From the IMG/VR virus record IMGVR_UViG_3300031656_000001: a stretch of 64,000 nucleotides of DNA. The stretch is one strand, 5' to 3'. The first letter of the stretch is position 1. Each line of letters starts with the position of its first letter. The translations under genes and the position numbers were made by a program. The DNA is from a virus. The notes beneath the pieces are model-generated. The model was not told the DNA's origin and searched no databases. It was given only the letters and a program-made list of their open reading frames with translations. Shown one piece after another: positions 1 through 64,000 of this stretch.

Positions 1-178
1 CTTCAGGAGGTTCAACTCTTTCAACTACCTTTTTTACTTGGGGTTCCATTCTCTTCTTACTAGTATGATCCTTTAACATTTCAGGTCTATTTTCACGAAC
101 CCACTTAATATACCATGGTGCGACTTTGTTAACATGAGATGCTGTCATTCCAGCGTATTTTCCAGTTCTAAATACCAT
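1..178 (-). CDS. hypothetical protein, 3' end runs off the window
   Basis: Manual translation from ATG at 178 gives MVFRTGKYAGMTASHVNKVAPWYIKWVRENRPEMLK..., open to the window edge. Confidence 0.55.
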   Translation of the reverse strand, partial: MVFRTGKYAGMTASHVNKVAPWYIKWVRENRPEMLKDHTSKKRMEPQVKKVVERVEPPE

Positions 179-189
179 ATTATTTTATT

Positions 190-528
190 TTATAATTCCA
201 TCCAATTTGTATCTTCTGGTAAGATTGTCATAGTTCCACCGAGTTCCTTTGCTTTATTAATATAATTCTCTAGAACCGCAGTTGGAAAACTAGTTCCTGT
301 ACCATATGATCCTTTTCGGCATTCATAACAACTACCTGAATATCCATAGAATTTTACTGTAGATTCATCTTCCATGATTCTCTCAATTCCACTGTTCATC
401 TTCCATGCGTCACCGTCTAAATAACCACCGGCCCATGATGCAAATACCTTATGGATCGTTTTTAAAAATGGATCTGTTGCTTTTGGGTTTTCTATTTTAA
501 CTACTACCCATTGTTCTGGTTTTGTCAT
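190..528 (-). CDS. conserved phage hypothetical protein
   Basis: 112-aa ORF; the WVVVKI...WAGGYLDGDAWKMNSGI...GYSGSCYEC pattern resembles a widespread phage family. Confidence 0.7.
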   Translation of the reverse strand: MTKPEQWVVVKIENPKATDPFLKTIHKVFASWAGGYLDGDAWKMNSGIERIMEDESTVKFYGYSGSCYECRKGSYGTGTSFPTAVLENYINKAKELGGTMTILPEDTNWMEL

Positions 529-830
529 GATTTTGTGGTTTTATAAATTAGATCATTTACGTTTTTTATTCCAGCTTTGATCTTTGTACATTTTTCATAT
601 AATTCACAATCAGCATATAATTCCATAATAGCTGTTGTAAACGATTCTCCATGATACATCATTATGGTATCATAATTCGCTGTCAATAAGTTAAGATATA
701 AACTCTTAACCGTCGATTCGTTTATTTCAACAGGCTCATCAATACGATTTCTGATCTCTAACATCATGACTCTTATCATTGATAGGGTATTATCATCCAT
801 CTCATCTAATATATCTTCAAGTGTTATCAT
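525..830 (-). CDS. hypothetical protein
   Basis: ORF with a 4-nt ATGA overlap with the downstream gene. Confidence 0.6.
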   Translation of the reverse strand: MITLEDILDEMDDNTLSMIRVMMLEIRNRIDEPVEINESTVKSLYLNLLTANYDTIMMYHGESFTTAIMELYADCELYEKCTKIKAGIKNVNDLIYKTTKS

Positions 831-834
831 TTGT

Positions 835-1068
835 TTAATTTCTTAAATTTAAAAATTCGTTTACGTGTTTGAACATTAGACCTTGAAATGCTCTATCTTT
901 AGTAGTCCATTCATATCTAAATTCATCAAAGTACATTGTATATTCAATCTCATCACCTTTAATACTCCCGTGATATCCATATCCTGTTTTGACTTCGGTC
1001 TTTGGCTTCCAATCTTTTTTAAGGTTTGTAATTAACTCATTGATCGTTAGTTCTTTAGTATGTTGCAT
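835..1068 (-). CDS. hypothetical protein
   Basis: Tightly packed ORF on the coding strand. Confidence 0.6.
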   Translation of the reverse strand: MQHTKELTINELITNLKKDWKPKTEVKTGYGYHGSIKGDEIEYTMYFDEFRYEWTTKDRAFQGLMFKHVNEFLNLRN

Positions 1069-1069
1069 A

Positions 1070-1243
1070 TTATTTTATTGTAGGTTTTATATTCTTCAAT
1101 AATGATATTATATCTAATGCCAGGTCAAATCCATCTGAGGACATAGATTCTAATTCTAGCACTTGTCCTTTGATATTGTCTATTAATTCAAGCTGGGCTT
1201 GTGTTGCAATTAATTTGTCATTGTCGGTTTTAAAAATCATCAT
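1070..1243 (-). CDS. small hypothetical protein (57 aa)
   Basis: Manual translation MMIFKTDNDKLIATQAQLELIDNIKGQ...; fills the gap and abuts the next start. Confidence 0.5.
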   Translation of the reverse strand: MMIFKTDNDKLIATQAQLELIDNIKGQVLELESMSSDGFDLALDIISLLKNIKPTIK

Positions 1244-1377
1244 AATTATTTGTGTCGTTTATCTATTTTATACCACATTCGTGTTGACCATGAACGATAT
1301 CGGTTATTACTTTCATCTAATTCCCATATATGGCAATCATGCGGTCTTACTAAATATTTTACTAGTTGTTCCATAAT

Positions 1378-2373
1378 TTATAATCTTTTATATTCTGGTT
1401 TAATAAGTCTCCAAATGGTATCTGAATAATCTTTGTTATCCAACATTTTAAATAATACAGCTGAATACTTATTCCATTGTACCGATTCTGCAAATTCCTT
1501 TCTATTAAGATTTTTGTTAATATTGAATCTTGCAATTGTTAGTTCTTCTATCAAACGGTATTCGGATTTTAGTTCGTTAATATACACATCAACCCCCTTA
1601 AAGAACTCATCCGGCACATCTTTCAACATTTCGTAAATATCATCACCCTTACTTAAACATTCCCATACCGATTTTGTAGAGATTTCAGTCATTATTTTAT
1701 GTAACCTAAGATAATCCTCAAATTTGATTTTACATCTATCGCCATTTCCAAACTTAACCACAAATCCTTCTTTATTTTCCCAGTTCAATGTTTTTAAATG
1801 TTCATAGTTTTTAATAGTATGATATTTTTTAACGACATCATATCCATTTTCTCTGAAAGTATCTAATGAATACTCTTCACCAGAAATAGTTCCGATTCTA
1901 CCTAATAGAACCAATCTATCTTCACCAATATAATCTACTACGATTCTATTTGCAGGATAAATGATTTCAAACATATAAGTTGAACCTTTATCAAAATGAG
2001 ATTCTTGAAACTTCTCTTTAAACATTTCAGCACCTTTAATTGCTTGATCAGAAGCGAATGATCCTCTAGATGCAAATACCCATTGTCCATCATAATAGAA
2101 TGCAATACCTAAAGATCCATCCATCTTTTCATAGACATCAAATTCTTTAGTTGGTGTATGTTGTGCTTCTTCAATATTAAAAAACTTTTGAAATGGTCTA
2201 GCAACTATGTTACCTTCATTATCTGTGACCAATCCTCTGCAATGTAAAGTGATACTATCCCATTTTTTCTCAAACTGAGTGGCTTGAGAATAATTCCAAA
2301 TAGTTAATGGAAGTGTTGGATGGGTTTGTTTGATTAACCAACCTTGTTCGTAATATTCTTCTAATAGTACCAT
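1378..2373 (-). CDS. rnlA: T4 Rnl1-family RNA ligase
   Basis: HCRGLV...ARPFQKFFN, motif I EKMDGSLG, ASRGSF, FEII, EGFVV, RCKIK; start moved to the ATG at 2373. Confidence 0.85.
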   Translation of the reverse strand: MVLLEEYYEQGWLIKQTHPTLPLTIWNYSQATQFEKKWDSITLHCRGLVTDNEGNIVARPFQKFFNIEEAQHTPTKEFDVYEKMDGSLGIAFYYDGQWVFASRGSFASDQAIKGAEMFKEKFQESHFDKGSTYMFEIIYPANRIVVDYIGEDRLVLLGRIGTISGEEYSLDTFRENGYDVVKKYHTIKNYEHLKTLNWENKEGFVVKFGNGDRCKIKFEDYLRLHKIMTEISTKSVWECLSKGDDIYEMLKDVPDEFFKGVDVYINELKSEYRLIEELTIARFNINKNLNRKEFAESVQWNKYSAVLFKMLDNKDYSDTIWRLIKPEYKRL

Positions 2374-2590
2374 ATGTATTTTTAAGTATAATGCTAATAT
2401 AAACATTTATATTGACATAAAAAAACTTTTGAGTACTTATTTTCAAAAAACTTTTATAATAAACTAATATTGCCTTCCAACCGGCACCCAAACTCTATGG
2501 TTGGTACTTCTATGATAATGTTTGGTTCTGCTTATCATATTACTCTTTTTCACTATAGCTCTCGCAAGGCAATACTAATTTAAATATTCT

Positions 2591-3187
2591 TTATCTTTGG
2601 TAGTAATCAAATACCTCTTCTAATTGACTTTCGTCTTTAATAACTGAGGTCCACCAGCCACCTCCTGGTTTCTCAACGGTTTCTTCTTGATCTGCCCATT
2701 CTGTTTCAATAACATCTACAAAAAACGTCTTAGGTTTGAAAGGTAATTTAATAAACTGTCTACTTGCAAGTACGCTTCCGTCTTTTAATTTAACAGAATT
2801 ACTTGTGAAAGTGCTGCCATTGTCTCCTCTAAATATAATTGCATCTAAATAATAAGGAGCTCCATTTTTACCGTCTTTAAATATAGATGATAATCTTTTA
2901 TTTTGGTACATTGATGTTTTAGTACCGACATGGTCTGATACTTCACGCCATTCTGAATCAATACATGTGATATCACAAAGAGGTTCTTGTAAACATAATT
3001 TCTTAACAGCATCTGAAATTGCGCGAGCTGTGTATGGCGCAGAACCACCGCTCTGTCCACTTTCACCAAACTTATTTACTAATGCAAGTATCTCTTTTTC
3101 AAAAGGTATAATTAGTGCATCTTCTACTGTCTTTTTCAGAATTTTAAATTCTAATACTGCTTTTTTTACTGTGTTGCTAGTTGCCAT
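2591..3187 (-). CDS. conserved phage hypothetical protein
   Basis: 198-aa ORF with GQSGGSAP and YQNKRLSSIFKD blocks. Confidence 0.7.
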   Translation of the reverse strand: MATSNTVKKAVLEFKILKKTVEDALIIPFEKEILALVNKFGESGQSGGSAPYTARAISDAVKKLCLQEPLCDITCIDSEWREVSDHVGTKTSMYQNKRLSSIFKDGKNGAPYYLDAIIFRGDNGSTFTSNSVKLKDGSVLASRQFIKLPFKPKTFFVDVIETEWADQEETVEKPGGGWWTSVIKDESQLEEVFDYYQR

Positions 3188-3190
3188 GAT

Positions 3191-3364
3191 TTAATTGTTT
3201 AAAGTTAATTGGTTTTCGTTAAATATATGTAATAATCCATATTCGTCCATTTCTGCAACTAATCTAACGTTACCTTCTTTCGTTTTAAATACAGATACTA
3301 TTGTACATGGAAATTTATATCCTTTTTCTTTTGTGGCTTTGTCGCCTATTTTAAATTTACTCAT
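3191..3364 (-). CDS. 57-aa SH3-like protein resembling DfrB/R67 type II DHFR
   Basis: Manual translation MSKFKIGDKATKEKGYKFPCTIVSVFKTKEGNVRLVAEMDEYGLLHIFNENQLTLNN; not in the ORF track. Confidence 0.55.
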   Translation of the reverse strand: MSKFKIGDKATKEKGYKFPCTIVSVFKTKEGNVRLVAEMDEYGLLHIFNENQLTLNN

Positions 3365-3614
3365 TATTGGAGGATATTAATTTTAATTTGTTTGTTCTAT
3401 TTAGTTTTTTGATAATGCTTTCTCGTTTTGATGCGGTTGATCTATCTGACAATGTTTCAGAATATACTAAAGTTACTGGTCGTCTTGATCTGGTATACTT
3501 TGCGCCTTTATTAGATTCGTTATGTTCTATTACTCTACGAATTTTGTCGACTGTGATTCCTGTATATAAAGAACCATCTGAACATTTAACTATATAGACG
3601 TACCAATCTTTCAA
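3357..3614 (-). CDS. stand-alone GIY-YIG nuclease (YhbQ/UPF0213-like)
   Basis: WYVYIVKCSDGSLYTGIT...RRVIEHN...GAKYTRSRRPV...KRE. Confidence 0.85.
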   Translation of the reverse strand: MKDWYVYIVKCSDGSLYTGITVDKIRRVIEHNESNKGAKYTRSRRPVTLVYSETLSDRSTASKRESIIKKLNRTNKLKLISSNNE

Positions 3615-3976
3615 TGTGATTCGTGAAATAAAGAATTCGCCGAAATCATAGATTCTTTGGTTGCTATTTGTAATGAATCTATTTGTGGATTTAGATCTTC
3701 AACATCTTCAAACTTTTCGATTGCAGTTTTTATAGCGCCTCGTCTGGTTTTAGCCCATACTGTATTCCAACCACCTTCTTTAAAAGAGAACAAATATTCT
3801 TTGTACAGGAACACATTTGGAGTCCTCTGGAGCTGCACTAAACCTGACTGATTAATCTTATTAAGAATATTAACGATTGTGTTGTATTGCTCCCCACGAC
3901 CTACCAGCTCTTCAGAATATGAACTTAGTGCATCTTTGATTACCTGTTCTTCGGCTGGGTTTAAATTTATTTGCAT
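3611..3976 (-). CDS. hypothetical protein
   Basis: 121-aa ORF overlapping the next start. Confidence 0.6.
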   Translation of the reverse strand: MQINLNPAEEQVIKDALSSYSEELVGRGEQYNTIVNILNKINQSGLVQLQRTPNVFLYKEYLFSFKEGGWNTVWAKTRRGAIKTAIEKFEDVEDLNPQIDSLQIATKESMISANSLFHESH

Positions 3977-3994
3977 AGAGTAACTTGTTTAATA

Positions 3995-4510
3995 TTAAAA
4001 ATCAGAAAATATACCTATTAGTTTTTCGAGTTCTTGTGGAACATTTCCCCATAAGTCAGTGGAAACATTAATAATTCTTGTCTTTGGATTTGATTTGTGC
4101 TTTTTGTCAGGATATCCTATAATAGACCATGATTTACTAGACTTTTTGGGCCAAGCAGCCATAGGCCAATATGAAAATGCACAATTGATATCACTGATGA
4201 AATTTACACGATTAATAATTGAACATCTAGGCGATAACATTTTCTTTTCGTCTAGTAATGCAATTGCTGAATCGAAATCACCTTCTATGAATTTGATATT
4301 ACCATTTAATCTTGTAATGCAATCTTGTGTAGTTTTTGGATCATGTGCAAAATTACCAAGATGATATACTGTATCTTCTTGTTTTACAACTGTATTCCAT
4401 TTTAAAATAAGATCATCTGTCATTTCATCGACATTTGTATATGGTCTTTTATATTTTTTAATGGCAGATGGTCTTCCCAATTGCATGTTAGATGTTACAA
4501 ATATTTTCAT
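3995..4510 (-). CDS. calcineurin-like metallophosphoesterase fold with degenerate catalytic residues
   Basis: Scaffold IFVTS..., EMTDDLILKWNTVVKQEDTVYHLG, RLNGNIKFIEG, INVSTD is typical of phage MPEs; the metal ligands are replaced. Confidence 0.7.
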   Translation of the reverse strand: MKIFVTSNMQLGRPSAIKKYKRPYTNVDEMTDDLILKWNTVVKQEDTVYHLGNFAHDPKTTQDCITRLNGNIKFIEGDFDSAIALLDEKKMLSPRCSIINRVNFISDINCAFSYWPMAAWPKKSSKSWSIIGYPDKKHKSNPKTRIINVSTDLWGNVPQELEKLIGIFSDF

Positions 4511-4513
4511 ATA

Positions 4514-5050
4514 TTATGCTACTATAAATTTAATGTTATATTGATCCCATAACAGAGAAACGAATTCAGTTTCATTTACTCCACCTTGAGCGTTTTTAAT
4601 TCTACTATCATCTGAATTGTCTACGAAAAGATATAGAACAAAATCATAATGTGTAGAGTATATCATAGATTGACCAACACCAGATCTAAGATCGCTGCCT
4701 GATTGTCCTCTTTTGAATTCAATGGCAACCTTAAGTCCATTCATTTCTACAATCATATCAGGTCGGTTTTGTGTACCCATAAATAAAATATGATGTACTG
4801 TTGTATTTACATTACCTTCCCATTTCAGATTCTTTTTAACGTACTCTTTGGCGATCTGTTTTTCTTTGCCATCGTTTTCTACTACATACTGTGTCAATGA
4901 TTCGACAAGATGAGGGTAGATAAATTGCTTTATCTGATCCTCATTCTTGCGTTTATAATCAATTGTACCAAATATGTCATTGTGTGTTATTGACTCTGAT
5001 ATGAGATCAAGAAACTCAATACGTTTTTGGCTCTTATTTGCTCGATTCAT
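4514..5050 (-). CDS. PD-(D/E)xK restriction-endonuclease-like protein
   Basis: RPDMIVE...VAIEFK followed by GQSMIY (QxxxY) motif. Confidence 0.65.
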   Translation of the reverse strand: MNRANKSQKRIEFLDLISESITHNDIFGTIDYKRKNEDQIKQFIYPHLVESLTQYVVENDGKEKQIAKEYVKKNLKWEGNVNTTVHHILFMGTQNRPDMIVEMNGLKVAIEFKRGQSGSDLRSGVGQSMIYSTHYDFVLYLFVDNSDDSRIKNAQGGVNETEFVSLLWDQYNIKFIVA

Positions 5051-5546
5051 TTGTTTCTGTTTCTAACTCAGGTGATACTGTCTCAACTTTCGTCATAGCA
5101 TCTAACTTAGCATCAACTTCTGATAATTCAGTATGTAATTCATTAAGCTTAGTATTCATTGTGCTTAATTCTTGCATTGCTATACCTACTGATTCACCAA
5201 CTTGTGTTAACATTGTGATAAATCTACGTGCGCTCTCAATTCCTGTTCCTTCAACATTAAGTAATGCTTGATAAAGCGCATTCAATTCATGTCCTCTTAA
5301 AGAAACGATTGCATCTTCATCAGATGTTACCATTCTAGCTTGTGATTTGAATTGATCATATAATGATACAACTACTGCAGCATTTTGTGTTTTCCAAGTA
5401 TATCCTTTGTTAAGGTGTTCTTGTAAAGTTTTAATAGATTTTACATTATCAAATTTAATGTCGAATCTTTTTTCTGAAGCTTCAGTTTGCATAGCATCTA
5501 TTTCTACTGCTAATTCTGATTGGCGTTTTGTTAATTTTGTACTCAT
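5034..5546 (-). CDS. coiled-coil hypothetical protein
   Basis: 170-aa ORF with heptad-rich termini. Confidence 0.65.
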   Translation of the reverse strand: MSTKLTKRQSELAVEIDAMQTEASEKRFDIKFDNVKSIKTLQEHLNKGYTWKTQNAAVVVSLYDQFKSQARMVTSDEDAIVSLRGHELNALYQALLNVEGTGIESARRFITMLTQVGESVGIAMQELSTMNTKLNELHTELSEVDAKLDAMTKVETVSPELETETNESSK

Positions 5547-5570
5547 AGTTAATTTATTTGTTATTGTTTA

Positions 5571-5580
5571 TTATTTATCT
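5571..5580 (-). promoter_or_regulatory. late-promoter variant AGATAAATAA
   Basis: One mismatch from the recurrent AGATATATAA, about 25 nt upstream of the 5546 start. Confidence 0.45.
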
Positions 5581-5583
5581 TTG

Positions 5584-6057
5584 TTAAAAATCTCCGTTTT
5601 TTATTCTAATGTCGAAGTCTTCGAAATCTTTAAATTGTGCTTCGTCAGTTTGCATTCGTCTTTGTATCGTATCGTTTACATCAGCTCTGTAGTTTAGTCT
5701 TTCAATTCTAGTCATTCTATCTACATCTAAATAGATAACTGCACATTGAGCTCTGTATTCTTCAGGTAACATATCTAAACCATCTTTACTCATGATCATT
5801 ACGTCAGCTTCATTGAAATCGGTTTCAGTTTGACCATAAAACCAACCATTGAATTCCATATACTCAATAAAATCATTTGCTTCTATTTTTGCTTTAAATT
5901 GTTCTTTAGTTACAAAATGATAATCGGTACCATCTACTTCGTTAGGCCTTGCCTTTCTACTAGTATGACTTACGCCGACCGTAAATCCTTTCTTTTCTAA
6001 TTTCTGCTTTAAATAATCTTTTCCAGATGCTGCTTTTCCTACTAGTATTAATTTCAT
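5584..6057 (-). CDS. gmk: guanylate kinase-like (d)NMP kinase
   Basis: P-loop GKAASGKD; VSHTSRKARPNEVDGTDYHFV; WFYG. Confidence 0.85.
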   Translation of the reverse strand: MKLILVGKAASGKDYLKQKLEKKGFTVGVSHTSRKARPNEVDGTDYHFVTKEQFKAKIEANDFIEYMEFNGWFYGQTETDFNEADVMIMSKDGLDMLPEEYRAQCAVIYLDVDRMTRIERLNYRADVNDTIQRRMQTDEAQFKDFEDFDIRIKNGDF

Positions 6058-6091
6058 ATTGTTTATATGGTCTAGTTTATAATTGTTTAAG

Positions 6092-6424
6092 TTAAAATAT
6101 AAAATGTAAGATTTTATATAGTATTGTTTCGCTTTTTGTTTTCTTATATCCCCATAATTCAGATTCGTTCATGTTCTCCATCCATGTTCTACTAGGTTTT
6201 CCTAAGAATAATATGTCAAAATTATCTACAGTAAATCTCTTAACGTTTGTTCCGTTTGGTAATCTACATTCAAATGCTAATAAGCAACTAACAATATAAT
6301 TCTTTCTAATTTGTAGAAGATTAAATCCCCAGCACCCATCGCCATCGTGCAAATAAATGTCTAATAGATTTATTTGTAAATTCCATTTTCTTGTTTTCCA
6401 AGATACTTTTTGTAGTAATCCCAT
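6092..6424 (-). CDS. hypothetical protein
   Basis: Packed ORF. Confidence 0.6.
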   Translation of the reverse strand: MGLLQKVSWKTRKWNLQINLLDIYLHDGDGCWGFNLLQIRKNYIVSCLLAFECRLPNGTNVKRFTVDNFDILFLGKPSRTWMENMNESELWGYKKTKSETILYKILHFIF

Positions 6425-6633
6425 TATTGTTCTAGTTTATAAAGGTCTTTTAGTAAAGATGAATATGTTCTTTCGCATGATTCAAAATGAAACACATCAA
6501 CAAATGATGACATGTTATTGTATACTGACCATAAGTATTGTCCAAACCTCAAATCAGTTGAATTTCTTCCGTCACCATTTTCAGATGACCAATTTAAATA
6601 TTCTTCGTTTAATATAGTGTACGTTAGTTGCAT
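6424..6633 (-). CDS. hypothetical protein
   Basis: Packed ORF with an LRFGQ motif seen in small phage proteins. Confidence 0.6.
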   Translation of the reverse strand: MQLTYTILNEEYLNWSSENGDGRNSTDLRFGQYLWSVYNNMSSFVDVFHFESCERTYSSLLKDLYKLEQ

Positions 6634-6639
6634 ATAGTC

Positions 6640-6861
6640 TTATACAAAGAACCAACTAAAAGTTTCTTTAATTATACTAATTGATACTTCATGATATATG
6701 AACCATTTGATCCAAACAAATGGCCAAAATATAAAGTCCATTATTGACCAGAAAATACTTCCATGTATGTGATGTCCTATTACTGCGGTTGGTAGTGCAA
6801 ATAAAATAGTTGGTAGTGAAAAGTTAAAATTCCACTTTGTGTTTTTAGTTTTTATCTTCAT
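6640..6861 (-). CDS. small membrane protein
   Basis: Two hydrophobic/aromatic segments. Confidence 0.6.
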   Translation of the reverse strand: MKIKTKNTKWNFNFSLPTILFALPTAVIGHHIHGSIFWSIMDFIFWPFVWIKWFIYHEVSISIIKETFSWFFV

Positions 6862-6970
6862 GTTTTTTACAATTACAAATTCCTAATTCATCCCAATCTC
6901 CGCAACATTCCGGTTTGGGTATTTTTTTATCTGGTGATGACTGATTCCACATTTCATCCCAAAAGATCAT
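6845..6970 (-). CDS. 41-aa Cys-rich microprotein
   Basis: Manual translation MIFWDEMWNQSSPDKKIPKPECCGDWDELGICNCKKHEDKN. Confidence 0.45.
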   Translation of the reverse strand: MIFWDEMWNQSSPDKKIPKPECCGDWDELGICNCKKHEDKN

Positions 6971-6971
6971 A

Positions 6972-7184
6972 TCATCCGCCATTTTCTACGATATATGTAG
7001 TTTCTACTTCTGGATCTTCTATTACATGAACTATACGTGGTCTTGGTGCTCCATTAGCTTCTAAGATCTTACATGCTCTATTATATACAGTCTTTGGTAT
7101 ACAACCATTGATACCAGAACCTATGTCACCTGGTACATCTAAAATGCTTTCAATATACTTGTAAATAAAATCGTTTTCTTTCAT
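6972..7184 (-). CDS. hypothetical protein
   Basis: ORF; start moved to the ATG at 7184, just after the upstream stop. Confidence 0.55.
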   Translation of the reverse strand: MKENDFIYKYIESILDVPGDIGSGINGCIPKTVYNRACKILEANGAPRPRIVHVIEDPEVETTYIVENGG

Positions 7185-7185
7185 A

Positions 7186-7332
7186 TTACTCATCTTCAAA
7201 TTCGTTAAGATCATCTAGTCTATTAATTTTAAAATAGATATCGTCTAATCGTTGCTTCTTCTTTTTTAGATGAAGTTTACGTTTACGATCTCCTGGATCA
7301 TAATCTTCACGTGAATCTTTACTCTTTTTCAT
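7186..7332 (-). CDS. 48-aa charged microprotein
   Basis: Manual translation MKKSKDSREDYDPGDRKRKLHLKKKKQRLDDIYFKINRLDDLNEFEDE fills the gap. Confidence 0.45.
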   Translation of the reverse strand: MKKSKDSREDYDPGDRKRKLHLKKKKQRLDDIYFKINRLDDLNEFEDE

Positions 7333-7651
7333 TAATTGGATAATTATACGGTGGTACACTACCATCAGTTGTCGTTTGACACCATATGTTTGGTGGATTT
7401 CCTGTTCCTGGCGGAAATGGAATATAAGGCATGTTTGGTGGTGGATATGAGAAATCTGGCATTGTGATTATTGGAACTATTACATTCTCATTAAGTAATA
7501 ATACAGCTTCATTTGTATTTATATTACCGTCTTCATGTAGTTCTGTAATTCTATCGATACATCTCTCTTTCTTATTAAGAATGATATCAGCCCATTTAAT
7601 TGTTATGTGACCTTGATCTAATAGCCTTTCTATGATTGATTCTCTGTTCAT
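7319..7651 (-). CDS. hypothetical protein with Pro-rich C-terminus
   Basis: ORF preceded by a promoter-like motif. Confidence 0.6.
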   Translation of the reverse strand: MNRESIIERLLDQGHITIKWADIILNKKERCIDRITELHEDGNINTNEAVLLLNENVIVPIITMPDFSYPPPNMPYIPFPPGTGNPPNIWCQTTTDGSVPPYNYPINEKE

Positions 7652-7668
7652 GATTTGTTAATTTAGTT

Positions 7669-7697
7669 ATTATACAAACTTGGTTTCACTTTGTTTC
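7669..7697 (-). promoter_or_regulatory. class II promoter GAAACA-N17-TATAAT
   Basis: Recurrent motif upstream of the 7651 start. Confidence 0.55.
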
Positions 7698-7727
7698 AAA
7701 AAAAAGCACCGTATTTATTAGGTGCTT
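7698..7727 (-). terminator. intrinsic terminator
   Basis: AAGCACC-loop-GGTGCTT followed by a T tract on the - strand. Confidence 0.7.
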
Positions 7728-7751
7728 AATTCTTCTTTTTCAGGGATGTCT

Positions 7752-8075
7752 TTATTTCTTCTTTTTAGATTTACATAAATTAATTTGTTCTTCTACATTT
7801 TCAAAGTGCATTGTTATCTGATCTACTGCTTCACTTAATAGATCTCGTTGCTTATCATCAATATCATCTACTCTGTCAATTTCTTGATCAATTCTAATAT
7901 CAAGAGCATGAGTACGATCTAATAATTCGATATGTACGTCTTCGAAATCTAATTTGAATAGATCAAGTTCGTTAGTTAATGCTTTAATTTTCATAATTGA
8001 TCTAATTACATATACTACGGCATATGTTACTAATACTACTAATGATCCTAATGCGAATGCTGCTAATTGTTCCAT
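7752..8075 (-). CDS. membrane-anchored coiled-coil protein
   Basis: N-terminal TM segment followed by heptads. Confidence 0.6.
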   Translation of the reverse strand: MEQLAAFALGSLVVLVTYAVVYVIRSIMKIKALTNELDLFKLDFEDVHIELLDRTHALDIRIDQEIDRVDDIDDKQRDLLSEAVDQITMHFENVEEQINLCKSKKKK

Positions 8076-8076
8076 G

Positions 8077-8334
8077 TTATATTGTTTTTGGTTCTGTTAC
8101 TAATTCTAAAATATCGTCATTTACTTTATCAAACTCGTATTTACCTTTGATAAATTCGTTAAGGGCTTTACCCTGAGAATCAGCTGAATTGAATTTTTCA
8201 AAATCAACGGCTTCTACTTCTTTATAAAGATATGAAGCATGGTTGAAATGAACCATTAAAGTTTTGTGTTTGTAGCTGTATGATGCTGACGTAAGAGTAG
8301 AGCTATCATATTGAGATGTAGTTGATGTTATCAT
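8077..8334 (-). CDS. KTSC domain protein
   Basis: SSTLTSASY...LMVHF...YLYKEV...F...ADSQGKALNEFIKGKY. Confidence 0.8.
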   Translation of the reverse strand: MITSTTSQYDSSTLTSASYSYKHKTLMVHFNHASYLYKEVEAVDFEKFNSADSQGKALNEFIKGKYEFDKVNDDILELVTEPKTI

Positions 8335-8351
8335 ATGTTGTGTATTTAAAC

Positions 8352-8379
8352 ATTATACAATAACATCTTATTTTGTTTC
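8352..8379 (-). promoter_or_regulatory. class II promoter GAAACA-N16-TATAAT
   Basis: Recurrent motif upstream of the KTSC gene. Confidence 0.6.
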
Positions 8380-8383
8380 AAGT

Positions 8384-11300
8384 TTATGAATTTCCACCAC
8401 CAAAGCCATTTTCTTTTAGAGCATCTATTGATGATTGATCTAACGTCACTGTCATTTTTGATGGCATTTTAGCAGGTTCTGCGGCAGCTGTGTTTTTATC
8501 TTTGAGTGGATTCATTGCTGCACCAACTGATGATACTGCATCTTTAATACCTTCGAATGCTGAATTACTAGATGTATTACCTTCTTCTACACTGCCTTTA
8601 AATTCTTGTAACATGTCTGCTAATCGTTGCATTGCTGATTCTAATGATTCACCCATTGCTGATAGAATATCTCCTGGAGAACCGCCTTCAGATAGAACTG
8701 CTAATGCTTCAAACATCTTTCTACTCTCTGTTAATTTAGTAAGATCCAATGAATTAATAGCTCCTTGAATTTTAGGGAAGTTTTCTCCAGCCTTTCCATA
8801 AGTAGCTGCTAATGCATGTTGCATTTTCATTTGATTATAATAACCAACAGATGCATCTCCTGCGTCAACTCTACCAAATAATAAATTAGAGAATATGTCA
8901 CCTGTTTCAGAATCCATTTTAGCATTTGCTATTGCAGGAATGGCGTTGCTCATTTTAGCGTATGTGTCACCTACTGCGATTGCAAGTTTCGTAGCATTAA
9001 ATAAAGTATTAGCATCTGATGTTTCACCTACTGTTGTAAAACCTGCAACTAAATTTTGTAAATCATTTTTAATTTTCGTACTGTCTATATCTTTGAATGC
9101 TACTAATTCTTTAACAACAGAACTTAATTTTTTATAAGGTTCTGATATTAAACTGATTACTTCAATACCCTTTTCAAATGCAGTGGTTCCTTGCCACCAA
9201 CTTGATGTTTTAGATTTACCACCACCAATTGCCGTAAATGTATCGGTAAGCGCTTCTATTAATAATTGAGTATTAGTACCTATTTTCTTTTTTAAAGCAC
9301 CTGGTTTCATGTCACTTAGACTTGTCCATCCAGTTGCTTTACCATCAGCGTCGTATCCATCTGCAAATTTCATATCTGCCATATTTTGAACACCTTCTGC
9401 TAAATTCTTAAGCGGTAATCCTAATGCGTTAACTACTTTGGTTCCTTTTTCAAATGAGGTGGATCCTTGCCACCATTTAGAAGTTTTACCGGCGCCGATT
9501 TCAGCGAAGGTTCCACTCAGTGCTGTTACTATTAATTTAGTATTATCTGCAACTCTTTGTGCGTTTGCTGAAAGATTTGAAATTTTAGCATATTTTGTTG
9601 GTTTTCCTTCTTTATCCCATGCTATTGGGAAATTAAGATTTGCCATTGCTTGGAATCCTAAAGCTACGCCAGTAAGCGCTCCTCCCATTCCCATCACAGC
9701 TGAAATACCATCAGCTACTGGAGATGGTGTTCCACCTCCAAATACAGATTCCCATAGTGATTTTTTACCACCTGGAAATTCTGTTCCTATATCTCCAAAT
9801 ACTTTTGCTAAAACACGAGTGATCATAGCTGCGTTTGCAGCAACTCGTACTGGTGCGTCTGAATCCATTGATTCATATTTAGTAGGTTTACCGTCTTTAT
9901 CGTATTCTACTGGGAATCTAAGATTGGCCATGTTTTGCATACCAACTGCTATATTGGTAAGAGCTGCGCCCATTCCCATTACAGCTTTAATACCATCAGC
10001 TACTGGATTACTACCGAATAAGAATCCTCCTTTGTGTTTATTACCTATTCTTGCAAATGTCTCTGATAATATACTTGTCATGAACATTACATTCACTGCT
10101 AATACATTAGTATCTATGCCTTCTGATAATTTTTGAAATTCGACTAAACCAATTGCTATAGAATTTAAAGCCTTTCCAACTAATATCATAGCTGCAGACC
10201 CTGCAATTACTAATGGAATTGTAAATGGATTAAGAGCAAATGAATCTCTCATAGATTCTATCATAACTTCTAAATATGTCTTTGGTCTTCCACCACCAAT
10301 TCCCATAAAGCCTTCTGTTTCTTGTCCTGAAGGTGCAAATAAACCTGTACCTGTGAATAATTTTTTGAAATTAATAGATGCTAATGGAGTGATTCCTTTT
10401 CCAATAGCAAACAATGCACCACCGGCGATTGCCATTGCTGCTGAACCTGCTATTATAAATGGAGAAGCTAAACCGGCACCTGCCATGGCAAGACCTACTC
10501 CAACAACTATTGCACCCATCATACCAACATGTTCCCATGTTAAATCTTTAATTGCTGCACCGAAAACCGATACACCTAACCCTATTGGTAGTAAAGCAAG
10601 TCCGGCTACTGCCATTGCTGCTGAACCTAATACAATTGCTAGTGGTATTGGACCTATTCCTGCTACTCCAAATGCTACTGCTAAGCCACCTATAATTGCA
10701 CCCATCATACCGATGTGTTTCCATTCTAAGTCTTTAACTGCCCAGCCCATTACTGCCACACCAATTCCTATTGCTATTAACGATATTGCTGCAAAGCCCA
10801 TTGCTATTGCACCTTTTTTAATTTGTTTGTGTGCTAAACCTGCAACTGCCATTACTATTCCTATACCTGCAATAACTGCAAGTACTTTATACGATGTTAA
10901 AACATCATCTCCTGTCATATTACCTAAAACCATTTGCATGATCCAAATAGCTACAGAAAGTGCAACGATTGCTCCGGCTGCAAATATAAGAGCCTTAGCT
11001 CCTTTTCTAATTTGTTTACCAGCTAATCCAATAACACCGAATACTACTGCTATACCTGCCACAATTAACATGACTTTCGCTACTTCTTCAAAACCAATAC
11101 TTCCTAATATAAGGTGAGATAATACTAATGCTATAGATACTGACAATATTGCTCCTGCAGCAAATATAAGTGCTAAGCCTGTTTTTTTCATTGATTTATC
11201 AACTTGCATCTTATCTAATAACCAGAACATTGCACCGATTGTTAATACAACCATCACTGCTGTTCCTAATCCTGCTAAAACATAAGATCCAATAAATCCT

Positions 11301-12070
11301 ATCAACACAAGTGTTAAACTAAGTCCTAATAAACCAAGTGCTAGTGATTTTAATGCATTTCCAAGTTTTTTGATACCCTTTGGATCTAGTCCCATTTTAT
11401 CTAGTACCATTAACATCAATCCGAATCCTAGTAATATTGCACCTGCTACTAATAATCCCTTTAATGCATAAGGTGCTAATAACGCAACTAATACTAAACT
11501 CACTGATAGTATCATTAAAGCTTTACCTACATCACCAAGTGCTGCAATGTTTTTTAATCCTTTCTTAGTTAATTTCTTAGTAGCCCACATTAGACCGTCT
11601 ACCATTAATTTAATTAGTGGTACTGTTACTATCATTGCGAGTCCTGCAAGAATTAATAGCGGTAATGCTAATATCATTAATCCTGCAAACTTTAATATTG
11701 ACCAACCTACATCACCAAGTGATAGAAGACCGTTAGTCAGCGCTTCCATTTTTATTTTAAGTTCTTCACCGTCTGGTGCACGATTCAATGAATCTACAAT
11801 TATACCTAAACCAAGTCCAATAGGTTCTAATGCACCTGAAGTAATTCTAAGTACTAATGCTTCTTTAATAGAAAGTTTGCTGCTTCCACCTGAGGCCTTG
11901 CCGCCCTTTAGCGCTTTGACAAGTTCATCAATTTTTTTGTACAGGTCACCACCTACAGAAACCGATGTTGCTGTTTTCTGGGTATTAACTGTTATCTGTT
12001 CTAAGAATTTATTACCTGAACCCATTCTTTCGAATGCGCTGGCTAAAAATGGTGGTATTAGTGCTGCCAA
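8384..12070 (-). CDS. tail tape measure / baseplate hub-length protein
   Basis: 1228 aa, Ala/Gly-rich, with many hydrophobic helices and internal repeats; lies after tube and chaperone-like genes. Confidence 0.7.
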   Translation of the reverse strand: MAALIPPFLASAFERMGSGNKFLEQITVNTQKTATSVSVGGDLYKKIDELVKALKGGKASGGSSKLSIKEALVLRITSGALEPIGLGLGIIVDSLNRAPDGEELKIKMEALTNGLLSLGDVGWSILKFAGLMILALPLLILAGLAMIVTVPLIKLMVDGLMWATKKLTKKGLKNIAALGDVGKALMILSVSLVLVALLAPYALKGLLVAGAILLGFGLMLMVLDKMGLDPKGIKKLGNALKSLALGLLGLSLTLVLIGFIGSYVLAGLGTAVMVVLTIGAMFWLLDKMQVDKSMKKTGLALIFAAGAILSVSIALVLSHLILGSIGFEEVAKVMLIVAGIAVVFGVIGLAGKQIRKGAKALIFAAGAIVALSVAIWIMQMVLGNMTGDDVLTSYKVLAVIAGIGIVMAVAGLAHKQIKKGAIAMGFAAISLIAIGIGVAVMGWAVKDLEWKHIGMMGAIIGGLAVAFGVAGIGPIPLAIVLGSAAMAVAGLALLPIGLGVSVFGAAIKDLTWEHVGMMGAIVVGVGLAMAGAGLASPFIIAGSAAMAIAGGALFAIGKGITPLASINFKKLFTGTGLFAPSGQETEGFMGIGGGRPKTYLEVMIESMRDSFALNPFTIPLVIAGSAAMILVGKALNSIAIGLVEFQKLSEGIDTNVLAVNVMFMTSILSETFARIGNKHKGGFLFGSNPVADGIKAVMGMGAALTNIAVGMQNMANLRFPVEYDKDGKPTKYESMDSDAPVRVAANAAMITRVLAKVFGDIGTEFPGGKKSLWESVFGGGTPSPVADGISAVMGMGGALTGVALGFQAMANLNFPIAWDKEGKPTKYAKISNLSANAQRVADNTKLIVTALSGTFAEIGAGKTSKWWQGSTSFEKGTKVVNALGLPLKNLAEGVQNMADMKFADGYDADGKATGWTSLSDMKPGALKKKIGTNTQLLIEALTDTFTAIGGGKSKTSSWWQGTTAFEKGIEVISLISEPYKKLSSVVKELVAFKDIDSTKIKNDLQNLVAGFTTVGETSDANTLFNATKLAIAVGDTYAKMSNAIPAIANAKMDSETGDIFSNLLFGRVDAGDASVGYYNQMKMQHALAATYGKAGENFPKIQGAINSLDLTKLTESRKMFEALAVLSEGGSPGDILSAMGESLESAMQRLADMLQEFKGSVEEGNTSSNSAFEGIKDAVSSVGAAMNPLKDKNTAAAEPAKMPSKMTVTLDQSSIDALKENGFGGGNS

Positions 12071-12135
12071 TTTATGTGTATATCTTTTTTAGTATAAAAC
12101 AAACGCTACTAATGTAGCGTTTGTCTATGTACTCT

Positions 12136-12145
12136 TTATATATCT
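12136..12145 (-). promoter_or_regulatory. late promoter AGATATATAA
   Basis: Recurrent motif upstream of the tape measure gene. Confidence 0.6.
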
Positions 12146-12514
12146 TTAGAATTTGGGCATCTTCATTGAAGGTGCACTCATCTGTGGGATCTTAGGCATC
12201 GAAGGCGTTTTGTACTTAGAGCTCATATCGCTCTGTTGCTGCGCCGACTGTTCTTCCTGATCCTTGTTCTGATTATTCTTCTCTTTAATGTATTCCGAAA
12301 GATTCTTTAAATAATACCAAAACTCGTAGTAGTACATATTTTCGATCTCTGACGGTTGCATTCTGAGATGTATACCCAGATAGAACTTAGTCTTAAAGTA
12401 ATTCTCCAGCGAGATCTGAAATAATGAAAAGACTTTTGATGCCACCTGGGAAGTCAAGAGGGGCTTTCGCGATCTCCCCATCGAATTCCATTTCAAGTGT
12501 TGTTTCAACTCCAA
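12146..12514 (-). CDS. T4 gp51-like baseplate hub assembly/tail chaperone domain, possibly expressed by frameshift
   Basis: SLENYFKTKFYL...PSEIENMYYYEFWYYL resembles the gp51 pattern; overlaps the 3' end of the upstream gene; start uncertain. Confidence 0.6.
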   Translation of the reverse strand: MELKQHLKWNSMGRSRKPLLTSQVASKVFSLFQISLENYFKTKFYLGIHLRMQPSEIENMYYYEFWYYLKNLSEYIKEKNNQNKDQEEQSAQQQSDMSSKYKTPSMPKIPQMSAPSMKMPKF

Positions 12515-13397
12515 TTTTCATTTTTTCTGCTAGTCTATAGATAACCATGAATTTCTTTTCGTTCCATGCTTTATAGTCAACTTCTAAATTGAAAATTCTA
12601 GGTAAATTAAGTTGTCTCCAATCTGGCGTGATATACGGTAATATTTGTATAAATGCTTTATCGAATTCTATTTCTTTTTCCTGCCTGTCTTTTAAATACT
12701 TAGTTATTTCTTGCATTACACCAATTGAAGGTGGACGCATCATAACTTCACCAGCTGATCTAGTTTTAATAACATATGTTCTGTCTTTAGAACTATAGTA
12801 AGCTTCTATTTCAGTAGGGACTACTGTGGCAACTAAATATTTAGTTGCTAGTTCGATATCTACTGTTTTTTTAGTGTGTTCAGTTTTACCTTTAAGAATT
12901 AATTTATTCTCTGGTTCTGGAAAGGTAAGATCTCTAATAGTCAATAGAATTACAATTCTATCTTCTTCTAAAATATCCTTGTAAGATAATCTCTTATCGT
13001 TTGCAGTGATCTGAGTACACATCTCCACGATGTGATTCAATTTCTCTTCCATATCAATGTAGTTGTTCTCATCCATTGTAGAAAAGTGTCTAATTTCAGC
13101 AGCTCTCGCAGATCTGATTTTAATCACAGTATCACGTGGATAGAATTTACCCTTTGATGGCAGAGTTTCTTGATCAAGATTCATCCATCCTAAAAACTGG
13201 TCTGCAGACTTTTCAGGTCTTGCTTGTCCAAAGTTATCCATGTTGACTTTACCTAATCCATTAGAGTCTACTGTCTCTAGCATTTCTGCTGCGACCGTTT
13301 CAGTTGCTTGACTGTCAGTTGCCTTTGAGTTAATTTGATCTTTGGCTTCTAACATCGCTTTTGCAGCTTCTTCGTTTTTGTTTACTTTTTCGTTCAT
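12393..13397 (-). CDS. T4 gp26-like baseplate hub / tail assembly chaperone
   Basis: LPSKGKFYP...IKIRS...DILEEDRIVILLTIRDLTF; lies between tube and tape measure. Confidence 0.65.
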   Translation of the reverse strand: MNEKVNKNEEAAKAMLEAKDQINSKATDSQATETVAAEMLETVDSNGLGKVNMDNFGQARPEKSADQFLGWMNLDQETLPSKGKFYPRDTVIKIRSARAAEIRHFSTMDENNYIDMEEKLNHIVEMCTQITANDKRLSYKDILEEDRIVILLTIRDLTFPEPENKLILKGKTEHTKKTVDIELATKYLVATVVPTEIEAYYSSKDRTYVIKTRSAGEVMMRPPSIGVMQEITKYLKDRQEKEIEFDKAFIQILPYITPDWRQLNLPRIFNLEVDYKAWNEKKFMVIYRLAEKMKIGVETTLEMEFDGEIAKAPLDFPGGIKSLFIISDLAGELL

Positions 13398-13401
13398 GTT
13401 A

Positions 13402-13620
13402 TTATTTATTTAGATTTTTTAGCTTATTTTTAATAAAAGACTTCTGTTCGACGGCTTTGATACTTAATTCTCTTTTTATTAAATCTCGTATCCATGCGCT
13501 AACAGAAACTGGCCGGTTTTCAGTCTCCAACGCATCATTTAAAATACATCGATTAACTGCGGCCACTTCAATCTCGCTAAGAAGAACTTGAAGCTTTTTT
13601 GTTAATTTGTGGTTATTCAT
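13402..13620 (-). CDS. small putative ribbon-helix-helix DNA-binding protein
   Basis: KLQVLLSE strand, then a helix, then SVSAWIRDLIKREL. Confidence 0.5.
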   Translation of the reverse strand: MNNHKLTKKLQVLLSEIEVAAVNRCILNDALETENRPVSVSAWIRDLIKRELSIKAVEQKSFIKNKLKNLNK

Positions 13621-13660
13621 AATATTTTGGTATGTTAATAATATATTATATTTATTTTAC

Positions 13661-13696
13661 AAAAAATAAGAAGGTTTCTTGCGAAGCCTTCTTATT
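13661..13696 (-). terminator. intrinsic terminator after tail tube gene
   Basis: AATAAGAAGGCTT-loop-AACCTTCTTATT followed by a T tract. Confidence 0.65.
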
Positions 13697-13704
13697 AAGT
13701 TTAA

Positions 13705-14262
13705 TTAGTTTACTTCTTCTGCATATACATCAGATCTCCATGTGATATCTAATGTTTGTACATCTCCTGATGAATAATCAAGTGAATCTGTAAATGAAAG
13801 TCCTGAAATAATGAAACAGTCATCTAAAGTGATTTTTCTGAAAATATCACCTTCTCTGTTAAATTGAACTATTACAATTGTTCCTACATAATTCTTCTTC
13901 AAGCCCATTTCACCAGTTTCTGGATTATATTGTGCTCTGTACCATTGACGTAATGTTTTATATAAGTACGCTTGGTTAGAATCATTTAAGTTCAATGAAA
14001 AGTTAATAGCTACATCTATCGAAGTATCATCTACTGTACCAGCGAATGATCTAGTAGCTTGTTTATACTTTTGAGTGATAGGTGAAATATCTTTATGCAA
14101 TGCTGCTAATCCTCCAATAGTATTAACATGTTGCAATAATAGTTCTTGTCCAGCAACACCGTCTGGAGGTAAAATAGTTACCTCAAAAAGGTTAGCTTGT
14201 ACAGGTTCGAAGTTCTTCCCTTTCTTTTGTGTTTGATCTTCTGAATAGTGTGGTAATGCCAT
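13705..14262 (-). CDS. tail tube protein (gp19-like)
   Basis: NLFEV...LRQW...KKNYVGTIVIVQFNREG...LDYSS; follows the sheath gene. Confidence 0.8.
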   Translation of the reverse strand: MALPHYSEDQTQKKGKNFEPVQANLFEVTILPPDGVAGQELLLQHVNTIGGLAALHKDISPITQKYKQATRSFAGTVDDTSIDVAINFSLNLNDSNQAYLYKTLRQWYRAQYNPETGEMGLKKNYVGTIVIVQFNREGDIFRKITLDDCFIISGLSFTDSLDYSSGDVQTLDITWRSDVYAEEVN

Positions 14263-14280
14263 AATTTGTATGTGTTTATT

Positions 14281-14290
14281 TTATATATCT
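14281..14290 (-). promoter_or_regulatory. late promoter AGATATATAA
   Basis: Exact motif 19 nt upstream of the tube start. Confidence 0.65.
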
Positions 14291-14297
14291 TATTTTG

Positions 14298-17150
14298 TTA
14301 TGCAAAGTTCCCAGTTGCTATTTCTCCTGTATTCAAGATAGTTACTCTCGATACTAAGATTTCAAGACCTTTAACTGGCTCAACAAAAGTATCTAAAATA
14401 CCCATGTTGTGATCAATTACATCGTTAGTGTTGTTAGATCCATCCATGATGTTTCTATAATCGTATACACCTCCGTCTTTCTTAACTGATTCCATAAATG
14501 AATCTGCTAAAGTCTTAATCTCTAATCTAGTTTGAGCGTTATTGAACTCGAATAAATAGTTTTTCAAGATTTCTGCTAAACCATCTTCAATATAGATCAT
14601 CGCTTCTCTTACGTGAGCAGAAGATAATGCTGATTGAATTGATTGTTGTGCAGTTTTATTACCTTTAATAGTTAAACCAACTCCTCTTTCGAATACGATT
14701 GGGTTAATACCAAATGGCTCTAAGTTATCTCTATCATTTTTATCAAATGCAAATTCTAAACCTTGTACACCTGTACCTCCTACAACACCTCTTCTTGGTC
14801 CTGCAATAATAGACCATGGTAATGCGTCTAAATATTTGTCGATATAGTTGTTAGATACGTATGCTGCTGGTGGAATTACTTTAGTTCTACCGTTTTCTGA
14901 GATATTAAGTCCTGGTGAATAGTAGAAACCGAAGTTTGCACCTTCATTAAGACTTGGTAATGTATAGATTGCAGTAGGGTTAAGTTCTAAGTTTCCACCT
15001 GTTGCTACTAATCTTGTATCAAATGCTCCTAAAGAATTTTTGAAAGAAGGATTAGTTGCTGCTTTAAATTCTTTCACCATAGGTGCATTAAGAATTGCAG
15101 AAGCATTTTGTCTTTCTTTACATAATTGAGTAATTTCTTCTTTATTAAGAATAGTACCTGATTCTAAAGAACCAAATGTATCAACTACATATCTGAATGT
15201 TATTGCATCTTTGTCTATTAACGTATTAGATAAACCATTACCTGGTTTCAATTGAGTTAATAATTGAGAAATTGACTTTGGCTGTTGAGTTGCCGCCGCT
15301 AATGGGAACATTGTATAAGTTGTTGTACTTTCCTCATATCTCTTAAGTGTATATGCTGGTCTTTCAACAAGTTGTCTATGACATTGGAATTCATAAATAT
15401 TAGAAAGTGTATCGTCTGATACTGTCTTAATAATTCTTTTAATTCTAGCCAATTTACCGTCTTTTGCTGGTACATACATTCCTACTTTAACTGTCTTCCA
15501 ATCAAATGTATCATTTGCTACTAGAGAAGATAATTTAAATATTGGTGATCCAGATTCATGTATGAAACCATAACCGCTTAATTGTGTAGGTAATATTACT
15601 GCTCTAGTATTTGGTGCAATTGTAGTAAATTCAAAACTTGTACTAGCTGTTCTTGCTTTTGCTGTAATTGATGTTGCTATTGGTGCTGCGTATGTTGAAC
15701 TAAATGATCCTCCACCTGCGGCTACAATTCTTATAACGTTTCCGTTAGGTGACGAGTATTCTTCGTCTAATGTTGCGATAGCTATATAATCTACACCGTT
15801 TGATGCTAATAAGAAGTTACCTTGTACAACACCGTTTGCTGCGATTAATGCACCTGCGTTAATTCCGTTACCTGCAGGGCTTGCAATATGTATTTCTCCG
15901 TCAACAACAGTTACTGCTCCTGAATTAAAAGTACCTGCAGTAAGATCTGCAAATTCTTCATATACATTTGGTTTAATATTTGCTTCTGTTGTAATTCTAA
16001 CATCTCCTGCATCTTGAGCAATTGAAGAAATCTTTGTAAATTCTCCTGCAACTGCTGCTCTTAAATATCCGTTGTCACTAATACCTGCTGTTAGTAAATC
16101 ACCAATTGTTGCAGTTTTTAAAACTACTTCATTTGCAGAAACTTCTGTTATTTTATCAGTTGGAATAGCATTAGGTGTTGCATCTTGTTCAACTCTATGT
16201 GATAATACCTTGTAATCTTGATAGATGTTAAAGTCATTACCAACGAAATCGATAGAACCTAAAGCTTCTTCATTGATTGCACAGAATAAACCTGTTCTTC
16301 TTGCTTCCAAGTTAATTAAAGTCTCAATGTATAATTGACGACCTTCTTGATCTTGAAATTCAGGAATAACTGATCCAGAATATTGTGCTACTAAACTAAC
16401 TTCTCTCAAAGCTGTAAAGCTAGCTAATTTAGATCTTTCTAAACCTTTTTCAGTAAAGAATGCACCGTATGTAGGGTCATTTTGTAATATAGAAGCATCG
16501 AAAGATCCTTTAAATACAAATACGTCTACCATGTAATCAGATACGTAATCTAAATCTTCAATACCTTCTGGTACGTTTCCTTCACCATACCATTCTCTTG
16601 CTGTCATTTCAAAACCTGCAGTATTAGCAGCTTGTCTTATGATAACTGTAATAGGTTCTTGTTTGATGTTCGCGAATGAAATTGCGTTGTCTGAAGTTGC
16701 AGAAATATTATTTGCTGCTGTTAATGTTTTTATATCAGATGGTACCCAAAATTTATCTGTATCAAACACTGTACTGTATTGAACCGATGCCGTTGTAGCT
16801 GCTAATCCTTCTTGTGAAGAGTTAGTTGCTGGCGATACCAATGCAATTCTGTCTGCTGCGTCTTTTACTGTTAAATTTAAAGCCAAGATCGGTCCTCTTG
16901 AAAGAGTTTCGATACATGATCTGTGGAAATACATACCTTTCTTTTCTAAAGATTTGTCGATACCACCGAATACTTGAGTGAATTGCTCAATATTTTCAAT
17001 AAATACCGGAGTGTTATAAGGTCCTTTTTTAGAGGATCCTACAACTAATCTAATAGTTTCTGCTGGAATGTTTACCGTTTGTGATTTGTCAAACTCTAAG
17101 CGATATACGCCTGAGCTCTTGAACTGTAGTAATTGAGGACTTAGTGCCAT
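14298..17150 (-). CDS. contractile tail sheath protein (gp18-like)
   Basis: SSGVYRLEFDKS, KKGPYNTPV, PWSIIAGPRRG, INPI, FEFNNAQTR. Confidence 0.9.
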   Translation of the reverse strand: MALSPQLLQFKSSGVYRLEFDKSQTVNIPAETIRLVVGSSKKGPYNTPVFIENIEQFTQVFGGIDKSLEKKGMYFHRSCIETLSRGPILALNLTVKDAADRIALVSPATNSSQEGLAATTASVQYSTVFDTDKFWVPSDIKTLTAANNISATSDNAISFANIKQEPITVIIRQAANTAGFEMTAREWYGEGNVPEGIEDLDYVSDYMVDVFVFKGSFDASILQNDPTYGAFFTEKGLERSKLASFTALREVSLVAQYSGSVIPEFQDQEGRQLYIETLINLEARRTGLFCAINEEALGSIDFVGNDFNIYQDYKVLSHRVEQDATPNAIPTDKITEVSANEVVLKTATIGDLLTAGISDNGYLRAAVAGEFTKISSIAQDAGDVRITTEANIKPNVYEEFADLTAGTFNSGAVTVVDGEIHIASPAGNGINAGALIAANGVVQGNFLLASNGVDYIAIATLDEEYSSPNGNVIRIVAAGGGSFSSTYAAPIATSITAKARTASTSFEFTTIAPNTRAVILPTQLSGYGFIHESGSPIFKLSSLVANDTFDWKTVKVGMYVPAKDGKLARIKRIIKTVSDDTLSNIYEFQCHRQLVERPAYTLKRYEESTTTYTMFPLAAATQQPKSISQLLTQLKPGNGLSNTLIDKDAITFRYVVDTFGSLESGTILNKEEITQLCKERQNASAILNAPMVKEFKAATNPSFKNSLGAFDTRLVATGGNLELNPTAIYTLPSLNEGANFGFYYSPGLNISENGRTKVIPPAAYVSNNYIDKYLDALPWSIIAGPRRGVVGGTGVQGLEFAFDKNDRDNLEPFGINPIVFERGVGLTIKGNKTAQQSIQSALSSAHVREAMIYIEDGLAEILKNYLFEFNNAQTRLEIKTLADSFMESVKKDGGVYDYRNIMDGSNNTNDVIDHNMGILDTFVEPVKGLEILVSRVTILNTGEIATGNFA

Positions 17151-17180
17151 AATTTTTCTATTTTTGTTTTTTTACTTTTA

Positions 17181-17190
17181 TTATATATCT
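17181..17190 (-). promoter_or_regulatory. late promoter AGATATATAA
   Basis: Exact motif upstream of the sheath gene. Confidence 0.65.
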
Positions 17191-17210
17191 ACTCTTATTT
17201 CGAAATTTAT

Positions 17211-19043
17211 TTAGATCAGGTCATATATGTCATATTGTAAATCTCCATCGGATTTATTATCTTTATATAATACCATCTCCATCTTATCGTGAATGTCTGG
17301 ATCTATAAAATCTAGAAGTTCTTCTACACAATCTGCATAATCAGTTGTGTTAAAAAACTCAGTAGAACTTATAACTGTCATGACTGCATCGTCATTTCCC
17401 ATTTGAGCTCCATACCCGCCTCTTGGTAAACCACCAAAAAGACTTGCTTCGTTTATAGTCGTTTCATCTGTTATATTTATCCTATTTATTTTATACAGTT
17501 TTGAAAAATTCTGACAAAATATAGCTTTATTATCTGATTTAATTTTAAGTCCATGTTTTAAAGTCTTAGAATCATGTCTATGTCTAAACTTAACTACCAT
17601 ATCATCATCAAAATCATTTCTTTGCGGGAATACAGATCTTAAGTATTGGAATAATATAGACCCATATGTGTTGTATTCTACGATCATCTTAACATTCTCA
17701 TTATAAAAGATATCACATGCTAAGATATAAAGTACTTTAGCAAAATCTTCAATGACATGTTCGTTGGACCTGAATATCCCTATCTGATTTAATTTAAAGA
17801 AATCATACATTGCACCTGGATTCAATTGTGCTTCTATTTCACCAACAGACATCGGTATTAATTCAAATATATTAATAACTGAATGATCTCCTCCGTTTCC
17901 TTCTGCAATATCTACAGAAAATACCCAGAATTTATCTTTATCTTGTACTGTTTCTATGTCGAATGTTGGATCAAATAATAAAAAACCATTTGTATCTATT
18001 CCTGTGTCATCAAATATTTCAAAATCATGGTGTACATATTTCTGTACTCGCTTTCGCATTTTCTTTAAATCAATAGGATCTAATAATAGATTAGAAGATG
18101 AAACGAATTCATTTCCGTACTGTCTATTAAATGCTTCTATAGAACCTAAATTTCCAAGTTCTCTTTCATACCATGCATCATCTCTGTCTGGATGTTCCCA
18201 CCAGTCAATTCGCATTGGCTTATATTCGTTTTCGCCTCTATCTGCTGCCGCATATATTTGATAGAATTTATTAAATCCATTAGGCGTTGATGTTATTGTA
18301 ATACGAGATACCTTAGATGCTGATAACGTTGGATAAACATTCTCATAGAACGCATCCACAATCGTTGGGTGAATATGTGCAAACTCATCAAGATATAGAT
18401 TATGAATTGTAAAACCAATACCTGCTTTCGCTGTGGTAGCTTGTCCTACTAATCTACAACCATTATCACACTTAACATTCATTACATCATATTTAACGAT
18501 ACCTGGTTTCATAAAGAATGGAACGTTCTCAACTACAACTTTCGCCTTATCTATAATTTCTTTTGTTGAATCTGATTTATTGGCAAGTAGTAATGTGTTC
18601 TTATCTGTATTGAATATTAAGTACCATGCATTAAATATAGATGCGGTAACTGTTTTACCCATCTGACGTGATGCTAATACAATATTGAATCTTTCTTCTT
18701 GAAAGTTTCTCAACATTGTCTTTTGATATTCTCTAAGCTTTACTTGTTGAATACCATTATCAGTCATTACAACTGCGTATGTTTCTGCAAAATGGACAAT
18801 GTCAGTAGCACACTTTGCTAACTCACTTATTTCTTCATCAGTATATTCAAATACTAGATTACCTTTTTTTAGGAATGTTTTACCCTCATAAAATGGCATA
18901 GCAACTTTAGGTCTAAAACCTTGATCCATTGCAACCATAAGATCGTCAACTTGTTTAGTAGACCAAACAATTTTGCCTGAATCTACATCGCTCTCGTCCT
19001 TTGGTATCCATTTATTATCACCGACGTATGAATCGTTTGCCAT
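17211..19043 (-). CDS. terL: terminase large subunit (gp17-like)
   Basis: LREYQ, Walker A SRQMGKT, Walker B LYLDEFAH, STPNG, nuclease SVDIAEG...DDAVM. Confidence 0.93.
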   Translation of the reverse strand: MANDSYVGDNKWIPKDESDVDSGKIVWSTKQVDDLMVAMDQGFRPKVAMPFYEGKTFLKKGNLVFEYTDEEISELAKCATDIVHFAETYAVVMTDNGIQQVKLREYQKTMLRNFQEERFNIVLASRQMGKTVTASIFNAWYLIFNTDKNTLLLANKSDSTKEIIDKAKVVVENVPFFMKPGIVKYDVMNVKCDNGCRLVGQATTAKAGIGFTIHNLYLDEFAHIHPTIVDAFYENVYPTLSASKVSRITITSTPNGFNKFYQIYAAADRGENEYKPMRIDWWEHPDRDDAWYERELGNLGSIEAFNRQYGNEFVSSSNLLLDPIDLKKMRKRVQKYVHHDFEIFDDTGIDTNGFLLFDPTFDIETVQDKDKFWVFSVDIAEGNGGDHSVINIFELIPMSVGEIEAQLNPGAMYDFFKLNQIGIFRSNEHVIEDFAKVLYILACDIFYNENVKMIVEYNTYGSILFQYLRSVFPQRNDFDDDMVVKFRHRHDSKTLKHGLKIKSDNKAIFCQNFSKLYKINRINITDETTINEASLFGGLPRGGYGAQMGNDDAVMTVISSTEFFNTTDYADCVEELLDFIDPDIHDKMEMVLYKDNKSDGDLQYDIYDLI

Positions 19044-19044
19044 T

Positions 19045-19710
19045 TTATTCTTCTGTAATTTCTATGTCTTCTATGTCGCTTTCTTCAGTACTACTTTTAA
19101 TACCCTTTTGAATTGCAGACATTAGATCCTTCGTACCTCTTTGTATATTCTTATCCTTTGTGTTTCCACCAGAACTTTCTATTTCTTTTACATCGTCTCT
19201 TTTTCTATAGATTTCTATATCACGAGCAATTCTTTTAGTAGATTCTTCTGAAGCCATTAAATACATTGTCTGCGATTTAATAATATCTAACATTGATTTT
19301 TGTAAAGTTGCAAGAACTTCAAACATTCTTGGTGCTAATTCACCATCGTCAATTGTTTGTAAAAGTGTAGTTAATGCTCTCTCGCCAGCTTGTAGTTGAT
19401 AGATCAAAGACGACATAGTCATCTCATCCATTTCTTTTTTGGCTCTAATATATTCATCTCTTTCAATAATATCTGCATCGAGATAAAATTTCATAAGAGC
19501 TGTTATTGTTTTCTGTGCCTTTTTAGTTGCTGCTGATTTTAATTCAACATAACTAACACGAGGCACTGAATCTGTGCGTGGTTGTTTAATTGGAAGGTCG
19601 ACTGGATCTGTTTCTACATCCATCATTCCTGTATTTCCTATCAAGTCATCTAACTCTTGGCGAATTTGATCCGCTTGTTCAGATATATTCTTTTTCTTTT
19701 CTTCGCTCAT
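19045..19710 (-). CDS. putative terminase small subunit
   Basis: Immediately upstream of terL; helical, with PRMFEVLATL resembling the gp16 PRxxEV motif. Confidence 0.6.
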   Translation of the reverse strand: MSEEKKKNISEQADQIRQELDDLIGNTGMMDVETDPVDLPIKQPRTDSVPRVSYVELKSAATKKAQKTITALMKFYLDADIIERDEYIRAKKEMDEMTMSSLIYQLQAGERALTTLLQTIDDGELAPRMFEVLATLQKSMLDIIKSQTMYLMASEESTKRIARDIEIYRKRDDVKEIESSGGNTKDKNIQRGTKDLMSAIQKGIKSSTEESDIEDIEITEE

Positions 19711-19727
19711 AAATTATTATTTATAGG

Positions 19728-19737
19728 TTATATATCA
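19728..19737 (-). promoter_or_regulatory. late promoter TGATATATAA
   Basis: Recurrent motif upstream of the 19710 start. Confidence 0.6.
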
Positions 19738-19754
19738 ACCTATCTTGGATACGC

Positions 19755-21704
19755 TTATCTGTTTTGATTGTAGCGTCTCAGTTGGATCGAAGGTATTGCG
19801 TTATCTATAATAGTTGCAAGGTGATTATCTCTGACAATGTATTGTTGCAATATATTAAGTCTTTGTTCAGCTTCAATTGGTTTTGTAAACATTCTTATAT
19901 TAGTCAGTTTTAATTGTCCTGGCATAAGAGCATATTGTTTACTAGTTGACCATCCATATGACGCTATAGATTTGGTTTCATCTAATATCTTCGTGATACT
20001 GTTCTGTGTTGTATTACTTGGTAATAAATTATTACCAGGCTCTAACTTAAATACAGTTGTTGATATTTTATTATATTTGTTATTTAAATTGAATACTAAT
20101 CCATACCATGCATCTGAAGCAACTGGTGTATCATATGTAAATTGATGTACATCGTTGTTTATTTGAACAGACACTGCATCGTTGGATGTTGTTATCTTTA
20201 AACCTTTATCGTTAATTAAACCATCTAATATGGTTGCACTTGGATTTGTTACTGTTAAGTTAGGTTTAAACCATACTGTAACTGCTAAATTGGAATCTGC
20301 TGCCAATACTGATTTTCTTTTGTAAACTAACGCTTCTATTCCAATATCTTTAATACTACTAAGATCGTATGCATTTTTACTAACTATAGTCCATTTGTTT
20401 CTGATCTCAGTATCTAATATACTTAGGCCATTGTGAATTCTATCTCTAGTTCCATCACCAACCTCGGTGAATACTGTTTGATATTGTTCTGGCTTTGTAA
20501 CTTTTGTATATTCTTCTTGTACTTGTTCTCCAAATACTTCATCTAAGCCTGTTACTAAATCTGTAAGAGCTGTCTCTGTTGTATCATCAGTATGTATTGT
20601 ACTTGTTCTATCTTCGTACTTCTTAAGTAATACTCTCCAATATGTTGTTGTCAAATTAAATTCATCTGCAAATGATACGCCACTAACTTCATACATTCTA
20701 TTATTAAGTGGAAAGTACAAGTAATCTCTCATTCTAGGTTGTTTTCCTGTACCGAAAGCTGCTTCAAATTGGGCTGATGTTATATGAATTTCAAAATCTT
20801 CGAAACCCATTCCGTATATGTCAAATCTAAATTCATTAGATGGCATTTCGTTATCAGGTACCATTATCTTGATCTCCTTGTTTTCTTTTACATTATAAAG
20901 TGAATACTCCATTAATATAACGTCACTTGATCTTTTATCAGGTTCTACTCTAAAGTATTTGACCTTGTGTCCAAATATATTAGTTGATACATCAGATAGT
21001 TGTTTATATAAATTCGTAGGCTTTTGTAAAGCATATGGATCAAATAAATTTTCAGAACATTCTACCGTAATATTTGCACATCCATTCATTGCTGCTGGAT
21101 CTGTACAATCAGTACAATATTGTGGACATGATACTATTACGCCTTCTACTGTTTCTAAATTAAAAGTAATACTTAATAATGATAACGAATGTGCTGTTGA
21201 TAATCTATTAACAGTAAATCTAACAGTAATCCAAAGTGGTTTAAGAGGATCAAATACAAGACCTAATAAATCTGCAGCTCCATTTGTAATGTTCAGTGGT
21301 GCGTACTCTGACATGATACCACCATCACTGTTCAATGGCTCTTGTGACCATTTGAATTCATAATCAAATGAGTTATTAGCATCCAGTGGTTTGTAAAATT
21401 GAAGTGCTGTTCCTGTAAATATCGGAGGTGTTACTACTGTAAATGTAAATGCATTAATAATAAATGCTACTTCGAATTCTGTATTTCCTACTATTATTTT
21501 ATCACCAGTTGTTAAATCAAGATTAGTAAGATTTCCAACTACAATAGAGTCACCCGCGGTCATTGCTAAAGTACCTACCGTATTAGGAGTATTTACACCT
21601 GCTATTATGTTCCATGAATTAATGTCAGTGACATTTTCATATGGAGTAATTAATTTAGCGAGGAATGCATCGCCTATTTGATCTGATGTAAAGTTATTTA
21701 CCAT
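19755..21704 (-). CDS. neck/head-closure protein (gp14-like core) with extra beta-rich domains
   Basis: Central GHKVKYFR...DVILMEY...PRMRDYLYFPLNNRMYEV; C-terminal LamG/ConA-like beta pattern. Confidence 0.6.
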   Translation of the reverse strand: MVNNFTSDQIGDAFLAKLITPYENVTDINSWNIIAGVNTPNTVGTLAMTAGDSIVVGNLTNLDLTTGDKIIVGNTEFEVAFIINAFTFTVVTPPIFTGTALQFYKPLDANNSFDYEFKWSQEPLNSDGGIMSEYAPLNITNGAADLLGLVFDPLKPLWITVRFTVNRLSTAHSLSLLSITFNLETVEGVIVSCPQYCTDCTDPAAMNGCANITVECSENLFDPYALQKPTNLYKQLSDVSTNIFGHKVKYFRVEPDKRSSDVILMEYSLYNVKENKEIKIMVPDNEMPSNEFRFDIYGMGFEDFEIHITSAQFEAAFGTGKQPRMRDYLYFPLNNRMYEVSGVSFADEFNLTTTYWRVLLKKYEDRTSTIHTDDTTETALTDLVTGLDEVFGEQVQEEYTKVTKPEQYQTVFTEVGDGTRDRIHNGLSILDTEIRNKWTIVSKNAYDLSSIKDIGIEALVYKRKSVLAADSNLAVTVWFKPNLTVTNPSATILDGLINDKGLKITTSNDAVSVQINNDVHQFTYDTPVASDAWYGLVFNLNNKYNKISTTVFKLEPGNNLLPSNTTQNSITKILDETKSIASYGWSTSKQYALMPGQLKLTNIRMFTKPIEAEQRLNILQQYIVRDNHLATIIDNAIPSIQLRRYNQNR

Positions 21705-21733
21705 TAACGTAATGACTACAAGTCTTATTTTTA

Positions 21734-22384
21734 TTATATATCAGAATTTCTATCCGTTATTAAAAGTATTTCTGGATCATCTGCTTCAAATGGCTCTAAT
21801 TTTTGAATTATTGCATTTATGACACCGAATGTTTCGTTCGCAGAATCATCTGTCAAATACATATCAAGAATCGTCATGAACTTCTTTAACTTAAATACAC
21901 TGTACATTTGATTATTTGATAATAGTTTACAACGCTCTAATATGTCATTAGTTATGTTTAATTCACGAGTATCAAATAAATCAAAGAGCCTTAGAGATCC
22001 TCTAATTGTTTTAATATTATACTTAATTGTTTTAATCTGATCAATATTTACTATTCTACTATAACTCAAATTCTTGTTTAAAGTTACTTTAATCCAAGTT
22101 AAATTTTTTATATTATTCAACATTTGCCAAATAAAATAAATAGAAGTCGCTTCTTTGTGTATTGATACTTCATTAACCGATTGAAATCTACTAACATCTG
22201 ACGCAAACCATTTATTAATAAATTCACTCATGTCATCTACTGATATCAAATACGAATCCGTTGTTATTTTTTTAGTATTAATACTGCGCTGAATTAAACC
22301 CCACAATTTAACATCTATAGAATTGTATTTATATAGCGTAATATCAATAACCTCTGTAAAAATATCTCTATTTTCTATAAACAT
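21734..22384 (-). CDS. hypothetical protein
   Basis: 216-aa ORF overlapping the upstream gene. Confidence 0.6.
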   Translation of the reverse strand: MFIENRDIFTEVIDITLYKYNSIDVKLWGLIQRSINTKKITTDSYLISVDDMSEFINKWFASDVSRFQSVNEVSIHKEATSIYFIWQMLNNIKNLTWIKVTLNKNLSYSRIVNIDQIKTIKYNIKTIRGSLRLFDLFDTRELNITNDILERCKLLSNNQMYSVFKLKKFMTILDMYLTDDSANETFGVINAIIQKLEPFEADDPEILLITDRNSDI

Positions 22385-22796
22385 CTTGTTGTCTTTCTAT
22401 ATTTTTTAAATCATTAAACAGTTCTGCCTTTGCATGTATTTTCAATTCATTGAATTCACGCAGCCCAATTTCATTTTTTAATAAGAAAAAACTAACTGCA
22501 GCTTCTGATGGAGTATATTTATCTAGCTGTATTTTCGGTGCTTTTTTGGTCTTTGTATAAAACCATCCAGGAACACCTTTAAATCTTTGTGCTACCATTG
22601 CCCATGATTGAACCACGTTGCCGCCGTTTATACCATTTAGATTAAACATATTTGCGTTCGCAGGATATTTAATTGCAAAGAAGCGATTGATCATAAAATG
22701 ATGACGTTTCTTTGCATGATTTTTAATATTGTTATATTGATCTGGTTTCGTGAACATAATTTTCACAAAATCAAATAGTTTAGTTTCGTCTAGCAT
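22368..22796 (-). CDS. putative clamp loader small subunit (gp62-like)
   Basis: LFDF...FMINRFFA...W...K pattern; lies near gp44. Confidence 0.55.
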   Translation of the reverse strand: MLDETKLFDFVKIMFTKPDQYNNIKNHAKKRHHFMINRFFAIKYPANANMFNLNGINGGNVVQSWAMVAQRFKGVPGWFYTKTKKAPKIQLDKYTPSEAAVSFFLLKNEIGLREFNELKIHAKAELFNDLKNIERQQDVYRK

Positions 22797-22801
22797 ATTG
22801 T

Positions 22802-22978
22802 TTATATGTTGAGTATTGTGGTTGTTCGTTTAAATGCAATCGCATATGCATCTTTTTCTAAAAGGCTCTTATATTTATCTATTAATTCAACAGCAAGTTC
22901 TTTAACTTCATCTCTTAAGTTATAAGCGTTTGCTTCTATTAATATAAGTTCGATATCTGTAAGATCTTCGTGCGTCAT
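22802..22978 (-). CDS. small hypothetical protein (58 aa)
   Basis: Manual translation MTHEDLTDIELILIEANAYNLRDEVKEL...; TAATG coupling with the upstream stop. Confidence 0.5.
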   Translation of the reverse strand: MTHEDLTDIELILIEANAYNLRDEVKELAVELIDKYKSLLEKDAYAIAFKRTTTILNI

Positions 22979-24249
22979 TAGAATAATTTTTTGCTAGGTG
23001 CATTCGTTGGCTCTTTATAAGTGTCAGTCTTTTTACCAACTAATTTCATAGGAGCTGCCTTAACTGTTTTTTCTTTTGGAATATCCATACCTGCAAATGC
23101 ATCTGGACCAAACCCACCTTTATCTTCTAACCAAGATGTTCCTTCTAAGATCTTTTCCATATCCATGAATTGTTCTGGTTTTTCTAGTGCTCCTTCCCAA
23201 TCTTTATCAATTGCATCATAAATTGCACGCTGAATCGAATCTGGAATAGTTTTGATATGTAATAACATTAATGCTATATTATTAGCAAGAGATGCTTTAA
23301 TCAATGTTGATGTACTGTGTCCGATAACTCTGTAAATAATATCTACTAAATTGTTTCTAGAATCTTGATTAAACAAGTACTCAATTGTGAAATTATCTAA
23401 TTCTTTAACAAACTGATCATAAATAATATCTGCTGATTTCTCAGTGATTGAATAAGTTCTAAGCTTACCATTTTTCATTTCTTTTTGCCAAGTAACTACT
23501 GATGGTATATTATCAGATTTATCACCTATTAAAATCTTGTTGAAAATAAATCTATCACAATCAACTTCTGTTATGTTTATTTTAAGATCTTTGATCCATT
23601 TTAATACACTATTTTGGTATGAATCTCTGGCTAAACTTGCACCTCCCATATTAAAAAGGAAATCATCATTGTCCATTGATCCAGTTACTGAATCTTCCAT
23701 GTCTCTTTCAAAACCTTCATATGCATACAAAGACTTTTTAGTATTGTAATACCACAATGTGTGCGCATCGTTAGTTTTAGAGTAATTAACCAATTGGATA
23801 AGATCTCTATCACCTGACCATACTAAACATGATTTACCTCTATTATTAAGTGCAGTTGACCATCCGAAAATAACATCATCTGCTTCTGCTCCTTGTATTT
23901 GATGTACTGTAACGCCTTTAGCTTCAAGAATCTTTTGAAATTCTTCATATACTGAATATACTGCAGTCCAGTTTACACTGCTGCTTTGTGTTCTTGTACC
24001 CTTATAATCCGCTTCTGGATAAAGGTCTTTACGCCATGATTTTGAATCTACTGTCAAAACCACGTCATCTACAAACATTTTTAACTTTCGCATCTCTGAT
24101 GCAAAGTCAATGGCTAACTTTCTCATAAACTGAGACTTTTGTTTATCATCGCCTAACAGTTGTCCTGTTTTAGGTTTTGGTAAAACAAAAAGCCTACTGA
24201 ATACAAAATAGTTTCCGTCGATCAATAGTGTGTGTTTTCCCACTTTCAT
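22978..24249 (-). CDS. rnh: 5'-3' exonuclease / T4 RNase H-like flap nuclease
   Basis: LLIDGN, SWRK..YP..DYKGTR, EADDVI, SGDRDLIQL, GDKSDNIP. Confidence 0.85.
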   Translation of the reverse strand: MKVGKHTLLIDGNYFVFSRLFVLPKPKTGQLLGDDKQKSQFMRKLAIDFASEMRKLKMFVDDVVLTVDSKSWRKDLYPEADYKGTRTQSSSVNWTAVYSVYEEFQKILEAKGVTVHQIQGAEADDVIFGWSTALNNRGKSCLVWSGDRDLIQLVNYSKTNDAHTLWYYNTKKSLYAYEGFERDMEDSVTGSMDNDDFLFNMGGASLARDSYQNSVLKWIKDLKINITEVDCDRFIFNKILIGDKSDNIPSVVTWQKEMKNGKLRTYSITEKSADIIYDQFVKELDNFTIEYLFNQDSRNNLVDIIYRVIGHSTSTLIKASLANNIALMLLHIKTIPDSIQRAIYDAIDKDWEGALEKPEQFMDMEKILEGTSWLEDKGGFGPDAFAGMDIPKEKTVKAAPMKLVGKKTDTYKEPTNAPSKKLF

Positions 24250-24295
24250 ATTTTTATTTCTTTACTTAGTCTAATACTATGACTATTATTAATTA

Positions 24296-25252
24296 TTATG
24301 AATTAATTATACTTTGTATTTCATATACACAGCTTAACATCGTTATTACAGGATCAATTACATGAGTCCTTTGTGCTTGGTGTTTTGCAACTGTTATGAT
24401 AATAGATGGTATATGTTTTATATATTGTCCTTTTTCCTGCTGAATATACTCGATGAATTCTGCACCCAATGTTTGTAGTACATCATCTACTCTATTTGCA
24501 TAATTTCCTACTAATGCTTGGTAGTTTTTAGCAGGATCTGTCTCGTTAAAGATTAATTCAAATACATCTTTATAAACTGAATTGAACTTCTTCACATCCA
24601 CCGCTGTGATATTGGTAGTACCTTGTGTTTTATATCCCTGTAGTTTATTAAGAGTAGTTCTTAAATCTGGAAAGTTACGTTTAACAAATTCAACCAATGC
24701 TGGTTTTTCAATTGTCATACCTTCTTTACCACAAATTTCATATACTCTCTTGATATATTTCTTTGTTAGTTCTGTTTCTTCTGCTTTATCAAAATCAAAA
24801 TCGATAACTTCAAAACGACTAAGAATTGGATCTGGTAATTTATTAATGTAATTACAAGTTGCAATAAATCTTGAATTTGAAGAGAATGTTTCCATAGTTG
24901 CACGAAGTGCTTTAAAGAATTGATCCGATACTCCATCGACCTCATCTAATATAACCACCTTAAACATTCCCGGCTCATCCATGATTGAAACAGTAGAACA
25001 GAAATCTGTAATTCTGGTTCTAATCACATCAACTGAAGTATCTGTAGATGCATTGATATACAAATACGGTAGTTTAAATTGATTGACGATTGCTTTTGCG
25101 CAAGATGTCTTACCAGTTCCTGGTGATCCTGCAAATAACATATTCTGGACAAGGCCATCGTTGAATTTTGACATTACCCTTTCTGGTAATATTAGTTCAT
25201 CTAATGTCGATGGTCTGTATTTCTCTGTAAAGAGTTGATTTACTGATTTCAT
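24296..25252 (-). CDS. clamp loader large subunit (gp44/RFC-like)
   Basis: EKYRP, GSPGTGKT, ILDEVD, SRF, PDLR; start moved to the ATG at 25252. Confidence 0.9.
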   Translation of the reverse strand: MKSVNQLFTEKYRPSTLDELILPERVMSKFNDGLVQNMLFAGSPGTGKTSCAKAIVNQFKLPYLYINASTDTSVDVIRTRITDFCSTVSIMDEPGMFKVVILDEVDGVSDQFFKALRATMETFSSNSRFIATCNYINKLPDPILSRFEVIDFDFDKAEETELTKKYIKRVYEICGKEGMTIEKPALVEFVKRNFPDLRTTLNKLQGYKTQGTTNITAVDVKKFNSVYKDVFELIFNETDPAKNYQALVGNYANRVDDVLQTLGAEFIEYIQQEKGQYIKHIPSIIITVAKHQAQRTHVIDPVITMLSCVYEIQSIINS

Positions 25253-25271
25253 ATATAAAGTATATTTACAT

Positions 25272-25300
25272 GTTATACTGCTAAAGCCGCAAAATGTTTC
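25272..25300 (-). promoter_or_regulatory. class II promoter GAAACA-N17-TATAAC
   Basis: Recurrent motif upstream of gp44. Confidence 0.55.
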
Positions 25301-25316
25301 AATGATAAATATATTA

Positions 25317-25826
25317 ATGGGTAAATCATATTCGCATATAAACATCACACGTACGTCAGGTCCAAATCCTAGAAATCGTTACGGTATTATACTTGCACCT
25401 CTAGCAAAGCTCTACAGGAAGTTCCTAGTAGACCACAGGCATATAAAACGATGGTCAGACGATGATAGATTTGTAACATGTGTCCTTAGAATGCAAAAAC
25501 CTGCAGTTCGTAGTGTTATTTTAACTAAAAAGTACTGGGATCATAGTAATGGTATATTGGTTGATCTAGTTACATTACATGATAATTGTAATACTGTTGA
25601 GTGGATTTGTGCAATAAGTCTTAAACCAATCAAAGCTAAGTTTATGAATTTTGATTTGGAGAACTTCTTACATCCTGAGTATTATGATATCTTAAAGGCT
25701 CCGATGATTGATAGCCGTATCTTAAAATCTTCAATTGAGTTTCGCAAGAAATGTAAAAAACTCTTGCTCGATGAGAGACAAGAGTTTCTTAGACTTGCTA
25801 AAAAGAACGCTAAACGCTCTCTTTAA
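25317..25826 (+). CDS. hypothetical basic protein, the only credible + strand gene
   Basis: Fills a gap of about 570 nt with no - strand ORF; GATAAATA lies just upstream. Confidence 0.7.
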   Translation: MGKSYSHINITRTSGPNPRNRYGIILAPLAKLYRKFLVDHRHIKRWSDDDRFVTCVLRMQKPAVRSVILTKKYWDHSNGILVDLVTLHDNCNTVEWICAISLKPIKAKFMNFDLENFLHPEYYDILKAPMIDSRILKSSIEFRKKCKKLLLDERQEFLRLAKKNAKRSL

Positions 25827-25829
25827 ATA

Positions 25830-27398
25830 TTACATTAATTTTGCGAATCGTTGAGCGATTGTTAAACCTTCATCTAATTTAATAGTTTTAGGTAATTCTA
25901 CTGCAACTGATTCTTCTATTTCATATGTTCCGTCTTTAACGAAATCAGCATGACCTGTCATACCGGCTAGTTTCATAATAGAACCTTTATCACCGGTCAT
26001 TGTCATTTCATCATAACCGTCTCCGAATGGATCAATATCTATAGTAACTTCAACTCCAATTTCTTTACCTTTATCTTTAATATAAGAATAATCTGGTTTT
26101 CCATCTTCGTCTTCTTCATCTGAATATGATTGTAATCCTGATAATGTCGCTTCATTAAGATCATCACCAGTTGGTGTATCTAATGATTCGTTTTCATTTG
26201 GTGTTTTAGGCACGATAGGCTTTCCATCTTTATCTACGGGTTTTGTTGCAACTTTAAGATTCTTAGATCCGCTTAGTGCTTTTAAATCTTCTTGTGCTTT
26301 TCCTAAATCAGCTACTAGTTTTTTACTTTTTTCTAAGTCATCACTACCATCAACATCATCTTGTTTTAATTTTGCTTTTAATAATTCAACATTAGCTGTT
26401 AATTTTTTAGCTTCATCATCACCGTCCTTTGCTTCATCATATTTAGTTTGCGCTGCTTCAACAGCAACTTTTGCAGCTTCTTTCTTCTCATCAGCCTTTA
26501 CCTTATCAGCTGCGTCTTTTTCCTCTTTTTTCTTTTTATCATCAGCTTTTTTAGCAGTGGCTTCGTCATCATTTGCAGCTGGTACCTTTTTAGCATCATC
26601 TTTATCAGACATCTGAGATTTTGATTTTGCATCTGCAGCAGCTTCTGCTTCTGCCGGTGTTTGTTCAGCAGCTGGAGCATCACCCTGTGCTGATGTATAA
26701 TCCTTTAATGATTGAGTATCATCAGCAATTCTATCTTCTAGTGTAGAAATTTCTAATTTAAGTTGTTTAGCTTCTTCACCTGATGTTGCTTTCATAACTG
26801 TTTTAGCAGCTATTAATTTAGCTTTAGTTTTACCTAAGCTAGCGACTTTAGCTAAACCTTCATCACCGCCAGTTAATTCTTTAATTCTGTCGCTTATGGC
26901 AGAAGACTGATCTGAAAGTGCTTGATTTTTAGCTTTATTTGCTTGATTAAGAACTTCTAATTTCTTTTTCCAATCAGCTGCATCTGTTTTTTCTTTTGTA
27001 GCTTCCTTTTTCTTTGCAAAATCAAGATCATTAATTGCAGATTGAACTAATGCTTTCTGATATTTTTTAAGGTTAGCTTTAATTTTTGTGAATTTAATTG
27101 GAGATTTTATAAAATCTAATAAACCTTCATTAACCGAAGTAAGATTAGTTAATTCAAAAAGTTCTTCAAAAAGATCATTAATTTCTGATTCTAATTCAGT
27201 AGATTCACCAACTGTTCCAATTCTATCAGATAATTCTGTCAGTGTATTTAGAATTGTATCAACGTCTCTTATTACTTCAGTTCTAACTGTGTCGCCTGGA
27301 GTTACAGTGTCAATAGATACTTGATCAACCGACTTGTTCGTTGGCATGTTCTCGTTTACGAATTGTTCGTAAAGCTTTAATTTAGATTTTAATTTCAT
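25830..27398 (-). CDS. putative prohead core/internal head protein
   Basis: KLKLYEQFVNE leader; Lys/Ala/Glu-rich coiled coil; downstream of the capsid gene with a late promoter. Confidence 0.6.
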   Translation of the reverse strand: MKLKSKLKLYEQFVNENMPTNKSVDQVSIDTVTPGDTVRTEVIRDVDTILNTLTELSDRIGTVGESTELESEINDLFEELFELTNLTSVNEGLLDFIKSPIKFTKIKANLKKYQKALVQSAINDLDFAKKKEATKEKTDAADWKKKLEVLNQANKAKNQALSDQSSAISDRIKELTGGDEGLAKVASLGKTKAKLIAAKTVMKATSGEEAKQLKLEISTLEDRIADDTQSLKDYTSAQGDAPAAEQTPAEAEAAADAKSKSQMSDKDDAKKVPAANDDEATAKKADDKKKKEEKDAADKVKADEKKEAAKVAVEAAQTKYDEAKDGDDEAKKLTANVELLKAKLKQDDVDGSDDLEKSKKLVADLGKAQEDLKALSGSKNLKVATKPVDKDGKPIVPKTPNENESLDTPTGDDLNEATLSGLQSYSDEEDEDGKPDYSYIKDKGKEIGVEVTIDIDPFGDGYDEMTMTGDKGSIMKLAGMTGHADFVKDGTYEIEESVAVELPKTIKLDEGLTIAQRFAKLM

Positions 27399-27433
27399 AA
27401 TTGTTATTTTATTTTCTATTTAGCATTATTATA

Positions 27434-27443
27434 TTATATATCT
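27434..27443 (-). promoter_or_regulatory. late promoter AGATATATAA
   Basis: Exact motif. Confidence 0.6.
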
Positions 27444-27468
27444 AATTTAATTTTGGAAAGTTTACAAC

Positions 27469-27498
27469 AAAAAAAAGGTCATCCGAAGATGACCTTTT
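27469..27498 (-). terminator. intrinsic terminator after major capsid gene
   Basis: AAAAGGTCATC-TTCG-GATGACC followed by T9. Confidence 0.85.
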
Positions 27499-27528
27499 AA
27501 TAATAATATTAATTATTCTAGTTTAAGA

Positions 27529-28908
27529 TTATAGTGCTAAACCTTCAACATAGAATTTTTCGTATTGTGTACCTGGGTGGAATCCAGCTTCAACTAATGC
27601 GTATCTAGATTTAACAGCTACTTTCGGAGCCATTGTTCCTTCTGCGATCATTTGAACTGATTCAGCCATTAAGTAAGGCATGAAAATTAATCCAGCACCG
27701 TTACCATCACCTTTTCTACCAACTAATACTTCATGTGTAGTTTTACCTCCAGCAGTAACACCTTCGAAAGCCATGTTAGGATCAGTGTAAACATTGATTC
27801 CAGCAACAGAACCTACTGGGTAGATTGCTCCTGCAACTTGGTTAAATGTGTTAGCCATTGGGTTAGATACAAATCCTGCAACACCTTGTAAAGCTGAAGC
27901 AACTTTTGCATCAACTACAGCGAAGTTACCAGCACCTCTTCTACCTCTGTTAGCAATTAAGTTTGCAGCGGCTAAAACGTGTGTTAAGATTCTTCTATTA
28001 ACATCACCGTAAGTGTTTCCACCTTGAGTGTAAACTAATTCTAAGTTTCCAGCTAAAGTACCTTCACCAGCAATAGATCTCATTTTAGATAAAATGTGAG
28101 TATTGATAGATTGAGTTAATTCGTTAGTTAAAACTGCTTCTACTTGAGCAACAGCATCAACACCGAATTGTTTTAAATCTTGTACTTGCTCTCTTGTAAC
28201 TGCAGCAGCAACTTGGAAAGTTTCAGCAGCAACACTTTTAGAGAATAAAGAAAGACCCATTACTTTATCAGGAGTAGATTCACCAAGATCTCTTGACATT
28301 GGCTTATCGTTTGCATCAGCACCTGAGAATCCAGGAATGTGATCTTCTAAAGCTTTAACTAATTCAGCACCTGCATATCTTGCAGCTATATTTGCTTCAC
28401 CGTCTAATGCATCAACAATTTTGATAATTGATTTTCCATCAATTCTAGAAGTTCCAACTAATACATCGTTACCTGCAGCAACTGCATCAACTGCACCTTT
28501 AATATAAGTAGGTGTAACGTTTCCGTCAACTTTTCCACCTTCGTAAGTAAAGTCTAAGTAAGACAATAATCCCATTGGTCCTGCCATTGGTACTACTGGT
28601 ACTAAGTCTAAACCGATAGTTTGAGCAGCTACTTGCATTGCTAATGGTAATAAAGTCGGAGACTTGTCACCAGAACCATTTTCACCACCTGCTGCACCGT
28701 TAGATACTGCTGAAGGGAAAGATACTGCACCCATACCTGCTAAGTTCATGTTAGGGTTTAAAGACATGATGTTCGCGTCTTCGTAAAGTTTATGGTTGTG
28801 ACAGTAAGTCGACATCCATGCTAATTTGCTAGATTCGTTAATACCTGTAGCTTCCGAGATTATCGGTGCCCATGTATTTTTGATCTCAGCTTCGTTTAAT
28901 AAATTCAT
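27529..28908 (-). CDS. major capsid protein (gp23-like)
   Basis: WAPI, DLVPVVPMAGPMG, EQVQDLK, ELTQSIN, RRGAGNF, FMPY, KSRYAL. Confidence 0.92.
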   Translation of the reverse strand: MNLLNEAEIKNTWAPIISEATGINESSKLAWMSTYCHNHKLYEDANIMSLNPNMNLAGMGAVSFPSAVSNGAAGGENGSGDKSPTLLPLAMQVAAQTIGLDLVPVVPMAGPMGLLSYLDFTYEGGKVDGNVTPTYIKGAVDAVAAGNDVLVGTSRIDGKSIIKIVDALDGEANIAARYAGAELVKALEDHIPGFSGADANDKPMSRDLGESTPDKVMGLSLFSKSVAAETFQVAAAVTREQVQDLKQFGVDAVAQVEAVLTNELTQSINTHILSKMRSIAGEGTLAGNLELVYTQGGNTYGDVNRRILTHVLAAANLIANRGRRGAGNFAVVDAKVASALQGVAGFVSNPMANTFNQVAGAIYPVGSVAGINVYTDPNMAFEGVTAGGKTTHEVLVGRKGDGNGAGLIFMPYLMAESVQMIAEGTMAPKVAVKSRYALVEAGFHPGTQYEKFYVEGLAL

Positions 28909-29007
28909 AATTTGAGAATGTTTTTTTGTTTGTTTGTTTGTGTTTAGTTAAAAACTCGACATTCAATGGGTGTTCTGCTTCTGTCACCCTTTATCGTCGA
29001 TTGTTAT

Positions 29008-29017
29008 TTATATATCT
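29008..29017 (-). promoter_or_regulatory. late promoter AGATATATAA of the capsid gene
   Basis: Exact motif 100 nt upstream of the capsid start. Confidence 0.65.
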
Positions 29018-29022
29018 ATGTT

Positions 29023-31083
29023 TTATTTGTTAAATCTCTTTTTGAATGCTTCAGCCATTTCTGTAACATCGTAACCGATGGTAGATTTAGGCGCTTCATC
29101 CTTAGATTCTGTTACCATTGCAACTTTTTCCATTTCAACTTTAGTATCTCTTAAGTCTCTAGTTTGCCAGAAATTAGCAACTTGGTATTCAGTTTTTAAT
29201 GAGTGGTATTTAGCTTGTGCTGTTATTTGATTCTGTTTAGATTCAGATAAGTTTTCCCATGCTGCGCTGTATTCCGCTGGCATTGCAGTAATAAACAATG
29301 GTTGTGCACCTTTGTTTTCAACAATAAGCTCTGCGTTATTCATTAATGATGAGATTTCAGATTCAGTCATAAAGCCTCTTTGAGAAACTGTATTTCTAAC
29401 TTCTGTTTTAGCTGATTCATTTAATGCGTTATACTTTTCTCTTGTCGTAGATGATACAACTCTAAAGAATGAAGGATTTTCATTTTCTTTTGCTGTAGCA
29501 TTTTCTACTAATTTATCTAATTTAGATGAGATTTCGCTTTTGTAAGATTCTAATGGATCTAATGCTCCTTCTTCACCTTCAGTTTCTTCTTCACCTTCAC
29601 CAGCTTTAGCTGCTTTGGTTTCTGCTTCAATTTCTGAATCAGATTTAATTGCGTCAGATTCTAAATCTTCAGCGTCTTCTCCATTTACTTCACCTTTAGT
29701 ATCACCTTCTTTTGAATTATCTCCTGCTTCAACTTCTTCACCTTCGATTTCTTCAACTTCTTTACCAGCTTTATCAGAATCAGCAGCTACTGCGCCTTCT
29801 TCAGAATTATCACCGATGTTTTCGATTTCTTCAGTTTCTTCAGCTTCGTCAGCGTCTTTTGCAGGAGCTTCAGCTTCTGCTACTTCTTTAGCAACTTCTT
29901 CACCTTCAACTTTATCAGCTGCTTCAACTTCTTCCTCTTCAGTTTCTTCAGCTTCAGCGTTAACTGGTACTTCAATAACTGTTTCGTTTAATGATTCTGC
30001 AATATACTCTGCATATTCAGAAACTGATTGTAAGTTTTCTTTTAAGTATTCAACATACTCTAATAAAGATTCGTGAGAAGTACTTCCTTCGTTATGTGCT
30101 TCTGCTAAATAATTAGCGAAGTCTTTAACTTTAGAAACTGCTTCAGCAACATGCTCTGTATAAGAGATATTGTTATCTAATGTTTCTGCTAAAGATTCAG
30201 CATATGAAATACTTTGATCTGTTTTCTCAGCAACATGTTCAGAATATTGAATGTTATCGTCTAATTTACCAGCGATGTATTCTACGTATTCTGTTAATTG
30301 ATTAACGTTTTCTACAACGTGATCACTATGATCTTTCAAGTTTTGTACTGTTTTATCTTCTGAAACTTCTTCATTTTTAGTTTCGATAGATTCTTTTAAT
30401 GTCTTGATCTCATTCGCCAAATACTCAGAGTACTTATTGAAATCCTCGGATTTTACAAATTCTGCCATGTTTTTATTTTCTTTTATTTGTGTGTTTGTGT
30501 TTTTAATAGGTTGGTTATCAATAGCTTCTGTGCCATTCATTTCGTAAATTGCTAAATTTCCTGCGTTTGAATAACCATACGTTTCGTTAACTCTCTTTAA
30601 CTCTGCGTTTTCAAAACCTGGATCAGCAACTAGATCATAAGTAAATAATTGTTTAATCTTTACTTGTCCGTTAGATTCAACTGCACCTGCAGCTCTAGAT
30701 GAAATCTGTAAAGGAACACCAGCATCTACTAAAGCTTTAGCTTGTCTTCCAGCGTCTGTATCTAATAATTTGATACGTCCTCTTACTTCTTTACTATCTT
30801 TGTCATATACAAGTTCTTCAATGATATGTGATACATTCTTTAAAGAAATGTCAAATTGTGCAGGATGATCTAATTCGCCCAATAACTTACTAGCTTTAAT
30901 TTTAGCTTGTAATGCTTCAATTTGTGGAACATACTCCGACTCAGTGTATATACGGTTGTTTTTGTTTTTTTGATCGATTTGACCAAAAATACCTTCAAGA
31001 ATGTAATCTTTGTTCTCTGAAGTTGTTACACTTAGAGCTGATGAAGACATCTCGACGATTAATAAATCGTTAGTATTTTTCAT
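29023..31083 (-). CDS. prohead protease (gp21-like) fused to scaffold/core (gp22-like)
   Basis: LEGIF..KNKNNRIY, LGELDHP, VSHII, ISSRAAG, YDLVADPG, then an acidic coiled coil. Confidence 0.88.
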   Translation of the reverse strand: MKNTNDLLIVEMSSSALSVTTSENKDYILEGIFGQIDQKNKNNRIYTESEYVPQIEALQAKIKASKLLGELDHPAQFDISLKNVSHIIEELVYDKDSKEVRGRIKLLDTDAGRQAKALVDAGVPLQISSRAAGAVESNGQVKIKQLFTYDLVADPGFENAELKRVNETYGYSNAGNLAIYEMNGTEAIDNQPIKNTNTQIKENKNMAEFVKSEDFNKYSEYLANEIKTLKESIETKNEEVSEDKTVQNLKDHSDHVVENVNQLTEYVEYIAGKLDDNIQYSEHVAEKTDQSISYAESLAETLDNNISYTEHVAEAVSKVKDFANYLAEAHNEGSTSHESLLEYVEYLKENLQSVSEYAEYIAESLNETVIEVPVNAEAEETEEEEVEAADKVEGEEVAKEVAEAEAPAKDADEAEETEEIENIGDNSEEGAVAADSDKAGKEVEEIEGEEVEAGDNSKEGDTKGEVNGEDAEDLESDAIKSDSEIEAETKAAKAGEGEEETEGEEGALDPLESYKSEISSKLDKLVENATAKENENPSFFRVVSSTTREKYNALNESAKTEVRNTVSQRGFMTESEISSLMNNAELIVENKGAQPLFITAMPAEYSAAWENLSESKQNQITAQAKYHSLKTEYQVANFWQTRDLRDTKVEMEKVAMVTESKDEAPKSTIGYDVTEMAEAFKKRFNK

Positions 31084-31139
31084 AATGTTTTATTTTTCTA
31101 TTTTTAATATATATCATACTTTATTATCTAAATATCTTA

Positions 31140-31478
31140 TTACAATCCTGCTAATGGATCCTCTTCATCCTCTTCGCCTTCTCCGCCTTCCTTTTCAGCT
31201 TCTTTTTCAGCTTCTAGTTCTTCTGCAGCTATATCATTGTATATCTTAACTAATTGGTCAATTTCACCTTCTGCGAAAGCGTTTTCACCATAACTATCAT
31301 AAAAATATTGTTTAAATTCATCGTCAGTCATTGATGCTGTTACAGCTCCTAAAATCTCTGCAGATTTTATAGTAGAACCTGAATCTAATTTAATATCGTC
31401 AATAATTATCTTGGAATCTTCTCCGGCTCTCATTGCATCTTCTGTAATGAAGTCTTCAAATGTTTTAATAATTTTCAT
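31140..31478 (-). CDS. small acidic prohead core-like protein
   Basis: Lies between portal and protease (the gp67/68 position); IKTFEDFITE leader. Confidence 0.55.
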   Translation of the reverse strand: MKIIKTFEDFITEDAMRAGEDSKIIIDDIKLDSGSTIKSAEILGAVTASMTDDEFKQYFYDSYGENAFAEGEIDQLVKIYNDIAAEELEAEKEAEKEGGEGEEDEEDPLAGL

Positions 31479-31505
31479 AATCTATATATCTTTTTTAATA
31501 GTGTG

Positions 31506-33098
31506 TTACATTGCGAATGGATCTTCAGCCTCTGGCTCTTCAGCAGTCGTTTTCTTTAATTTAGATTTGGCTGCTTCATTACCTCTAATTTCATCATCAC
31601 TTAATTTAAGATATTTCTTAACTAAGTATTCTTGATCGAAGTAATATTCTTCTTCCATTGTTTCTTGATTTGTTGTCATTAATGAGTCTCTCATTGTAGC
31701 AATAAAGTCTAAACGTTTCTCCATTAATTCCATGTCTTTTAATTCTGAGAATACATTTTCTTCATTAAATCGTAATGCGACTTGTGATTTGAATTGTGGA
31801 TCGTTTGTGAATTCAGGATATTTAAGACACATTTGAATAAACAAAGGCTTAGATAAAATTTCCATGAATGTAGATCTTAAACGTTTGATAAATTTACCAA
31901 ACTTAATTTCATCTCTAATCATACCATCAGCAGCAAGATTGAAATCTCCACCACCATCTTCATATAAGAATCTAGAGTAAGGTATTTTTGAAACGTGTTT
32001 TAATTTGTCTGAGAAGTATTTAAGTGCTTCTGTATCTGAAAGATCTGGTCCTTCACTGTTTAATGTTTCAATTTCTGGTGATTCACCATCTTTAGAAGGC
32101 AGCCAATACTCTTTACTAAATTGTAACATTGGTTTACCATCTGTTGCTAGTGTTCCTGATTCCCAATCAAAATCAACTGATTCTTTATAAGAGTTCATTA
32201 ACTGAGAAAGCGATTGCTTTGCTCTAGTCTTAGATTTACCACCGACAGGTATAACAAACTTCATTCTAAATGAAGCGTTAGTTACTGCCCATATAACTCT
32301 TGTGTGTTCCATTATTCTTAACAAGTTGAATGATCTTGTTAATCTCTCAATATATGAAACTCTTGATGTTGTTGTTATTGAAGAATATGAAATATAGATT
32401 ATTTGAGAATCATATAACTTTCTTTCTTTAACTGGATCATCTTTATATTGTACCCAAACTTTCTTACCATCTTCGTGGTTATATCCAGGAATAAGTGTAA
32501 TTGGATCTATTTCTTTAAATCCTATAATCTCTTGTTGATCTGGTGAATAAATAATCTCAAATGCTAAATATCCATCAATTAAGAATTTTCTAAAGAAGTA
32601 CCATGCTGATTGATCTGAGTTAAACCCAAAATAGTGATACAGTTGTCTAAAATATTTATTAAGATCTTTATCAACGTCGTCTGAAACATCCAATCCTAAT
32701 ATTTCTGGGTAACAGAAAAAGTTTTTATTATCGTATACTATTGATTCATCACAAAGAATATCTAAGATATCTTCAACCTCATCATTAAGTGAGAATTTTC
32801 TAAGTTCATCTCTTTTACCTTCATATGCTGTATCAAAGAACGGTATATTAGATCTAAGATTAGTATCTGTCATTGACATTGCTGCGAATGCACCATAGAT
32901 GTCATCGTTGTCAACGCCAAATGGATTCATTTGACCATAGCCAATTTCTGCTTCCATTGGGCCGATTGCTTGTGACTGTCTTAATACTAAGTCGTCATAT
33001 CGCATACCGAATGAGGATAAAGACTTCAAAGCATTTGAAATGCTAAAGGGTTTTGATCCGTTACTTAGTGGTCCGTTTCTATCGTTAAATCCTGCCAT
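31506..33098 (-). CDS. portal protein (gp20-like)
   Basis: FLIDG, NLLRIME...IW, YWLP, IETL, KIPYSR, IRDEIKFGKFIKRLR. Confidence 0.92.
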   Translation of the reverse strand: MAGFNDRNGPLSNGSKPFSISNALKSLSSFGMRYDDLVLRQSQAIGPMEAEIGYGQMNPFGVDNDDIYGAFAAMSMTDTNLRSNIPFFDTAYEGKRDELRKFSLNDEVEDILDILCDESIVYDNKNFFCYPEILGLDVSDDVDKDLNKYFRQLYHYFGFNSDQSAWYFFRKFLIDGYLAFEIIYSPDQQEIIGFKEIDPITLIPGYNHEDGKKVWVQYKDDPVKERKLYDSQIIYISYSSITTTSRVSYIERLTRSFNLLRIMEHTRVIWAVTNASFRMKFVIPVGGKSKTRAKQSLSQLMNSYKESVDFDWESGTLATDGKPMLQFSKEYWLPSKDGESPEIETLNSEGPDLSDTEALKYFSDKLKHVSKIPYSRFLYEDGGGDFNLAADGMIRDEIKFGKFIKRLRSTFMEILSKPLFIQMCLKYPEFTNDPQFKSQVALRFNEENVFSELKDMELMEKRLDFIATMRDSLMTTNQETMEEEYYFDQEYLVKKYLKLSDDEIRGNEAAKSKLKKTTAEEPEAEDPFAM

Positions 33099-33124
33099 AC
33101 TATTATATTATTATGTTCTTGTTA

Positions 33125-33751
33125 TTATATATCTTTTCTTTTTGAGCGCGTTTTTAGGTGCTCTCTGAATGCTTTCTTGACCTCGTTGATTCCAATACCA
33201 TATAGATCTTGGAAATCACACAATGCGATCTTTGCCCAACTTTCATATGAAACTACTTTCTGGTTCTTTTTCAACTCTGGTATATATTGTCTAATAGCAA
33301 AATCAAATCCAAAATGTACTAAGAATTTTACAATATCTTTGTATATTAGTTTTATTTCACTTTGTGTTTTTGCGTTGTTTTCTTTAGATCTACCAGTGCT
33401 TGATTTTATTTGACCAGACATACGATCATATACCATATCTAATAAATCCTCTTTAAATTGAACTGGTAATAAATTTAGATTAATACCAACATCTGTTCCG
33501 CTCGAATGTGGTTCTAATGCAAGTACTACTGGATTCATATCCCACCATGGTAATGTTTTCATGTGTTTGGGTTTTTCATATCTAAATACATGAATCATAC
33601 CTGTTTTAAATGGTTTACCATGTTTTGATACAGTATGATCCTTAACGGACTTGACAGCCTTAGCAAACCATTTCTCAGCGCTTTTACGTGCTTTGACTTT
33701 TCCGCCAGCTTCTTTGCTTAAATCCTTAATATCTTTCTTTATCTTACCCAT
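33125..33751 (-). CDS. DNA end protector (gp2-like)
   Basis: FRYEKPKHMKTLPWWDMNPVV...GINLNLLP...AIRQY. Confidence 0.7.
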   Translation of the reverse strand: MGKIKKDIKDLSKEAGGKVKARKSAEKWFAKAVKSVKDHTVSKHGKPFKTGMIHVFRYEKPKHMKTLPWWDMNPVVLALEPHSSGTDVGINLNLLPVQFKEDLLDMVYDRMSGQIKSSTGRSKENNAKTQSEIKLIYKDIVKFLVHFGFDFAIRQYIPELKKNQKVVSYESWAKIALCDFQDLYGIGINEVKKAFREHLKTRSKRKDI

Positions 33752-34224
33752 TATTTAAGAGACTTTTCTGTTAAGACTATAAACCTCCAACCTCTGTTGT
33801 CAGCATACGCCTTCGCATATTTATATTTATCTCTATTTTTTACATACTGCTCTGCCAAAAACTTATATGATTTCAGTGCCTTTTGACTGTTCTTAGTCGG
33901 TGGCTTTGGGATAGTGATTTGTGCTTCTGGTTTAATTTCAACCAAGAATTCTGTATCTCCATCAAGTCCGCTAGTTTTCATATAGAAATCTGGGTAGTAT
34001 TTGTGTTCTCTTTTATCAAATGACCATATGTACCGTATTTCTACAGGTTCACTTGACCATTTAATTACGTCTTCTCTATTATCACATATAATCATAAACT
34101 TCCTTTCCCATGATGATCTATAGATTATCGGGAGTGGTCCTATATACTTGTCAGGATTCTTTGGTGTAAAGTATCCTTGTATAAAACCTGAATTATTAGA
34201 TGGTTTAAGATTTTTTATTGACAT
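33751..34224 (-). CDS. head completion nuclease (gp4-like, TnsA-like)
   Basis: PKNPDKYIG, IYRSSWE, WSSE, YYPDF, LVEIKP, LTE. Confidence 0.85.
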   Translation of the reverse strand: MSIKNLKPSNNSGFIQGYFTPKNPDKYIGPLPIIYRSSWERKFMIICDNREDVIKWSSEPVEIRYIWSFDKREHKYYPDFYMKTSGLDGDTEFLVEIKPEAQITIPKPPTKNSQKALKSYKFLAEQYVKNRDKYKYAKAYADNRGWRFIVLTEKSLK

Positions 34225-34608
34225 TTAGATGTTGAACATTCCACCACCATCATCGCTTCCACCACCTGTTGTGATACGATCTATTGATAATGTGCCTTTG
34301 TATTTTTGTGGGTGAATTTTATTCCATCCTTTAGCATATCCTCTCTTTGCAATCTCTGTAAAGTATGCAAATGCATTTGGATATTTAGGGTTGAAATTTC
34401 TCCAGTATTTCAAAAGATCTAATATTGCAAACTGTAGACAATCATCCCGATCATCACTGTTAACATAGTTTAATTTGTTAATAGTTCTTTCGGCTAACAA
34501 CACTAACATCTTCTCTGCAGTCGGTGTGAGTTTGTCGGCATCTTTTGAAAGGACCATTTGATTATATAAATCTTTATTATTTAGGTAATTTTTGCTTTTT
34601 TTAGCCAT
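34225..34608 (-). CDS. late-transcription sigma factor (gp55-like)
   Basis: YLNNKDL..., NFNP..NAFAYFTEI. Confidence 0.75.
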   Translation of the reverse strand: MAKKSKNYLNNKDLYNQMVLSKDADKLTPTAEKMLVLLAERTINKLNYVNSDDRDDCLQFAILDLLKYWRNFNPKYPNAFAYFTEIAKRGYAKGWNKIHPQKYKGTLSIDRITTGGGSDDGGGMFNI

Positions 34609-34627
34609 AGTGTAATGTATGTTTAAT

Positions 34628-34655
34628 ATTATACTAAAAAAAGCCCAATTGTTTC
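34628..34655 (-). promoter_or_regulatory. class II promoter GAAACA-N16-TATAAT of gp55
   Basis: Recurrent motif; overlaps a terminator hairpin. Confidence 0.6.
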
Positions 34656-34666
34656 CAAATGGGCTT
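34636..34666 (-). terminator. intrinsic terminator
   Basis: AAGCCCATTTG-loop-CAATTGGGC followed by T7. Confidence 0.65.
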
Positions 34667-34689
34667 ATTTAAATAGTTATATGGTTAGA

Positions 34690-35874
34690 TTAAATAGAAT
34701 CTTCAACAGAAATTTGAAGTTTGTTTTTCTCTATTCTCTGTGGTTCGTCGTTTACGAATACTGTTAATATGTCTGATTTACCCTTTCCGGTAAATTCAAG
34801 AGCATCAACTTTAACTTTAGATCCTTTAGGTAAATCTTCAGATTCTACTGTAGTTTCTGCAGTAACATATCCATCATCTCTAGTTAAGAAATCTTCGTTT
34901 TGTAAATCGTTTAATTCTTCTGTAATTCTTTCGATTTCAGAATTTAATAAATGATCTGCTGCTTTAATATCTGGTAAGTTTCTGTTAGCTTCAGATAATC
35001 TGCCTTTCTGATCTTTCAAAAATGCAATCATTTCATACATCAATTGAGTTTTCTGAGTTTTAAGAGCTCTGCGTTCTTTGTAAGATTCTAAGATGTCTTC
35101 AACCATTGGTGTAATATCTGCTCCAGTGTTTTCAGCAACATATTCAACTGCAGCATCTGCTAGTAATTTAGTAAATTTCTCAATCTTAGTAGACTCGTTG
35201 AATCTATAAACAAACATGTTGTCTTCTGTTCTCATTGCTAAAACCCTAACGTCTCCGTCAGTTGATTCATTAATGAAATCTAATACACTGTAGTTATTAA
35301 AGTTTTTACAAGCGAATTCAAATAAATTAATTGTTTCTTTATCTTCGTACTTAATGTAAGCTGACGCTAATAAAGATTCTGATAAAATCATAGAATCAGT
35401 ATGTACTAACTCAATATTACCTGCATAGAATTTCTTTTCAGTAACATTATATGAGAAATTAACGATAATTGAATTTTTAAGTAAATCAGTTCTTGTTGAT
35501 TCTAAAAGTTCTAATTCTTTTTTAACTTCAGTAACTGCTACTTTTTTACCAGATTTCTTATATGATTTAATGTTTTCATTTAAGAAATCAATTTTTTCAT
35601 TTAAGCCAACTAATGTATCGAAATTAGTTAATGCTGATTCGTCAATATTGGAAATAGTTTTCTTGTTATTATAATCGTAGTAGAATGAAATACCCTCGTT
35701 AGTTATACTAAACGTATTGTTTGCTTTAACTAATGATTTGAAATCTTCAGAAACGTTTGCAACTTTTTCTATATGACTTCCTGTCATTTTGAAATTTTGT
35801 CCGCCCGCGTGAAATACAAAACCTTGTTTTGACTCTATGACTGGTGAAATAATTCCTTTGTTTAATTTTGCCAT
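34690..35874 (-). CDS. hypothetical (likely virion/core) protein
   Basis: 394 aa; late-promoter motif upstream; several [LIV]xE sites. Confidence 0.65.
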   Translation of the reverse strand: MAKLNKGIISPVIESKQGFVFHAGGQNFKMTGSHIEKVANVSEDFKSLVKANNTFSITNEGISFYYDYNNKKTISNIDESALTNFDTLVGLNEKIDFLNENIKSYKKSGKKVAVTEVKKELELLESTRTDLLKNSIIVNFSYNVTEKKFYAGNIELVHTDSMILSESLLASAYIKYEDKETINLFEFACKNFNNYSVLDFINESTDGDVRVLAMRTEDNMFVYRFNESTKIEKFTKLLADAAVEYVAENTGADITPMVEDILESYKERRALKTQKTQLMYEMIAFLKDQKGRLSEANRNLPDIKAADHLLNSEIERITEELNDLQNEDFLTRDDGYVTAETTVESEDLPKGSKVKVDALEFTGKGKSDILTVFVNDEPQRIEKNKLQISVEDSI

Positions 35875-35908
35875 TTGTGTTGTTTAATTTTTTATATATA
35901 TCTTTTGT

Positions 35909-37000
35909 TTATTCGTTGAATGGTAGATCAGTAGATGAAACGTCTAATGGATCACCAAATGAAGGTTTCAACCTATCTGGCGTTCCTTCTGCAATATCAG
36001 ATGTATTACCGAACTTAAATATTCTATTTGAATTCTTTCTTCTGCTTGAAGTTCTCAATAATTGAGAATTTGTAGTTAATTCTGTACCAAGTAATGATGT
36101 GTCGATTGTGCACTCAGTAATTGGAGCAGTTTGTGTTAAAATCCATGAAGTAGAATCTGCGTCCCATGTATATATTGCACAAGTAGAATCAGTGTATGTT
36201 AATGGATTTGGTAATTCACCTTCATATATTGAAGATGGATCTAAAGCTACTTTGTTAGGATCTCCATAATTTCCAGTAACACCACCAGTATATACAGTTC
36301 TTGTAAATTTAGTATAAATGTCGTCTTCAAAATCAAATGAAGGTATAAATGTACTGATCTCTAAACTAAATGTTATTTTGTGGTTTTCTTTATCATCAAA
36401 TCCATATTCGATTGGCTTGTCCTGTGTGTAATCGTCTGGCATCATGTATTCCGATGAAATTCTATACATACCATCATCTATGTGACCTGCGTCTATGTGA
36501 TAGAAATTAGCCTTGTACATATTTTTGATGATTGATTCAGTAACCTTAAACATATCTAATTGACTAGATAATAATATTTCAATATCTACACCAATTACAC
36601 ATGGAATCATTTCGAATTCTGCAACATACCCTTCCATTAAACCTTGATTATTCATCATAGTATAATTACCGAGATTTCTTTTATTGACTAGTTTTCCAGG
36701 ATCTACTGAAAATGAAGTTAAGTTAACAATACCTCTTGGTACTTTATCATAATTCCCATCTGCAAATGTTCCATCAGGATCACAGCTTTCTCCATTCATA
36801 TTGGAAAACAAAAAGTTATCTTTTATAAAATTCTCATCTCCAGCAACGGCATAGAAAAATGGTACATCTATAATAGCCCTTTCGTCATTAGAGACTTGTC
36901 TCCAAAAACTAAGCTTACTATTTAGATCAGCTAAAAGACCTACAATAACGTGTCTAATAACACTGTCGTCTTTGTTGTATTTTAAATTATATGTTGCCAT
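35909..37000 (-). CDS. tail terminator/sheath stabiliser (gp15-like)
   Basis: IRHVIVG...IDVPFFY...E.F...VPRG...TFSLEISTFIP. Confidence 0.6.
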   Translation of the reverse strand: MATYNLKYNKDDSVIRHVIVGLLADLNSKLSFWRQVSNDERAIIDVPFFYAVAGDENFIKDNFLFSNMNGESCDPDGTFADGNYDKVPRGIVNLTSFSVDPGKLVNKRNLGNYTMMNNQGLMEGYVAEFEMIPCVIGVDIEILLSSQLDMFKVTESIIKNMYKANFYHIDAGHIDDGMYRISSEYMMPDDYTQDKPIEYGFDDKENHKITFSLEISTFIPSFDFEDDIYTKFTRTVYTGGVTGNYGDPNKVALDPSSIYEGELPNPLTYTDSTCAIYTWDADSTSWILTQTAPITECTIDTSLLGTELTTNSQLLRTSSRRKNSNRIFKFGNTSDIAEGTPDRLKPSFGDPLDVSSTDLPFNE

Positions 37001-37018
37001 TAACTATATATTCTATTT

Positions 37019-38689
37019 TTATTCAATTGTTTCTATAGTAAACTTAGAGAACCCGTTTTCACGATAAATCTCAATTTTCTTATCAAATATCTCATGTGGT
37101 AAAACTGAGTGGTTTATCACAAAGGTATTTATCTTATTTTCTTTTATGACTTGATTAAGAATTTTCAATATGTTATATACTCCATCATTGTCTACAGAAC
37201 TTAATAATTCATCTAAGAACAATAAGTTTAATTGAGGGAATCTTAATTTAAGTATCTTGATGATTGCAATGATAATAATAAAATCTGCTTTCTTTCTCTC
37301 ACCAGTAGAAAGTGTCATTGGATTAATATCTTCACCTAAGTGATTAATAATACAATTGAATTTCTCATCAAATCTAATATGGAACGGTAAGTGCATTGTC
37401 TGACTCATCGCTGCAATATTTGAATTTAATCCTGGTAAAATAGTTTTGACTGCAAGATTTTTAACACCATCTTCACCTAAAACCCTTTCAACAATTTCCA
37501 TAAATGCATATTCTGCATTCAATGTATCTTTATTACCAGATTTAGTAGATTCTTTTTGTTCAAAGTCTGTAATCAAAGTCTTAAGGTGTTCAAACTGAGA
37601 ATCATCTGGTGTATCTTTTATTTTAAGCAATTCAGATTTAAAAGATTTCATATTGTATCTAATATCTGATGCTCTTTGTTCTAATACATTTTTATTGATT
37701 CTTAATTGATCAATATTTGATTTGACACTTGTTAATGATTCTTTAAGTTCTTTGATACGATTGGTATCAGTTTCAATTTTAGTACAAAAATGTTCCTTTT
37801 GATCCATGTGCCATTGACTATCTAATTCAGTTTCACATGTAGGGCATTTTCCACTCTCATATAAATCTAACTTTTTCTTAAGATATTCAATTTCATGTTT
37901 TAATGTAGATGCATCAGATCTTACCGTTTCATAAACAGTTGTATCATATTTGATCTCTTTGTCAATTCCAGTCTTTTCTAGATCTAATGCCTTAACGCTT
38001 TCATTAAGTTGAATTAAATTTGTTTTTAATTCATCTATTTTAGAATTGTTCTTTTCTTGTGATTCTTCTAGTAATGTATTAAGTTTACCTTTTACAGATC
38101 CTATAGAATCTATAATTTGGTTTAACTCTGATTCGTATGAATCTATATCTGTTTTGATATTCTTTCTCTCCATTTTAATAGAGGTTTGCATATCATTAAG
38201 AATAGAGAAACCAAACATCTTATCAATAATTTGTTTTTTATCTTGATTAGACATTGTCAAAAATGACTTAAAATCATTAACTGATAAAATTATAATGTTT
38301 TTAAATACATGATATGGTATACCGTATATCTCGTCTTCTAAATAGTCCTGTACTGATTTCTTACCAGCCTTATCAAATTCTACACCATTTAATTTAACAC
38401 TAAATTTAGTAGGCATTAAACCTCTTTCTATTATAACATTTATAGAACCGCATTTTAATGCGATCTTAACGTGTAATTCTTTGTTAATCCTATTAGGAAG
38501 ATCTGCAAGTTTAACGCCTTCGACTCTTCCATATAACGCGTATATAATAGCATTAGCAATAGTAGTTTTACCATCGCCATTCTTTCCAAGTGTCAAAAAC
38601 AATTCAGAAGCATCTTCTTCAAACTCTATTCTTTGTAATTGATTACCGTAAGATGCAAAGTTTTTAAATTCTATAAAATCTATTCTCAT
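37019..38689 (-). CDS. recombination ATPase (gp46/SbcC/Rad50)
   Basis: KNFASYGN, GKNGDGKTT, CPTC hook, LSTGE, LFLDE, H-loop. Confidence 0.92.
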   Translation of the reverse strand: MRIDFIEFKNFASYGNQLQRIEFEEDASELFLTLGKNGDGKTTIANAIIYALYGRVEGVKLADLPNRINKELHVKIALKCGSINVIIERGLMPTKFSVKLNGVEFDKAGKKSVQDYLEDEIYGIPYHVFKNIIILSVNDFKSFLTMSNQDKKQIIDKMFGFSILNDMQTSIKMERKNIKTDIDSYESELNQIIDSIGSVKGKLNTLLEESQEKNNSKIDELKTNLIQLNESVKALDLEKTGIDKEIKYDTTVYETVRSDASTLKHEIEYLKKKLDLYESGKCPTCETELDSQWHMDQKEHFCTKIETDTNRIKELKESLTSVKSNIDQLRINKNVLEQRASDIRYNMKSFKSELLKIKDTPDDSQFEHLKTLITDFEQKESTKSGNKDTLNAEYAFMEIVERVLGEDGVKNLAVKTILPGLNSNIAAMSQTMHLPFHIRFDEKFNCIINHLGEDINPMTLSTGERKKADFIIIIAIIKILKLRFPQLNLLFLDELLSSVDNDGVYNILKILNQVIKENKINTFVINHSVLPHEIFDKKIEIYRENGFSKFTIETIE

Positions 38690-39801
38690 ATTTCTATACC
38701 GTTATTATGAGCACATTGATTATATAGTGCCATTAGTTTTTCTTTTAGTCTGCTTTTAGTTTCTTCATCATCACCTAAACTTTCAACATATACATTACAT
38801 AAATTCATTATACTGTAATTCTTATACATTTCTTCTACATCATCCATATCATGAAAATCCTTATCGATATAATTATCTTCTTGATAAATATTCGGTTCAA
38901 GTTTTCTACTAATATTTTGTATCTTATTAATAAGTTGACTTAATGCATTTGTTGTTGCGATCTTTGATGGGACGAATAAATCTACAAAATTGTTTTTGAT
39001 CTGATGTTTAAACGTTCCAAGTGGCATATCATATAGCTGCATGATGTTATATTTCATGAACTTAGGTGATATATCATTTACATAAAATGTCTCTGACATG
39101 TCTTCTAAATCTACTAGGTCAAATCCTTTAGCATTATTTGCATCAGATCTTGTCAATTGATATGGAGTACCAACCATTAATAACTTACCTTTTTCTTGTC
39201 TAAAATGAATATGCCCAGAATAAACTCTTAAATATCTGTCATATATGTTTGAGTCTGTTCCGTGTTGATTTTTAACTTTAGCGTTTAAATAAATACCTTT
39301 AACTTCCGAATGACAAAATACTATTTCTGCTGTTGGGTATTCTACAAGTGTTTCTGTTTCGTGATCAGCATCTCTTCTCCATGGCATCATTAATACCTTC
39401 CTACCATGCCATTCCATCATTTTAGGTTCTTTATAGATCTGTACGTTTGGTATCCATTTAAGTGAATCTATTGAAGTTACTTCGTTTGAGTTCTTAGCCC
39501 AAATATCGTGATTACCACAAATGACATGAACTGGTAGAATTTTACCAAGTTCTTCAAATAAAGTTACCGCGTAGTTTAATACCCTTATATTAATAGATTG
39601 TCTATTATCAAAGGTATCACCGACTTGTACTAGTACATCGCCTGGTTTTACGTTAGCTCTAAGATTCGGTAGAAACACATCTTCAAAAAATTGCTTTTGA
39701 ATTTCTAGCCATTCCATAGAATTAGCTCTTACACCAAAATGCAAATCTCCGAGTATCCAAACTCTTCCTGCGCCTTTCTTTAAAACATGTGCTTCTATCA
39801 T
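38686..39801 (-). CDS. recombination nuclease (gp47/SbcD/Mre11)
   Basis: GDLHFG, GDTFD, GNHD, CH, SGHIH. Confidence 0.92.
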   Translation of the reverse strand: MIEAHVLKKGAGRVWILGDLHFGVRANSMEWLEIQKQFFEDVFLPNLRANVKPGDVLVQVGDTFDNRQSINIRVLNYAVTLFEELGKILPVHVICGNHDIWAKNSNEVTSIDSLKWIPNVQIYKEPKMMEWHGRKVLMMPWRRDADHETETLVEYPTAEIVFCHSEVKGIYLNAKVKNQHGTDSNIYDRYLRVYSGHIHFRQEKGKLLMVGTPYQLTRSDANNAKGFDLVDLEDMSETFYVNDISPKFMKYNIMQLYDMPLGTFKHQIKNNFVDLFVPSKIATTNALSQLINKIQNISRKLEPNIYQEDNYIDKDFHDMDDVEEMYKNYSIMNLCNVYVESLGDDEETKSRLKEKLMALYNQCAHNNGIEI

Positions 39802-39802
39802 T

Positions 39803-40237
39803 CTAAAAAAGTTTCATTATATTCTTTCTCTTTAATATACCTGTTTTCAAATCTAATTCTTGTATTAAATCTTCTTTATATACATTGGAGAGTGAACTGT
39901 AAAATTTAGTTGGATTAATATCGAAATAGACGCATAGCTCGCTGAATAAATCAATACGACTGTTTTTTATGGACATTTCATCGATAACATATCCATAAAT
40001 GTCGTTTATGTCTGCCTTCTTTAAAGAGGTACATTTACCTAATTCATCTACTTTGTTAAATACCTTAAATCTCGATGATTCAATTAATTCATGAATTCTT
40101 CTTGCGATTAAATCATAGTGAATTTTATCTTCTTCGTCCTTATTGTCTTTGACATTAGGATCTAGTTCGAATTTTATAGTTGTAAACTCTGTGTCTGGTG
40201 ATTCGAAATTGTTGTTAAATATTTTATCGTGTGCCAT
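39803..40237 (-). CDS. hypothetical protein, possible gp33-like coactivator
   Basis: Helical, with C-terminal MKLF; start moved to the ATG at 40237. Confidence 0.5.
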   Translation of the reverse strand: MAHDKIFNNNFESPDTEFTTIKFELDPNVKDNKDEEDKIHYDLIARRIHELIESSRFKVFNKVDELGKCTSLKKADINDIYGYVIDEMSIKNSRIDLFSELCVYFDINPTKFYSSLSNVYKEDLIQELDLKTGILKRKNIMKLF

Positions 40238-40239
40238 AA

Positions 40240-41556
40240 TTATATACTGTGTAAGTTTGAATTTGTAGTTTCCTCTGTCTCGATCAACCTCATGTAATTC
40301 CAATTAATATTTAATTTACACTTGGTTCCTTTTCCTTCTCCATCTCTAATTTTTAATACCTTTAACCAGTATTCTGAGTTAGCTCTCATCATATCATCTT
40401 GTATAATACCAAGCATAACATCGGCTGTATGTGAAAGACCCGCAGATTCTGCAATGTCTGTCATTCCAATATCACTTGAATTATAACCATTTCTAGTAAT
40501 CTGTGTTGCTGTAACTATTAACCAATTATTACGAATACCCATTGCTCTAAGATCTTCTGCAATTTGCTTGATCTTCATATAAGTATTCTCAGTATTTTGG
40601 TTTCTGTAGTTTGCAAGAATGTTGATGTAATCAATTACGACTGCACCTACTTTAATTTGTCTTTCTTCTTCTATTTGATTAACATATGCTTCAATATCTA
40701 ATACAGTTGCTTGTGATGTTGGAAACTGTTTTACAAATAAAGATCCAGGCGGTGTTAAACCATCGCCTACAGTTTCTAATCTTCTTTTAATATGATCTTT
40801 GTTTTTAGCCTTATCACCATATTCGTTAATCTCAATAGTTAAAAGATTAGCACCAATACGTTTTACGAATTTATGTGCTGCCATCTCTGCAGTAACTACT
40901 ACTGTATTTGTTCCCATCTTAACGAAGTTCGCTGCATCGTTTGCTAAGTATATTGACTTACCAATGTTTTGTTCACCTGCATACACAATTAAGTTACCAC
41001 CTTTGTCATAACCACCGCCTAACATTCTATCTAAGAAATTGTAACCAGTACTAACCTTTTCTGAATCCTTTTGATCATGTGAATCTACATCAAAGAAATC
41101 TAAACCTAAATCTGAATTAAATGATAAGTTATTTCTATCATTAATAAGACCCTTAACTTTAGTAACAATACTATCTACATTTTCAGGAGTTACCTGAGTT
41201 GTTTTAATGAATTCAATAGTATCGATTAATGAAGTATCAAATGTTCTCCATTTAATCCATGCTTCAGCTGTAGACGTTAACCATTCTTCGTCATATTGAT
41301 CTAAGTCAACTTCAAATATAAGATTTAATATCTCTTCTGATATTTTAGCTTTAGCCTTTTCATTTCTTTGAATAAGCAAAAGAAGTTGTTCTCTTTTTGG
41401 AGTTTCGTTAAACTTCTCAAAGAACTTATTAGACAATTGACTTAATATATCAATTTCCTGTGATGTGTAAAATCCGCTTTTAATACTCTTTAAGTACTTT
41501 GTCTTAATTAAAGAGAATCTAAAGAATATTTTTTCAAAGTCTTGTCCGAATTGCAT
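40240..41556 (-). CDS. replicative helicase (gp41/DnaB-like)
   Basis: GEQNIGKS, TAEM, IDYIN, TATQ, AESAG, K.RDG. Confidence 0.9.
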   Translation of the reverse strand: MQFGQDFEKIFFRFSLIKTKYLKSIKSGFYTSQEIDILSQLSNKFFEKFNETPKREQLLLLIQRNEKAKAKISEEILNLIFEVDLDQYDEEWLTSTAEAWIKWRTFDTSLIDTIEFIKTTQVTPENVDSIVTKVKGLINDRNNLSFNSDLGLDFFDVDSHDQKDSEKVSTGYNFLDRMLGGGYDKGGNLIVYAGEQNIGKSIYLANDAANFVKMGTNTVVVTAEMAAHKFVKRIGANLLTIEINEYGDKAKNKDHIKRRLETVGDGLTPPGSLFVKQFPTSQATVLDIEAYVNQIEEERQIKVGAVVIDYINILANYRNQNTENTYMKIKQIAEDLRAMGIRNNWLIVTATQITRNGYNSSDIGMTDIAESAGLSHTADVMLGIIQDDMMRANSEYWLKVLKIRDGEGKGTKCKLNINWNYMRLIETEETTNSNLHSI

Positions 41557-41630
41557 AGTTATTAAATGTTGAAGTTATTGTTTTTTATATGTGCGAAACA
41601 TATTTTGTTTTTATACCCTGTAGTTTTGAG

Positions 41631-41930
41631 TTATTCAAAAGGGTTTGTTTTTATTTTCCAAGATAACTTATCTTGCTCAGTGTTGAGTACATCTACTAAA
41701 TCTAATTTTACTAATTCTGTAATAGATTCTAATAAATGAGATTCCTCTGTTTCCGGAAATCTATATGTTTTCAGTGCATGTAATGTAAAGTTACCTTTAT
41801 GCCTGTCTGGCATCCTAACACATAGTTTTATTTCTGATAATAATAAATCGAAGGCAGTCGGGTAACCTGGTAAGTCACTCTCGATGCCTAAGACATATTT
41901 TATAGGTAACTTATCTTCATTAATCTTCAT
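41631..41930 (-). CDS. hypothetical protein
   Basis: Packed ORF between uvsX and gp41. Confidence 0.6.
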   Translation of the reverse strand: MKINEDKLPIKYVLGIESDLPGYPTAFDLLLSEIKLCVRMPDRHKGNFTLHALKTYRFPETEESHLLESITELVKLDLVDVLNTEQDKLSWKIKTNPFE

Positions 41931-43026
41931 CTTCTAATATAGATTCAAGATCAATTTCTCTACCTTCGGTATTATAATTGAATACAGGTTTAATTCTTAA
42001 TTCAATTTTATCTAATATCTCTTTGGTAAATACTTTTTCAGAGAAGAATTCTCTAGTTGGAACAGTTTCATCTAAATGTTTACAAATCCAATTTCTTGCT
42101 GTAGATTTTGGAGTTTTAACACCTTTTTCAATAGTACCTTTTGCAATACCTATTTCTTCCCAATCAATATACTGTTCTAATCCAACATATGCATTCATTC
42201 CTTCTGTAAAGTGTAAATGAAATTTAATGTTATGTGGTTTAGCAAATCTATTCTTATTAGGTTTAGCTGTTACAATAATCCCTGCTTTTTCACCACTAGA
42301 TTCTTTTAGTTGTGCTTTACCTAAATATAATACGATTGACGCAGCATATTCAGGTCCTGTACCACCTCCGGCTACTTGCCTTGAGATAAAGTCTTGTGTT
42401 TGATATGTATGATTAGTAAAAATGAAAGGTATCTTAAGATCTGCGAGAGGCGTCATTATGATCCTGAATATAGATTTTAAAACCTTAGATCTTGTCATAT
42501 CTGCCTTTTCACTACCAGATCTAGCATCATCAATTTCTTTTTGTGTAGCTAAGTTACCTGCAGAATCAAGAATCATCATGATCTTTGGCGTTGTACCACC
42601 ATTTCTCTTAACTTCTTGCATCTTACTTGTTAATGTAGTAACTGAAGTTCTGAATTCTTGTACAGTATTAATTGGTTGATAATTTACTTTAGAAACATCA
42701 ATACCAAACTTAACCATTTGATCTTTATCAACTGCTGCTTCTGAATCATAATAGATTACAAAATATCCCATTTCTATTGCTCTTTTTACAGAGTTTAAAA
42801 CTAAGAATGTTTTTCCTGTACCTGATGGTCCTGCAATTGAACATGTTCTACTATTAGGCCAACCGCCGAAAAGTGAACCACTCACGCATGCATTTAAATG
42901 ATAATTACCAGTGTCGATCCACTCTGTAACTTCACTAAATGTGGAATTTTCCATTATTGAACCCAATGGATTCAAATCAGCCAATTCTTTGTTTAAGTCT
43001 TTGAAGCTAAAATCTTTTTTTGCCAT
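41920..43026 (-). CDS. uvsX: UvsX/RecA-like recombinase
   Basis: IDTG..LN, AGPSGTGKT, YDSE, LDS.GNL, DMTR, NHTY, GGG.GPEYAAS. Confidence 0.9.
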   Translation of the reverse strand: MAKKDFSFKDLNKELADLNPLGSIMENSTFSEVTEWIDTGNYHLNACVSGSLFGGWPNSRTCSIAGPSGTGKTFLVLNSVKRAIEMGYFVIYYDSEAAVDKDQMVKFGIDVSKVNYQPINTVQEFRTSVTTLTSKMQEVKRNGGTTPKIMMILDSAGNLATQKEIDDARSGSEKADMTRSKVLKSIFRIIMTPLADLKIPFIFTNHTYQTQDFISRQVAGGGTGPEYAASIVLYLGKAQLKESSGEKAGIIVTAKPNKNRFAKPHNIKFHLHFTEGMNAYVGLEQYIDWEEIGIAKGTIEKGVKTPKSTARNWICKHLDETVPTREFFSEKVFTKEILDKIELRIKPVFNYNTEGREIDLESILEDED

Positions 43027-43046
43027 TTTTATATTGTTATTTTTAT

Positions 43047-43074
43047 ATTATATGATGAAACATTGAATTGTTTC
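43047..43074 (-). promoter_or_regulatory. class II promoter GAAACA-N16-TATAAT of uvsX
   Basis: Recurrent motif. Confidence 0.6.
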
Positions 43075-43251
43075 TTATTGTTCAGGAAACGCCTCACGCT
43101 CTCGAAGCCTAAGTTCATTCAATTCTGCTACGGTTGTATCAGCCTCTTCCTTTAGAGCAATTATTCTTTCTTGAATACTTGACAATCTATTTAAAATAAG
43201 AGTGTACTCGTCAACATATTCCTGTTGTTCGGTTGTTAAATTTACTTCCAT
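43075..43251 (-). CDS. small coiled-coil protein (58 aa)
   Basis: Manual translation MEVNLTTEQQEYVDEYTLILNRLSSIQERIIALKEE... Confidence 0.55.
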   Translation of the reverse strand: MEVNLTTEQQEYVDEYTLILNRLSSIQERIIALKEEADTTVAELNELRLREREAFPEQ

Positions 43252-43418
43252 AATTGTTTCTTTTCAAACATATCTATTTGTCCACTTAGTTGCTCATCAG
43301 CAATTTCTTGACTTTGAGCTTTTTTCATTTTCCATACAAGTTCTCTGACCTTTTGGCCAAATGTCATGTTGTTTGGATTTTCCTTTTCTAGTAAATATAT
43401 TAGTTCTTTTAATTCCAT
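43242..43418 (-). CDS. small hypothetical protein (58 aa)
   Basis: Manual translation MELKELIYLLEKENPNNMTFGQKVRELVW...SGQIDMFEKKQLWK. Confidence 0.55.
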   Translation of the reverse strand: MELKELIYLLEKENPNNMTFGQKVRELVWKMKKAQSQEIADEQLSGQIDMFEKKQLWK

Positions 43419-43422
43419 AATG

Positions 43423-44631
43423 TTAAAATAATGCCGAAGCGTAAATTAGGTTAGTGTCTAGCGTTTGTAATCCTATTGCCGTAAGCACTCTATTCAATGG
43501 ATCAATCATTGCTTTCTCAAATTGAGTATCGTAGTCCACTTTTGGTGCAATTTCATAAGGATGTTCGTTTGGTAGAAATGCATAAACCTCACTGATTGTA
43601 CCAATACAATTGTAGATCTTAAGCTTTTCACCATTTCCAATCAGCTTATACTTATTTTTATACTTCTTATTATTATTTAAAATATAATTATAGTATCCTG
43701 CTGCTTTTACATTTGCTGGACATTTTAGCCCAATCTGTAATTCTTCTTGATCATCTAAGATATACTTATCAATGTTGTTAGTTCTCTTATTAAATGAAAT
43801 ATTATCTATGTCAGTTAATTTGAATTCTTTCTTACATTTTTTCATATACTCTACAAGCAATTGTAACTCTGTTGCAGTTGGTTGTATTTCTGATCTAAAC
43901 AATATCTTAAGGCATTCTACTAAACGTTCTCTAGCAAACTTAGGTGTTGATGATTGTATTGTATCAAAACCAATTGTTTTTACTTTCTTAAGAGATGGAT
44001 GTCTATCTGTTACTGCTAGTTTATCGTCCCATGCAATGTTTTGAATGTATTTTTTCTTTGACATCCAAATTCCATTATATGCAAGAGATTCTAATTCAAA
44101 CATTAAGAAGTTATCTGTGTTTCTAACATCTGCATATTTCTCCATGCACTTTGTGATGTAGTCTCTTAATCTAAATGCATAGAACGCAAGAATAAACACA
44201 TCAATTTCCATCTTCTTAGATTCATCTTCCCAAATAATAGATTCGTATAAATCTTGAAACTGTACATAACATGAATCAGTATCAATATAAATTACTGAGG
44301 GTTTTTCAATCTTACCCTTGACTTTAATATTGAAGTGATTATGGACTGCAGTGTCCTTGTGCCAAAAATCATTAACATATTTGTTAAGTATTGTTTCAGA
44401 ATAAAGAATTGCATTTTTACCTTGTTTAGTTATAGATTCTGCTATGTCGATGTTGAAAAAGTGAAACCATTTGTTACCGAATGCACCATAAATAGAGTTA
44501 AGACTTAGTTTTACAGCCTGTTCATAAGCAGTGAATTTAGCAGAAAGCTGCTTGTAGTGGTCTACAAGCAACTTCGCCTCATCATCTGTTAGTTGATCAA
44601 TTGATTTATTTTCTAACTCTTCTATATTCAT
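43423..44631 (-). CDS. family-B DNA polymerase, C-terminal subunit (gp43B-like)
   Basis: Motif B QAVKLSLNSIYG, ITKQG, motif C YIDTDS, KKKY, SSTP. Confidence 0.9.
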   Translation of the reverse strand: MNIEELENKSIDQLTDDEAKLLVDHYKQLSAKFTAYEQAVKLSLNSIYGAFGNKWFHFFNIDIAESITKQGKNAILYSETILNKYVNDFWHKDTAVHNHFNIKVKGKIEKPSVIYIDTDSCYVQFQDLYESIIWEDESKKMEIDVFILAFYAFRLRDYITKCMEKYADVRNTDNFLMFELESLAYNGIWMSKKKYIQNIAWDDKLAVTDRHPSLKKVKTIGFDTIQSSTPKFARERLVECLKILFRSEIQPTATELQLLVEYMKKCKKEFKLTDIDNISFNKRTNNIDKYILDDQEELQIGLKCPANVKAAGYYNYILNNNKKYKNKYKLIGNGEKLKIYNCIGTISEVYAFLPNEHPYEIAPKVDYDTQFEKAMIDPLNRVLTAIGLQTLDTNLIYASALF

Positions 44632-44634
44632 TTA

Positions 44635-45378
44635 TTATGCAGTTTGGCATGTAGAGATTGTCAAAAGAGTTTCTGAATCGTTTGATTCGAAAACTACCTT
44701 AGAATCTGAAACATATACAGTTTGTTCTTCTTTGTCTAATAGATTTAAATACTTCTTGTAAACTGTAACTGCACCATTACCACTTGTATCGGGCGTAAGT
44801 ACTACATTAAATGATTTCCCGCTTACATTAATTCCTGCAACATCAGATTTGATACCGAATGTTTCGTCTTTGTCTAAACCAAATAGGTTTTTAACTTTTC
44901 CGATTGAATGTGTATCTAATTTAAAATCAAAATTAGAATCTTGTCTTGCAAAAATAGTATCACGTTGTTCTTTTGAAAGATCTTTAAATCCTAAAGAAGG
45001 TTCTGAACATGATAATGTAATTTCTAATTCGTCATTAAAGATACGTAATGTTGATGCTACGAATTCTTCATCGTTTTCAATGAATTCGAATTCACCTTTG
45101 ATAGCATCGTGTTCGAAGTGTTTAATAGCTTCAATAACTTTGTTACCCTCAAAGAATGCAATCTTCATTTCTTTGTCTGTATCTGGCCATTCACTTACTT
45201 GGAAGATTTTATCTGCAGCAATAGAGTGGTGCTTTACAGCATCTCTTTGTGGAAGATAAACAGTTGAATGGATTTGACCCTCTTTTATTTTCATATAAAT
45301 GAATGAGTCGATTAGTTTAACGCGATTGATAAACTCTGTTAGTGCATGTTGGTCAATGCGATCAATTTGTAATTTCAT
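44635..45378 (-). CDS. putative sliding clamp (gp45-like)
   Basis: 247 aa with a two-domain alpha/beta pattern; immediately upstream of the polymerase subunit. Confidence 0.55.
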   Translation of the reverse strand: MKLQIDRIDQHALTEFINRVKLIDSFIYMKIKEGQIHSTVYLPQRDAVKHHSIAADKIFQVSEWPDTDKEMKIAFFEGNKVIEAIKHFEHDAIKGEFEFIENDEEFVASTLRIFNDELEITLSCSEPSLGFKDLSKEQRDTIFARQDSNFDFKLDTHSIGKVKNLFGLDKDETFGIKSDVAGINVSGKSFNVVLTPDTSGNGAVTVYKKYLNLLDKEEQTVYVSDSKVVFESNDSETLLTISTCQTA

Positions 45379-45411
45379 AATTGTTATTTATTTAGATAAT
45401 GATATTTGAAT

Positions 45412-45439
45412 ATTATACCTATAACTATGAAATAGTTTC
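45412..45439 (-). promoter_or_regulatory. class II promoter GAAACT-N16-TATAAT
   Basis: Recurrent motif upstream of clamp/polB. Confidence 0.6.
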
Positions 45440-45441
45440 AT

Positions 45442-45474
45442 AAAAAAAGGACATACTGTTATGGTATGTCCTTT
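45442..45474 (-). terminator. intrinsic terminator
   Basis: AAAGGACATAC-loop-GTATGTCC followed by T7. Confidence 0.8.
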
Positions 45475-45500
45475 GGTTAATTTTACTTTAAATTTTAATA

Positions 45501-45785
45501 TTATCTAAGACCTAATTCATCTCGTAAATCTTTCCAGTAAAAATCAGCAATGATTTCTTTAACTGTCATTTCATTATTTTCACCCCAATCAGATATGTAA
45601 TCAAACATTACTTCTTGGCTAAAATCGTCTTCGTCTAATTTACCATCCATGAATTCATCTTCATATGAATCATAAATGTCATCTGCAACCTCATCAGTAA
45701 ACACTCTAAGTTTTTTAATGTCTGATGATGAATATTTCTCGTTTAATGTTGAAGCAAATGCTTCAAATAATTTTACATGTTTCAT
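45501..45785 (-). CDS. acidic putative internal head protein (MKHVKLFEAF leader)
   Basis: Leader plus LNE, then an acidic domain. Confidence 0.7.
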   Translation of the reverse strand: MKHVKLFEAFASTLNEKYSSSDIKKLRVFTDEVADDIYDSYEDEFMDGKLDEDDFSQEVMFDYISDWGENNEMTVKEIIADFYWKDLRDELGLR

Positions 45786-45817
45786 AATTATTTTGTTTTG
45801 TTTTGTATTATTTTGTA

Positions 45818-46546
45818 TTATTGCCAGTCTCCGCCGTCAATTGAACCACCATCTATTAAAGATGTGAAATCATCAACTGATGTTACTTCACTTGACCATT
45901 CTTGACCACCGTAGTTATCTTCGTCTGACCAAACTGCAGTACCATCCCAATTGAATGTGTATTCGTTGCCATCATCAAATGGATTTTCACCAACAATTGA
46001 TATAATATCACCATCGAATGATGCATCATATTGATTTTCTAAGTTTTTAAATTCTTTCTTAAGGTTTACTTTAGCTTCGTTGATATTTGCAACAAACGCT
46101 TCGAATAATTTTACGTGTTTCATAATTGTTTTGTTTTGTTTAACATGTTCTGATATTTCATCTGCTTCATAAATAAAAACTGATGCCTTTGATGGTGCAA
46201 CCTCTATTGCAGATCCTACGTAAATTTGAACATACTTGTGTTTTGCTAAATCGACAACTGCGCCCCATTCAGAATATTCAGCTGCATCTTCTTTTCTTTC
46301 TTCAAATGAATCTTCAGGAGCATCTCCGTATTCTATAGATCCTTCTGATTTATGACCATATGCTGTACCATCTGTTAATTTAAAATCGTTCATTTCAAAT
46401 TCAACTTCATCATCATCAAAATCAGGATCTTCTTTTTGTGCTTTTTCTAGTTCTGCTAATTTCTTTTTAGCTGCACCTTGATTTAAATACAAGTGTATTA
46501 CTCCATAATCTGGTGTATTTTCTGTTACTGCGAATGCTTTTGCCAT
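45818..46546 (-). CDS. acidic two-module putative internal head protein
   Basis: Internal MKHVKLFEAF at ATG 46123. Confidence 0.7.
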   Translation of the reverse strand: MAKAFAVTENTPDYGVIHLYLNQGAAKKKLAELEKAQKEDPDFDDDEVEFEMNDFKLTDGTAYGHKSEGSIEYGDAPEDSFEERKEDAAEYSEWGAVVDLAKHKYVQIYVGSAIEVAPSKASVFIYEADEISEHVKQNKTIMKHVKLFEAFVANINEAKVNLKKEFKNLENQYDASFDGDIISIVGENPFDDGNEYTFNWDGTAVWSDEDNYGGQEWSSEVTSVDDFTSLIDGGSIDGGDWQ

Positions 46547-46566
46547 AATATTATATTTTAATTTAT

Positions 46567-46878
46567 TTAGTCCCAGTTTTCTTCTTCTTCTGGCGCATGA
46601 TCATTAACGAAATCTATGAAGTCTTCTGCTGTTTTAATTTTGTCGCCATCATCAGACCTTGCAATCCTTTGGTCTTCACCATTTGCTGTTTCTTCTTCAG
46701 GATACCATGTGAATACCACTGCGTAGTCTTTGTTTTCTTCAAAATCCCATACTGTTATTTGGTTTCCGTCTAGCGTTACATTATGGAAGTAATCTTTGAT
46801 CTCTTTGAATTCTTTCTTATAAGATTTTGCTTCGTTTACTGTTGAAGCAAATGCTTCAAATAATTTTACGTGTTTCAT
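46567..46878 (-). CDS. acidic putative internal head protein (MKHVKLFEAF leader)
   Basis: Leader plus VNE-A; late promoter upstream. Confidence 0.7.
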   Translation of the reverse strand: MKHVKLFEAFASTVNEAKSYKKEFKEIKDYFHNVTLDGNQITVWDFEENKDYAVVFTWYPEEETANGEDQRIARSDDGDKIKTAEDFIDFVNDHAPEEEENWD

Positions 46879-46910
46879 AATTGTTTTGTTTTGTTTGTTG
46901 TATTATTAGG

Positions 46911-46920
46911 TTATATATCT
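46911..46920 (-). promoter_or_regulatory. late promoter AGATATATAA
   Basis: Exact motif upstream of the leader-gene array. Confidence 0.65.
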
Positions 46921-46931
46921 ATTTTTCTTTA

Positions 46932-47020
46932 AACAAAACGAAGCCGGGAAGTAGCGAACCCCCGGCTTCTATCCGAAAACTAGTTTCGGTCCTAAGAGTG
47001 GTATTCAAACCACACCTTTA
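46932..47020 (-). terminator. three-hairpin GC-rich structure ending in a terminator-like stem (possible ncRNA)
   Basis: GTGGT/ACCAC, CCGAAA/TTTCGG and GAAGCCGGG/CCCGGCTTC stems, then GTTTTGTTT. Confidence 0.55.
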
Positions 47021-47022
47021 TT

Positions 47023-48648
47023 TTAACCCTCGCAACTTGAACATTCAAGAATATCTCTTGCAAATGATTGCGCTGAACTTTGACTAAATTGATAGTAAAG
47101 CGTCTTAACGCCTTCTTCATGTGCATATAAATACAATTGATTAATATCCTTTGCTGGTACGCTTGGATGTATCATAATGTTTAACGATTGTGATTGATCA
47201 ATGAACTTTTGTCTCTGTGCCGCTTGTAATACGATTTCTTTTGGAGATAACTCAACAAATGATTTGAAAACTTCTTTAGTTGGAAAGTCTAAGTGTTGGA
47301 CAGATCCATCTCTTTTTAAAATATCTTCCCAAACTTGTGGAGTATTTAAATCATATTTGATTAATTCTTCAATAAGGAATGGGTTCTTATAGATAGTCTT
47401 TGACTTTGCCAAATCTTTAATAAAATAATTAGATTTGATTGGTTCAATACCCATAGAAACTTGTCCTAATATAAAAGAACTTGATTTAGTTGGTGCAACT
47501 GCAAGCAATGTTGTGTTTGCAAATCCAGGTCTAATTGATCTGTAACCTCTTTCGTCATGTAACCATTTAGATGCTTTTTCACTTCTTTCTTTTAAAGTAC
47601 TAAATATATCATGATTTAATCCCTTTGCTTGAATAGAATCAAATGTAATTAATTTAGATTGAAATAACGAGTGGTATCCAAGTACGCCTAATCCCAATGC
47701 TCTGTGTTGTTCAGCAAAACGATGTGCTCTTGCCATACCTGGCATATTTGTAGATTTCTTAACGAATTCATCCATTACTGCATTTAAGAATAATGTGTAT
47801 GTTTCGATTGCATCAGTATCTTTAATTTCATCCCAGTGTAAAAGGTTAATAGAACCTAAGCAACATACGAATGAATTAAAAGAATCTGTTGGTAACTGAA
47901 TCTCACTACATAAATTAGATGCTGTGATTTCTAAACCTAATTCTTTATATGGTGAATTGTTGTTTGAATTATCTTTAAACATAATATAAGGAAAGCCAAA
48001 TTCATTTCTCTTTTGAATAATCTTTGCCCATATTTTACGCTTATCAGAATCTCCAGCTTTCATTTCTGCAATCCATTCATCACCAACAGTAACTCCGAAT
48101 TGTAAGTTTTGAATAGGATTACCTTCACTACCAATATCTAAGAATTCTAAAATATCATTGTGTTCTACTGGTAACCAAGCTGCACATGCTCCACGTCTTG
48201 CTTCTGATTGTTTACATACATCAACTGTTGTATCATACATTCTAGCATAGTGTACTGGTCCATCTGCTGTACCTCCTGTTGAAATATTAGTTCCTCTTGA
48301 TCTAATATTTCCTAAATATACAGAAGTTCCTCCTCCGTATTTTGACATCATTCCTATTTCTCTACTTCCATTTAAGATGCTATCTAATGTATCATCAACG
48401 TTTGATCCATAGCAACTAACAGGAAGTCCTTTATCTTTTCCAAAGTTGATCCAAACTGGAGTTGATAAACTATAGAATCCGCGTTCCATATAATCTTCGA
48501 ACTTTCTCGCAAATCCATCAATTTTTAAATATCTCTCTGCTGTATTTGCGACATCTTTAATTCTTTGCTCTGGGGTTTCGTCAATATAACCCCTTGAAAG
48601 AAATTGCCTACTGTCTTCGTTAAGCCAGTAATTCTTTTCGTATTCCAT
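47023..48648 (-). CDS. nrdA: ribonucleotide reductase alpha subunit (no ATP cone)
   Basis: PVSC, GGGTS, SNLCSEI, VAPTKSSS, DQSQSLN, KTLYY, C-terminal CSSCEG. Confidence 0.95.
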   Translation of the reverse strand: MEYEKNYWLNEDSRQFLSRGYIDETPEQRIKDVANTAERYLKIDGFARKFEDYMERGFYSLSTPVWINFGKDKGLPVSCYGSNVDDTLDSILNGSREIGMMSKYGGGTSVYLGNIRSRGTNISTGGTADGPVHYARMYDTTVDVCKQSEARRGACAAWLPVEHNDILEFLDIGSEGNPIQNLQFGVTVGDEWIAEMKAGDSDKRKIWAKIIQKRNEFGFPYIMFKDNSNNNSPYKELGLEITASNLCSEIQLPTDSFNSFVCCLGSINLLHWDEIKDTDAIETYTLFLNAVMDEFVKKSTNMPGMARAHRFAEQHRALGLGVLGYHSLFQSKLITFDSIQAKGLNHDIFSTLKERSEKASKWLHDERGYRSIRPGFANTTLLAVAPTKSSSFILGQVSMGIEPIKSNYFIKDLAKSKTIYKNPFLIEELIKYDLNTPQVWEDILKRDGSVQHLDFPTKEVFKSFVELSPKEIVLQAAQRQKFIDQSQSLNIMIHPSVPAKDINQLYLYAHEEGVKTLYYQFSQSSAQSFARDILECSSCEG

Positions 48649-48670
48649 GTGTTTTAGTTTTTTAATAATT

Positions 48671-49648
48671 TTAAAATAAATCGTCTTCAGTTATTGACTT
48701 AGACTTCTTGTTGTAATCTACGCTTTTCTTATAAAAGAAATCGCCTTCTTTAGTTGATAGTATCTCTACGTCAAACCATAATGATTTTTCTAATTCAATA
48801 AGATCAATATCAAATATTGATTTCATTCCAATTCTATTTAATGAATTGTTAAATCTGTTTTTAATAAAGTTTTTAATATTTTCTTTAGATAAGAAATCAA
48901 GTTCACCTTTTTCAAATATCCAATCTAATATTTTGCATTCTGCTACATATGCTTTTTTACATGCTGAATCTATTAGTTGTTCGAATTCTTCATCGAACCA
49001 TTCAGGATTCTCTTCTTTAATAATATTGATCAATTCAGATCCAAAGTTTCCATGAATTTCTTCTTCTTTACTTGTAGCTTCGACAACATTAGAAATACCT
49101 TTAAAAAGATTCTTCTCTTTATTGAAAGACATCATAATAAAGAATTGACTAAACAAACTTACATGTTCAATGAATAAAGAAAATAATAACACTGATTTTG
49201 TGTACATTTTATTGTCTCTGCTTCTTGTTCCATCTAAATATTTAGTCAAGTATGCAATTCTGTCTTTAATTGCAGGAATCTCTACAACATGTTCGAACTC
49301 TTTTTCAAGTCCTAAGATTAATAGTAACTGTGCATATGCATCTTTATGTCTTACTTCAGATTCTGCAAATGTCATTCCAACATCTCCGATTTCTGTAATT
49401 GGCATTCTTTTATAAAGATCTGCCCAGAAAGTTTTAACATTTACCTCTATTTGCGCAATCGCAAGCATTGATCTTTTAATAACTTCTCGTTCTTTGGTTG
49501 AAATCTTAGTTTTAAAGTCATCGATATCTGTTGTAAAATTAAATTCTGTATGTATCCAATAAGAATGTCTGATAGCATCTTTATATGCCAAAAGCTGTGG
49601 ATATTGATATGGTAAAATGTTTACTCTTTTTTGAAAAATATCGCTCAT
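48671..49648 (-). CDS. nrdB: ribonucleotide reductase beta subunit (NrdBi / class Id-like)
   Basis: AIAQIEVNVKTFW, ESEVRH..AY, IEHVSLFSQF, EEEIH, DFF. Confidence 0.93.
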   Translation of the reverse strand: MSDIFQKRVNILPYQYPQLLAYKDAIRHSYWIHTEFNFTTDIDDFKTKISTKEREVIKRSMLAIAQIEVNVKTFWADLYKRMPITEIGDVGMTFAESEVRHKDAYAQLLLILGLEKEFEHVVEIPAIKDRIAYLTKYLDGTRSRDNKMYTKSVLLFSLFIEHVSLFSQFFIMMSFNKEKNLFKGISNVVEATSKEEEIHGNFGSELINIIKEENPEWFDEEFEQLIDSACKKAYVAECKILDWIFEKGELDFLSKENIKNFIKNRFNNSLNRIGMKSIFDIDLIELEKSLWFDVEILSTKEGDFFYKKSVDYNKKSKSITEDDLF

Positions 49649-49674
49649 ATAAGTGTTAAGTGTTTTGATGTTAA

Positions 49675-49684
49675 TTATATATCA
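49675..49684 (-). promoter_or_regulatory. late-type promoter TGATATATAA upstream of nrdB
   Basis: Recurrent motif. Confidence 0.5.
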
Positions 49685-49705
49685 ACTAAATATACAATGT
49701 AAGTA

Positions 49706-51124
49706 TTATTTAATTCTATTTAATTTTTTTAATTTCTTTTCTAGCTTAGCAGCCTTCTCGTAATACGCATAAGAGGTCTTTTTATAGTCCTTTCTTTGCT
49801 CATATAAATCTGCTAATATTTTTTTAAGAATAGAATCTTCTTTTTTGAATACCACTCCGTTTTCACAGACAATTACCTTTTTGTCTTTTCGTCTTGTTGG
49901 AATTTCTGCTTCAGGTACTTGCTCAACATATGATTCGGGGGAAATATTAAATTGTCTCATTATTGAAGGATATAGCGATGCAAAATCAAATGCACTTACT
50001 CCACTATAATATCCAACAATTGGTTGCTTAACGAAAGCTCCTTCGAATTTACCTTCTTTAAGAGCATCGGCTTTACCATATTCTACACCAATCTTTTTAT
50101 TCTGTTCTGCAAGTTTTCTTGCAAGTAGTGATTCTGTAATCGCAACAGGTGATGATGCTTTATATAATGGCATCTTAGTAATGGTTGCTAGAGTTAAAAG
50201 AACTTCCATCGATTTTAACTGTTGATCTATATAGTATACTAAACATGAATCGACTACGTTGTAATAAATGTACTTAGTAAAATCATTTTCATATAGTTCT
50301 TGAAGTCCTCCAGAATATTTAATTTTCTTAACATCTAAAACTGCTCCTGAAACAAAGTCTAATGAATTAGATTCTTTAACAGCAACCGATCTATCATATT
50401 TGTCATATAATTGCATGTAATCTAAAATACCCATATGTAATGGACGACTATCCTTTCTATCTAACGCACCAGTGATTGCCACTTGCTCCATATCGATCTG
50501 TAATCGTTTACATCTATTGACTATATACTGCCAATCATAGTTGATGAAATTCCACCCTGTCATCATTGGGAACTTAGGTAAAAACTTATGCAAAAACGTA
50601 TATAACATATTATACTCATTATCAAATTTATGATATGAGAATTCCCAATCTTGGTCGTAGTCTTTGAAATGTTTGTTGGTATCTGCCTGTATTTTCTTCA
50701 TATCTTCCTGAGACATGTCTTCTAATCCTAATACAATTGCTTTACGTTCTGGTGTAATTATTGAAAACGATAGAATTCTAGTTTTAGCTTCTTCTGCTTT
50801 TGGGAAACCATCAACTATTTCTGTTTCAATATCTACAAAGTACGTTCGTGGCATATTAAATTCGTAGATCTCTTCCCTGTCTTTTTCTGGTAGAGAATCC
50901 ATGAAATATAATAAACTAAACTTGTTGAATGATTTAGCGTAACCTCTTTTTAGAGCTCTACCATCCCAATTTCTATATGTTGCATCTTTGTGTTTATCAG
51001 TATCTTTAGTTACTACCCAATTTTGGAATTGATTAACGCCATATCTTTTAAATGATACTTTGCCCTCTTTGTCGTAGTAAGAAATAATTAGTTCCCTGTC
51101 GGTTTGCTCAATATCTAATAGCAT
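49706..51124 (-). CDS. family-B DNA polymerase, N-terminal subunit (3'-5' exonuclease + motif A; gp43A-like)
   Basis: Exo I DIETE, Exo II GWNFINYD, Exo III YNVVD, motif A FDFASLYPSIM; ends in the fingers helix. Confidence 0.9.
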   Translation of the reverse strand: MLLDIEQTDRELIISYYDKEGKVSFKRYGVNQFQNWVVTKDTDKHKDATYRNWDGRALKRGYAKSFNKFSLLYFMDSLPEKDREEIYEFNMPRTYFVDIETEIVDGFPKAEEAKTRILSFSIITPERKAIVLGLEDMSQEDMKKIQADTNKHFKDYDQDWEFSYHKFDNEYNMLYTFLHKFLPKFPMMTGWNFINYDWQYIVNRCKRLQIDMEQVAITGALDRKDSRPLHMGILDYMQLYDKYDRSVAVKESNSLDFVSGAVLDVKKIKYSGGLQELYENDFTKYIYYNVVDSCLVYYIDQQLKSMEVLLTLATITKMPLYKASSPVAITESLLARKLAEQNKKIGVEYGKADALKEGKFEGAFVKQPIVGYYSGVSAFDFASLYPSIMRQFNISPESYVEQVPEAEIPTRRKDKKVIVCENGVVFKKEDSILKKILADLYEQRKDYKKTSYAYYEKAAKLEKKLKKLNRIK

Positions 51125-51592
51125 TTAGTAGTTGTTTTTTTGGCGATTTACATTTTCTTCTGCTTTAGCGAAATAATAGTTGTATGCTGTTTTTGCATCC
51201 AAGCCAATAGAAGCTGCATAGTTAATAAAGAAATGGAGAATATCTACCCATTCCATAAATAATTCTTTCTTATCACCTTCGGAAAGATCTGATACTTTCA
51301 TCGTATCATATTTTGTAAAGTCTTTTTTCCAGTATTTCCAGACTGCATTTCCAGAACCATCTTTAATACCTCCAAGTGCATCTGTCATTTCATGTATCTC
51401 ATCAACTACTGCGTGAGTGTTAACATGCCAGAAATTCATTACCTCTCGTAACGTCATATCTTCAAAGTTAAAACCATAAGTCTGCTCTTGCATCTTTTTT
51501 TGGTTTTCCATGATGTCTGCTAAATGTGTTGTTGATTTGGTGTAAAAGTCTTTTACTTCAAGATCTTTGCATTCATTGTCTATATTTGCCAT
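51125..51592 (-). CDS. dCTP/dUTP pyrophosphatase (T4 gp56-like)
   Basis: NEC..L, DEIHE...ALG, AVWK.WK, E.VDILHF, YY.K..EN..RQ.N.Y match the gp56 pattern. Confidence 0.85.
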   Translation of the reverse strand: MANIDNECKDLEVKDFYTKSTTHLADIMENQKKMQEQTYGFNFEDMTLREVMNFWHVNTHAVVDEIHEMTDALGGIKDGSGNAVWKYWKKDFTKYDTMKVSDLSEGDKKELFMEWVDILHFFINYAASIGLDAKTAYNYYFAKAEENVNRQKNNY

Positions 51593-51646
51593 TTTGTATT
51601 TTTTGTTATATTAATAATATGTGTATTTGATTAATAGTTTCAACTA

Positions 51647-52543
51647 TTATCTGTCCATTTCTAGAATTTGTCCCCATTCTCTTTGAGAGTCTGTTATAAT
51701 TTTTGTTTGATCAGATTCTGGTCTAGGATCTCCACCTACATTCCAGAACCATGCTCCTGGTTTTCCATGTTTCTTCATAAATTCCCATGCTTTTGCATCG
51801 TAGTTATATGCACTTGGAAATGGTGGCATTTGATCAAGACTTACGTTTTGATTAAATGGTTTAGGATGAGACCACATTTCAGCTCTACCTCTTTCACCTG
51901 TTTTGATATTACGAGCAACTGCAACTGCATGAAAATCTGCATCAGGCCATGCAATCTGTAATGATCTTTGTAATACTCCTGTAGAAATTGCTGACCAAAC
52001 TTCTTCTGGATATCCGTGTTTTTCTGCAAGATCATATGCAACTTTCACTGCGGCTGCTGTAACTAATTCGTGCTTAAGTCCTAGTGGAATAAACGTTGCG
52101 TTGTTATCTTCTGCCCATCTTTTAGCATGTGCGTTAAGGTTTGGCATAGCAGCAACTCTTTTAAATTTCATTTCTGCTCCACGTTCAATACATATCGCTT
52201 GATGATCTGAAATTTCTTTTTGTGATGGACTAAATAATACTAATTTTTTATTGTATTTTTCTGCAAGATATGCAAGTGATATACCTGCAAATCCACACCT
52301 TGGCTGTACATATACTAATGTATCTGTTGGTGCTGATTGAACTAAGATATCACCAAACCTGCATTTAGAACCAAATCCCATTAAATCTTCTCTTACGACT
52401 TTAAATCCATCATGTTCTGTGATAACTGGTTCTGAAAATGGATCTTTCCAATCTCCTGCTAAATCTAACCAAGCTTGACGATTTGGCATCATCAGATTAA
52501 TATCTTGATTCATTAGACTTTTTGTGTGTTTGTTATGTGCCAT
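51647..52543 (-). CDS. PLP-dependent enzyme (fold type II) of phage DNA-modification clusters
   Basis: VVREDL..GSKCR, G.AGISLA, IPLG, W.AISTG, YDAKAW, FWNVG. Confidence 0.78.
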   Translation of the reverse strand: MAHNKHTKSLMNQDINLMMPNRQAWLDLAGDWKDPFSEPVITEHDGFKVVREDLMGFGSKCRFGDILVQSAPTDTLVYVQPRCGFAGISLAYLAEKYNKKLVLFSPSQKEISDHQAICIERGAEMKFKRVAAMPNLNAHAKRWAEDNNATFIPLGLKHELVTAAAVKVAYDLAEKHGYPEEVWSAISTGVLQRSLQIAWPDADFHAVAVARNIKTGERGRAEMWSHPKPFNQNVSLDQMPPFPSAYNYDAKAWEFMKKHGKPGAWFWNVGGDPRPESDQTKIITDSQREWGQILEMDR

Positions 52544-52546
52544 ATT

Positions 52547-53224
52547 TTAAAAGTTTGTTTTGTTGCTACCTAAATAACCAGGTGCGGTCATTTCCTTATT
52601 GTGATATTCCATAATTTTATCTCTTGCTTCCACTGCAGTATCTACGATTCTAAATAAGTCAAAATCCGATGGACTCATTTTATTACTTTCCAATACAGTA
52701 TCTTTTAGCCAATCAATTAATCCTGACCAATAATCTTTTCCAACTAATACTATTGGGTATTTTACGTTGTGACCACATTGAGCTAATGTAATTGCTTCAA
52801 ATAATTCATCTAGAGTTCCAAGTCCTCCTGGAAATACAACGAATCCTTGCGAATATTTTAAGAACATTACCTTTCTTGTAAAAAAGTATCTGCATTCCAT
52901 TCCTAAATCAACATATTTGTTCATACCTGATTCAAATGGCAATTCAATGCCAATTCCTATAGAATTACCTGAAACTTCATGAGCTCCGTGATTTGCTGCA
53001 GCCATTATTCCTGGACCTCCGCCTGTAATTACTCCGAATCCTTCACATGATATAAGCTTAGCAAATTCTCTTGCTTCGTTATACCATTTACTACCTTGTT
53101 TTGTTCTTGCACTTCCGAATATCGATACACATGGTACATCTATTTCATTAAAAGTGTCAAATCCTTTTGTAAATTCTCCTTGAATTCTTAGAATTTGCCA
53201 TGCATCATCTGCTTTATTTTTCAT
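52547..53224 (-). CDS. LOG-family nucleotide phosphoribohydrolase (TIGR00730-like)
   Basis: FGSAR, TGGGPGIM, FFTRK, PGGLGTLDELFE. Confidence 0.9.
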   Translation of the reverse strand: MKNKADDAWQILRIQGEFTKGFDTFNEIDVPCVSIFGSARTKQGSKWYNEAREFAKLISCEGFGVITGGGPGIMAAANHGAHEVSGNSIGIGIELPFESGMNKYVDLGMECRYFFTRKVMFLKYSQGFVVFPGGLGTLDELFEAITLAQCGHNVKYPIVLVGKDYWSGLIDWLKDTVLESNKMSPSDFDLFRIVDTAVEARDKIMEYHNKEMTAPGYLGSNKTNF

Positions 53225-53235
53225 CTTGTTTGTAT

Positions 53236-54375
53236 TTATTCGTTAGGGTAATTCTTACCCCAAATGTGACGTGTTGTTTCTGCGTTTACGATAACATCCT
53301 CTGTTGGATGTTTTGCTAAATTAAATGCTCCATCAAAGATCCAAGTATATGGAATTCTTTTAGTGGGAGATTTAATACCATGACTGATTGCGATGTGTTT
53401 GTAAAAAAAACATGTTTTATCCTCTACATTTAACATCGTTTGAGTAGTCATTGGATTACTTGGATGATCTGATAAAACTTGCATTTGTCTAATCCATTCT
53501 TCAGCATGTTTATTCTCTGCTATAAATTGACCATCTTCGTCAATTGAGTATTTTACTTTACCATTTAAGTTTGGTCCTCCAAAGATTTGCATCATACCAT
53601 CAAAATGTCCAGTTCCACCAAAAAGCACTGATTCTGGATCAACTAGATCCGGTCTACTCATTGCAACATATCTTGCAGTGTTTTTACATGGATATAATGG
53701 ACTTCTAAAGTTTTGATGTTCTTTAAAATAAGCTTCTAATATTTTAGCAAATTCCATCATAGTGTATGGTCTTTCTAAATTCTCTAAAATATGAGCCATA
53801 TCTTTGGCTGCTTTTTTAGGTCCTTCTAATAACCAATCCTTAACTATTGTGCCCTTTGGATAATATATTTGAAATAGATCATTACGAGCATGTCTGTTTT
53901 CAACAAAGTGTTTTCTTGTTTTTACTTCACCGTCATTGATCAATCTATTAATAGTTCCCCAATGTTCATTACTAAAAGAAAATACTATTGTATAATATAA
54001 TAGCTTTTCTAAATCTGTTTCATGTTTCATCATATAACAATATGGATGTTCATGCCAGTGTAATCTATGTGAGAATATTTGGTAATCTTCTAAAAGTAAG
54101 CTGTCTTGTCTCTTATCAAAAGCATGACAGAATTCAAAGAATTTATCAAATCTTTCTTCTTGAGTCCAATCCTTCATCCAACTTTCCATTGGTTTTCCCT
54201 TTTTCATTAGGATTTCAGAAGTGCCTTTATATGATATATTGTGTTTGTTCATTTTGTCATTTCCGTTAAATTCAAACAAACTATTTTTTAAAAAGTTTGC
54301 ATTACTTGAACCATTTTTTGGATTAAATTCAATTATAAGTTTCGTATCCTTTTCCAATTCTTGTTCTTTATTCAT
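53236..54375 (-). CDS. aGPT-pyrophosphorylase / amino acid:DNA transferase-like protein
   Basis: DSLL...HR, GGTGHFDGM and NVEDKTCFFYK parallel the aGPT-PPlase1 blocks; adjacent to the PLP enzyme. Confidence 0.55.
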   Translation of the reverse strand: MNKEQELEKDTKLIIEFNPKNGSSNANFLKNSLFEFNGNDKMNKHNISYKGTSEILMKKGKPMESWMKDWTQEERFDKFFEFCHAFDKRQDSLLLEDYQIFSHRLHWHEHPYCYMMKHETDLEKLLYYTIVFSFSNEHWGTINRLINDGEVKTRKHFVENRHARNDLFQIYYPKGTIVKDWLLEGPKKAAKDMAHILENLERPYTMMEFAKILEAYFKEHQNFRSPLYPCKNTARYVAMSRPDLVDPESVLFGGTGHFDGMMQIFGGPNLNGKVKYSIDEDGQFIAENKHAEEWIRQMQVLSDHPSNPMTTQTMLNVEDKTCFFYKHIAISHGIKSPTKRIPYTWIFDGAFNLAKHPTEDVIVNAETTRHIWGKNYPNE

Positions 54376-55594
54376 ATGTCGTTGGTAGTATACTATTTAT
54401 TTTGCTTTTATATTCGGCGGCCGTTAGGTTAACAGATGCTATAACTTTGTCATCTGATGGAAATGATGTGATACCATTGAATGTGTCTACTAGACCTAAT
54501 TCTAACATCGCTTTCTGTCTTCCATATGGATGATCTAATATAAATGAACTGTTCCAAATACCATCAAAGTCTATATGATTATATGCCGCGCCCGGTCTTA
54601 AATAGTTTTCAATCCATCTAATAAAATCACATGCTACATCTTCAGCATTATATGGTAAGCTTCCTGTATCTTCGTATATTCTTGTCATTACTGCATCCAA
54701 GAATTCTTCACTCTTTTTACCTTTCTTTTCAACAGGATCTGCAAGATATCCAATGCATTCTACTGCATTTGTACCATAATAAAACATTGATTCTCTGTTT
54801 ACATATTCTGGATACCAATCTGCTAAATCTGCAAGAACTGCAGCATACTGGAATCTATAAGCTCTTAGGCCATTATCAGCATTCCACTTAAACATCCATT
54901 CTCCGATCTCTCTTAAATCTTTTTTACCGTCACTTCTTAAAAAGACAGCTAAGTCTCTTGAAAGTCTTGGTGCAAATTCACATAAGAAATAATCTCCGCC
55001 TCTTTTGTAAACATATTCAGGTTCTGTAAACGATTCCATACCTACAAAACTATCTTCATTACCTGAAGGCTTTGGTGGTTTAGGAAATGCTGGAAACTGA
55101 TAACCAACTGAAGTATAAAATGGCGTAGGATGATATTTAATAACCTCGCACATTTCTTCAATTGTTTTACATTCATGTAATGCAAAGATAACTGTGTTGT
55201 GATAACCAGATGGTTTGGTAGCATAATTAATTGCACTACCACAAACTCGATGTAGAATAAACAGATATAACCATTCTTCTAATCCAAAGTCTTTGTGCTT
55301 TCCAGTCCAGTTTTTGGCAACTTCTTCTCTTTGAGGGAATATTTTGCCGGCTTTCATGTGTTCCCAATATGGATGATCTTCTGTCCAACCATAAAAACAA
55401 TCGTTTATGATCTGACTAAAACCTGCATATTTTCTTTCCACTACATCATATAAGTGCACGTGTTCCATTAAAGGATCATTCATGCCGCTTTCTTCATGTG
55501 GTACAATACCTAAGTTACTAAGCTCTTGCTGTTTCTTAGCAAGTTCAAAGTATCTCAAAAACTCATCGTAATATTTAGTAGTTTTTATTTCCAT
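54368..55594 (-). CDS. aGPT-pyrophosphorylase / amino acid:DNA transferase-like protein
   Basis: DPLM...YDVVERKYAGFSQ, LHR, F...VLADL, GTNA..CI, AEDVACDFIRW. Confidence 0.6.
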   Translation of the reverse strand: MEIKTTKYYDEFLRYFELAKKQQELSNLGIVPHEESGMNDPLMEHVHLYDVVERKYAGFSQIINDCFYGWTEDHPYWEHMKAGKIFPQREEVAKNWTGKHKDFGLEEWLYLFILHRVCGSAINYATKPSGYHNTVIFALHECKTIEEMCEVIKYHPTPFYTSVGYQFPAFPKPPKPSGNEDSFVGMESFTEPEYVYKRGGDYFLCEFAPRLSRDLAVFLRSDGKKDLREIGEWMFKWNADNGLRAYRFQYAAVLADLADWYPEYVNRESMFYYGTNAVECIGYLADPVEKKGKKSEEFLDAVMTRIYEDTGSLPYNAEDVACDFIRWIENYLRPGAAYNHIDFDGIWNSSFILDHPYGRQKAMLELGLVDTFNGITSFPSDDKVIASVNLTAAEYKSKINSILPTTYE

Positions 55595-55595
55595 C

Positions 55596-55739
55596 TTATT
55601 CTATGATTTTCCATTTGAATGGATTTCTATTTCTTTGATATTGTTCCATAACCCACTCTATATCCTTTGTTTTTATTTCAAACGAATAAGATTCTTTAGT
55701 GTCGTCATGTGGTGTGATGAGTATTTTGTATTTTTTCAT
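55596..55739 (-). CDS. small hypothetical protein (47 aa)
   Basis: Manual translation MKKYKILITPHDDTKESYSFEIKTKDIEWVMEQYQRNRNPFKWKIIE. Confidence 0.55.
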   Translation of the reverse strand: MKKYKILITPHDDTKESYSFEIKTKDIEWVMEQYQRNRNPFKWKIIE

Positions 55740-55742
55740 ATT

Positions 55743-56837
55743 TTAAAAAAGTGACATAGTTTGTTTAATTAATTTAGCATTAGGTTCATTACTGGTTAAA
55801 TCCCATCTGTAATATTCCCTGGCGATATGAACTGATTTTGGCTTTTCCATTACGTCAAATGTTAATTCATTTTTAGAATTATAATAAACTTCTGGATGTT
55901 TATGTGATTGCCAATTATTTCTTTCACACATACTGTCTATACCATCATTGATTTCTTTGACCAATGCAGTTCTTTGTGCCCATGTTCCTGCAAATGGTGT
56001 ATCTTTATAATACCCTGTTTTTGGTAAAGCTCTACTTTCATTTTCAATTGGTAATACATGAACAACTTCTATTTCTTTTATTCCACGTTCGTACATTTCA
56101 CGTAGTTCATTTTCAAAGTCAATTAGTATTGTTTTAACTGAAGCTGACGGGTTACTTTGTCTCATTAAATGGTGTCGCACATCAATGTTGCCCATGTAAA
56201 CCCTAAGAGATTTGACCCATGGGTATATGTATGCATCTAAACCTTTTTTGAGTGCGCCATGCATAGTCAAACCATCATGACGTTGTGTCATATAACCTGG
56301 TGTATACTGACTAAATGAATGGCTATCACCAAAGCACAGTTTATCAGTTTTTTCAATGCAATCAATTCTTGGAATATCTACAGCGCATATTTCCTTTATA
56401 TGATCAACTTGAGAATATCCATCCGGTCGTACATCGCCTAATTGTTTAAACAAATCAGTTCCAGTATGTAATCGTTGATCAATCAACTTGCCAATACATG
56501 GCATGTCATGATGTAAAGAATAAATCAACGTACTGCTAAAAATTCTCATGATTTGATGATATAAATCATCATTAGCGCCTCCGAATATATTGAAGGTACC
56601 TTTGAATTCCATACCATGTTCTAATAGAATTGCATCAAAGTCATCCCAGTTTGTTGTAATATCTGTGATCACTTCTACGTTTTCATAGCCAGCATTCACA
56701 CATTGATTTGCTAGGTGAAATGCCCAACCTGATTTATGCGAGCTAATTTTTGGACTTAATTTACCAACCAATGCTGCTATTCCAATTTTAGCAGACTTAT
56801 CTGAAATATAGTCAGTAAGATATTTGAATTCTGTCAT
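55743..56837 (-). CDS. SGNH/GDSL-like domain protein
   Basis: LCFGDSHS (block I), GNIDVRHH (block III), KSVHI (block V). Confidence 0.6.
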   Translation of the reverse strand: MTEFKYLTDYISDKSAKIGIAALVGKLSPKISSHKSGWAFHLANQCVNAGYENVEVITDITTNWDDFDAILLEHGMEFKGTFNIFGGANDDLYHQIMRIFSSTLIYSLHHDMPCIGKLIDQRLHTGTDLFKQLGDVRPDGYSQVDHIKEICAVDIPRIDCIEKTDKLCFGDSHSFSQYTPGYMTQRHDGLTMHGALKKGLDAYIYPWVKSLRVYMGNIDVRHHLMRQSNPSASVKTILIDFENELREMYERGIKEIEVVHVLPIENESRALPKTGYYKDTPFAGTWAQRTALVKEINDGIDSMCERNNWQSHKHPEVYYNSKNELTFDVMEKPKSVHIAREYYRWDLTSNEPNAKLIKQTMSLF

Positions 56838-56843
56838 ATGTAA

Positions 56844-57146
56844 TTATTTAATAGGATCTTCAGTTTCACCATAACCATGTTTTTCAACATAATTATCAAG
56901 AGCACCTAAATATGCAACCGCATCTAATAGATTATCTTGTTTATAGTTATAAGAGTGTCGGCTTAATTTCAATGCAACAAGTGCAGCATACATATCAGAT
57001 CCGTTAAGATCTTTACCAGTCATGCCATTGAAAACCATAGCAGCTCTACGCATACCTTCTTCAAATGGACCATATTGTCTGGCCTTTTCTTCTGATCGCT
57101 CGTTAACAATTTTATTAGCTTCAGCTAAAATATTTAATTTACTCAT
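56844..57146 (-). CDS. DUF6378-like small all-alpha protein (nucleotide-modification associated)
   Basis: IL.EA..IV...RQYGP...LKLSR...DNLLDAVAY. Confidence 0.7.
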   Translation of the reverse strand: MSKLNILAEANKIVNERSEEKARQYGPFEEGMRRAAMVFNGMTGKDLNGSDMYAALVALKLSRHSYNYKQDNLLDAVAYLGALDNYVEKHGYGETEDPIK

Positions 57147-57160
57147 GTCTCGTGTTTATT

Positions 57161-57188
57161 ATTATATGAAGGTTTGACATTTTGTTTA
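57161..57188 (-). promoter_or_regulatory. class II promoter TAAACA-N16-TATAAT heading the modification cluster
   Basis: Recurrent motif variant. Confidence 0.5.
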
Positions 57189-57262
57189 GAAATTCTAGGA
57201 CAATTTGTCTATTATTCTAAACATAACAATATCACTTGTTTTATTATACTACTAATATAAAC

Positions 57263-57292
57263 AAAAAAAGCCAAACAAAAAAATGTTTGGCT
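57263..57292 (-). terminator. intrinsic terminator
   Basis: AGCCAAACA-loop-TGTTTGGC followed by T7. Confidence 0.75.
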
Positions 57293-57333
57293 AATTATTT
57301 TCGTAAAACTTACGAACAGTTGATAATTTTGAT

Positions 57334-58152
57334 TTAATACTCAAATGGAGGTGTTCCGTAATCTGCTCTTTTAACAGCGAACCACATTCTTCCTATAACG
57401 AAATACCAGAATCTATCTGTTTCAATTATATAGTGTTCTCCTTTAGGACTCGTAGACTTATAACCACCTCTTGTGAAGTTCTTAGTTACAGGTACTCCGT
57501 CTTCCCATGTTTTATCAGTTGATTGTGCTTTGAATGATTTACCACTAAATGTAGCTAAATGAATTTCTGGATTCATCTTATCAGATTCCATATCTTCTGC
57601 AAATTGATCTATGCCTCTTGGTTTTTGAGCATCTGCTTCATTAACTTTAGATTCATTAAATGATTTCATCCATTCTGCTAATACATTTCTTGCTTCGCTT
57701 TTACTAAGATCAAACTCTTTTTGTAAATATGGAGCTGCACCAAACATATTGGTTTTACCAGAATCTCTTAGTGTTAATAGAAAGTCATAATAAATTCTAT
57801 CTTGATCTGAAGTTTTATCAACTCTAGATTCGTTTACTTTAGAATAAAGTCCTTTATCTCCGTTCCATTCCCAATCAGCTTCATCAAAACCTTTAAGTTT
57901 TTTAGCTTTTTGATAATCTTCAGATGACAAATGAGATTGTTTAAGATTTACTCCTTCTGATATGAAAGATTCTAATGTTTTTAAGTGTTTCATTCTTTTC
58001 TTTTTCTTTTTATATTCTTCTTCGGCATCGCCACTACCAGCTGGTACATCACCAGAACCTAATGTTCCGTTGCCCGGTAATTCTACTGGACCCATACCTG
58101 ACATTGCTGCGGTTGAAACTGTTTCTGTTAATTTTTTGCTAATATCTGACAT
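57334..58152 (-). CDS. modular putative internal head polyprotein
   Basis: Internal MKHLKTLESFISE; modules separated by xNE; the LRDSGKTNMF module resembles DUF5049. Confidence 0.65.
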   Translation of the reverse strand: MSDISKKLTETVSTAAMSGMGPVELPGNGTLGSGDVPAGSGDAEEEYKKKKKRMKHLKTLESFISEGVNLKQSHLSSEDYQKAKKLKGFDEADWEWNGDKGLYSKVNESRVDKTSDQDRIYYDFLLTLRDSGKTNMFGAAPYLQKEFDLSKSEARNVLAEWMKSFNESKVNEADAQKPRGIDQFAEDMESDKMNPEIHLATFSGKSFKAQSTDKTWEDGVPVTKNFTRGGYKSTSPKGEHYIIETDRFWYFVIGRMWFAVKRADYGTPPFEY

Positions 58153-58153
58153 A

Positions 58154-58474
58154 TTAAGCTTCTAAAAACTTTTTAGCTGCGTCTAATAACTCAGCATATG
58201 TGAACTTACTAGATAATGCATTTGATAAAACAGTTCCATCTTTTTTACCGGAAGCGTACATATCTGTACTATCAAATCCAATTCCTTCTGACCATGGTTT
58301 TTTAGGATCAAATCCTAGATCTGAAGAAAGAGATTGTGCCAATGAAGTGTTTCCTCTAAATTGATCGTCATATGATAATTTATCATCTCCGAATGTAGAA
58401 GGATCTACTGTTTTTCTACCTTCTGTTACTGTTTTCTTTGAGATAAATTCCTCGTATAATTTAGTGCGTTTCAT
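58154..58474 (-). CDS. putative internal head protein (MKRTKLYEEF leader)
   Basis: Start moved to ATG 58474; leader followed by VTE. Confidence 0.65.
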   Translation of the reverse strand: MKRTKLYEEFISKKTVTEGRKTVDPSTFGDDKLSYDDQFRGNTSLAQSLSSDLGFDPKKPWSEGIGFDSTDMYASGKKDGTVLSNALSSKFTYAELLDAAKKFLEA

Positions 58475-58481
58475 AACTGTT

Positions 58482-59531
58482 TTATTTTTGGTATCTTTTA
58501 ATGTCTTTAATACTATCCCAAACCTTCTTGGCACAATCTTTTATATTTCTTTTATGATATGCCATATCATAACCAGCGTTATATTCGTGCGCATCTAGAT
58601 CAGTGTAATGTACATATGTTGAAAATCTATTCAATAGAAAGTCCATGTGTTGCAAAATACCTGATATTTTATATTTATGGCTACCAGTACCTATCAGAAT
58701 ATCACCTTTCGAATCTCTATGTCCGCGAGCATTTGCGTTTGCAATAATCTCACCTATTAATTCTGTCGCTTCTTTAACTTTCTTATCAAGTGGCATTGCA
58801 AGAGCTCGATCTGCTATGATATCTTGATATCTTGCATGTGTTTGTTTTCTAAAGTCTTTATCTGATATGAATGCAGTTGCTCCTTTCTGAGCAGCTTTTC
58901 TTTCATCTTTAAGGTTTACCGTAGAATATCTTGCAGTAAGAATATCTAAATCAAGACAATAGCATATATCTGCAGTTCTTGCTACTTTCATAACAGTATC
59001 TAGACCTGTATTTCCTTTGTCGATTCCTGCTGAATCTTTCCTTTTAGATTGTTGAAGTTCTTGATGTCCATCAACATCAGGTACAATAGTTGCATATTTA
59101 AGGTTAGAACCATGTCGTGTGTATTTATTATCTTTAGCCCAATCAATATTCATCCATTTATTATCTACATTAGTAATTGCCAATAAAGTATTTGCTGGAA
59201 TAATACCACCGTTGTATATTGATATTTCTTCATCTTTATCATATGGATTTTGTATATGGTAATCGTTTTCTTTTTCATCTGTTACAAAGTACATGTATAC
59301 TGCGTTTGCTCGTTTTTCTCTCCTAGCAACCATTGGATCCAATTCGATGATATCTTCATCTTTTATTTTATCTAATTTAAGTTTAGTCATTTTGTAAAAT
59401 GCAGCTGGAAGACCTTCTGGTAATTTATTAGCACCTGTTAATATATTTGCTAATTTAGTAGAAGCAAATGCTTCGTTTAATGATGAATCTGATTCGTTTA
59501 TGAATTGTTCAAATAATTTAATGTGTTTCAT
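58482..59531 (-). CDS. putative internal head protein, paralog of 59564..60556
   Basis: MKHIKLFEQFINE leader; shares blocks with its neighbour. Confidence 0.7.
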   Translation of the reverse strand: MKHIKLFEQFINESDSSLNEAFASTKLANILTGANKLPEGLPAAFYKMTKLKLDKIKDEDIIELDPMVARREKRANAVYMYFVTDEKENDYHIQNPYDKDEEISIYNGGIIPANTLLAITNVDNKWMNIDWAKDNKYTRHGSNLKYATIVPDVDGHQELQQSKRKDSAGIDKGNTGLDTVMKVARTADICYCLDLDILTARYSTVNLKDERKAAQKGATAFISDKDFRKQTHARYQDIIADRALAMPLDKKVKEATELIGEIIANANARGHRDSKGDILIGTGSHKYKISGILQHMDFLLNRFSTYVHYTDLDAHEYNAGYDMAYHKRNIKDCAKKVWDSIKDIKRYQK

Positions 59532-59563
59532 ATCTGTTTTATTATTGTTTTATTATTGTTTTA

Positions 59564-60556
59564 TTACCAAGCGTATGTCATGTCTTCAATTTTCTTGATA
59601 TTATCAGCACATCTTTTTGCATATTCTTTTGCAGATTTACCATACCAATTAGAAGCTTTACCATATGCTTTGATTTCATCTTCTTCTTGTCTAACATAAT
59701 CAGCATATCTAGAGTAGTCATCTAATATATTGTTCATGTGCTGAGAAGCATCTCTTAATTTAACTTCTTTACCTTTTGATGATTTACCAATCATCGGATC
59801 ACCATATCTTGTTTTTTCACCAGACTTTAATCCAGATTTGATTTGTTCTGCTAATGAATCAATTGCATCTGCAACCATTTTGTCTAATGGTAATTTTGAA
59901 GCTTTAGTTGCTAAAATTTCTTGGTATCTTGTCATGTTATCAGATTTGAAATCTTTATCAGATTTGAATGCGATTGCACCTGATTTAGCAGAATTTCTTT
60001 CAGCTCTTATGTTCGCTGTTGAATATTTTTGTTGTAATAATGTTAAATTGATTACAATTGCTCTATCAGCAACTTCTGCAATTCTTTTAACATTATAAAG
60101 TCCCGTTGCATCCCAACCTTTATACTTCTTAGAAATACCTATGGAATCTGCTGGATTATTTCCTGTTCTAATCAATCCTCTTTTCCATGTGTTTTCATAA
60201 AAACTATTATCTCCCGATGCAAGTGCTAATAAATAACCTCCACCTGGTATAACTTTGCTACTTTCGTATGCGTCGCTTGGTGCATATGGATTTTCTTTTT
60301 GATTATCTGAAATATAAAATACGATTGCGTTATCAGACTTCTCTTTATATGCTGTCATTGGATCAGTCACTATAATATCTTCATCTTGTACTTTGTCTAA
60401 CGCTAATTTAGTTTTACCATAAAATGCCTTAGTTAATGATTTGTCAGCTTTAGAGCCTTTACCTGTTAATATGCCCGCTAATATAGCTGAAGCAAATGAT
60501 TCATTTAAAGATTCTGTGAATTCTTCGAATGATTCGAATAAAAATTTGTGTTTCAT
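59564..60556 (-). CDS. putative internal head protein, paralog of 58482..59531
   Basis: MKHKFLFESFEEFTESLNE leader. Confidence 0.7.
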   Translation of the reverse strand: MKHKFLFESFEEFTESLNESFASAILAGILTGKGSKADKSLTKAFYGKTKLALDKVQDEDIIVTDPMTAYKEKSDNAIVFYISDNQKENPYAPSDAYESSKVIPGGGYLLALASGDNSFYENTWKRGLIRTGNNPADSIGISKKYKGWDATGLYNVKRIAEVADRAIVINLTLLQQKYSTANIRAERNSAKSGAIAFKSDKDFKSDNMTRYQEILATKASKLPLDKMVADAIDSLAEQIKSGLKSGEKTRYGDPMIGKSSKGKEVKLRDASQHMNNILDDYSRYADYVRQEEDEIKAYGKASNWYGKSAKEYAKRCADNIKKIEDMTYAW

Positions 60557-60597
60557 GTTTATATTGTTTTGTTTATTGTTTTGTTTTTAATATGATT

Positions 60598-62043
60598 TTA
60601 ATCTGATTCTGAGCCAATTATTGCAATCTGAGGTATACCATTGTAAAAATCAATAACCGATTCCGATACATCAAGAATGTCCGATACTGCGCGGTGCATG
60701 TGGTTTATCTGCTTACCATATTCGCCATCTTCTCTTAAATATATTATAATTGAATTTGGTGAAACTGAGCCCTTTCCAACATCAGTTGTTTCTGGATAGT
60801 TACCTCTACCTGAATATCTAGTAGAAATTACTTCGGCTTTAAGCATATCTTTCCAATATTCTTGGAATCGACCAGTTCTTAATGTAACTCTAATGAAATC
60901 ACGATGTTTCAATTCTAATGAAAGTTCTAGCTCCTCGCCTCCATTTGTCCATTCAGCACGAATCTGTTCCTTTAGGTTAGCATTAACACCTTTTAAAATT
61001 GCTGATTTTACCTTTTTTAAATCTGAAGGATTATTCATATAATCCATACTAGTTGGATTCTTATAATCTTCAACTTCTTCATTCCACAATGACTTTACTG
61101 TTTCTTTAATACCTGGAAATGGAAATTGTCTTTTTCCAATTTTTAACGACTTGATGTTAAAACGACTTCTTGTAGCCTCGTTTAAAGATTCTGTGAATTC
61201 TTTAAAGCTTTCAAATATAAAATTTGTTTTCATGTTATTGTTTTGTTTATTTTCTATTACTAATTTTGGATTCTTGTTTAAAAGCTCTTCCATATCTAAT
61301 TCGGTTAATGCCATAAAACTGTCTTCACCGTATTTTTTGGCTAATTTGTCAGCTCTCTTTATGTTTATTACTCTTGCAATCTCATCATATGATAATGTTG
61401 CTATTCCGAATTCTCCGAATATTTCTTCTGCATTTGCATTTGCTATTTTAAAAGCACTTGCCTTTTCATTAATATCTGGTGTATTTATAACCGGAGTTAA
61501 TTCGTTAAGTACTCTTTTACCTGTTTTAGAAAGTGTAATTCCATCTTCGCTTACATTTAAATAAGTAGAGTTTCTTCTCATCCATCTGCCAGAATCCGTA
61601 GTCATTTCTCTTAAAATCGTATTGAATTCTTCTTTGGTAATTTTACCATCTTTGATAGCTTCTAAAACTTTGTTTCTGATTTTAGCTGCTTTACCAACTT
61701 TAACTGCTGGGTGATTTTCAGTATACTTTCGTTTTACTGTGATGTGTCTTTCAGTTAATGACTCTTCTAATTTCTTAGCTGCTAATTTAGAATCTTTTTT
61801 AGAAACGTTATCTAAATAAGAACCTTCTCCCCAAAAAGAAATAACTGCCTTAGTATCTGCAGTAGAATGGAATCCAGAACCTGCTTTGTAAATTGCAATT
61901 TCTTGTAAACCTTTTTTGTTTTCTATAGCATCAGACATGAATGCTCTTGCATCTTTTTCTGATTTAAACTTTTTTGCAGCTCTTATCCCATCAGAATAAT
62001 GTACTTCGAAATTTTCATTTATGTGATTGTCAAATGTATCCAT
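60598..62043 (-). CDS. modular putative internal head polyprotein
   Basis: Start moved to ATG 62043; internal MKTNFIFESFKEFTESLNE at 61233. Confidence 0.65.
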   Translation of the reverse strand: MDTFDNHINENFEVHYSDGIRAAKKFKSEKDARAFMSDAIENKKGLQEIAIYKAGSGFHSTADTKAVISFWGEGSYLDNVSKKDSKLAAKKLEESLTERHITVKRKYTENHPAVKVGKAAKIRNKVLEAIKDGKITKEEFNTILREMTTDSGRWMRRNSTYLNVSEDGITLSKTGKRVLNELTPVINTPDINEKASAFKIANANAEEIFGEFGIATLSYDEIARVINIKRADKLAKKYGEDSFMALTELDMEELLNKNPKLVIENKQNNNMKTNFIFESFKEFTESLNEATRSRFNIKSLKIGKRQFPFPGIKETVKSLWNEEVEDYKNPTSMDYMNNPSDLKKVKSAILKGVNANLKEQIRAEWTNGGEELELSLELKHRDFIRVTLRTGRFQEYWKDMLKAEVISTRYSGRGNYPETTDVGKGSVSPNSIIIYLREDGEYGKQINHMHRAVSDILDVSESVIDFYNGIPQIAIIGSESD

Positions 62044-62062
62044 TTTTAATTTGTTTGTTTTA

Positions 62063-63910
62063 TTATATATTTTTGATAAATTCATCAAATGTCAAAGTGT
62101 CGTCTTCTGATTCTGTTACGACTCCCATGGACTCTTCTAATTTAGCTTTTAATTCTTTATACATGTTATGTATTGGTTTCGGTGTAAGCTTCTTAAACAA
62201 CTTCTCATCGTCATCTAACATTGCGTTTCTAACCTGTGTTGCTGAAATGTTTTTACCTGTTCTTGGTATTTCATATAATCCGAAATCAGGTCTAACGCCA
62301 AGATCTTCTCTATAAGAATCTTTATTTACTTGGAATCCATAAGTTTTCATTCTATCACTTCCAGTTCCCCATAATACTGGTTCGTATTTAGGTCTCATTG
62401 CATTAAACATGTGATCAATTCCGCCTGTCGGTATTACAAATACTTCTTCTATAGGATATTTGCTTTTTAGATTCTTAATCATTTCGACTTGTGTTTCTTC
62501 GTCGAATGGTCTCTTAAATGCATCTTCTGCTTTTTTAGTCTTAGACTTAACTAAGAATATTACAACAGGAAATCCATTCTGTTTGTGAATTGTTTCTATA
62601 ACTTTAATATGTCCTAATGTAAACGGTTGAAATCTACCAACAAACATGTTAACTGGTGTTTTACCTTGTTCTGGATAATTAACTGTCAATGCTTCTAATA
62701 TTGGAGTTTCTGTATACTGCAGTTTTTGATTAACTAAATATGATTTAAAGTTCATAACATCATTTTCATTGGTTTTCGCCATAACTGACGTTTCAATAGC
62801 ATCTACTATTGAATTGATCTGATTCATTAAATCTTTATTAATGATGTCAGTTTCTTTGTGTCTTGTTTTTCTAAAACTGCCTAAAGCAATTTTAAATAAT
62901 TCTGATAAGATTTCATTCTGAACTAATGATAAAGTCTTTTCATTTTTTATGAATACTTTATTAAGTTCAAAACCTTTCCTTTCTGAAAAATCTGCAGAGT
63001 TGAAATTAGTGCCGACATATTTTGTTGCGTTCTTTTCAACATACGCATTAAATATATTAGAGATTATTTCAATGTATCTTGAATCAGCCTCTTCTTCTTC
63101 TAACTTAATAGCAGTAATGTCAAACGCAGTAATAAATTCTACCAAATCCAAAATTGAAAGTTGGTACATATCAGATGGTTTTCTTGCTTCTTGTGGCTTT
63201 CTATCAAATCTCTCCAATTTAAAGCTTTTCATGCCTTTACCATCAGAGAAATTAATTATTAAACCATCAATGTCATTATCTAATGAATGATTTAACGCTG
63301 GAGTATTAAGTCCATTGTTGAATATGTTGTATATTGTTCTTGTAAAAGATTGTGATCCGTATTTGATTTCAAAATCTTTATCTGATATTTCTAGAAGATT
63401 AAGTAGATCATCCTTTTGATTAGATTGTAGTTTACCTTGGAATATAACAGGAGGTCTTTGTGCTCCTAATAGATCTGCCCATTTATTTAAAATAACAGGA
63501 TCTCTAATAACCTTTTTGACTTGTGTTAAATCATTTGGTTTTAATATTTGAATATGTGTTAATATTAAATGATTTTTGGGTAAAGCATCGTATTCAATAT
63601 CTACCGTTTTATTATCTAACATATAATCAAATCCAAACTTCCAATCCAATGGCATATCTTCAGTCAATTCTGTTAATATAGTATTGAAATACTTAATACC
63701 ACTTTCATAGTATTTAATCATCGTCCTGTCTACTCTGTCCATTGCATGTTTTGAACCACTTTTGAAGTATTCAAACCCTGTTTTAGTTCTTTTAACATGG
63801 AAAGATGACGCTTGTATCTTTTCTGATACGACACATGGAATATCTAACATTGACACGAAGTCATTGATGTTAGATGATTGATAATACGTTCTTAAGTTTT
63901 GTAAAGCCAT
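62063..63910 (-). CDS. degenerate RNA-ligase-like domain fused to a cytidylyltransferase-like nucleotidyltransferase
   Basis: N-terminal VSEKIQA...DGLII...FK; C-terminal FVGRFQPFTLGH...GSDR...ISATQVR. Confidence 0.7.
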   Translation of the reverse strand: MALQNLRTYYQSSNINDFVSMLDIPCVVSEKIQASSFHVKRTKTGFEYFKSGSKHAMDRVDRTMIKYYESGIKYFNTILTELTEDMPLDWKFGFDYMLDNKTVDIEYDALPKNHLILTHIQILKPNDLTQVKKVIRDPVILNKWADLLGAQRPPVIFQGKLQSNQKDDLLNLLEISDKDFEIKYGSQSFTRTIYNIFNNGLNTPALNHSLDNDIDGLIINFSDGKGMKSFKLERFDRKPQEARKPSDMYQLSILDLVEFITAFDITAIKLEEEEADSRYIEIISNIFNAYVEKNATKYVGTNFNSADFSERKGFELNKVFIKNEKTLSLVQNEILSELFKIALGSFRKTRHKETDIINKDLMNQINSIVDAIETSVMAKTNENDVMNFKSYLVNQKLQYTETPILEALTVNYPEQGKTPVNMFVGRFQPFTLGHIKVIETIHKQNGFPVVIFLVKSKTKKAEDAFKRPFDEETQVEMIKNLKSKYPIEEVFVIPTGGIDHMFNAMRPKYEPVLWGTGSDRMKTYGFQVNKDSYREDLGVRPDFGLYEIPRTGKNISATQVRNAMLDDDEKLFKKLTPKPIHNMYKELKAKLEESMGVVTESEDDTLTFDEFIKNI

Positions 63911-64000
63911 AGTGTTTTTTGTATTCAGTATTTAATAATCTAGATTATGTATCTTAATTATCTACCGTATTTTATAATACCCATTAGCTGATTTATCGCA

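Follow-up and report, generated by a model that had tools for sequence, protein, structure and literature searches.

A candidate phage operon for hypermodification of 5-hydroxymethylcytosine with a BGT-SGNH hybrid enzyme as its constant component

Introduction

All amino-acid and amine modifications of DNA in the literature cited here are built on thymidine and depend on a DNA kinase. The thymidine pathways of phages M6, ViI, PaMx11, PhiW-14 and SP10 comprise a dUMP hydroxymethylase, a 5-hmdU DNA kinase (5-HMUDK), AADT/aGPT-PPlase transferases and a PLP decarboxylase (PMC8989533). For the PaMx11 glycine:DNA transferase gp46 (PUGT; 8z2m), Glu243 and Cys247 are described together with a proposed cysteine mechanism (PMC11472151). 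Described cytosine modifications consist of sugars or carbamoyl groups. Carbamoylation of 5-hydroxymethylcytosine (5hmC) in phage DNA reportedly attaches an acyl-type substituent to the hydroxymethyl oxygen. The enzyme family involved differs from those treated below, and SGNH and aGPT-PPlase genes go unmentioned in the paper on it (PMC8670742).

Here we analyze an operon on an 80-kb contig of an uncultured jumbo phage (26% complete), 64,000 nucleotides of which formed the window under study. Its genes very probably serve to hypermodify 5hmC in some way. Like glucosylation of 5hmC in T4, the system includes a dCMP hydroxymethylase (here found in relatives), a dCTPase and a homolog of the N-terminal acceptor domain of the β-glucosyltransferase (BGT); unlike T4, an SGNH domain replaces the sugar-donor domain and the operon encodes no complete glucosyltransferase. 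An earlier note on the sequence had read it as a hypermodification operon, which our results support, although the dCMP-type hydroxymethylase of relatives, and with it 5hmC as the target, had been missed.

Results and discussion

Organization of the operon

Eight genes lie contiguously on the minus strand in the order that the earlier note had given, and they are conserved in relatives: a DUF6378 protein, the hybrid enzyme, a 47-aa ORF, transferases A and B, a LOG-family nucleotide phosphoribohydrolase, a fold-II PLP enzyme and a gp56-like dCTPase/dUTPase, separated by intergenic gaps of -8 to 54 nt. The DUF6378 protein (56844-57146; PF19905, E = 9e-12) appears to be an accessory; it is present in 25 of the 30 related locus clusters, to which all counts out of 30 refer, and in an unrelated phage it also adjoins a gene in which hybrid and transferase are fused. 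The 47-aa ORF (55596-55739) has homologs at the same position in 16/30 clusters. At the distal end, the gp56-like pyrophosphatase (51125-51592; phrog_173, E = 2e-13) shares 30-35% identity with T4-type gp56 and recurs in 23/30 clusters; it is directly followed by the N-half of a split family B DNA polymerase gene (49706-51124, minus strand), whose C-half is located at 43423-44631.

At the head of the operon is a promoter-like site, TAAACA-16-TATAAT (57161-57188, minus strand). A promoter had previously been placed at about 57161, and a site of the AAACA...TATAAT type does recur just 5' of the DUF6378 gene in most related clusters, although the promoter scan by itself performed at chance level (57 sites found versus 60 expected). 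Preceding it, a terminator-like hairpin with a 9-bp stem and a T tail (57292-57269, minus strand), identified as a consensus match only, closes the upstream unit.

The target base

Neither a hydroxymethylase nor a 5-hmdU DNA kinase was found in the window, as had been noted before, or in the rest of the 80-kb contig. A guanylate-kinase-like gene (5584-6057) was considered as a DNA kinase and rejected, its matches being ordinary guanylate kinases rather than PF18748 or ViI gp243. Because the contig itself lacks a hydroxymethylase, the target base has to be read from relatives, among which G003 is the only complete one.

The signature of 5hmdCMP synthases consists of Cys146, Asp/Glu143, Asp169 and Asp177 in E. 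coli ThyA numbering (PMC13326640), and every non-canonical TS-fold gene linked to the cassette in relatives carries it, in each case with D143/D169/D177, as do those of Aeromonas phages 44RR2.8t and 25. These include genes resembling T4 gp42 (54-60% identity), which lie no more than 1.5 kb upstream of A at eight loci from a distant lineage of T4-like phages, and a second TS-fold enzyme in the jumbo relatives G001, G003, G017 and G023. In three of the latter (G001, G003 and G017), a normal thymidylate synthase with Asn177 is retained as well, and in the complete G003 this synthase and the dCMP-type enzyme are the only TS-fold genes. No dUMP hydroxymethylase was detected among the non-canonical TS-fold enzymes of relatives, and 5-hydroxycytosine, as in RB69, was ruled out as the base by retention of D169. 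The dCMP-type enzymes in relatives thus make 5hmC, not 5hmdU, the most likely target; on these sequence signatures, we consider that the base is probably 5hmC rather than hydroxymethyluracil.

A search for the 5-hmdU DNA kinase (PF18748) that recovered the positive controls M6 and ViI returned no hit in the contig, in 46 related records (28 + 18), or in 44RR2.8t and phage 25; one of the 46 records (G003) is complete and most are fragments, and a highly diverged kinase could escape such a search. The cassette differs from the thymidine pathways in that its relatives combine a dCMP-type hydroxymethylase with a normal thymidylate synthase and no detected P-loop DNA kinase, and in that the BGT-SGNH hybrid is its constant partner. 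A fold-II PLP enzyme and linkage to a TS-fold hydroxymethylase are common to both. The earlier suggestion of a different activation chemistry is probably correct.

The BGT-SGNH hybrid

The 364-aa product of 55743-56837 (minus strand) combines a BGT-like N-domain with an SGNH core. Its N-domain aligns with the acceptor domain of T4 β-glucosyltransferase (HHalign P = 94%, E = 1.4e-7, 103 columns), and two members of the hybrid family rank first among all locus ORFs against an HMM of the BGT N-domain. The full-length comparison with BGT gave P = 6%, with no C-terminal UDP-glucose-binding domain recovered; in place of the sugar-donor domain, the C-half carries SGNH motifs. The blocks G170-D171-S172, G194, G216-x-x-D219 and H337 are 88-100% conserved over 150 distant members. 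No Asp occurs three residues before H337, where the canonical D-x-x-H triad would have its acid, and the invariant E331 may substitute for it. Pfam GDSL/SGNH matches are weak and confined to few family members (best E = 2e-4), BGT matches are also weak, neither the PDB nor Pfam yields a significant match for the SGNH domain of the operon's own protein, and PDB sequence searches with hybrid-enzyme alignments returned nothing significant. The "SGNH-like" label of the earlier note agrees with the Ser/His core motifs, but the BGT acceptor domain and the transferase fusions had been overlooked.

The family is large (684 clusters at 50% identity). The hybrid is found in 30/30 clusters despite shuffled gene order, is never absent when A is present, and is fused seven times to family A and twice to clade-1-like domains; in G042 and G043 its gene directly adjoins the hydroxymethylase. 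In the corresponding slot of G031, G034 and G036 the hybrid is kept, while A, B and the PLP enzyme give way to another AADT-fold gene and genes for a methyltransferase and an inositol-1-phosphate synthase, as would be expected if the activator were constant and the donor module variable. A cultured counterpart exists in Aeromonas phages 44RR2.8t and 31, where ORF233c fuses the same hybrid to an aGPT-PPlase-like domain of the inositol-associated family and adjoins a sodium:solute symporter. These phages have gp42 with D143/D169/D177 and no kinase, and no homolog of A or of the operon's PLP enzyme was detected in them. From its domains and partners, we propose that the hybrid is a 5hmC-DNA O-acyltransferase.

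Transferases A and B

Transferase A (408 aa; 54368-55594, minus strand) appears as a core component, and B (379 aa; 53236-54375, minus strand) as an optional second transferase. For both predicted structures (pLDDT 83.5 and 78.6, respectively), the best PDB match is PaMx11 gp46 (8z2m), with Z = 8.5, rmsd 4.0 and 209 aligned residues for A, and Z = 8.9, rmsd 4.1 and 224 aligned residues for B; such Z scores are modest for helical proteins. HhH glycosylases rank next. At E ≤ 0.001, Foldseek matched neither protein to a PDB entry, and the fold was resolved by the wide structural search only. In BFVD and Atlas, A matches AADT and clade-1 members, including a cluster with PF18723 members (Atlas, TM 0.70), and the Atlas neighbours of B carry PF18723/PF18724. 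The HhH-glycosylase-like aGPT fold that had been anticipated for both proteins, alongside a PLP enzyme, is thereby supported, whereas the Pfam models for clades 1, 2 and 3, the comparison suggested earlier, matched neither A, B nor 84 members of family A.

E318 and C322 are invariant in both families and correspond to E243/C247 of PaMx11 gp46, with the catalytic Glu-x3-Cys of the C-terminal helix equally spaced in A, B, M6 gp51 and gp55; this correspondence was set by motif and not by superposed coordinates. Identity of A and B to gp46 is 7-13%, and the Glu is followed by Asp where gp46 has Thr. Sequence and profile comparisons were not significant between A and B, nor between either of them and M6 gp51, gp55, ViI gp247 or the 44RR domain. 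A and B constitute sequence families of their own, lacking detectable similarity to the tested AADTs, and we treat them as paralogs because of their fold and common catalytic motif. On the predicted structures, they are best placed as divergent clades of the AADT/aGPT-PPlase superfamily. Each family is abundant among environmental phages (952 clusters for A and 457 for B at 90% identity), and neither protein has a match among 50,697 phage records.

The strong divergence of two transferases had been regarded as unusual; however, a paired set of AADT-fold genes with Glu-x3-Cys is the usual state of this family in the thymidine pathways (PMC8989533). An obligate A/B heterodimer, also suggested, is unlikely, as B is dispensable in relatives (18/30 clusters).

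LOG and PLP enzymes

The LOG gene (52547-53224, minus strand; PF03641, E = 2e-31; TIGR00730 above cut-off) carries the PGG-x-GT-x-x-E motif. It occurs in 5/30 clusters, is absent from the closest relative, and adjoins thymidylate synthase in G001. We rejected it as a pathway member, although the earlier note had listed it among the unusual features of the operon, on this distribution: LOG is dispensable and unlikely to take part, being rather a mobile passenger. The PLP enzyme (51647-52543, minus strand; PF00291 weak, phrog_7093 E = 2e-39) is present in 30/30 clusters, and its K60 is invariant. Its profile distantly matches M6 gp52 (E = 6e-7), and the PHROG family that it matches bears the same label as gp52. 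By this homology, it is a probable decarboxylase of the DNA adduct.

Proposed pathway and alternatives

To judge from relatives, a dCMP hydroxymethylase encoded elsewhere in the genome would make 5hm-dCMP, while the gp56-like enzyme would deplete dCTP. The hybrid would then grip 5hmC by its BGT-type acceptor domain and use Ser172 to acylate the hydroxymethyl group at its oxygen; the resulting ester would stand in for the phosphate that the kinase places in thymidine pathways. With the fold and motif described above, Cys322 of A could add to C6 and expel the leaving group, after which an amino acid would attack the exocyclic methylene; B may perform the same reaction with a different donor or at sites of different sequence context. 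Finally, the PLP enzyme, in keeping with its homology, would decarboxylate the adduct to a charged amine, so that newly made phage DNA might be shielded from host nucleases. To this full route, from acylation of 5hmC through amino-acid transfer to PLP decarboxylation, we give an even chance of being correct.

The target could be 5hmC without the hybrid being the activator. It might acylate 5hmC at other sites as a final modification, or acylate or trim the group added by the transferase, and activation might fall to an unrecognised enzyme or to direct water loss in the transferase. We consider this somewhat unlikely, though deserving serious weight. The PaMx11 pathway ends with an acetyltransferase (PMC8989533), the hybrid lies ~75 kb away from the A and PLP genes in G043, and no transferase could be detected in two phages with a hybrid, Aeromonas phage 25 and Tenacibaculum phage PTm1, indicating that the hybrid can act outside the proposed route; in phage 25 its gene adjoins a UDP-galactopyranose mutase and a glycosyltransferase-like gene. 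Against this, the BGT-type domain indicates hydroxymethylcytosine itself as the acceptor, the constancy of the hybrid beside A holds even when the donor module turns to inositol, and the cassette has no other conserved candidate activator. It is rather improbable that the steps up to transfer hold and the PLP enzyme is instead cysteine synthase-like, making the donor or reshaping a serine adduct by beta-replacement or elimination: its sole PDB sequence matches are cysteine synthases, albeit weak (E = 0.009), and its similarity to M6 gp52 is distant, yet that decarboxylase is its closest functionally tested phage relative and shares its PHROG label.

A conventional thymidine pathway, in which A and B would use phosphorylated 5hmdU and the dUMP hydroxymethylase and kinase reside in the unsequenced 74% of the genome, would accord with 5-PmdU being the substrate of all tested AADTs, with the incomplete contig and with a dCMP deaminase-like gene adjoining A in some distant loci. 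The Asp177 of every non-canonical TS-fold enzyme beside the cassette and the gene content of the complete G003, which also has no kinase, make it distinctly improbable. Least plausible, to the point of being very improbable, is that no base is modified and that A and B are HhH-fold repair glycosylases among unrelated metabolic genes. Glycosylases and a queuine salvage hydrolase do appear among the lower structural matches (Z up to 7.2), but an AADT tops both rankings, the motif with the catalytic Cys does not vary, and partners of the PLP and hydroxymethylase kinds fit the logic of hypermodification.

Significance

Our searches of the open literature found no description of this system. Its novelty lies in the likely cytosine base, the lack of a detected kinase and the BGT-SGNH hybrid, and not in the paired transferases or LOG. 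The cassette combines enzymes of the amino-acid and amine (thymidine) type with cytosine modification, and the phage DNA probably carries a cytosine modification that is chemically undescribed. A more general reading, in which this widespread phage enzyme class activates 5hmC by O-acylation and not by phosphorylation, and interchangeable AADT modules then install amino acids, amines or inositol, seems to us evenly balanced between right and wrong. If true, this would be the first cytosine hypermodified with an amino acid or amine, together with a previously undescribed way of activating DNA bases, and would provide enzymes for labelling 5hmC, a base of epigenetic interest. It would also account for how Aeromonas phages with gp42, such as 44RR2.8t, might decorate 5hmC, and would extend phage-host defence by a new type of base chemistry.

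A conserved operon in a jumbo T4-like phage

The window derives from an 80-kb virus contig (estimated completeness 26%) encoding a T4-type capsid, portal, terminase and split family B polymerase. Together with the 256 kb size of the one complete relative examined, these T4-type genes identify the source as a jumbo T4-like phage. The eight operon genes (51125-57146, - strand) lie where the earlier note had placed them, tightly packed after a promoter-like site and a terminator-like hairpin. The promoter scan of the window was overall at chance level, but most related clusters have a site like that of the operon ahead of DUF6378. Family assignments were confirmed for DUF6378 (56844-57146), LOG (52547-53224), the PLP enzyme (51647-52543) and the gp56-like pyrophosphatase (51125-51592); no Pfam family was found for the 364-aa protein (55743-56837) or for transferases A (408 aa, 54368-55594) and B (379 aa, 53236-54375). 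A second promoter-like site occupies 51614-51643, in the 54-nt gap before the dCTPase and polymerase genes, which may also be transcribed separately.

Between the two genes of the split polymerase (43423-51124) lie nrdB, nrdA, three small genes and a clamp-like gene. Compared with the window's nrdAB pair, those of relatives fall into two groups, of 84-93% and of only 28-39% identity, indicating that two types of ribonucleotide reductase replace one another at this site. Runs of lineage-specific genes sharing a short N-terminal motif, M-K-H-I/V-K-L-F-E, occur at 57334-60556 (including two tandem paralogs at 58482-60556) and 45501-46878, and a 615-aa protein with a C-terminal cytidyltransferase-like domain is encoded at 62063-63910.

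Gene presence was counted across 30 clusters of loci, clustered at 95% identity in A and required to have sufficient flank. The 364-aa and PLP genes were present in all 30, followed by DUF6378 (25/30), the dCTPase (23/30), B (18/30), the 47-aa ORF (55596-55739; 16/30) and LOG (5/30). In a distant lineage whose polymerase is encoded in one piece, the gene order is shuffled but this core is kept. B shows several apparent losses on the tree, which argues against an obligate A/B heterodimer. Two of the three features initially regarded as unusual are in fact ordinary, since a paralogous transferase pair is the usual state of the amino acid:DNA transferase (AADT, aGPT-PPlase) family (PMC8989533), and the infrequent LOG is absent from the closest relative; in another relative, it adjoins thymidylate synthase.

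A hybrid enzyme and two AADT-fold transferases

The description of the 364-aa protein as SGNH-like held for its C-terminal half, where the blocks S172, G194, G216 to D219 and H337 are conserved across 150 distant members and E331 is invariant, but not for the whole protein. Its first ~125 residues align to the N-terminal acceptor domain of T4 beta-glucosyltransferase (BGT; HHalign 94%, E 1.4e-7), which lies on the side of the flipped 5hmC. SGNH domains function as O-acyltransferases in OatA, PatB and AlgX. The hybrid family is large, comprising 684 clusters at 50%, and Pfam GDSL, SGNH and BGT models matched few members, weakly. Fusion to family A is seen in seven long members, and to clade-1-like domains in two others, one of them 44RR2.8t ORF233c. 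An unrelated phage encodes one such fusion together with DUF6378, the PLP enzyme, the dCTPase and a hydroxymethylase of the Asp177 type. In two related records (G042, G043), a hydroxymethylase adjoins the hybrid gene; just upstream of both lies a small HhH-GPD glycosylase (L244:5425-5856, L245:9282-9701) that may repair deaminated modified cytosine.

A and B showed no significant sequence similarity to each other or to the tested transferases. Their structure models were good (pLDDT 83.5 and 78.6), and the top match for both among 48,161 solved chains was the PaMx11 glycine:DNA transferase 8z2m, at modest Z values of 8.5 and 8.9, with HhH glycosylases next in rank. Atlas and BFVD structural neighbours carried aGPT-PPlase labels. 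In PaMx11 gp46, Glu243 binds metal and Cys247 clamps the base, for which a DNMT1-like cysteine mechanism was proposed (PMC11472151). E318 and C322 are invariant in A and in B, with the spacing found in PaMx11 gp46 and in M6 gp51 and gp55. The proposed AADT fold of both proteins is thereby upheld, and by these residues both look catalytic.

Cytosine as the probable target, without a known kinase

As first noticed, neither a dUMP hydroxymethylase nor a 5hmdU DNA kinase is visible: the contig holds no TS-fold gene and no match to the kinase family PF18748. The latter was also unmatched in 28 cassette-bearing and 18 hydroxymethylase-bearing records, mostly fragments, and in Aeromonas phages 44RR2.8t and 25; the positive controls M6 and ViI were both detected. 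ViI gp243 as query found no match in the complete relative. The absence concerns the known kinase family, and a very diverged kinase could escape detection. A short guanylate-kinase-like gene at 5584-6057 falls outside that family and could encode a nucleotide monophosphate kinase.

Eight loci of the distant lineage carry a gene 54-60% identical to T4 gp42 at most 1.5 kb upstream of A, and jumbo relatives G001, G003, G017 and G023 encode, close to ClpP and ClpB, a TS-fold enzyme that has diverged further; three of these relatives retain a normal Asn177 thymidylate synthase too. In this fold, Asp177 marks dCMP, an acid at 143 a non-methyl product and Asn169 hydroxylases (PMC13326640). All the gp42-like and diverged enzymes have D143, D169 and D177, the 5hmdCMP-synthase pattern, suggesting that the modified base is probably cytosine, for the window's genome by extension from its relatives; the operon's gp56-like gene fits a 5hmdCMP pathway. 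Frameshifts affect the G001 genes (L148, L051) for the hydroxymethylase, ClpB, polymerase, nrdA and clamp alike; sequencing errors are the most likely cause.

A proposed constant activator with exchangeable donor modules

In G031, G034 and G036, the DUF6378-to-dCTPase slot retains the hybrid gene, and A, B and PLP are replaced. The alternative module (L243:6923-12368 in G036; also L242, L247) combines the hybrid with inositol-1-phosphate synthase, a small HAD-like ORF, an FkbM-type methyltransferase and a 44RR-type AADT-fold transferase, which suggests an inositol-substituted cytosine. The fused hybrid-transferase gene of 44RR2.8t is immediately preceded by one for a sodium:solute symporter (L001:5366-9346), which may serve to import the donor, possibly inositol. 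Some relatives may add sugar as well, given the GT2 glycosyltransferase and UDP-galactopyranose mutase inserted between the PLP gene and dCTPase in G003 (L249:12120-14400). A different modification kit is found in G041 (L248:11087-19725), where a related hydroxymethylase lies, without the hybrid enzyme, among kinase-like, glycosyltransferase-like and nucleotidyltransferase-like genes. Among cultured phages, close homologs of the PLP enzyme (34% identity) occur only in Erythrobacter phages R6L and ZS04 and Microcystis phage Mae-JY30, where they carry a DNA methylase annotation.

The simplest reading of the cassette is a constant activator combined with swappable donor modules, in which all of the reactions are inferred, as are the acyl donor and amino acid. 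The hybrid enzyme would form an ester on the 5hmC hydroxymethyl group; the transferase would add its own cysteine to C6, expelling the carboxylate and admitting a nucleophile; and CO2 would be removed by the PLP enzyme, which is distantly related to gp52, the M6 decarboxylase. Activation may not be the hybrid's only role: phage 25 and PTm1 possess it with no detectable transferase, and 5hmC or sugar in acylated form may be an end product there. Phage 25, whose genome yielded no AADT-fold gene, has its hybrid gene after genes for a UDP-galactopyranose mutase and a glycosyltransferase-like protein (L002:4764-8035). We consider cytosine hypermodification by the cassette very likely, and give activation by acylation an even chance.

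The folds, motifs, co-occurrence, fusions, hydroxymethylase type of the relatives and absence of a known kinase are directly supported. The M6 and ViI thymidine pathways work similarly, but neither the kinase nor the 5hmdU source that help to define them was found for the cassette, which is therefore not classed with them; the front end of its pathway is shared with T4. Literature searches found no published description of the cassette. The operon is real and conserved, and its interest exceeds that of the first framing on other grounds, namely a probable kinase-independent hypermodification of 5hmC.

Follow-up and report, generated by a model that had tools for sequence, protein, structure and literature searches.

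An uncultured jumbo myovirus of the T4 superfamily bears T4-type leader peptides at gene starts and inside multi-module proteins, consistent with packaging into the capsid

About 10 genes in a 64,000-nt stretch of phage DNA (hereafter the window) bear related versions of one short leader peptide; the count given by a first-pass annotation is thus confirmed. Comparison with phage T4 strongly supports the leader being a T4-type capsid-targeting propeptide with a prohead-protease site at its end. The tagged proteins are probably loaded into the head and cleaved inside it. Our whole reading, to which we give a probability of about 0.68, is that this lineage has its own version of the T4 capsid targeting sequence (CTS), that the tags would be trimmed by the protease, that chains of modules would be cut in the head and that one enzyme bears a mirrored tag.

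The window is part of an 80,140-bp contig, a phage genome fragment that is ~26% complete (CheckV). The phage is an uncultured jumbo myovirus of the T4 superfamily with a host probably in Bacteroidota. Its capsid protein is only 23% identical to gp23, and the lineage, marine or aquatic, is very distant from T-even phages. PTm1, the nearest cultured phage by capsid, has no leaders of this type. A search of 50,697 deposited phage genomes gave no match to the cargo families.

The leader consensus in this lineage is MK-x-x-K-[LT]-[FY]-E-x-F-[ILV]-[NST]-E. All features located below lie on the minus strand, where each peptide quoted by the first-pass annotation, at gene starts and internally, was found at its coordinate. 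These are the N-terminal leaders MKHIKLFEQFINE (59531) and MKHKFLFESFEEFTESLNE (60556, the start of gene 59564..60556), the leaders MKRTKLYEEF (58474), MKLKSKLKLYEQFVNE (27398) and MKIIKTFEDFITE (31478), and the internal leaders MKHLKTLESFISE (57993, residue 54 of 272) and MKTNFIFESFKEFTESLNE (61233). Three further leaders in the window, at 46878, 45785 and internally at 46123, extend that list; all read MKHVKLFEAF...[LIV]NE. The contig outside the window adds MKTFNKYIVEE, MQKLKSFEQYATE and MKQFLSYQQFLVE.

Leaders occur far above chance. A leader regex gave 11 sense and 0 antisense matches in the 80,140-bp contig. Equivalent counts were 74 and 0 in the protease loci of relatives (1.2 Mb), and 187 and 1 in their cargo loci (0.75 Mb). 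A generalised motif, [FY]xx[FY][LIV]xE, occurs 5 times within the N-terminal 12 residues of proteins; 0.12 would be expected, and none of 500 shuffles gave more than 2. Six regex matches in relatives were discarded as false positives within an RNase H-like exonuclease gene. The match at position 4356 of G000, outside the window, is doubtful; the N-terminus of its host protein is RuvC-like by eye.

Conservation of the leader acts on the protein and ends abruptly after the terminal Glu. Amino-acid entropy is ~0 up to E13 and 3-3.8 bits immediately afterwards. Positions H3, I4, K5 and N12 are conserved though the regex left them open, and the leader stands in 129 distinct DNA contexts with synonymous codons free to vary. 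Behind it are 54 sequence-distinct families, many of them singletons, and the 13-residue MKHIKLFEQFINE heads 21 unrelated families in identical form. Three families exist in two forms, on their own and fused to a preceding module, the leader being the exact point of fusion. A stand-alone NMNAT-like enzyme in other phages bears the leader at its N-terminus.

T4 IPII and IPIII begin MKTYQEFIAE/A, and IPI begins MKTFKEF...ITE/A (here and below, a slash follows the Glu). In the T4 CTS, targeting is governed by residues 4 and 7 and processing by gp21 is governed by residues 8 and 10, according to the account in PMC9026906. The window leaders match the T4 CTS at four functionally mapped positions (aromatic, F, [ILV] and E) with the same spacing. 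Moreover, an 8-column PSSM built only from 70 clade leaders ranked T4 IPIII and IPII 3rd and 4th of 204,655 six-frame T4 windows. The match at functional positions, and recovery of the T4 IPs by an unbiased profile, bear out the earlier view of the leader as a T4-type targeting propeptide.

The head module encodes a candidate enzyme for processing. A 686-aa protein (29023..31083) fuses the prohead protease to the scaffold, with an S77 domain at residues 27-138. It matches Pfam PF03420 (Peptidase_S77, 1.9e-11) and T4 gp21 (BLASTP 4e-10), keeps the gp21 motifs ELDHP and ISSRA and, by sequence comparison, belongs to the gp21 family. There are 29 [LIV]xE sites in the protein; the scaffold part has 4.2 per 100 residues versus a background of 1.9. 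We also recognised 14-residue repeats in the scaffold (29977..30312, residues 258-369; xxx[YF]x[EN][YH][VLI]AExxxx) that appear to resemble the leader. Examples are DFANYLAE/A, EYVEYLKE/N and EYAEYIAE/SLNE/T, and each of 54 homologues has 2-6 copies. The generalised leader motif occurs 3 times in the repeats against 0.07 expected (P ~1e-4); the strict leader PSSM gives them no high rank.

Two leader genes lie within the head module. One encodes a 112-aa protein (MKIIKTFEDFITE, 31140..31478) between the portal and protease genes, the slot of T4 gp67/gp68. Its C-terminus is acidic, as is the tail of T4 gp67, and its leader is kept in 53 orthologues. The other, just 3' of the capsid gene, encodes a 522-aa K/E-rich protein (MKLKSKLKLYEQFVNE, 25830..27398) with a conserved VNE91/G. 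The late-promoter-like motif GATATATA is 12 nt upstream of the former and 44 nt upstream of the latter. It is common to leader genes and the portal, protease, sheath and tube genes (18 forward and 0 reverse occurrences). The major capsid protein itself (Gp23 family, 27529-28908) starts MNLLNE/AEIKNTW..., and this start had been offered as evidence for a cleavage code. The start is correct, but it proves nothing about cleavage because conservation extends over the entire N-terminus, which aligns colinearly with the T4 gp23 propeptide.

The main cargo block (57.3-63.9 kb) is 26 kb away from the head genes. Five of its six genes have N-terminal or internal leaders, and the block runs on upstream past the window, up to a late-promoter-like motif. 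Two genes are paralogues of one family, encoding 330 aa (59564..60556, MKHKFLFESFEEFTESLNE at 60500-60556) and 349 aa (58482..59531, MKHIKLFEQFINE plus SDSSLNE at 59472-59531). This 349-aa family, duplicated here, is present in 50 loci; 21 of its 32 members are fused, and the in-frame junctions are conserved. In an AF2 model the leader (residues 1-20) is a low-confidence helix separate from the body, and the C-terminus is a long three-helix bundle with generic structural matches only. A 106-aa protein (MKRTKLYEEFISKKTVTE/G, 58154..58474) clusters with this family by BLAST; its likelier start is ATG 58474, inside a longer GTG-ORF (58154-58534). The 272-aa multi-module protein (57334..58152) has a conserved Gly-rich region (1-53), then the internal leader MKHLKTLESFISE (57955..57993, residues 54-66; HSP ends cluster at 63-66), modules ending at VNE108 and VNE172, and a C-module (173-272). 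Elsewhere, at 45.5-46.9 kb, are three small acidic leader genes. Their products are a 103-aa acidic protein (MKHVKLFEAFASTVNE, 46567..46878, with GATATATA ahead at 46912-46919), a 94-aa acidic protein (MKHVKLFEAFASTLNE, 45501..45785) and a 242-aa fusion (45818..46546). The fusion joins a 141-aa upstream module, the internal leader MKHVKLFEAFVANINE (46076-46123) and an 85-aa module that is stand-alone in 6 relatives.

A chain of modules makes up a 481-aa cargo protein (60598..62043). We place its start at ATG 62043, which has an A-rich context before it, and reject TTG 62088. The protein begins with a degenerate leader, MDTFDNHINE (PSSM rank 11 of 94,064 windows), followed by modules A (11-98) and B (99-181), a linker, module C (194-264), the internal leader MKTNFIFESFKEFTESLNE (61177..61233, residues 271-289) and module D (290-481). 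Homology breakpoints fall at INE10, LTE98, LNE181, INE193, VIE264 and LNE289. HSP starts cluster at 92-96, near the A/B joint LTE98/R (61750..61758); relatives have VNE/SKIT and LDE/SRKIT at this position, and modules A and B occur in changed order among them. HSP ends peak at 182-183 for the end of module B (LNE181/L, 61501..61509) and fall at 264-265 for the end of module C (VIE264/N, 61252..61260).

The same pattern is found clade-wide. Cargo ORFs, 128 in all, gave 1,909 internal homology breakpoints. The Glu of [LIV]xE is the exact site of 9.8% of these, compared with 2.4% of random positions (4.2-fold; the P-value is inflated because the count takes in related proteins with common joints). 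Enrichment was 6.3 for [LIV]NE and 6.9 for [LIV][NT]E, against 0.6-1.7 for eight control motifs; [LIV]xD, [LIV]xK, [LIV]xQ and [LIV]xN were not enriched. The joints are conserved as peptide rather than DNA: 22 different 15-mers underlie 28 cases. Apart from the leaders, this genome taken by itself has hardly more [LIV]NE than background, and across the clade the density of generic [LIV]xE in cargo is just 1.1 times its density in other proteins. Support for the joints comes from comparison with relatives, not from this genome alone. The first-pass claim that xNE separates modules stands for [LIV][NT]E breakpoints across the clade, but not as an enrichment within the genome. Our data also agree with its claim that some leader genes encode proteins of several modules linked through [LIV][NT]E; it is specifically at [LIV]xE that module boundaries lie.

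One gene in the block has no N-terminal leader. It encodes a 615-aa protein (62063..63910) comprising an Rnl2-like RNA ligase (~1-380, motif I EKIQASSFH) and an NMNAT/PPAT-like nucleotidyltransferase (~415-596, GRFQPFTLGH). The latter matches Pfam CTP_transf_like (2e-10) and, in a PDB profile search, NMNAT. The AF2 model (pLDDT 82) matches T4 Rnl2 by Foldseek (E 1e-7). The enzyme is conserved, at 46-80% identity across 80 loci, and ends in what the sequence indicates is a mirrored tag (62066..62119; PSSM rank 17 of 94,064 windows), a feature not described before in this DNA. VTE/S (598-601) and a variable spacer precede a terminal helix, TLTFDEFIKNI. In distinct homologues, the tail TFxxF is kept in 52 of 53 and an upstream [LIVAT]xE[SA] in 44 of 53, while the spacer varies. 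Residues 596-606 of the model are disordered and 608-613 are helical. TLTFDEFIKNI had been listed with the leaders. It does end this gene, but it is no leader copy; the cleavage-type site comes before the helix.

We propose that the leader would form a short amphipathic helix that docks proteins onto the scaffold core during prohead assembly. The gp21-type (S77) protease would then remove it at its terminal site. Cargo chains, with two to five unrelated modules linked by a full internal leader or an E-S-[VL]-[NT]-E-type joint, would most likely be split into separate pieces by the protease within the head. The enzyme's tag would comprise a protease-type site, a flexible spacer and a C-terminal TF[DE]QFIKNI helix. 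Docking, cleavage, presence in the virion and delivery with the DNA are all inferred from sequence. RNA viruses and retroviruses offer a familiar parallel: their polyprotein chains are divided into functional units by a virus-encoded protease that acts at a short recurring site. Here, unlike those systems, cutting would occur inside a dsDNA phage prohead. The literature searched contained no phage precedent for this. If the proposal is true, the purpose of a chain would be to co-load several cargo units behind one address tag.

Calling the cargo 'effectors' is a guess, and the widely conserved cargo may be structural head-core proteins. Packaging and trimming would then be as proposed, with the conserved proteins forming parts of the head core or of a genome-organising inner body rather than being injected. 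We regard this as possible, though clearly less probable than our own reading. It would cover the 349-aa family, given its spread, its duplication and a three-helix bundle with only generic structural matches; the 522-aa protein, which is charged, repeat-like and adjoins the capsid gene; and the 112-aa protein, with its gp67/68 slot and gp67-like tail. The phiKZ-like giant phages, with many processed internal head proteins, offer a parallel (PMC5694885). Conversely, the variable small cargo, with 54 families, resembles the hyperplastic Ip loci of T-even phages, whose products are anti-restriction proteins (PMC12373910), and the RNA-ligase-NMNAT protein is an enzyme, not a structural component.

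A reading in which internal leaders chiefly mark separate translation starts, in nested genes or genes fused recently, is unlikely; in it, the joints would be tolerated, uncut recombination linkers, and the head machinery would handle a protein only if a true leader stood at its N-terminus. The internal leaders (46123, 61233 and 57993) do retain an A-rich aaaacaaaacaatt-ATG before them, as real starts typically have, so the downstream parts may also be translated separately, and the same modules are separate genes in some relatives. However, the fused form is the majority in the 349-aa family, and LTE98, LNE181 and VIE264 lack an ATG and hence cannot serve as starts. Enrichment of breakpoints for the protease motif, but not its D, K, Q or N counterparts, and conservation of joints in peptide rather than DNA also argue against this idea. 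Least probable is a leader unrelated to the capsid that tags proteins for another partner, such as a modifying enzyme, chaperone or host factor. The separation of the main cargo block from the head genes would fit. Conversely, a radical-SAM gene is absent from the 80-kb contig (a fragment only), the functional T4 CTS residues are matched, an unbiased profile recovers the T4 IPs, orthologues in the gp67/68 slot carry the leader, and it ends in the phage's own S77 site type, repeated in the scaffold too.

The closest known system is T4, in which IPI, IPII, IPIII, Alt, gp67 and gp68 are described as CTS-bearing and gp21-processed (Mullaney and Black 1996 via PMC9026906; PMC3012670). Common to both are a 10-19-residue N-terminal propeptide with an MK start, an aromatic residue and Phe three apart and [ILV]-x-E at the cut; its use by otherwise unrelated proteins; a gp21-family protease with a scaffold core; and a tagged small acidic protein between portal and protease genes. 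For C-terminal processing, the T4 precedent is Alt. Unlike T4, leaders here have 13-19 residues and their own consensus (MKHIKLFEQF[ILV]NE, Asn preferred at P2), protease and scaffold are one polypeptide, and ~10 tagged genes occur in 64 kb of a fragment. Judged from sequence, tags are also internal, chains of up to five modules meet at protease-type sites and the C-terminus of one enzyme bears a mirrored tag. Cargo pI spans 4.2 to 8.8, so is not uniformly basic like the T4 IPs.

The suggestion of a cargo system much larger than that of T4 was overstated. The hyperplastic Ip loci of T-even phages are credited with no fewer than 10 Ip families, identified through their shared signal (Repoila et al. 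1994, cited in PMC12373910), and Ip1-3 are described there as inhibitors of specific GmrSD enzymes (PMC12373910). As in those loci, the cargo genes behind the conserved leader are unrelated, change fast and lie together in variable regions; here, shuffling also occurs within reading frames, at peptide joints. Giant phages likewise process many head proteins (PMC5694885), among them the processed head or ejection proteins phiKZ gp175, those of 201phi2-1 and SPN3US gp245 (PMC5694885, PMC7411985). The phiKZ-like phages share with ours many internal head proteins cut after Glu by a gp21-related protease (cutting being predicted here), paralogues with common conserved N-termini and propeptides that hold multiple sites. 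Their propeptides are mostly >100 residues long and use A/S/G-x-E, whereas those described here are short and T4-like, with L, I or V at P3.

All genes of the window are on the minus strand. The window corresponds, with 5 mismatches, to the reverse complement of positions 11991-75990 in an 80,140-bp viral contig. CheckV places this contig at ~26% complete, and no terminal repeat was found in it. The head genes encode a portal (31506-33098, minus strand; Pfam Portal_T4), a 686-residue prohead protease fused to the scaffold (29023-31083, minus strand; Peptidase_S77) and the major capsid protein (27529-28908, minus strand; Pfam Gp23). The T4-superfamily core of the contig also includes a gp2-like DNA end protector, a tail sheath and a tail tube. 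The protease matches PF03420 (1.9e-11), and its ELDHP and ISSRA segments, which presumably carry the catalytic His and Ser of gp21, align to ELNHP and VSSRG of the T4 enzyme. [LIV]xE sites are frequent in the scaffold portion of the fusion. This genome encodes both a prohead protease of the gp21 family and a scaffold core.

The closest capsid proteins are those of uncultured huge phages (51% identity), Lak phages (37%) and Tenacibaculum phage PTm1 (32%). With the head module as query, megablast found no match among deposited phages, and no comparable leaders were found in the PTm1 head module. The N-terminus of the capsid protein, MNLLNE/A (a slash marks a known or candidate cut), is conserved and may be a maturation site. 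The first ~50 residues as a whole are conserved too and are colinear with the gp23 propeptide; where T4 gp23 has LTE65, the capsid protein lacks an [LIV]xE. Gene starts are preceded by A-rich tracts and not by a Shine-Dalgarno sequence, for example at 59532-59560, 46879-46900 and 45786-45810 (aaaacaaaacaatt-ATG). Such a start context is typical of Bacteroidota and their phages. We infer a host in the Bacteroidota. Translated in frame, the A-rich tracts appear as K/N/Q-rich linkers ahead of internal leaders.

Two leader genes belong to the head module. One (31140-31478) encodes a protein with an acidic C-terminus and lies between the portal and protease genes, the position of T4 gp67/gp68. The other (25830-27398, minus strand; 522 aa) directly follows the capsid gene. 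Both leaders are kept in orthologues. The contig has 18 copies of the 8-mer GATATATA(A/T), all of them on the coding strand. Copies precede the portal, protease, sheath, tube and further structural genes, and 3 leader genes, by 12-45 nt; at the capsid gene the distance is 108 nt. Copies in the window, on the coding strand, include 46912-46919, 33126-33133, 31483-31490, 31108-31115, 29009-29016, 27435-27442, 17182-17189 and 14282-14289. The element is probably the late promoter of this lineage, the counterpart of T4's TATAAATA. A further copy just past the end of the window precedes 8 tightly packed genes (gaps of 2-48 nt), and the 6 genes at 57334-63910 are the downstream part of that run.

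The first-pass annotation had proposed that related leaders recur at gene starts and inside genes across the genome. Every peptide it quoted is real and lies where it was placed, and a motif scan of the contig bears out the recurrence: the leader regular expression matched 11 times in the sense and 0 times in the antisense direction. Three additional leaders are in the window, at 46878, 45785 and, internally, 46123; others are in the contig beyond it. In relatives, 1.2 Mb of sequence flanking homologous proteases had 74 sense and 0 antisense matches. The corresponding counts were 187 and 1 in 0.75 Mb flanking homologues of the 349-residue protein (58482-59531, minus strand; a 330-residue paralogue is encoded at 59564-60556). 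The leader stands on unrelated proteins, with 54 BLAST-distinct families downstream of it. One identical 13-mer leader occurs 46 times in IMG/VR and starts 21 unrelated families. On five further contigs, all of them fragments, the exact leader and an S77 protease were found together once.

Some matches to the expression are spurious. Six matches in relatives fall within an RNase H-like exonuclease gene and were discarded as false positives. The corresponding match in the window (IIYDQFVKE, 23400-23424, in gene 22978-24249; MKHADTIYDQFIKE in orthologues) is an internal conserved segment of this replication enzyme. A doubtful match is in a 216-residue protein outside the window (3888-4538 of the contig), with MNKLQLFDAFQQNVNE at residue 157, 44 residues from the end; it may be due to chance or may be a C-proximal tag. 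By eye, the N-terminus of the same protein looks RuvC-like.

We compared the leader with the capsid targeting sequence (CTS) of T4. In the T4 record, internal proteins IPII and IPIII start MKTYQEFIAE/A and IPI starts MKTFKEFTSTTTPVSTITE/A. Mutagenesis in T4 assigned targeting to residues 4 and 7, and processing to residues 8 and 10 (PMC9026906). The window leader MKHIKLFEQFINE/S has an aromatic residue, Phe, Ile and Glu at the T4 spacing. The leaders are 13-19 residues long, and their [FY] and F are three residues apart, as are positions 4 and 7 of T4 IPIII. The end of the leader is of the gp21 type: E13 is invariant, position 11 is I, V or L, and the P1' residue is mostly A, S, G, D, E or K. 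In T4, Glu-to-Asp variants lose processing but keep targeting. To avoid judging the likeness by eye, we built a position-specific scoring matrix in which the only input was 70 distinct leaders of this clade, and applied it to the six-frame translation of T4. IPIII and IPII ranked 3rd and 4th of 204,655 windows, gp61.1 (MKTFKEFIKE) ranked 5th and the N-terminus of scaffold gp22 ranked 13th.

A recurring element at gene starts could also act as RNA or DNA. The codons contradict this. In the 129 distinct DNA contexts compared, the choice among synonymous codons is free (F10 is TTT in 86 and TTC in 43; L6 is CTA in 52 and TTA in 38). Conversely, residues that the regular expression leaves free (H3, I4, K5 and N12) are nevertheless conserved. 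Amino acid entropy is ~0 through the leader and rises to 3-3.8 bits directly after the Glu. Taken together, the free codons, conserved residues and jump in entropy indicate a signal read at the peptide level, with a sharp functional end. Many head proteins are also processed in phiKZ-like phages, as in their inner-body and ejection proteins. The propeptides there mostly exceed 100 residues and the cleavage motif is A/S/G-x-E (PMC5694885), whereas the leaders described here are 13-19 residues long with L, I or V at P3. By every sequence test that we applied, the leader has the properties of a T4-type CTS, and the system behaves like that of the T4 internal proteins in each sequence feature by which membership was judged. 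We put the probability that the tag is a capsid-targeting leader, removed by the protease, at about 80%. Packaging, cutting and injection are all drawn from the analogy with T4; on that analogy, the odds that the cargo would be delivered into the host are about even.

The scaffold contains tandem 14-residue repeats at residues 258-369 (window 29977-30312), with an [LIV]AE protease-type site every 14 residues. The best copies are DFANYLAE/A, EYVEYLKE/N and EYAEYIAE/SLNE/T. The motif [FY]xx[FY][LIV]xE, which is common to the T4 CTS and the leaders, has 3 matches in the scaffold compared with 0.07 expected (P ~1e-4). A relaxed form, with [LIVA] at the fifth position, is present in 2-6 copies in each of 54 homologues. 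The likeness is limited to the generalised motif, as the strict leader matrix did not rank the repeats high. These observations suggest, as a hypothesis, that the leader imitates the scaffold's own assembly helix. The scaffold would be chopped to peptides of ~14 residues, as is T4 gp22. A tentative extension, which we consider possible but rather unlikely, is that the leader amounts to one repeat unit standing on its own ([YF]xx[YF][ILV]AE), so that cargo would be loaded by mimicry of the scaffold and released by the cuts that dismantle it.

The first-pass annotation had also read several of the leader-bearing proteins as polyproteins, with unrelated modules separated by [LIV]NE-type sites. 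Counts within this genome lend that claim little, as [LIV]NE outside leaders is hardly enriched in tagged proteins; its support comes from homology breakpoints in comparison with relatives, which fall on [LIV]xE more often than random positions do. The 481-residue protein starts at the ATG at 62043 (60598-62043, minus strand) with the degenerate leader MDTFDNHINE, which is MNFNQFLNE in relatives. Breakpoints divide it into blocks A (11-98), B (99-181) and C (194-264), an internal leader (271-289) and block D (290-481). The boundaries are INE10, LTE98, LNE181, INE193, VIE264 and LNE289. In several relatives modules A and B are in reverse order or elsewhere, and are still flanked by VNE/, VTE/ or LDE/. 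The 272-residue protein (57334-58152, minus strand) has a conserved N-terminal region, an internal leader to E66 and joints at VNE108 and VNE172, with breakpoints at 63-66 and 167-171. Relatives at four loci (L094:9357.., L096:8750.., L124:9349.. and L266:7260-7643) have a small module, MPSxSKxQQRLMG, fused upstream of a Gly-rich segment (GSGDVPAGxGDA..EYKKKKK) and an internal leader; the 272-residue protein has the Gly-rich part only. The start of the small module may resemble DUF3008.

Across the clade, 128 tagged open reading frames yielded 1,909 homology breakpoints in their interior. Breakpoints fell exactly on the Glu of [LIV]xE in 9.8% of cases, compared with 2.4% of random positions, a 4.2-fold excess. 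The ratio was 6.3 for [LIV]NE and 6.9 for [LIV][NT]E. For eight control motifs ([LIV]xD, [LIV]xK, [LIV]xQ, [LIV]xN, [FYW]xE, [AGS]xE, [KR]xE and the reversed motif) it was 0.6-1.7. The nominal P-value is inflated because related proteins have common joints, and the real argument is the specificity relative to the control motifs.

Coincidence of breakpoints with a short motif might reflect recombination at DNA microhomology. The recurrent joint is E-S-[VL]-[NT]-E. Its 28 cases are encoded by 22 different 15-mers, which rules out microhomology and makes the joint a feature of the peptide. With respect to density, tagged reading frames are richer than others at the same loci in E-S-[VL]-[NT]-E (3.4-fold) and in [LIV]NE (2.3-fold). 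The difference for [LIV]xE as a whole is only 1.1-fold, and we rejected the idea that cargo is dense in [LIV]xE throughout. Only the N/T-containing form, and its placement at breakpoints, stand out. Three module families are found in two states: as separate proteins that start with a leader, and joined to a preceding module with the junction precisely at the leader. Most members of the 349-residue family (21 of 32) are fused. By analogy with T4, we lean towards chains that would be cut at the joints. Because internal leaders retain a start-like A-rich context, the part downstream of them may in addition be translated on its own. The earlier reading is partly supported and right in its main lines, namely a T4-type leader as judged from sequence and, clade-wide, module boundaries that coincide with [LIV]xE.

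In the block, only the product of 62063-63910 (minus strand, 615 aa) lacks a leader. It combines an N-terminal domain resembling RNA ligase Rnl2 with a nucleotidyltransferase domain of NMNAT/PPAT type, and is conserved at 80 loci with 46-80% identity. The ligase domain matches T4 Rnl2 structures 2hvr/2hvq in Foldseek (E 1e-7). In its motif I, EKIQASSFH, residues E30, K31, S35, F37 and H38 are invariant among 24 homologues. The N-terminal domain has the predicted nucleotidyltransferase fold and motif I lysine of the Rnl2 type, and its ligase activity is putative. The C-terminal domain has a Rossmann-like fold and the sequence GRFQPFTLGH, an (H/T)xGH motif. It matches Pfam CTP_transf_like (2e-10) and, in PDB profile and Foldseek searches, both NMNAT and PPAT, as for an NMNAT/PPAT-like domain. 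The protein may act in RNA repair or in a reaction related to NAD.

Its C-terminus carries a mirrored form of the tag. A [VLAT]xE/S site is present in 44 of 53 distinct homologues, followed by a spacer variable in length and sequence. The terminal sequence [LM]TF[DE]QF[IL]KNI is present in 52 of the 53. The structural model shows a disordered spacer and, at the tail, a short helix. The C-terminus of T4 Alt is likewise trimmed by gp21 (PMC9026906). In other phages a stand-alone NMNAT-like enzyme bears an ordinary N-terminal leader.

We searched for the identity of the other cargo. Leader proteins gave nothing in Pfam and PHROGs except a cytidylyltransferase domain. The 349-residue protein had no match in phage genomes by tblastn, and neither cargo homologues nor a cultured relative were found among deposited phage genomes. 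PDB profile searches with the 349- and 522-residue families returned nothing meaningful. For the model of the 349-residue protein, Foldseek gave no match with E < 1, and a VIA-wide search matched residues 237-349 to generic helical bundles only, at Z ≤ 9.6, which is within noise for helical proteins. The protein atlas was searched with this family and with module D and offered nothing usable. A search of the 80-kb contig, ~26% of the genome, for PF04055 (radical-SAM) gave no match.

Only in a handful of laboratory phages is it known which proteins enter the cell beside the DNA. All three T4 internal proteins are specific inhibitors of host restriction enzymes, and in T-even phages 10 or more Ip families share one signal (PMC12373910). 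Relative to the literature found, what is new is the tag in a very distant clade of uncultured aquatic jumbo phages, up to the 462-kb phage LR756500; internal tags, and multi-module chains with modules swapped at protease-type joints; and the mirrored tag at the C-terminus of a conserved RNA-ligase-NMNAT enzyme, together with the resemblance to scaffold repeats. If the reading is correct, an address tag and a cutting rule would make cargo readable from sequence in this abundant clade, and dozens of unknown protein families would become candidate first-minute factors. A phage could load several modules under a single tag, in the form of a cleavable chain, and exchange them where the cuts fall. 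If, beyond this, the rather unlikely reading of the leader as a free scaffold repeat is right, the leader, its internal form, the E-S-[VL]-[NT]-E joint and the mirrored tag of the C-terminus would form one general plug-in grammar. A large clade of marine jumbo phages could use it to bring variable multi-module cargo into the capsid, to be delivered along with the DNA; the conserved RNA-ligase-NMNAT enzyme, perhaps repairing RNA, would be among this cargo. The likeness between tag and scaffold repeat suggests a testable mechanism for the T4 CTS, a question that we did not find addressed in the literature searched. A short portable tag with its cognate protease could carry T4 protein-packaging technology to other capsids.

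Two observations concern other phages. The uncultured 462-kb phage has the same neighbourhood (LR756500.1 260957-272903), with, in this order, a tagged 421-residue protein, an RNA-ligase-NMNAT homologue that has no C-terminal tag, and small tagged proteins; its leaders follow M[KE]F[LV]K[ST]Y[EL]EF[LI]NE. T4 gene 61.1 (18966-19130 of the T4 locus L136, minus strand) encodes a hypothetical protein that starts MKTFKEFIKE/D, a near-perfect CTS.
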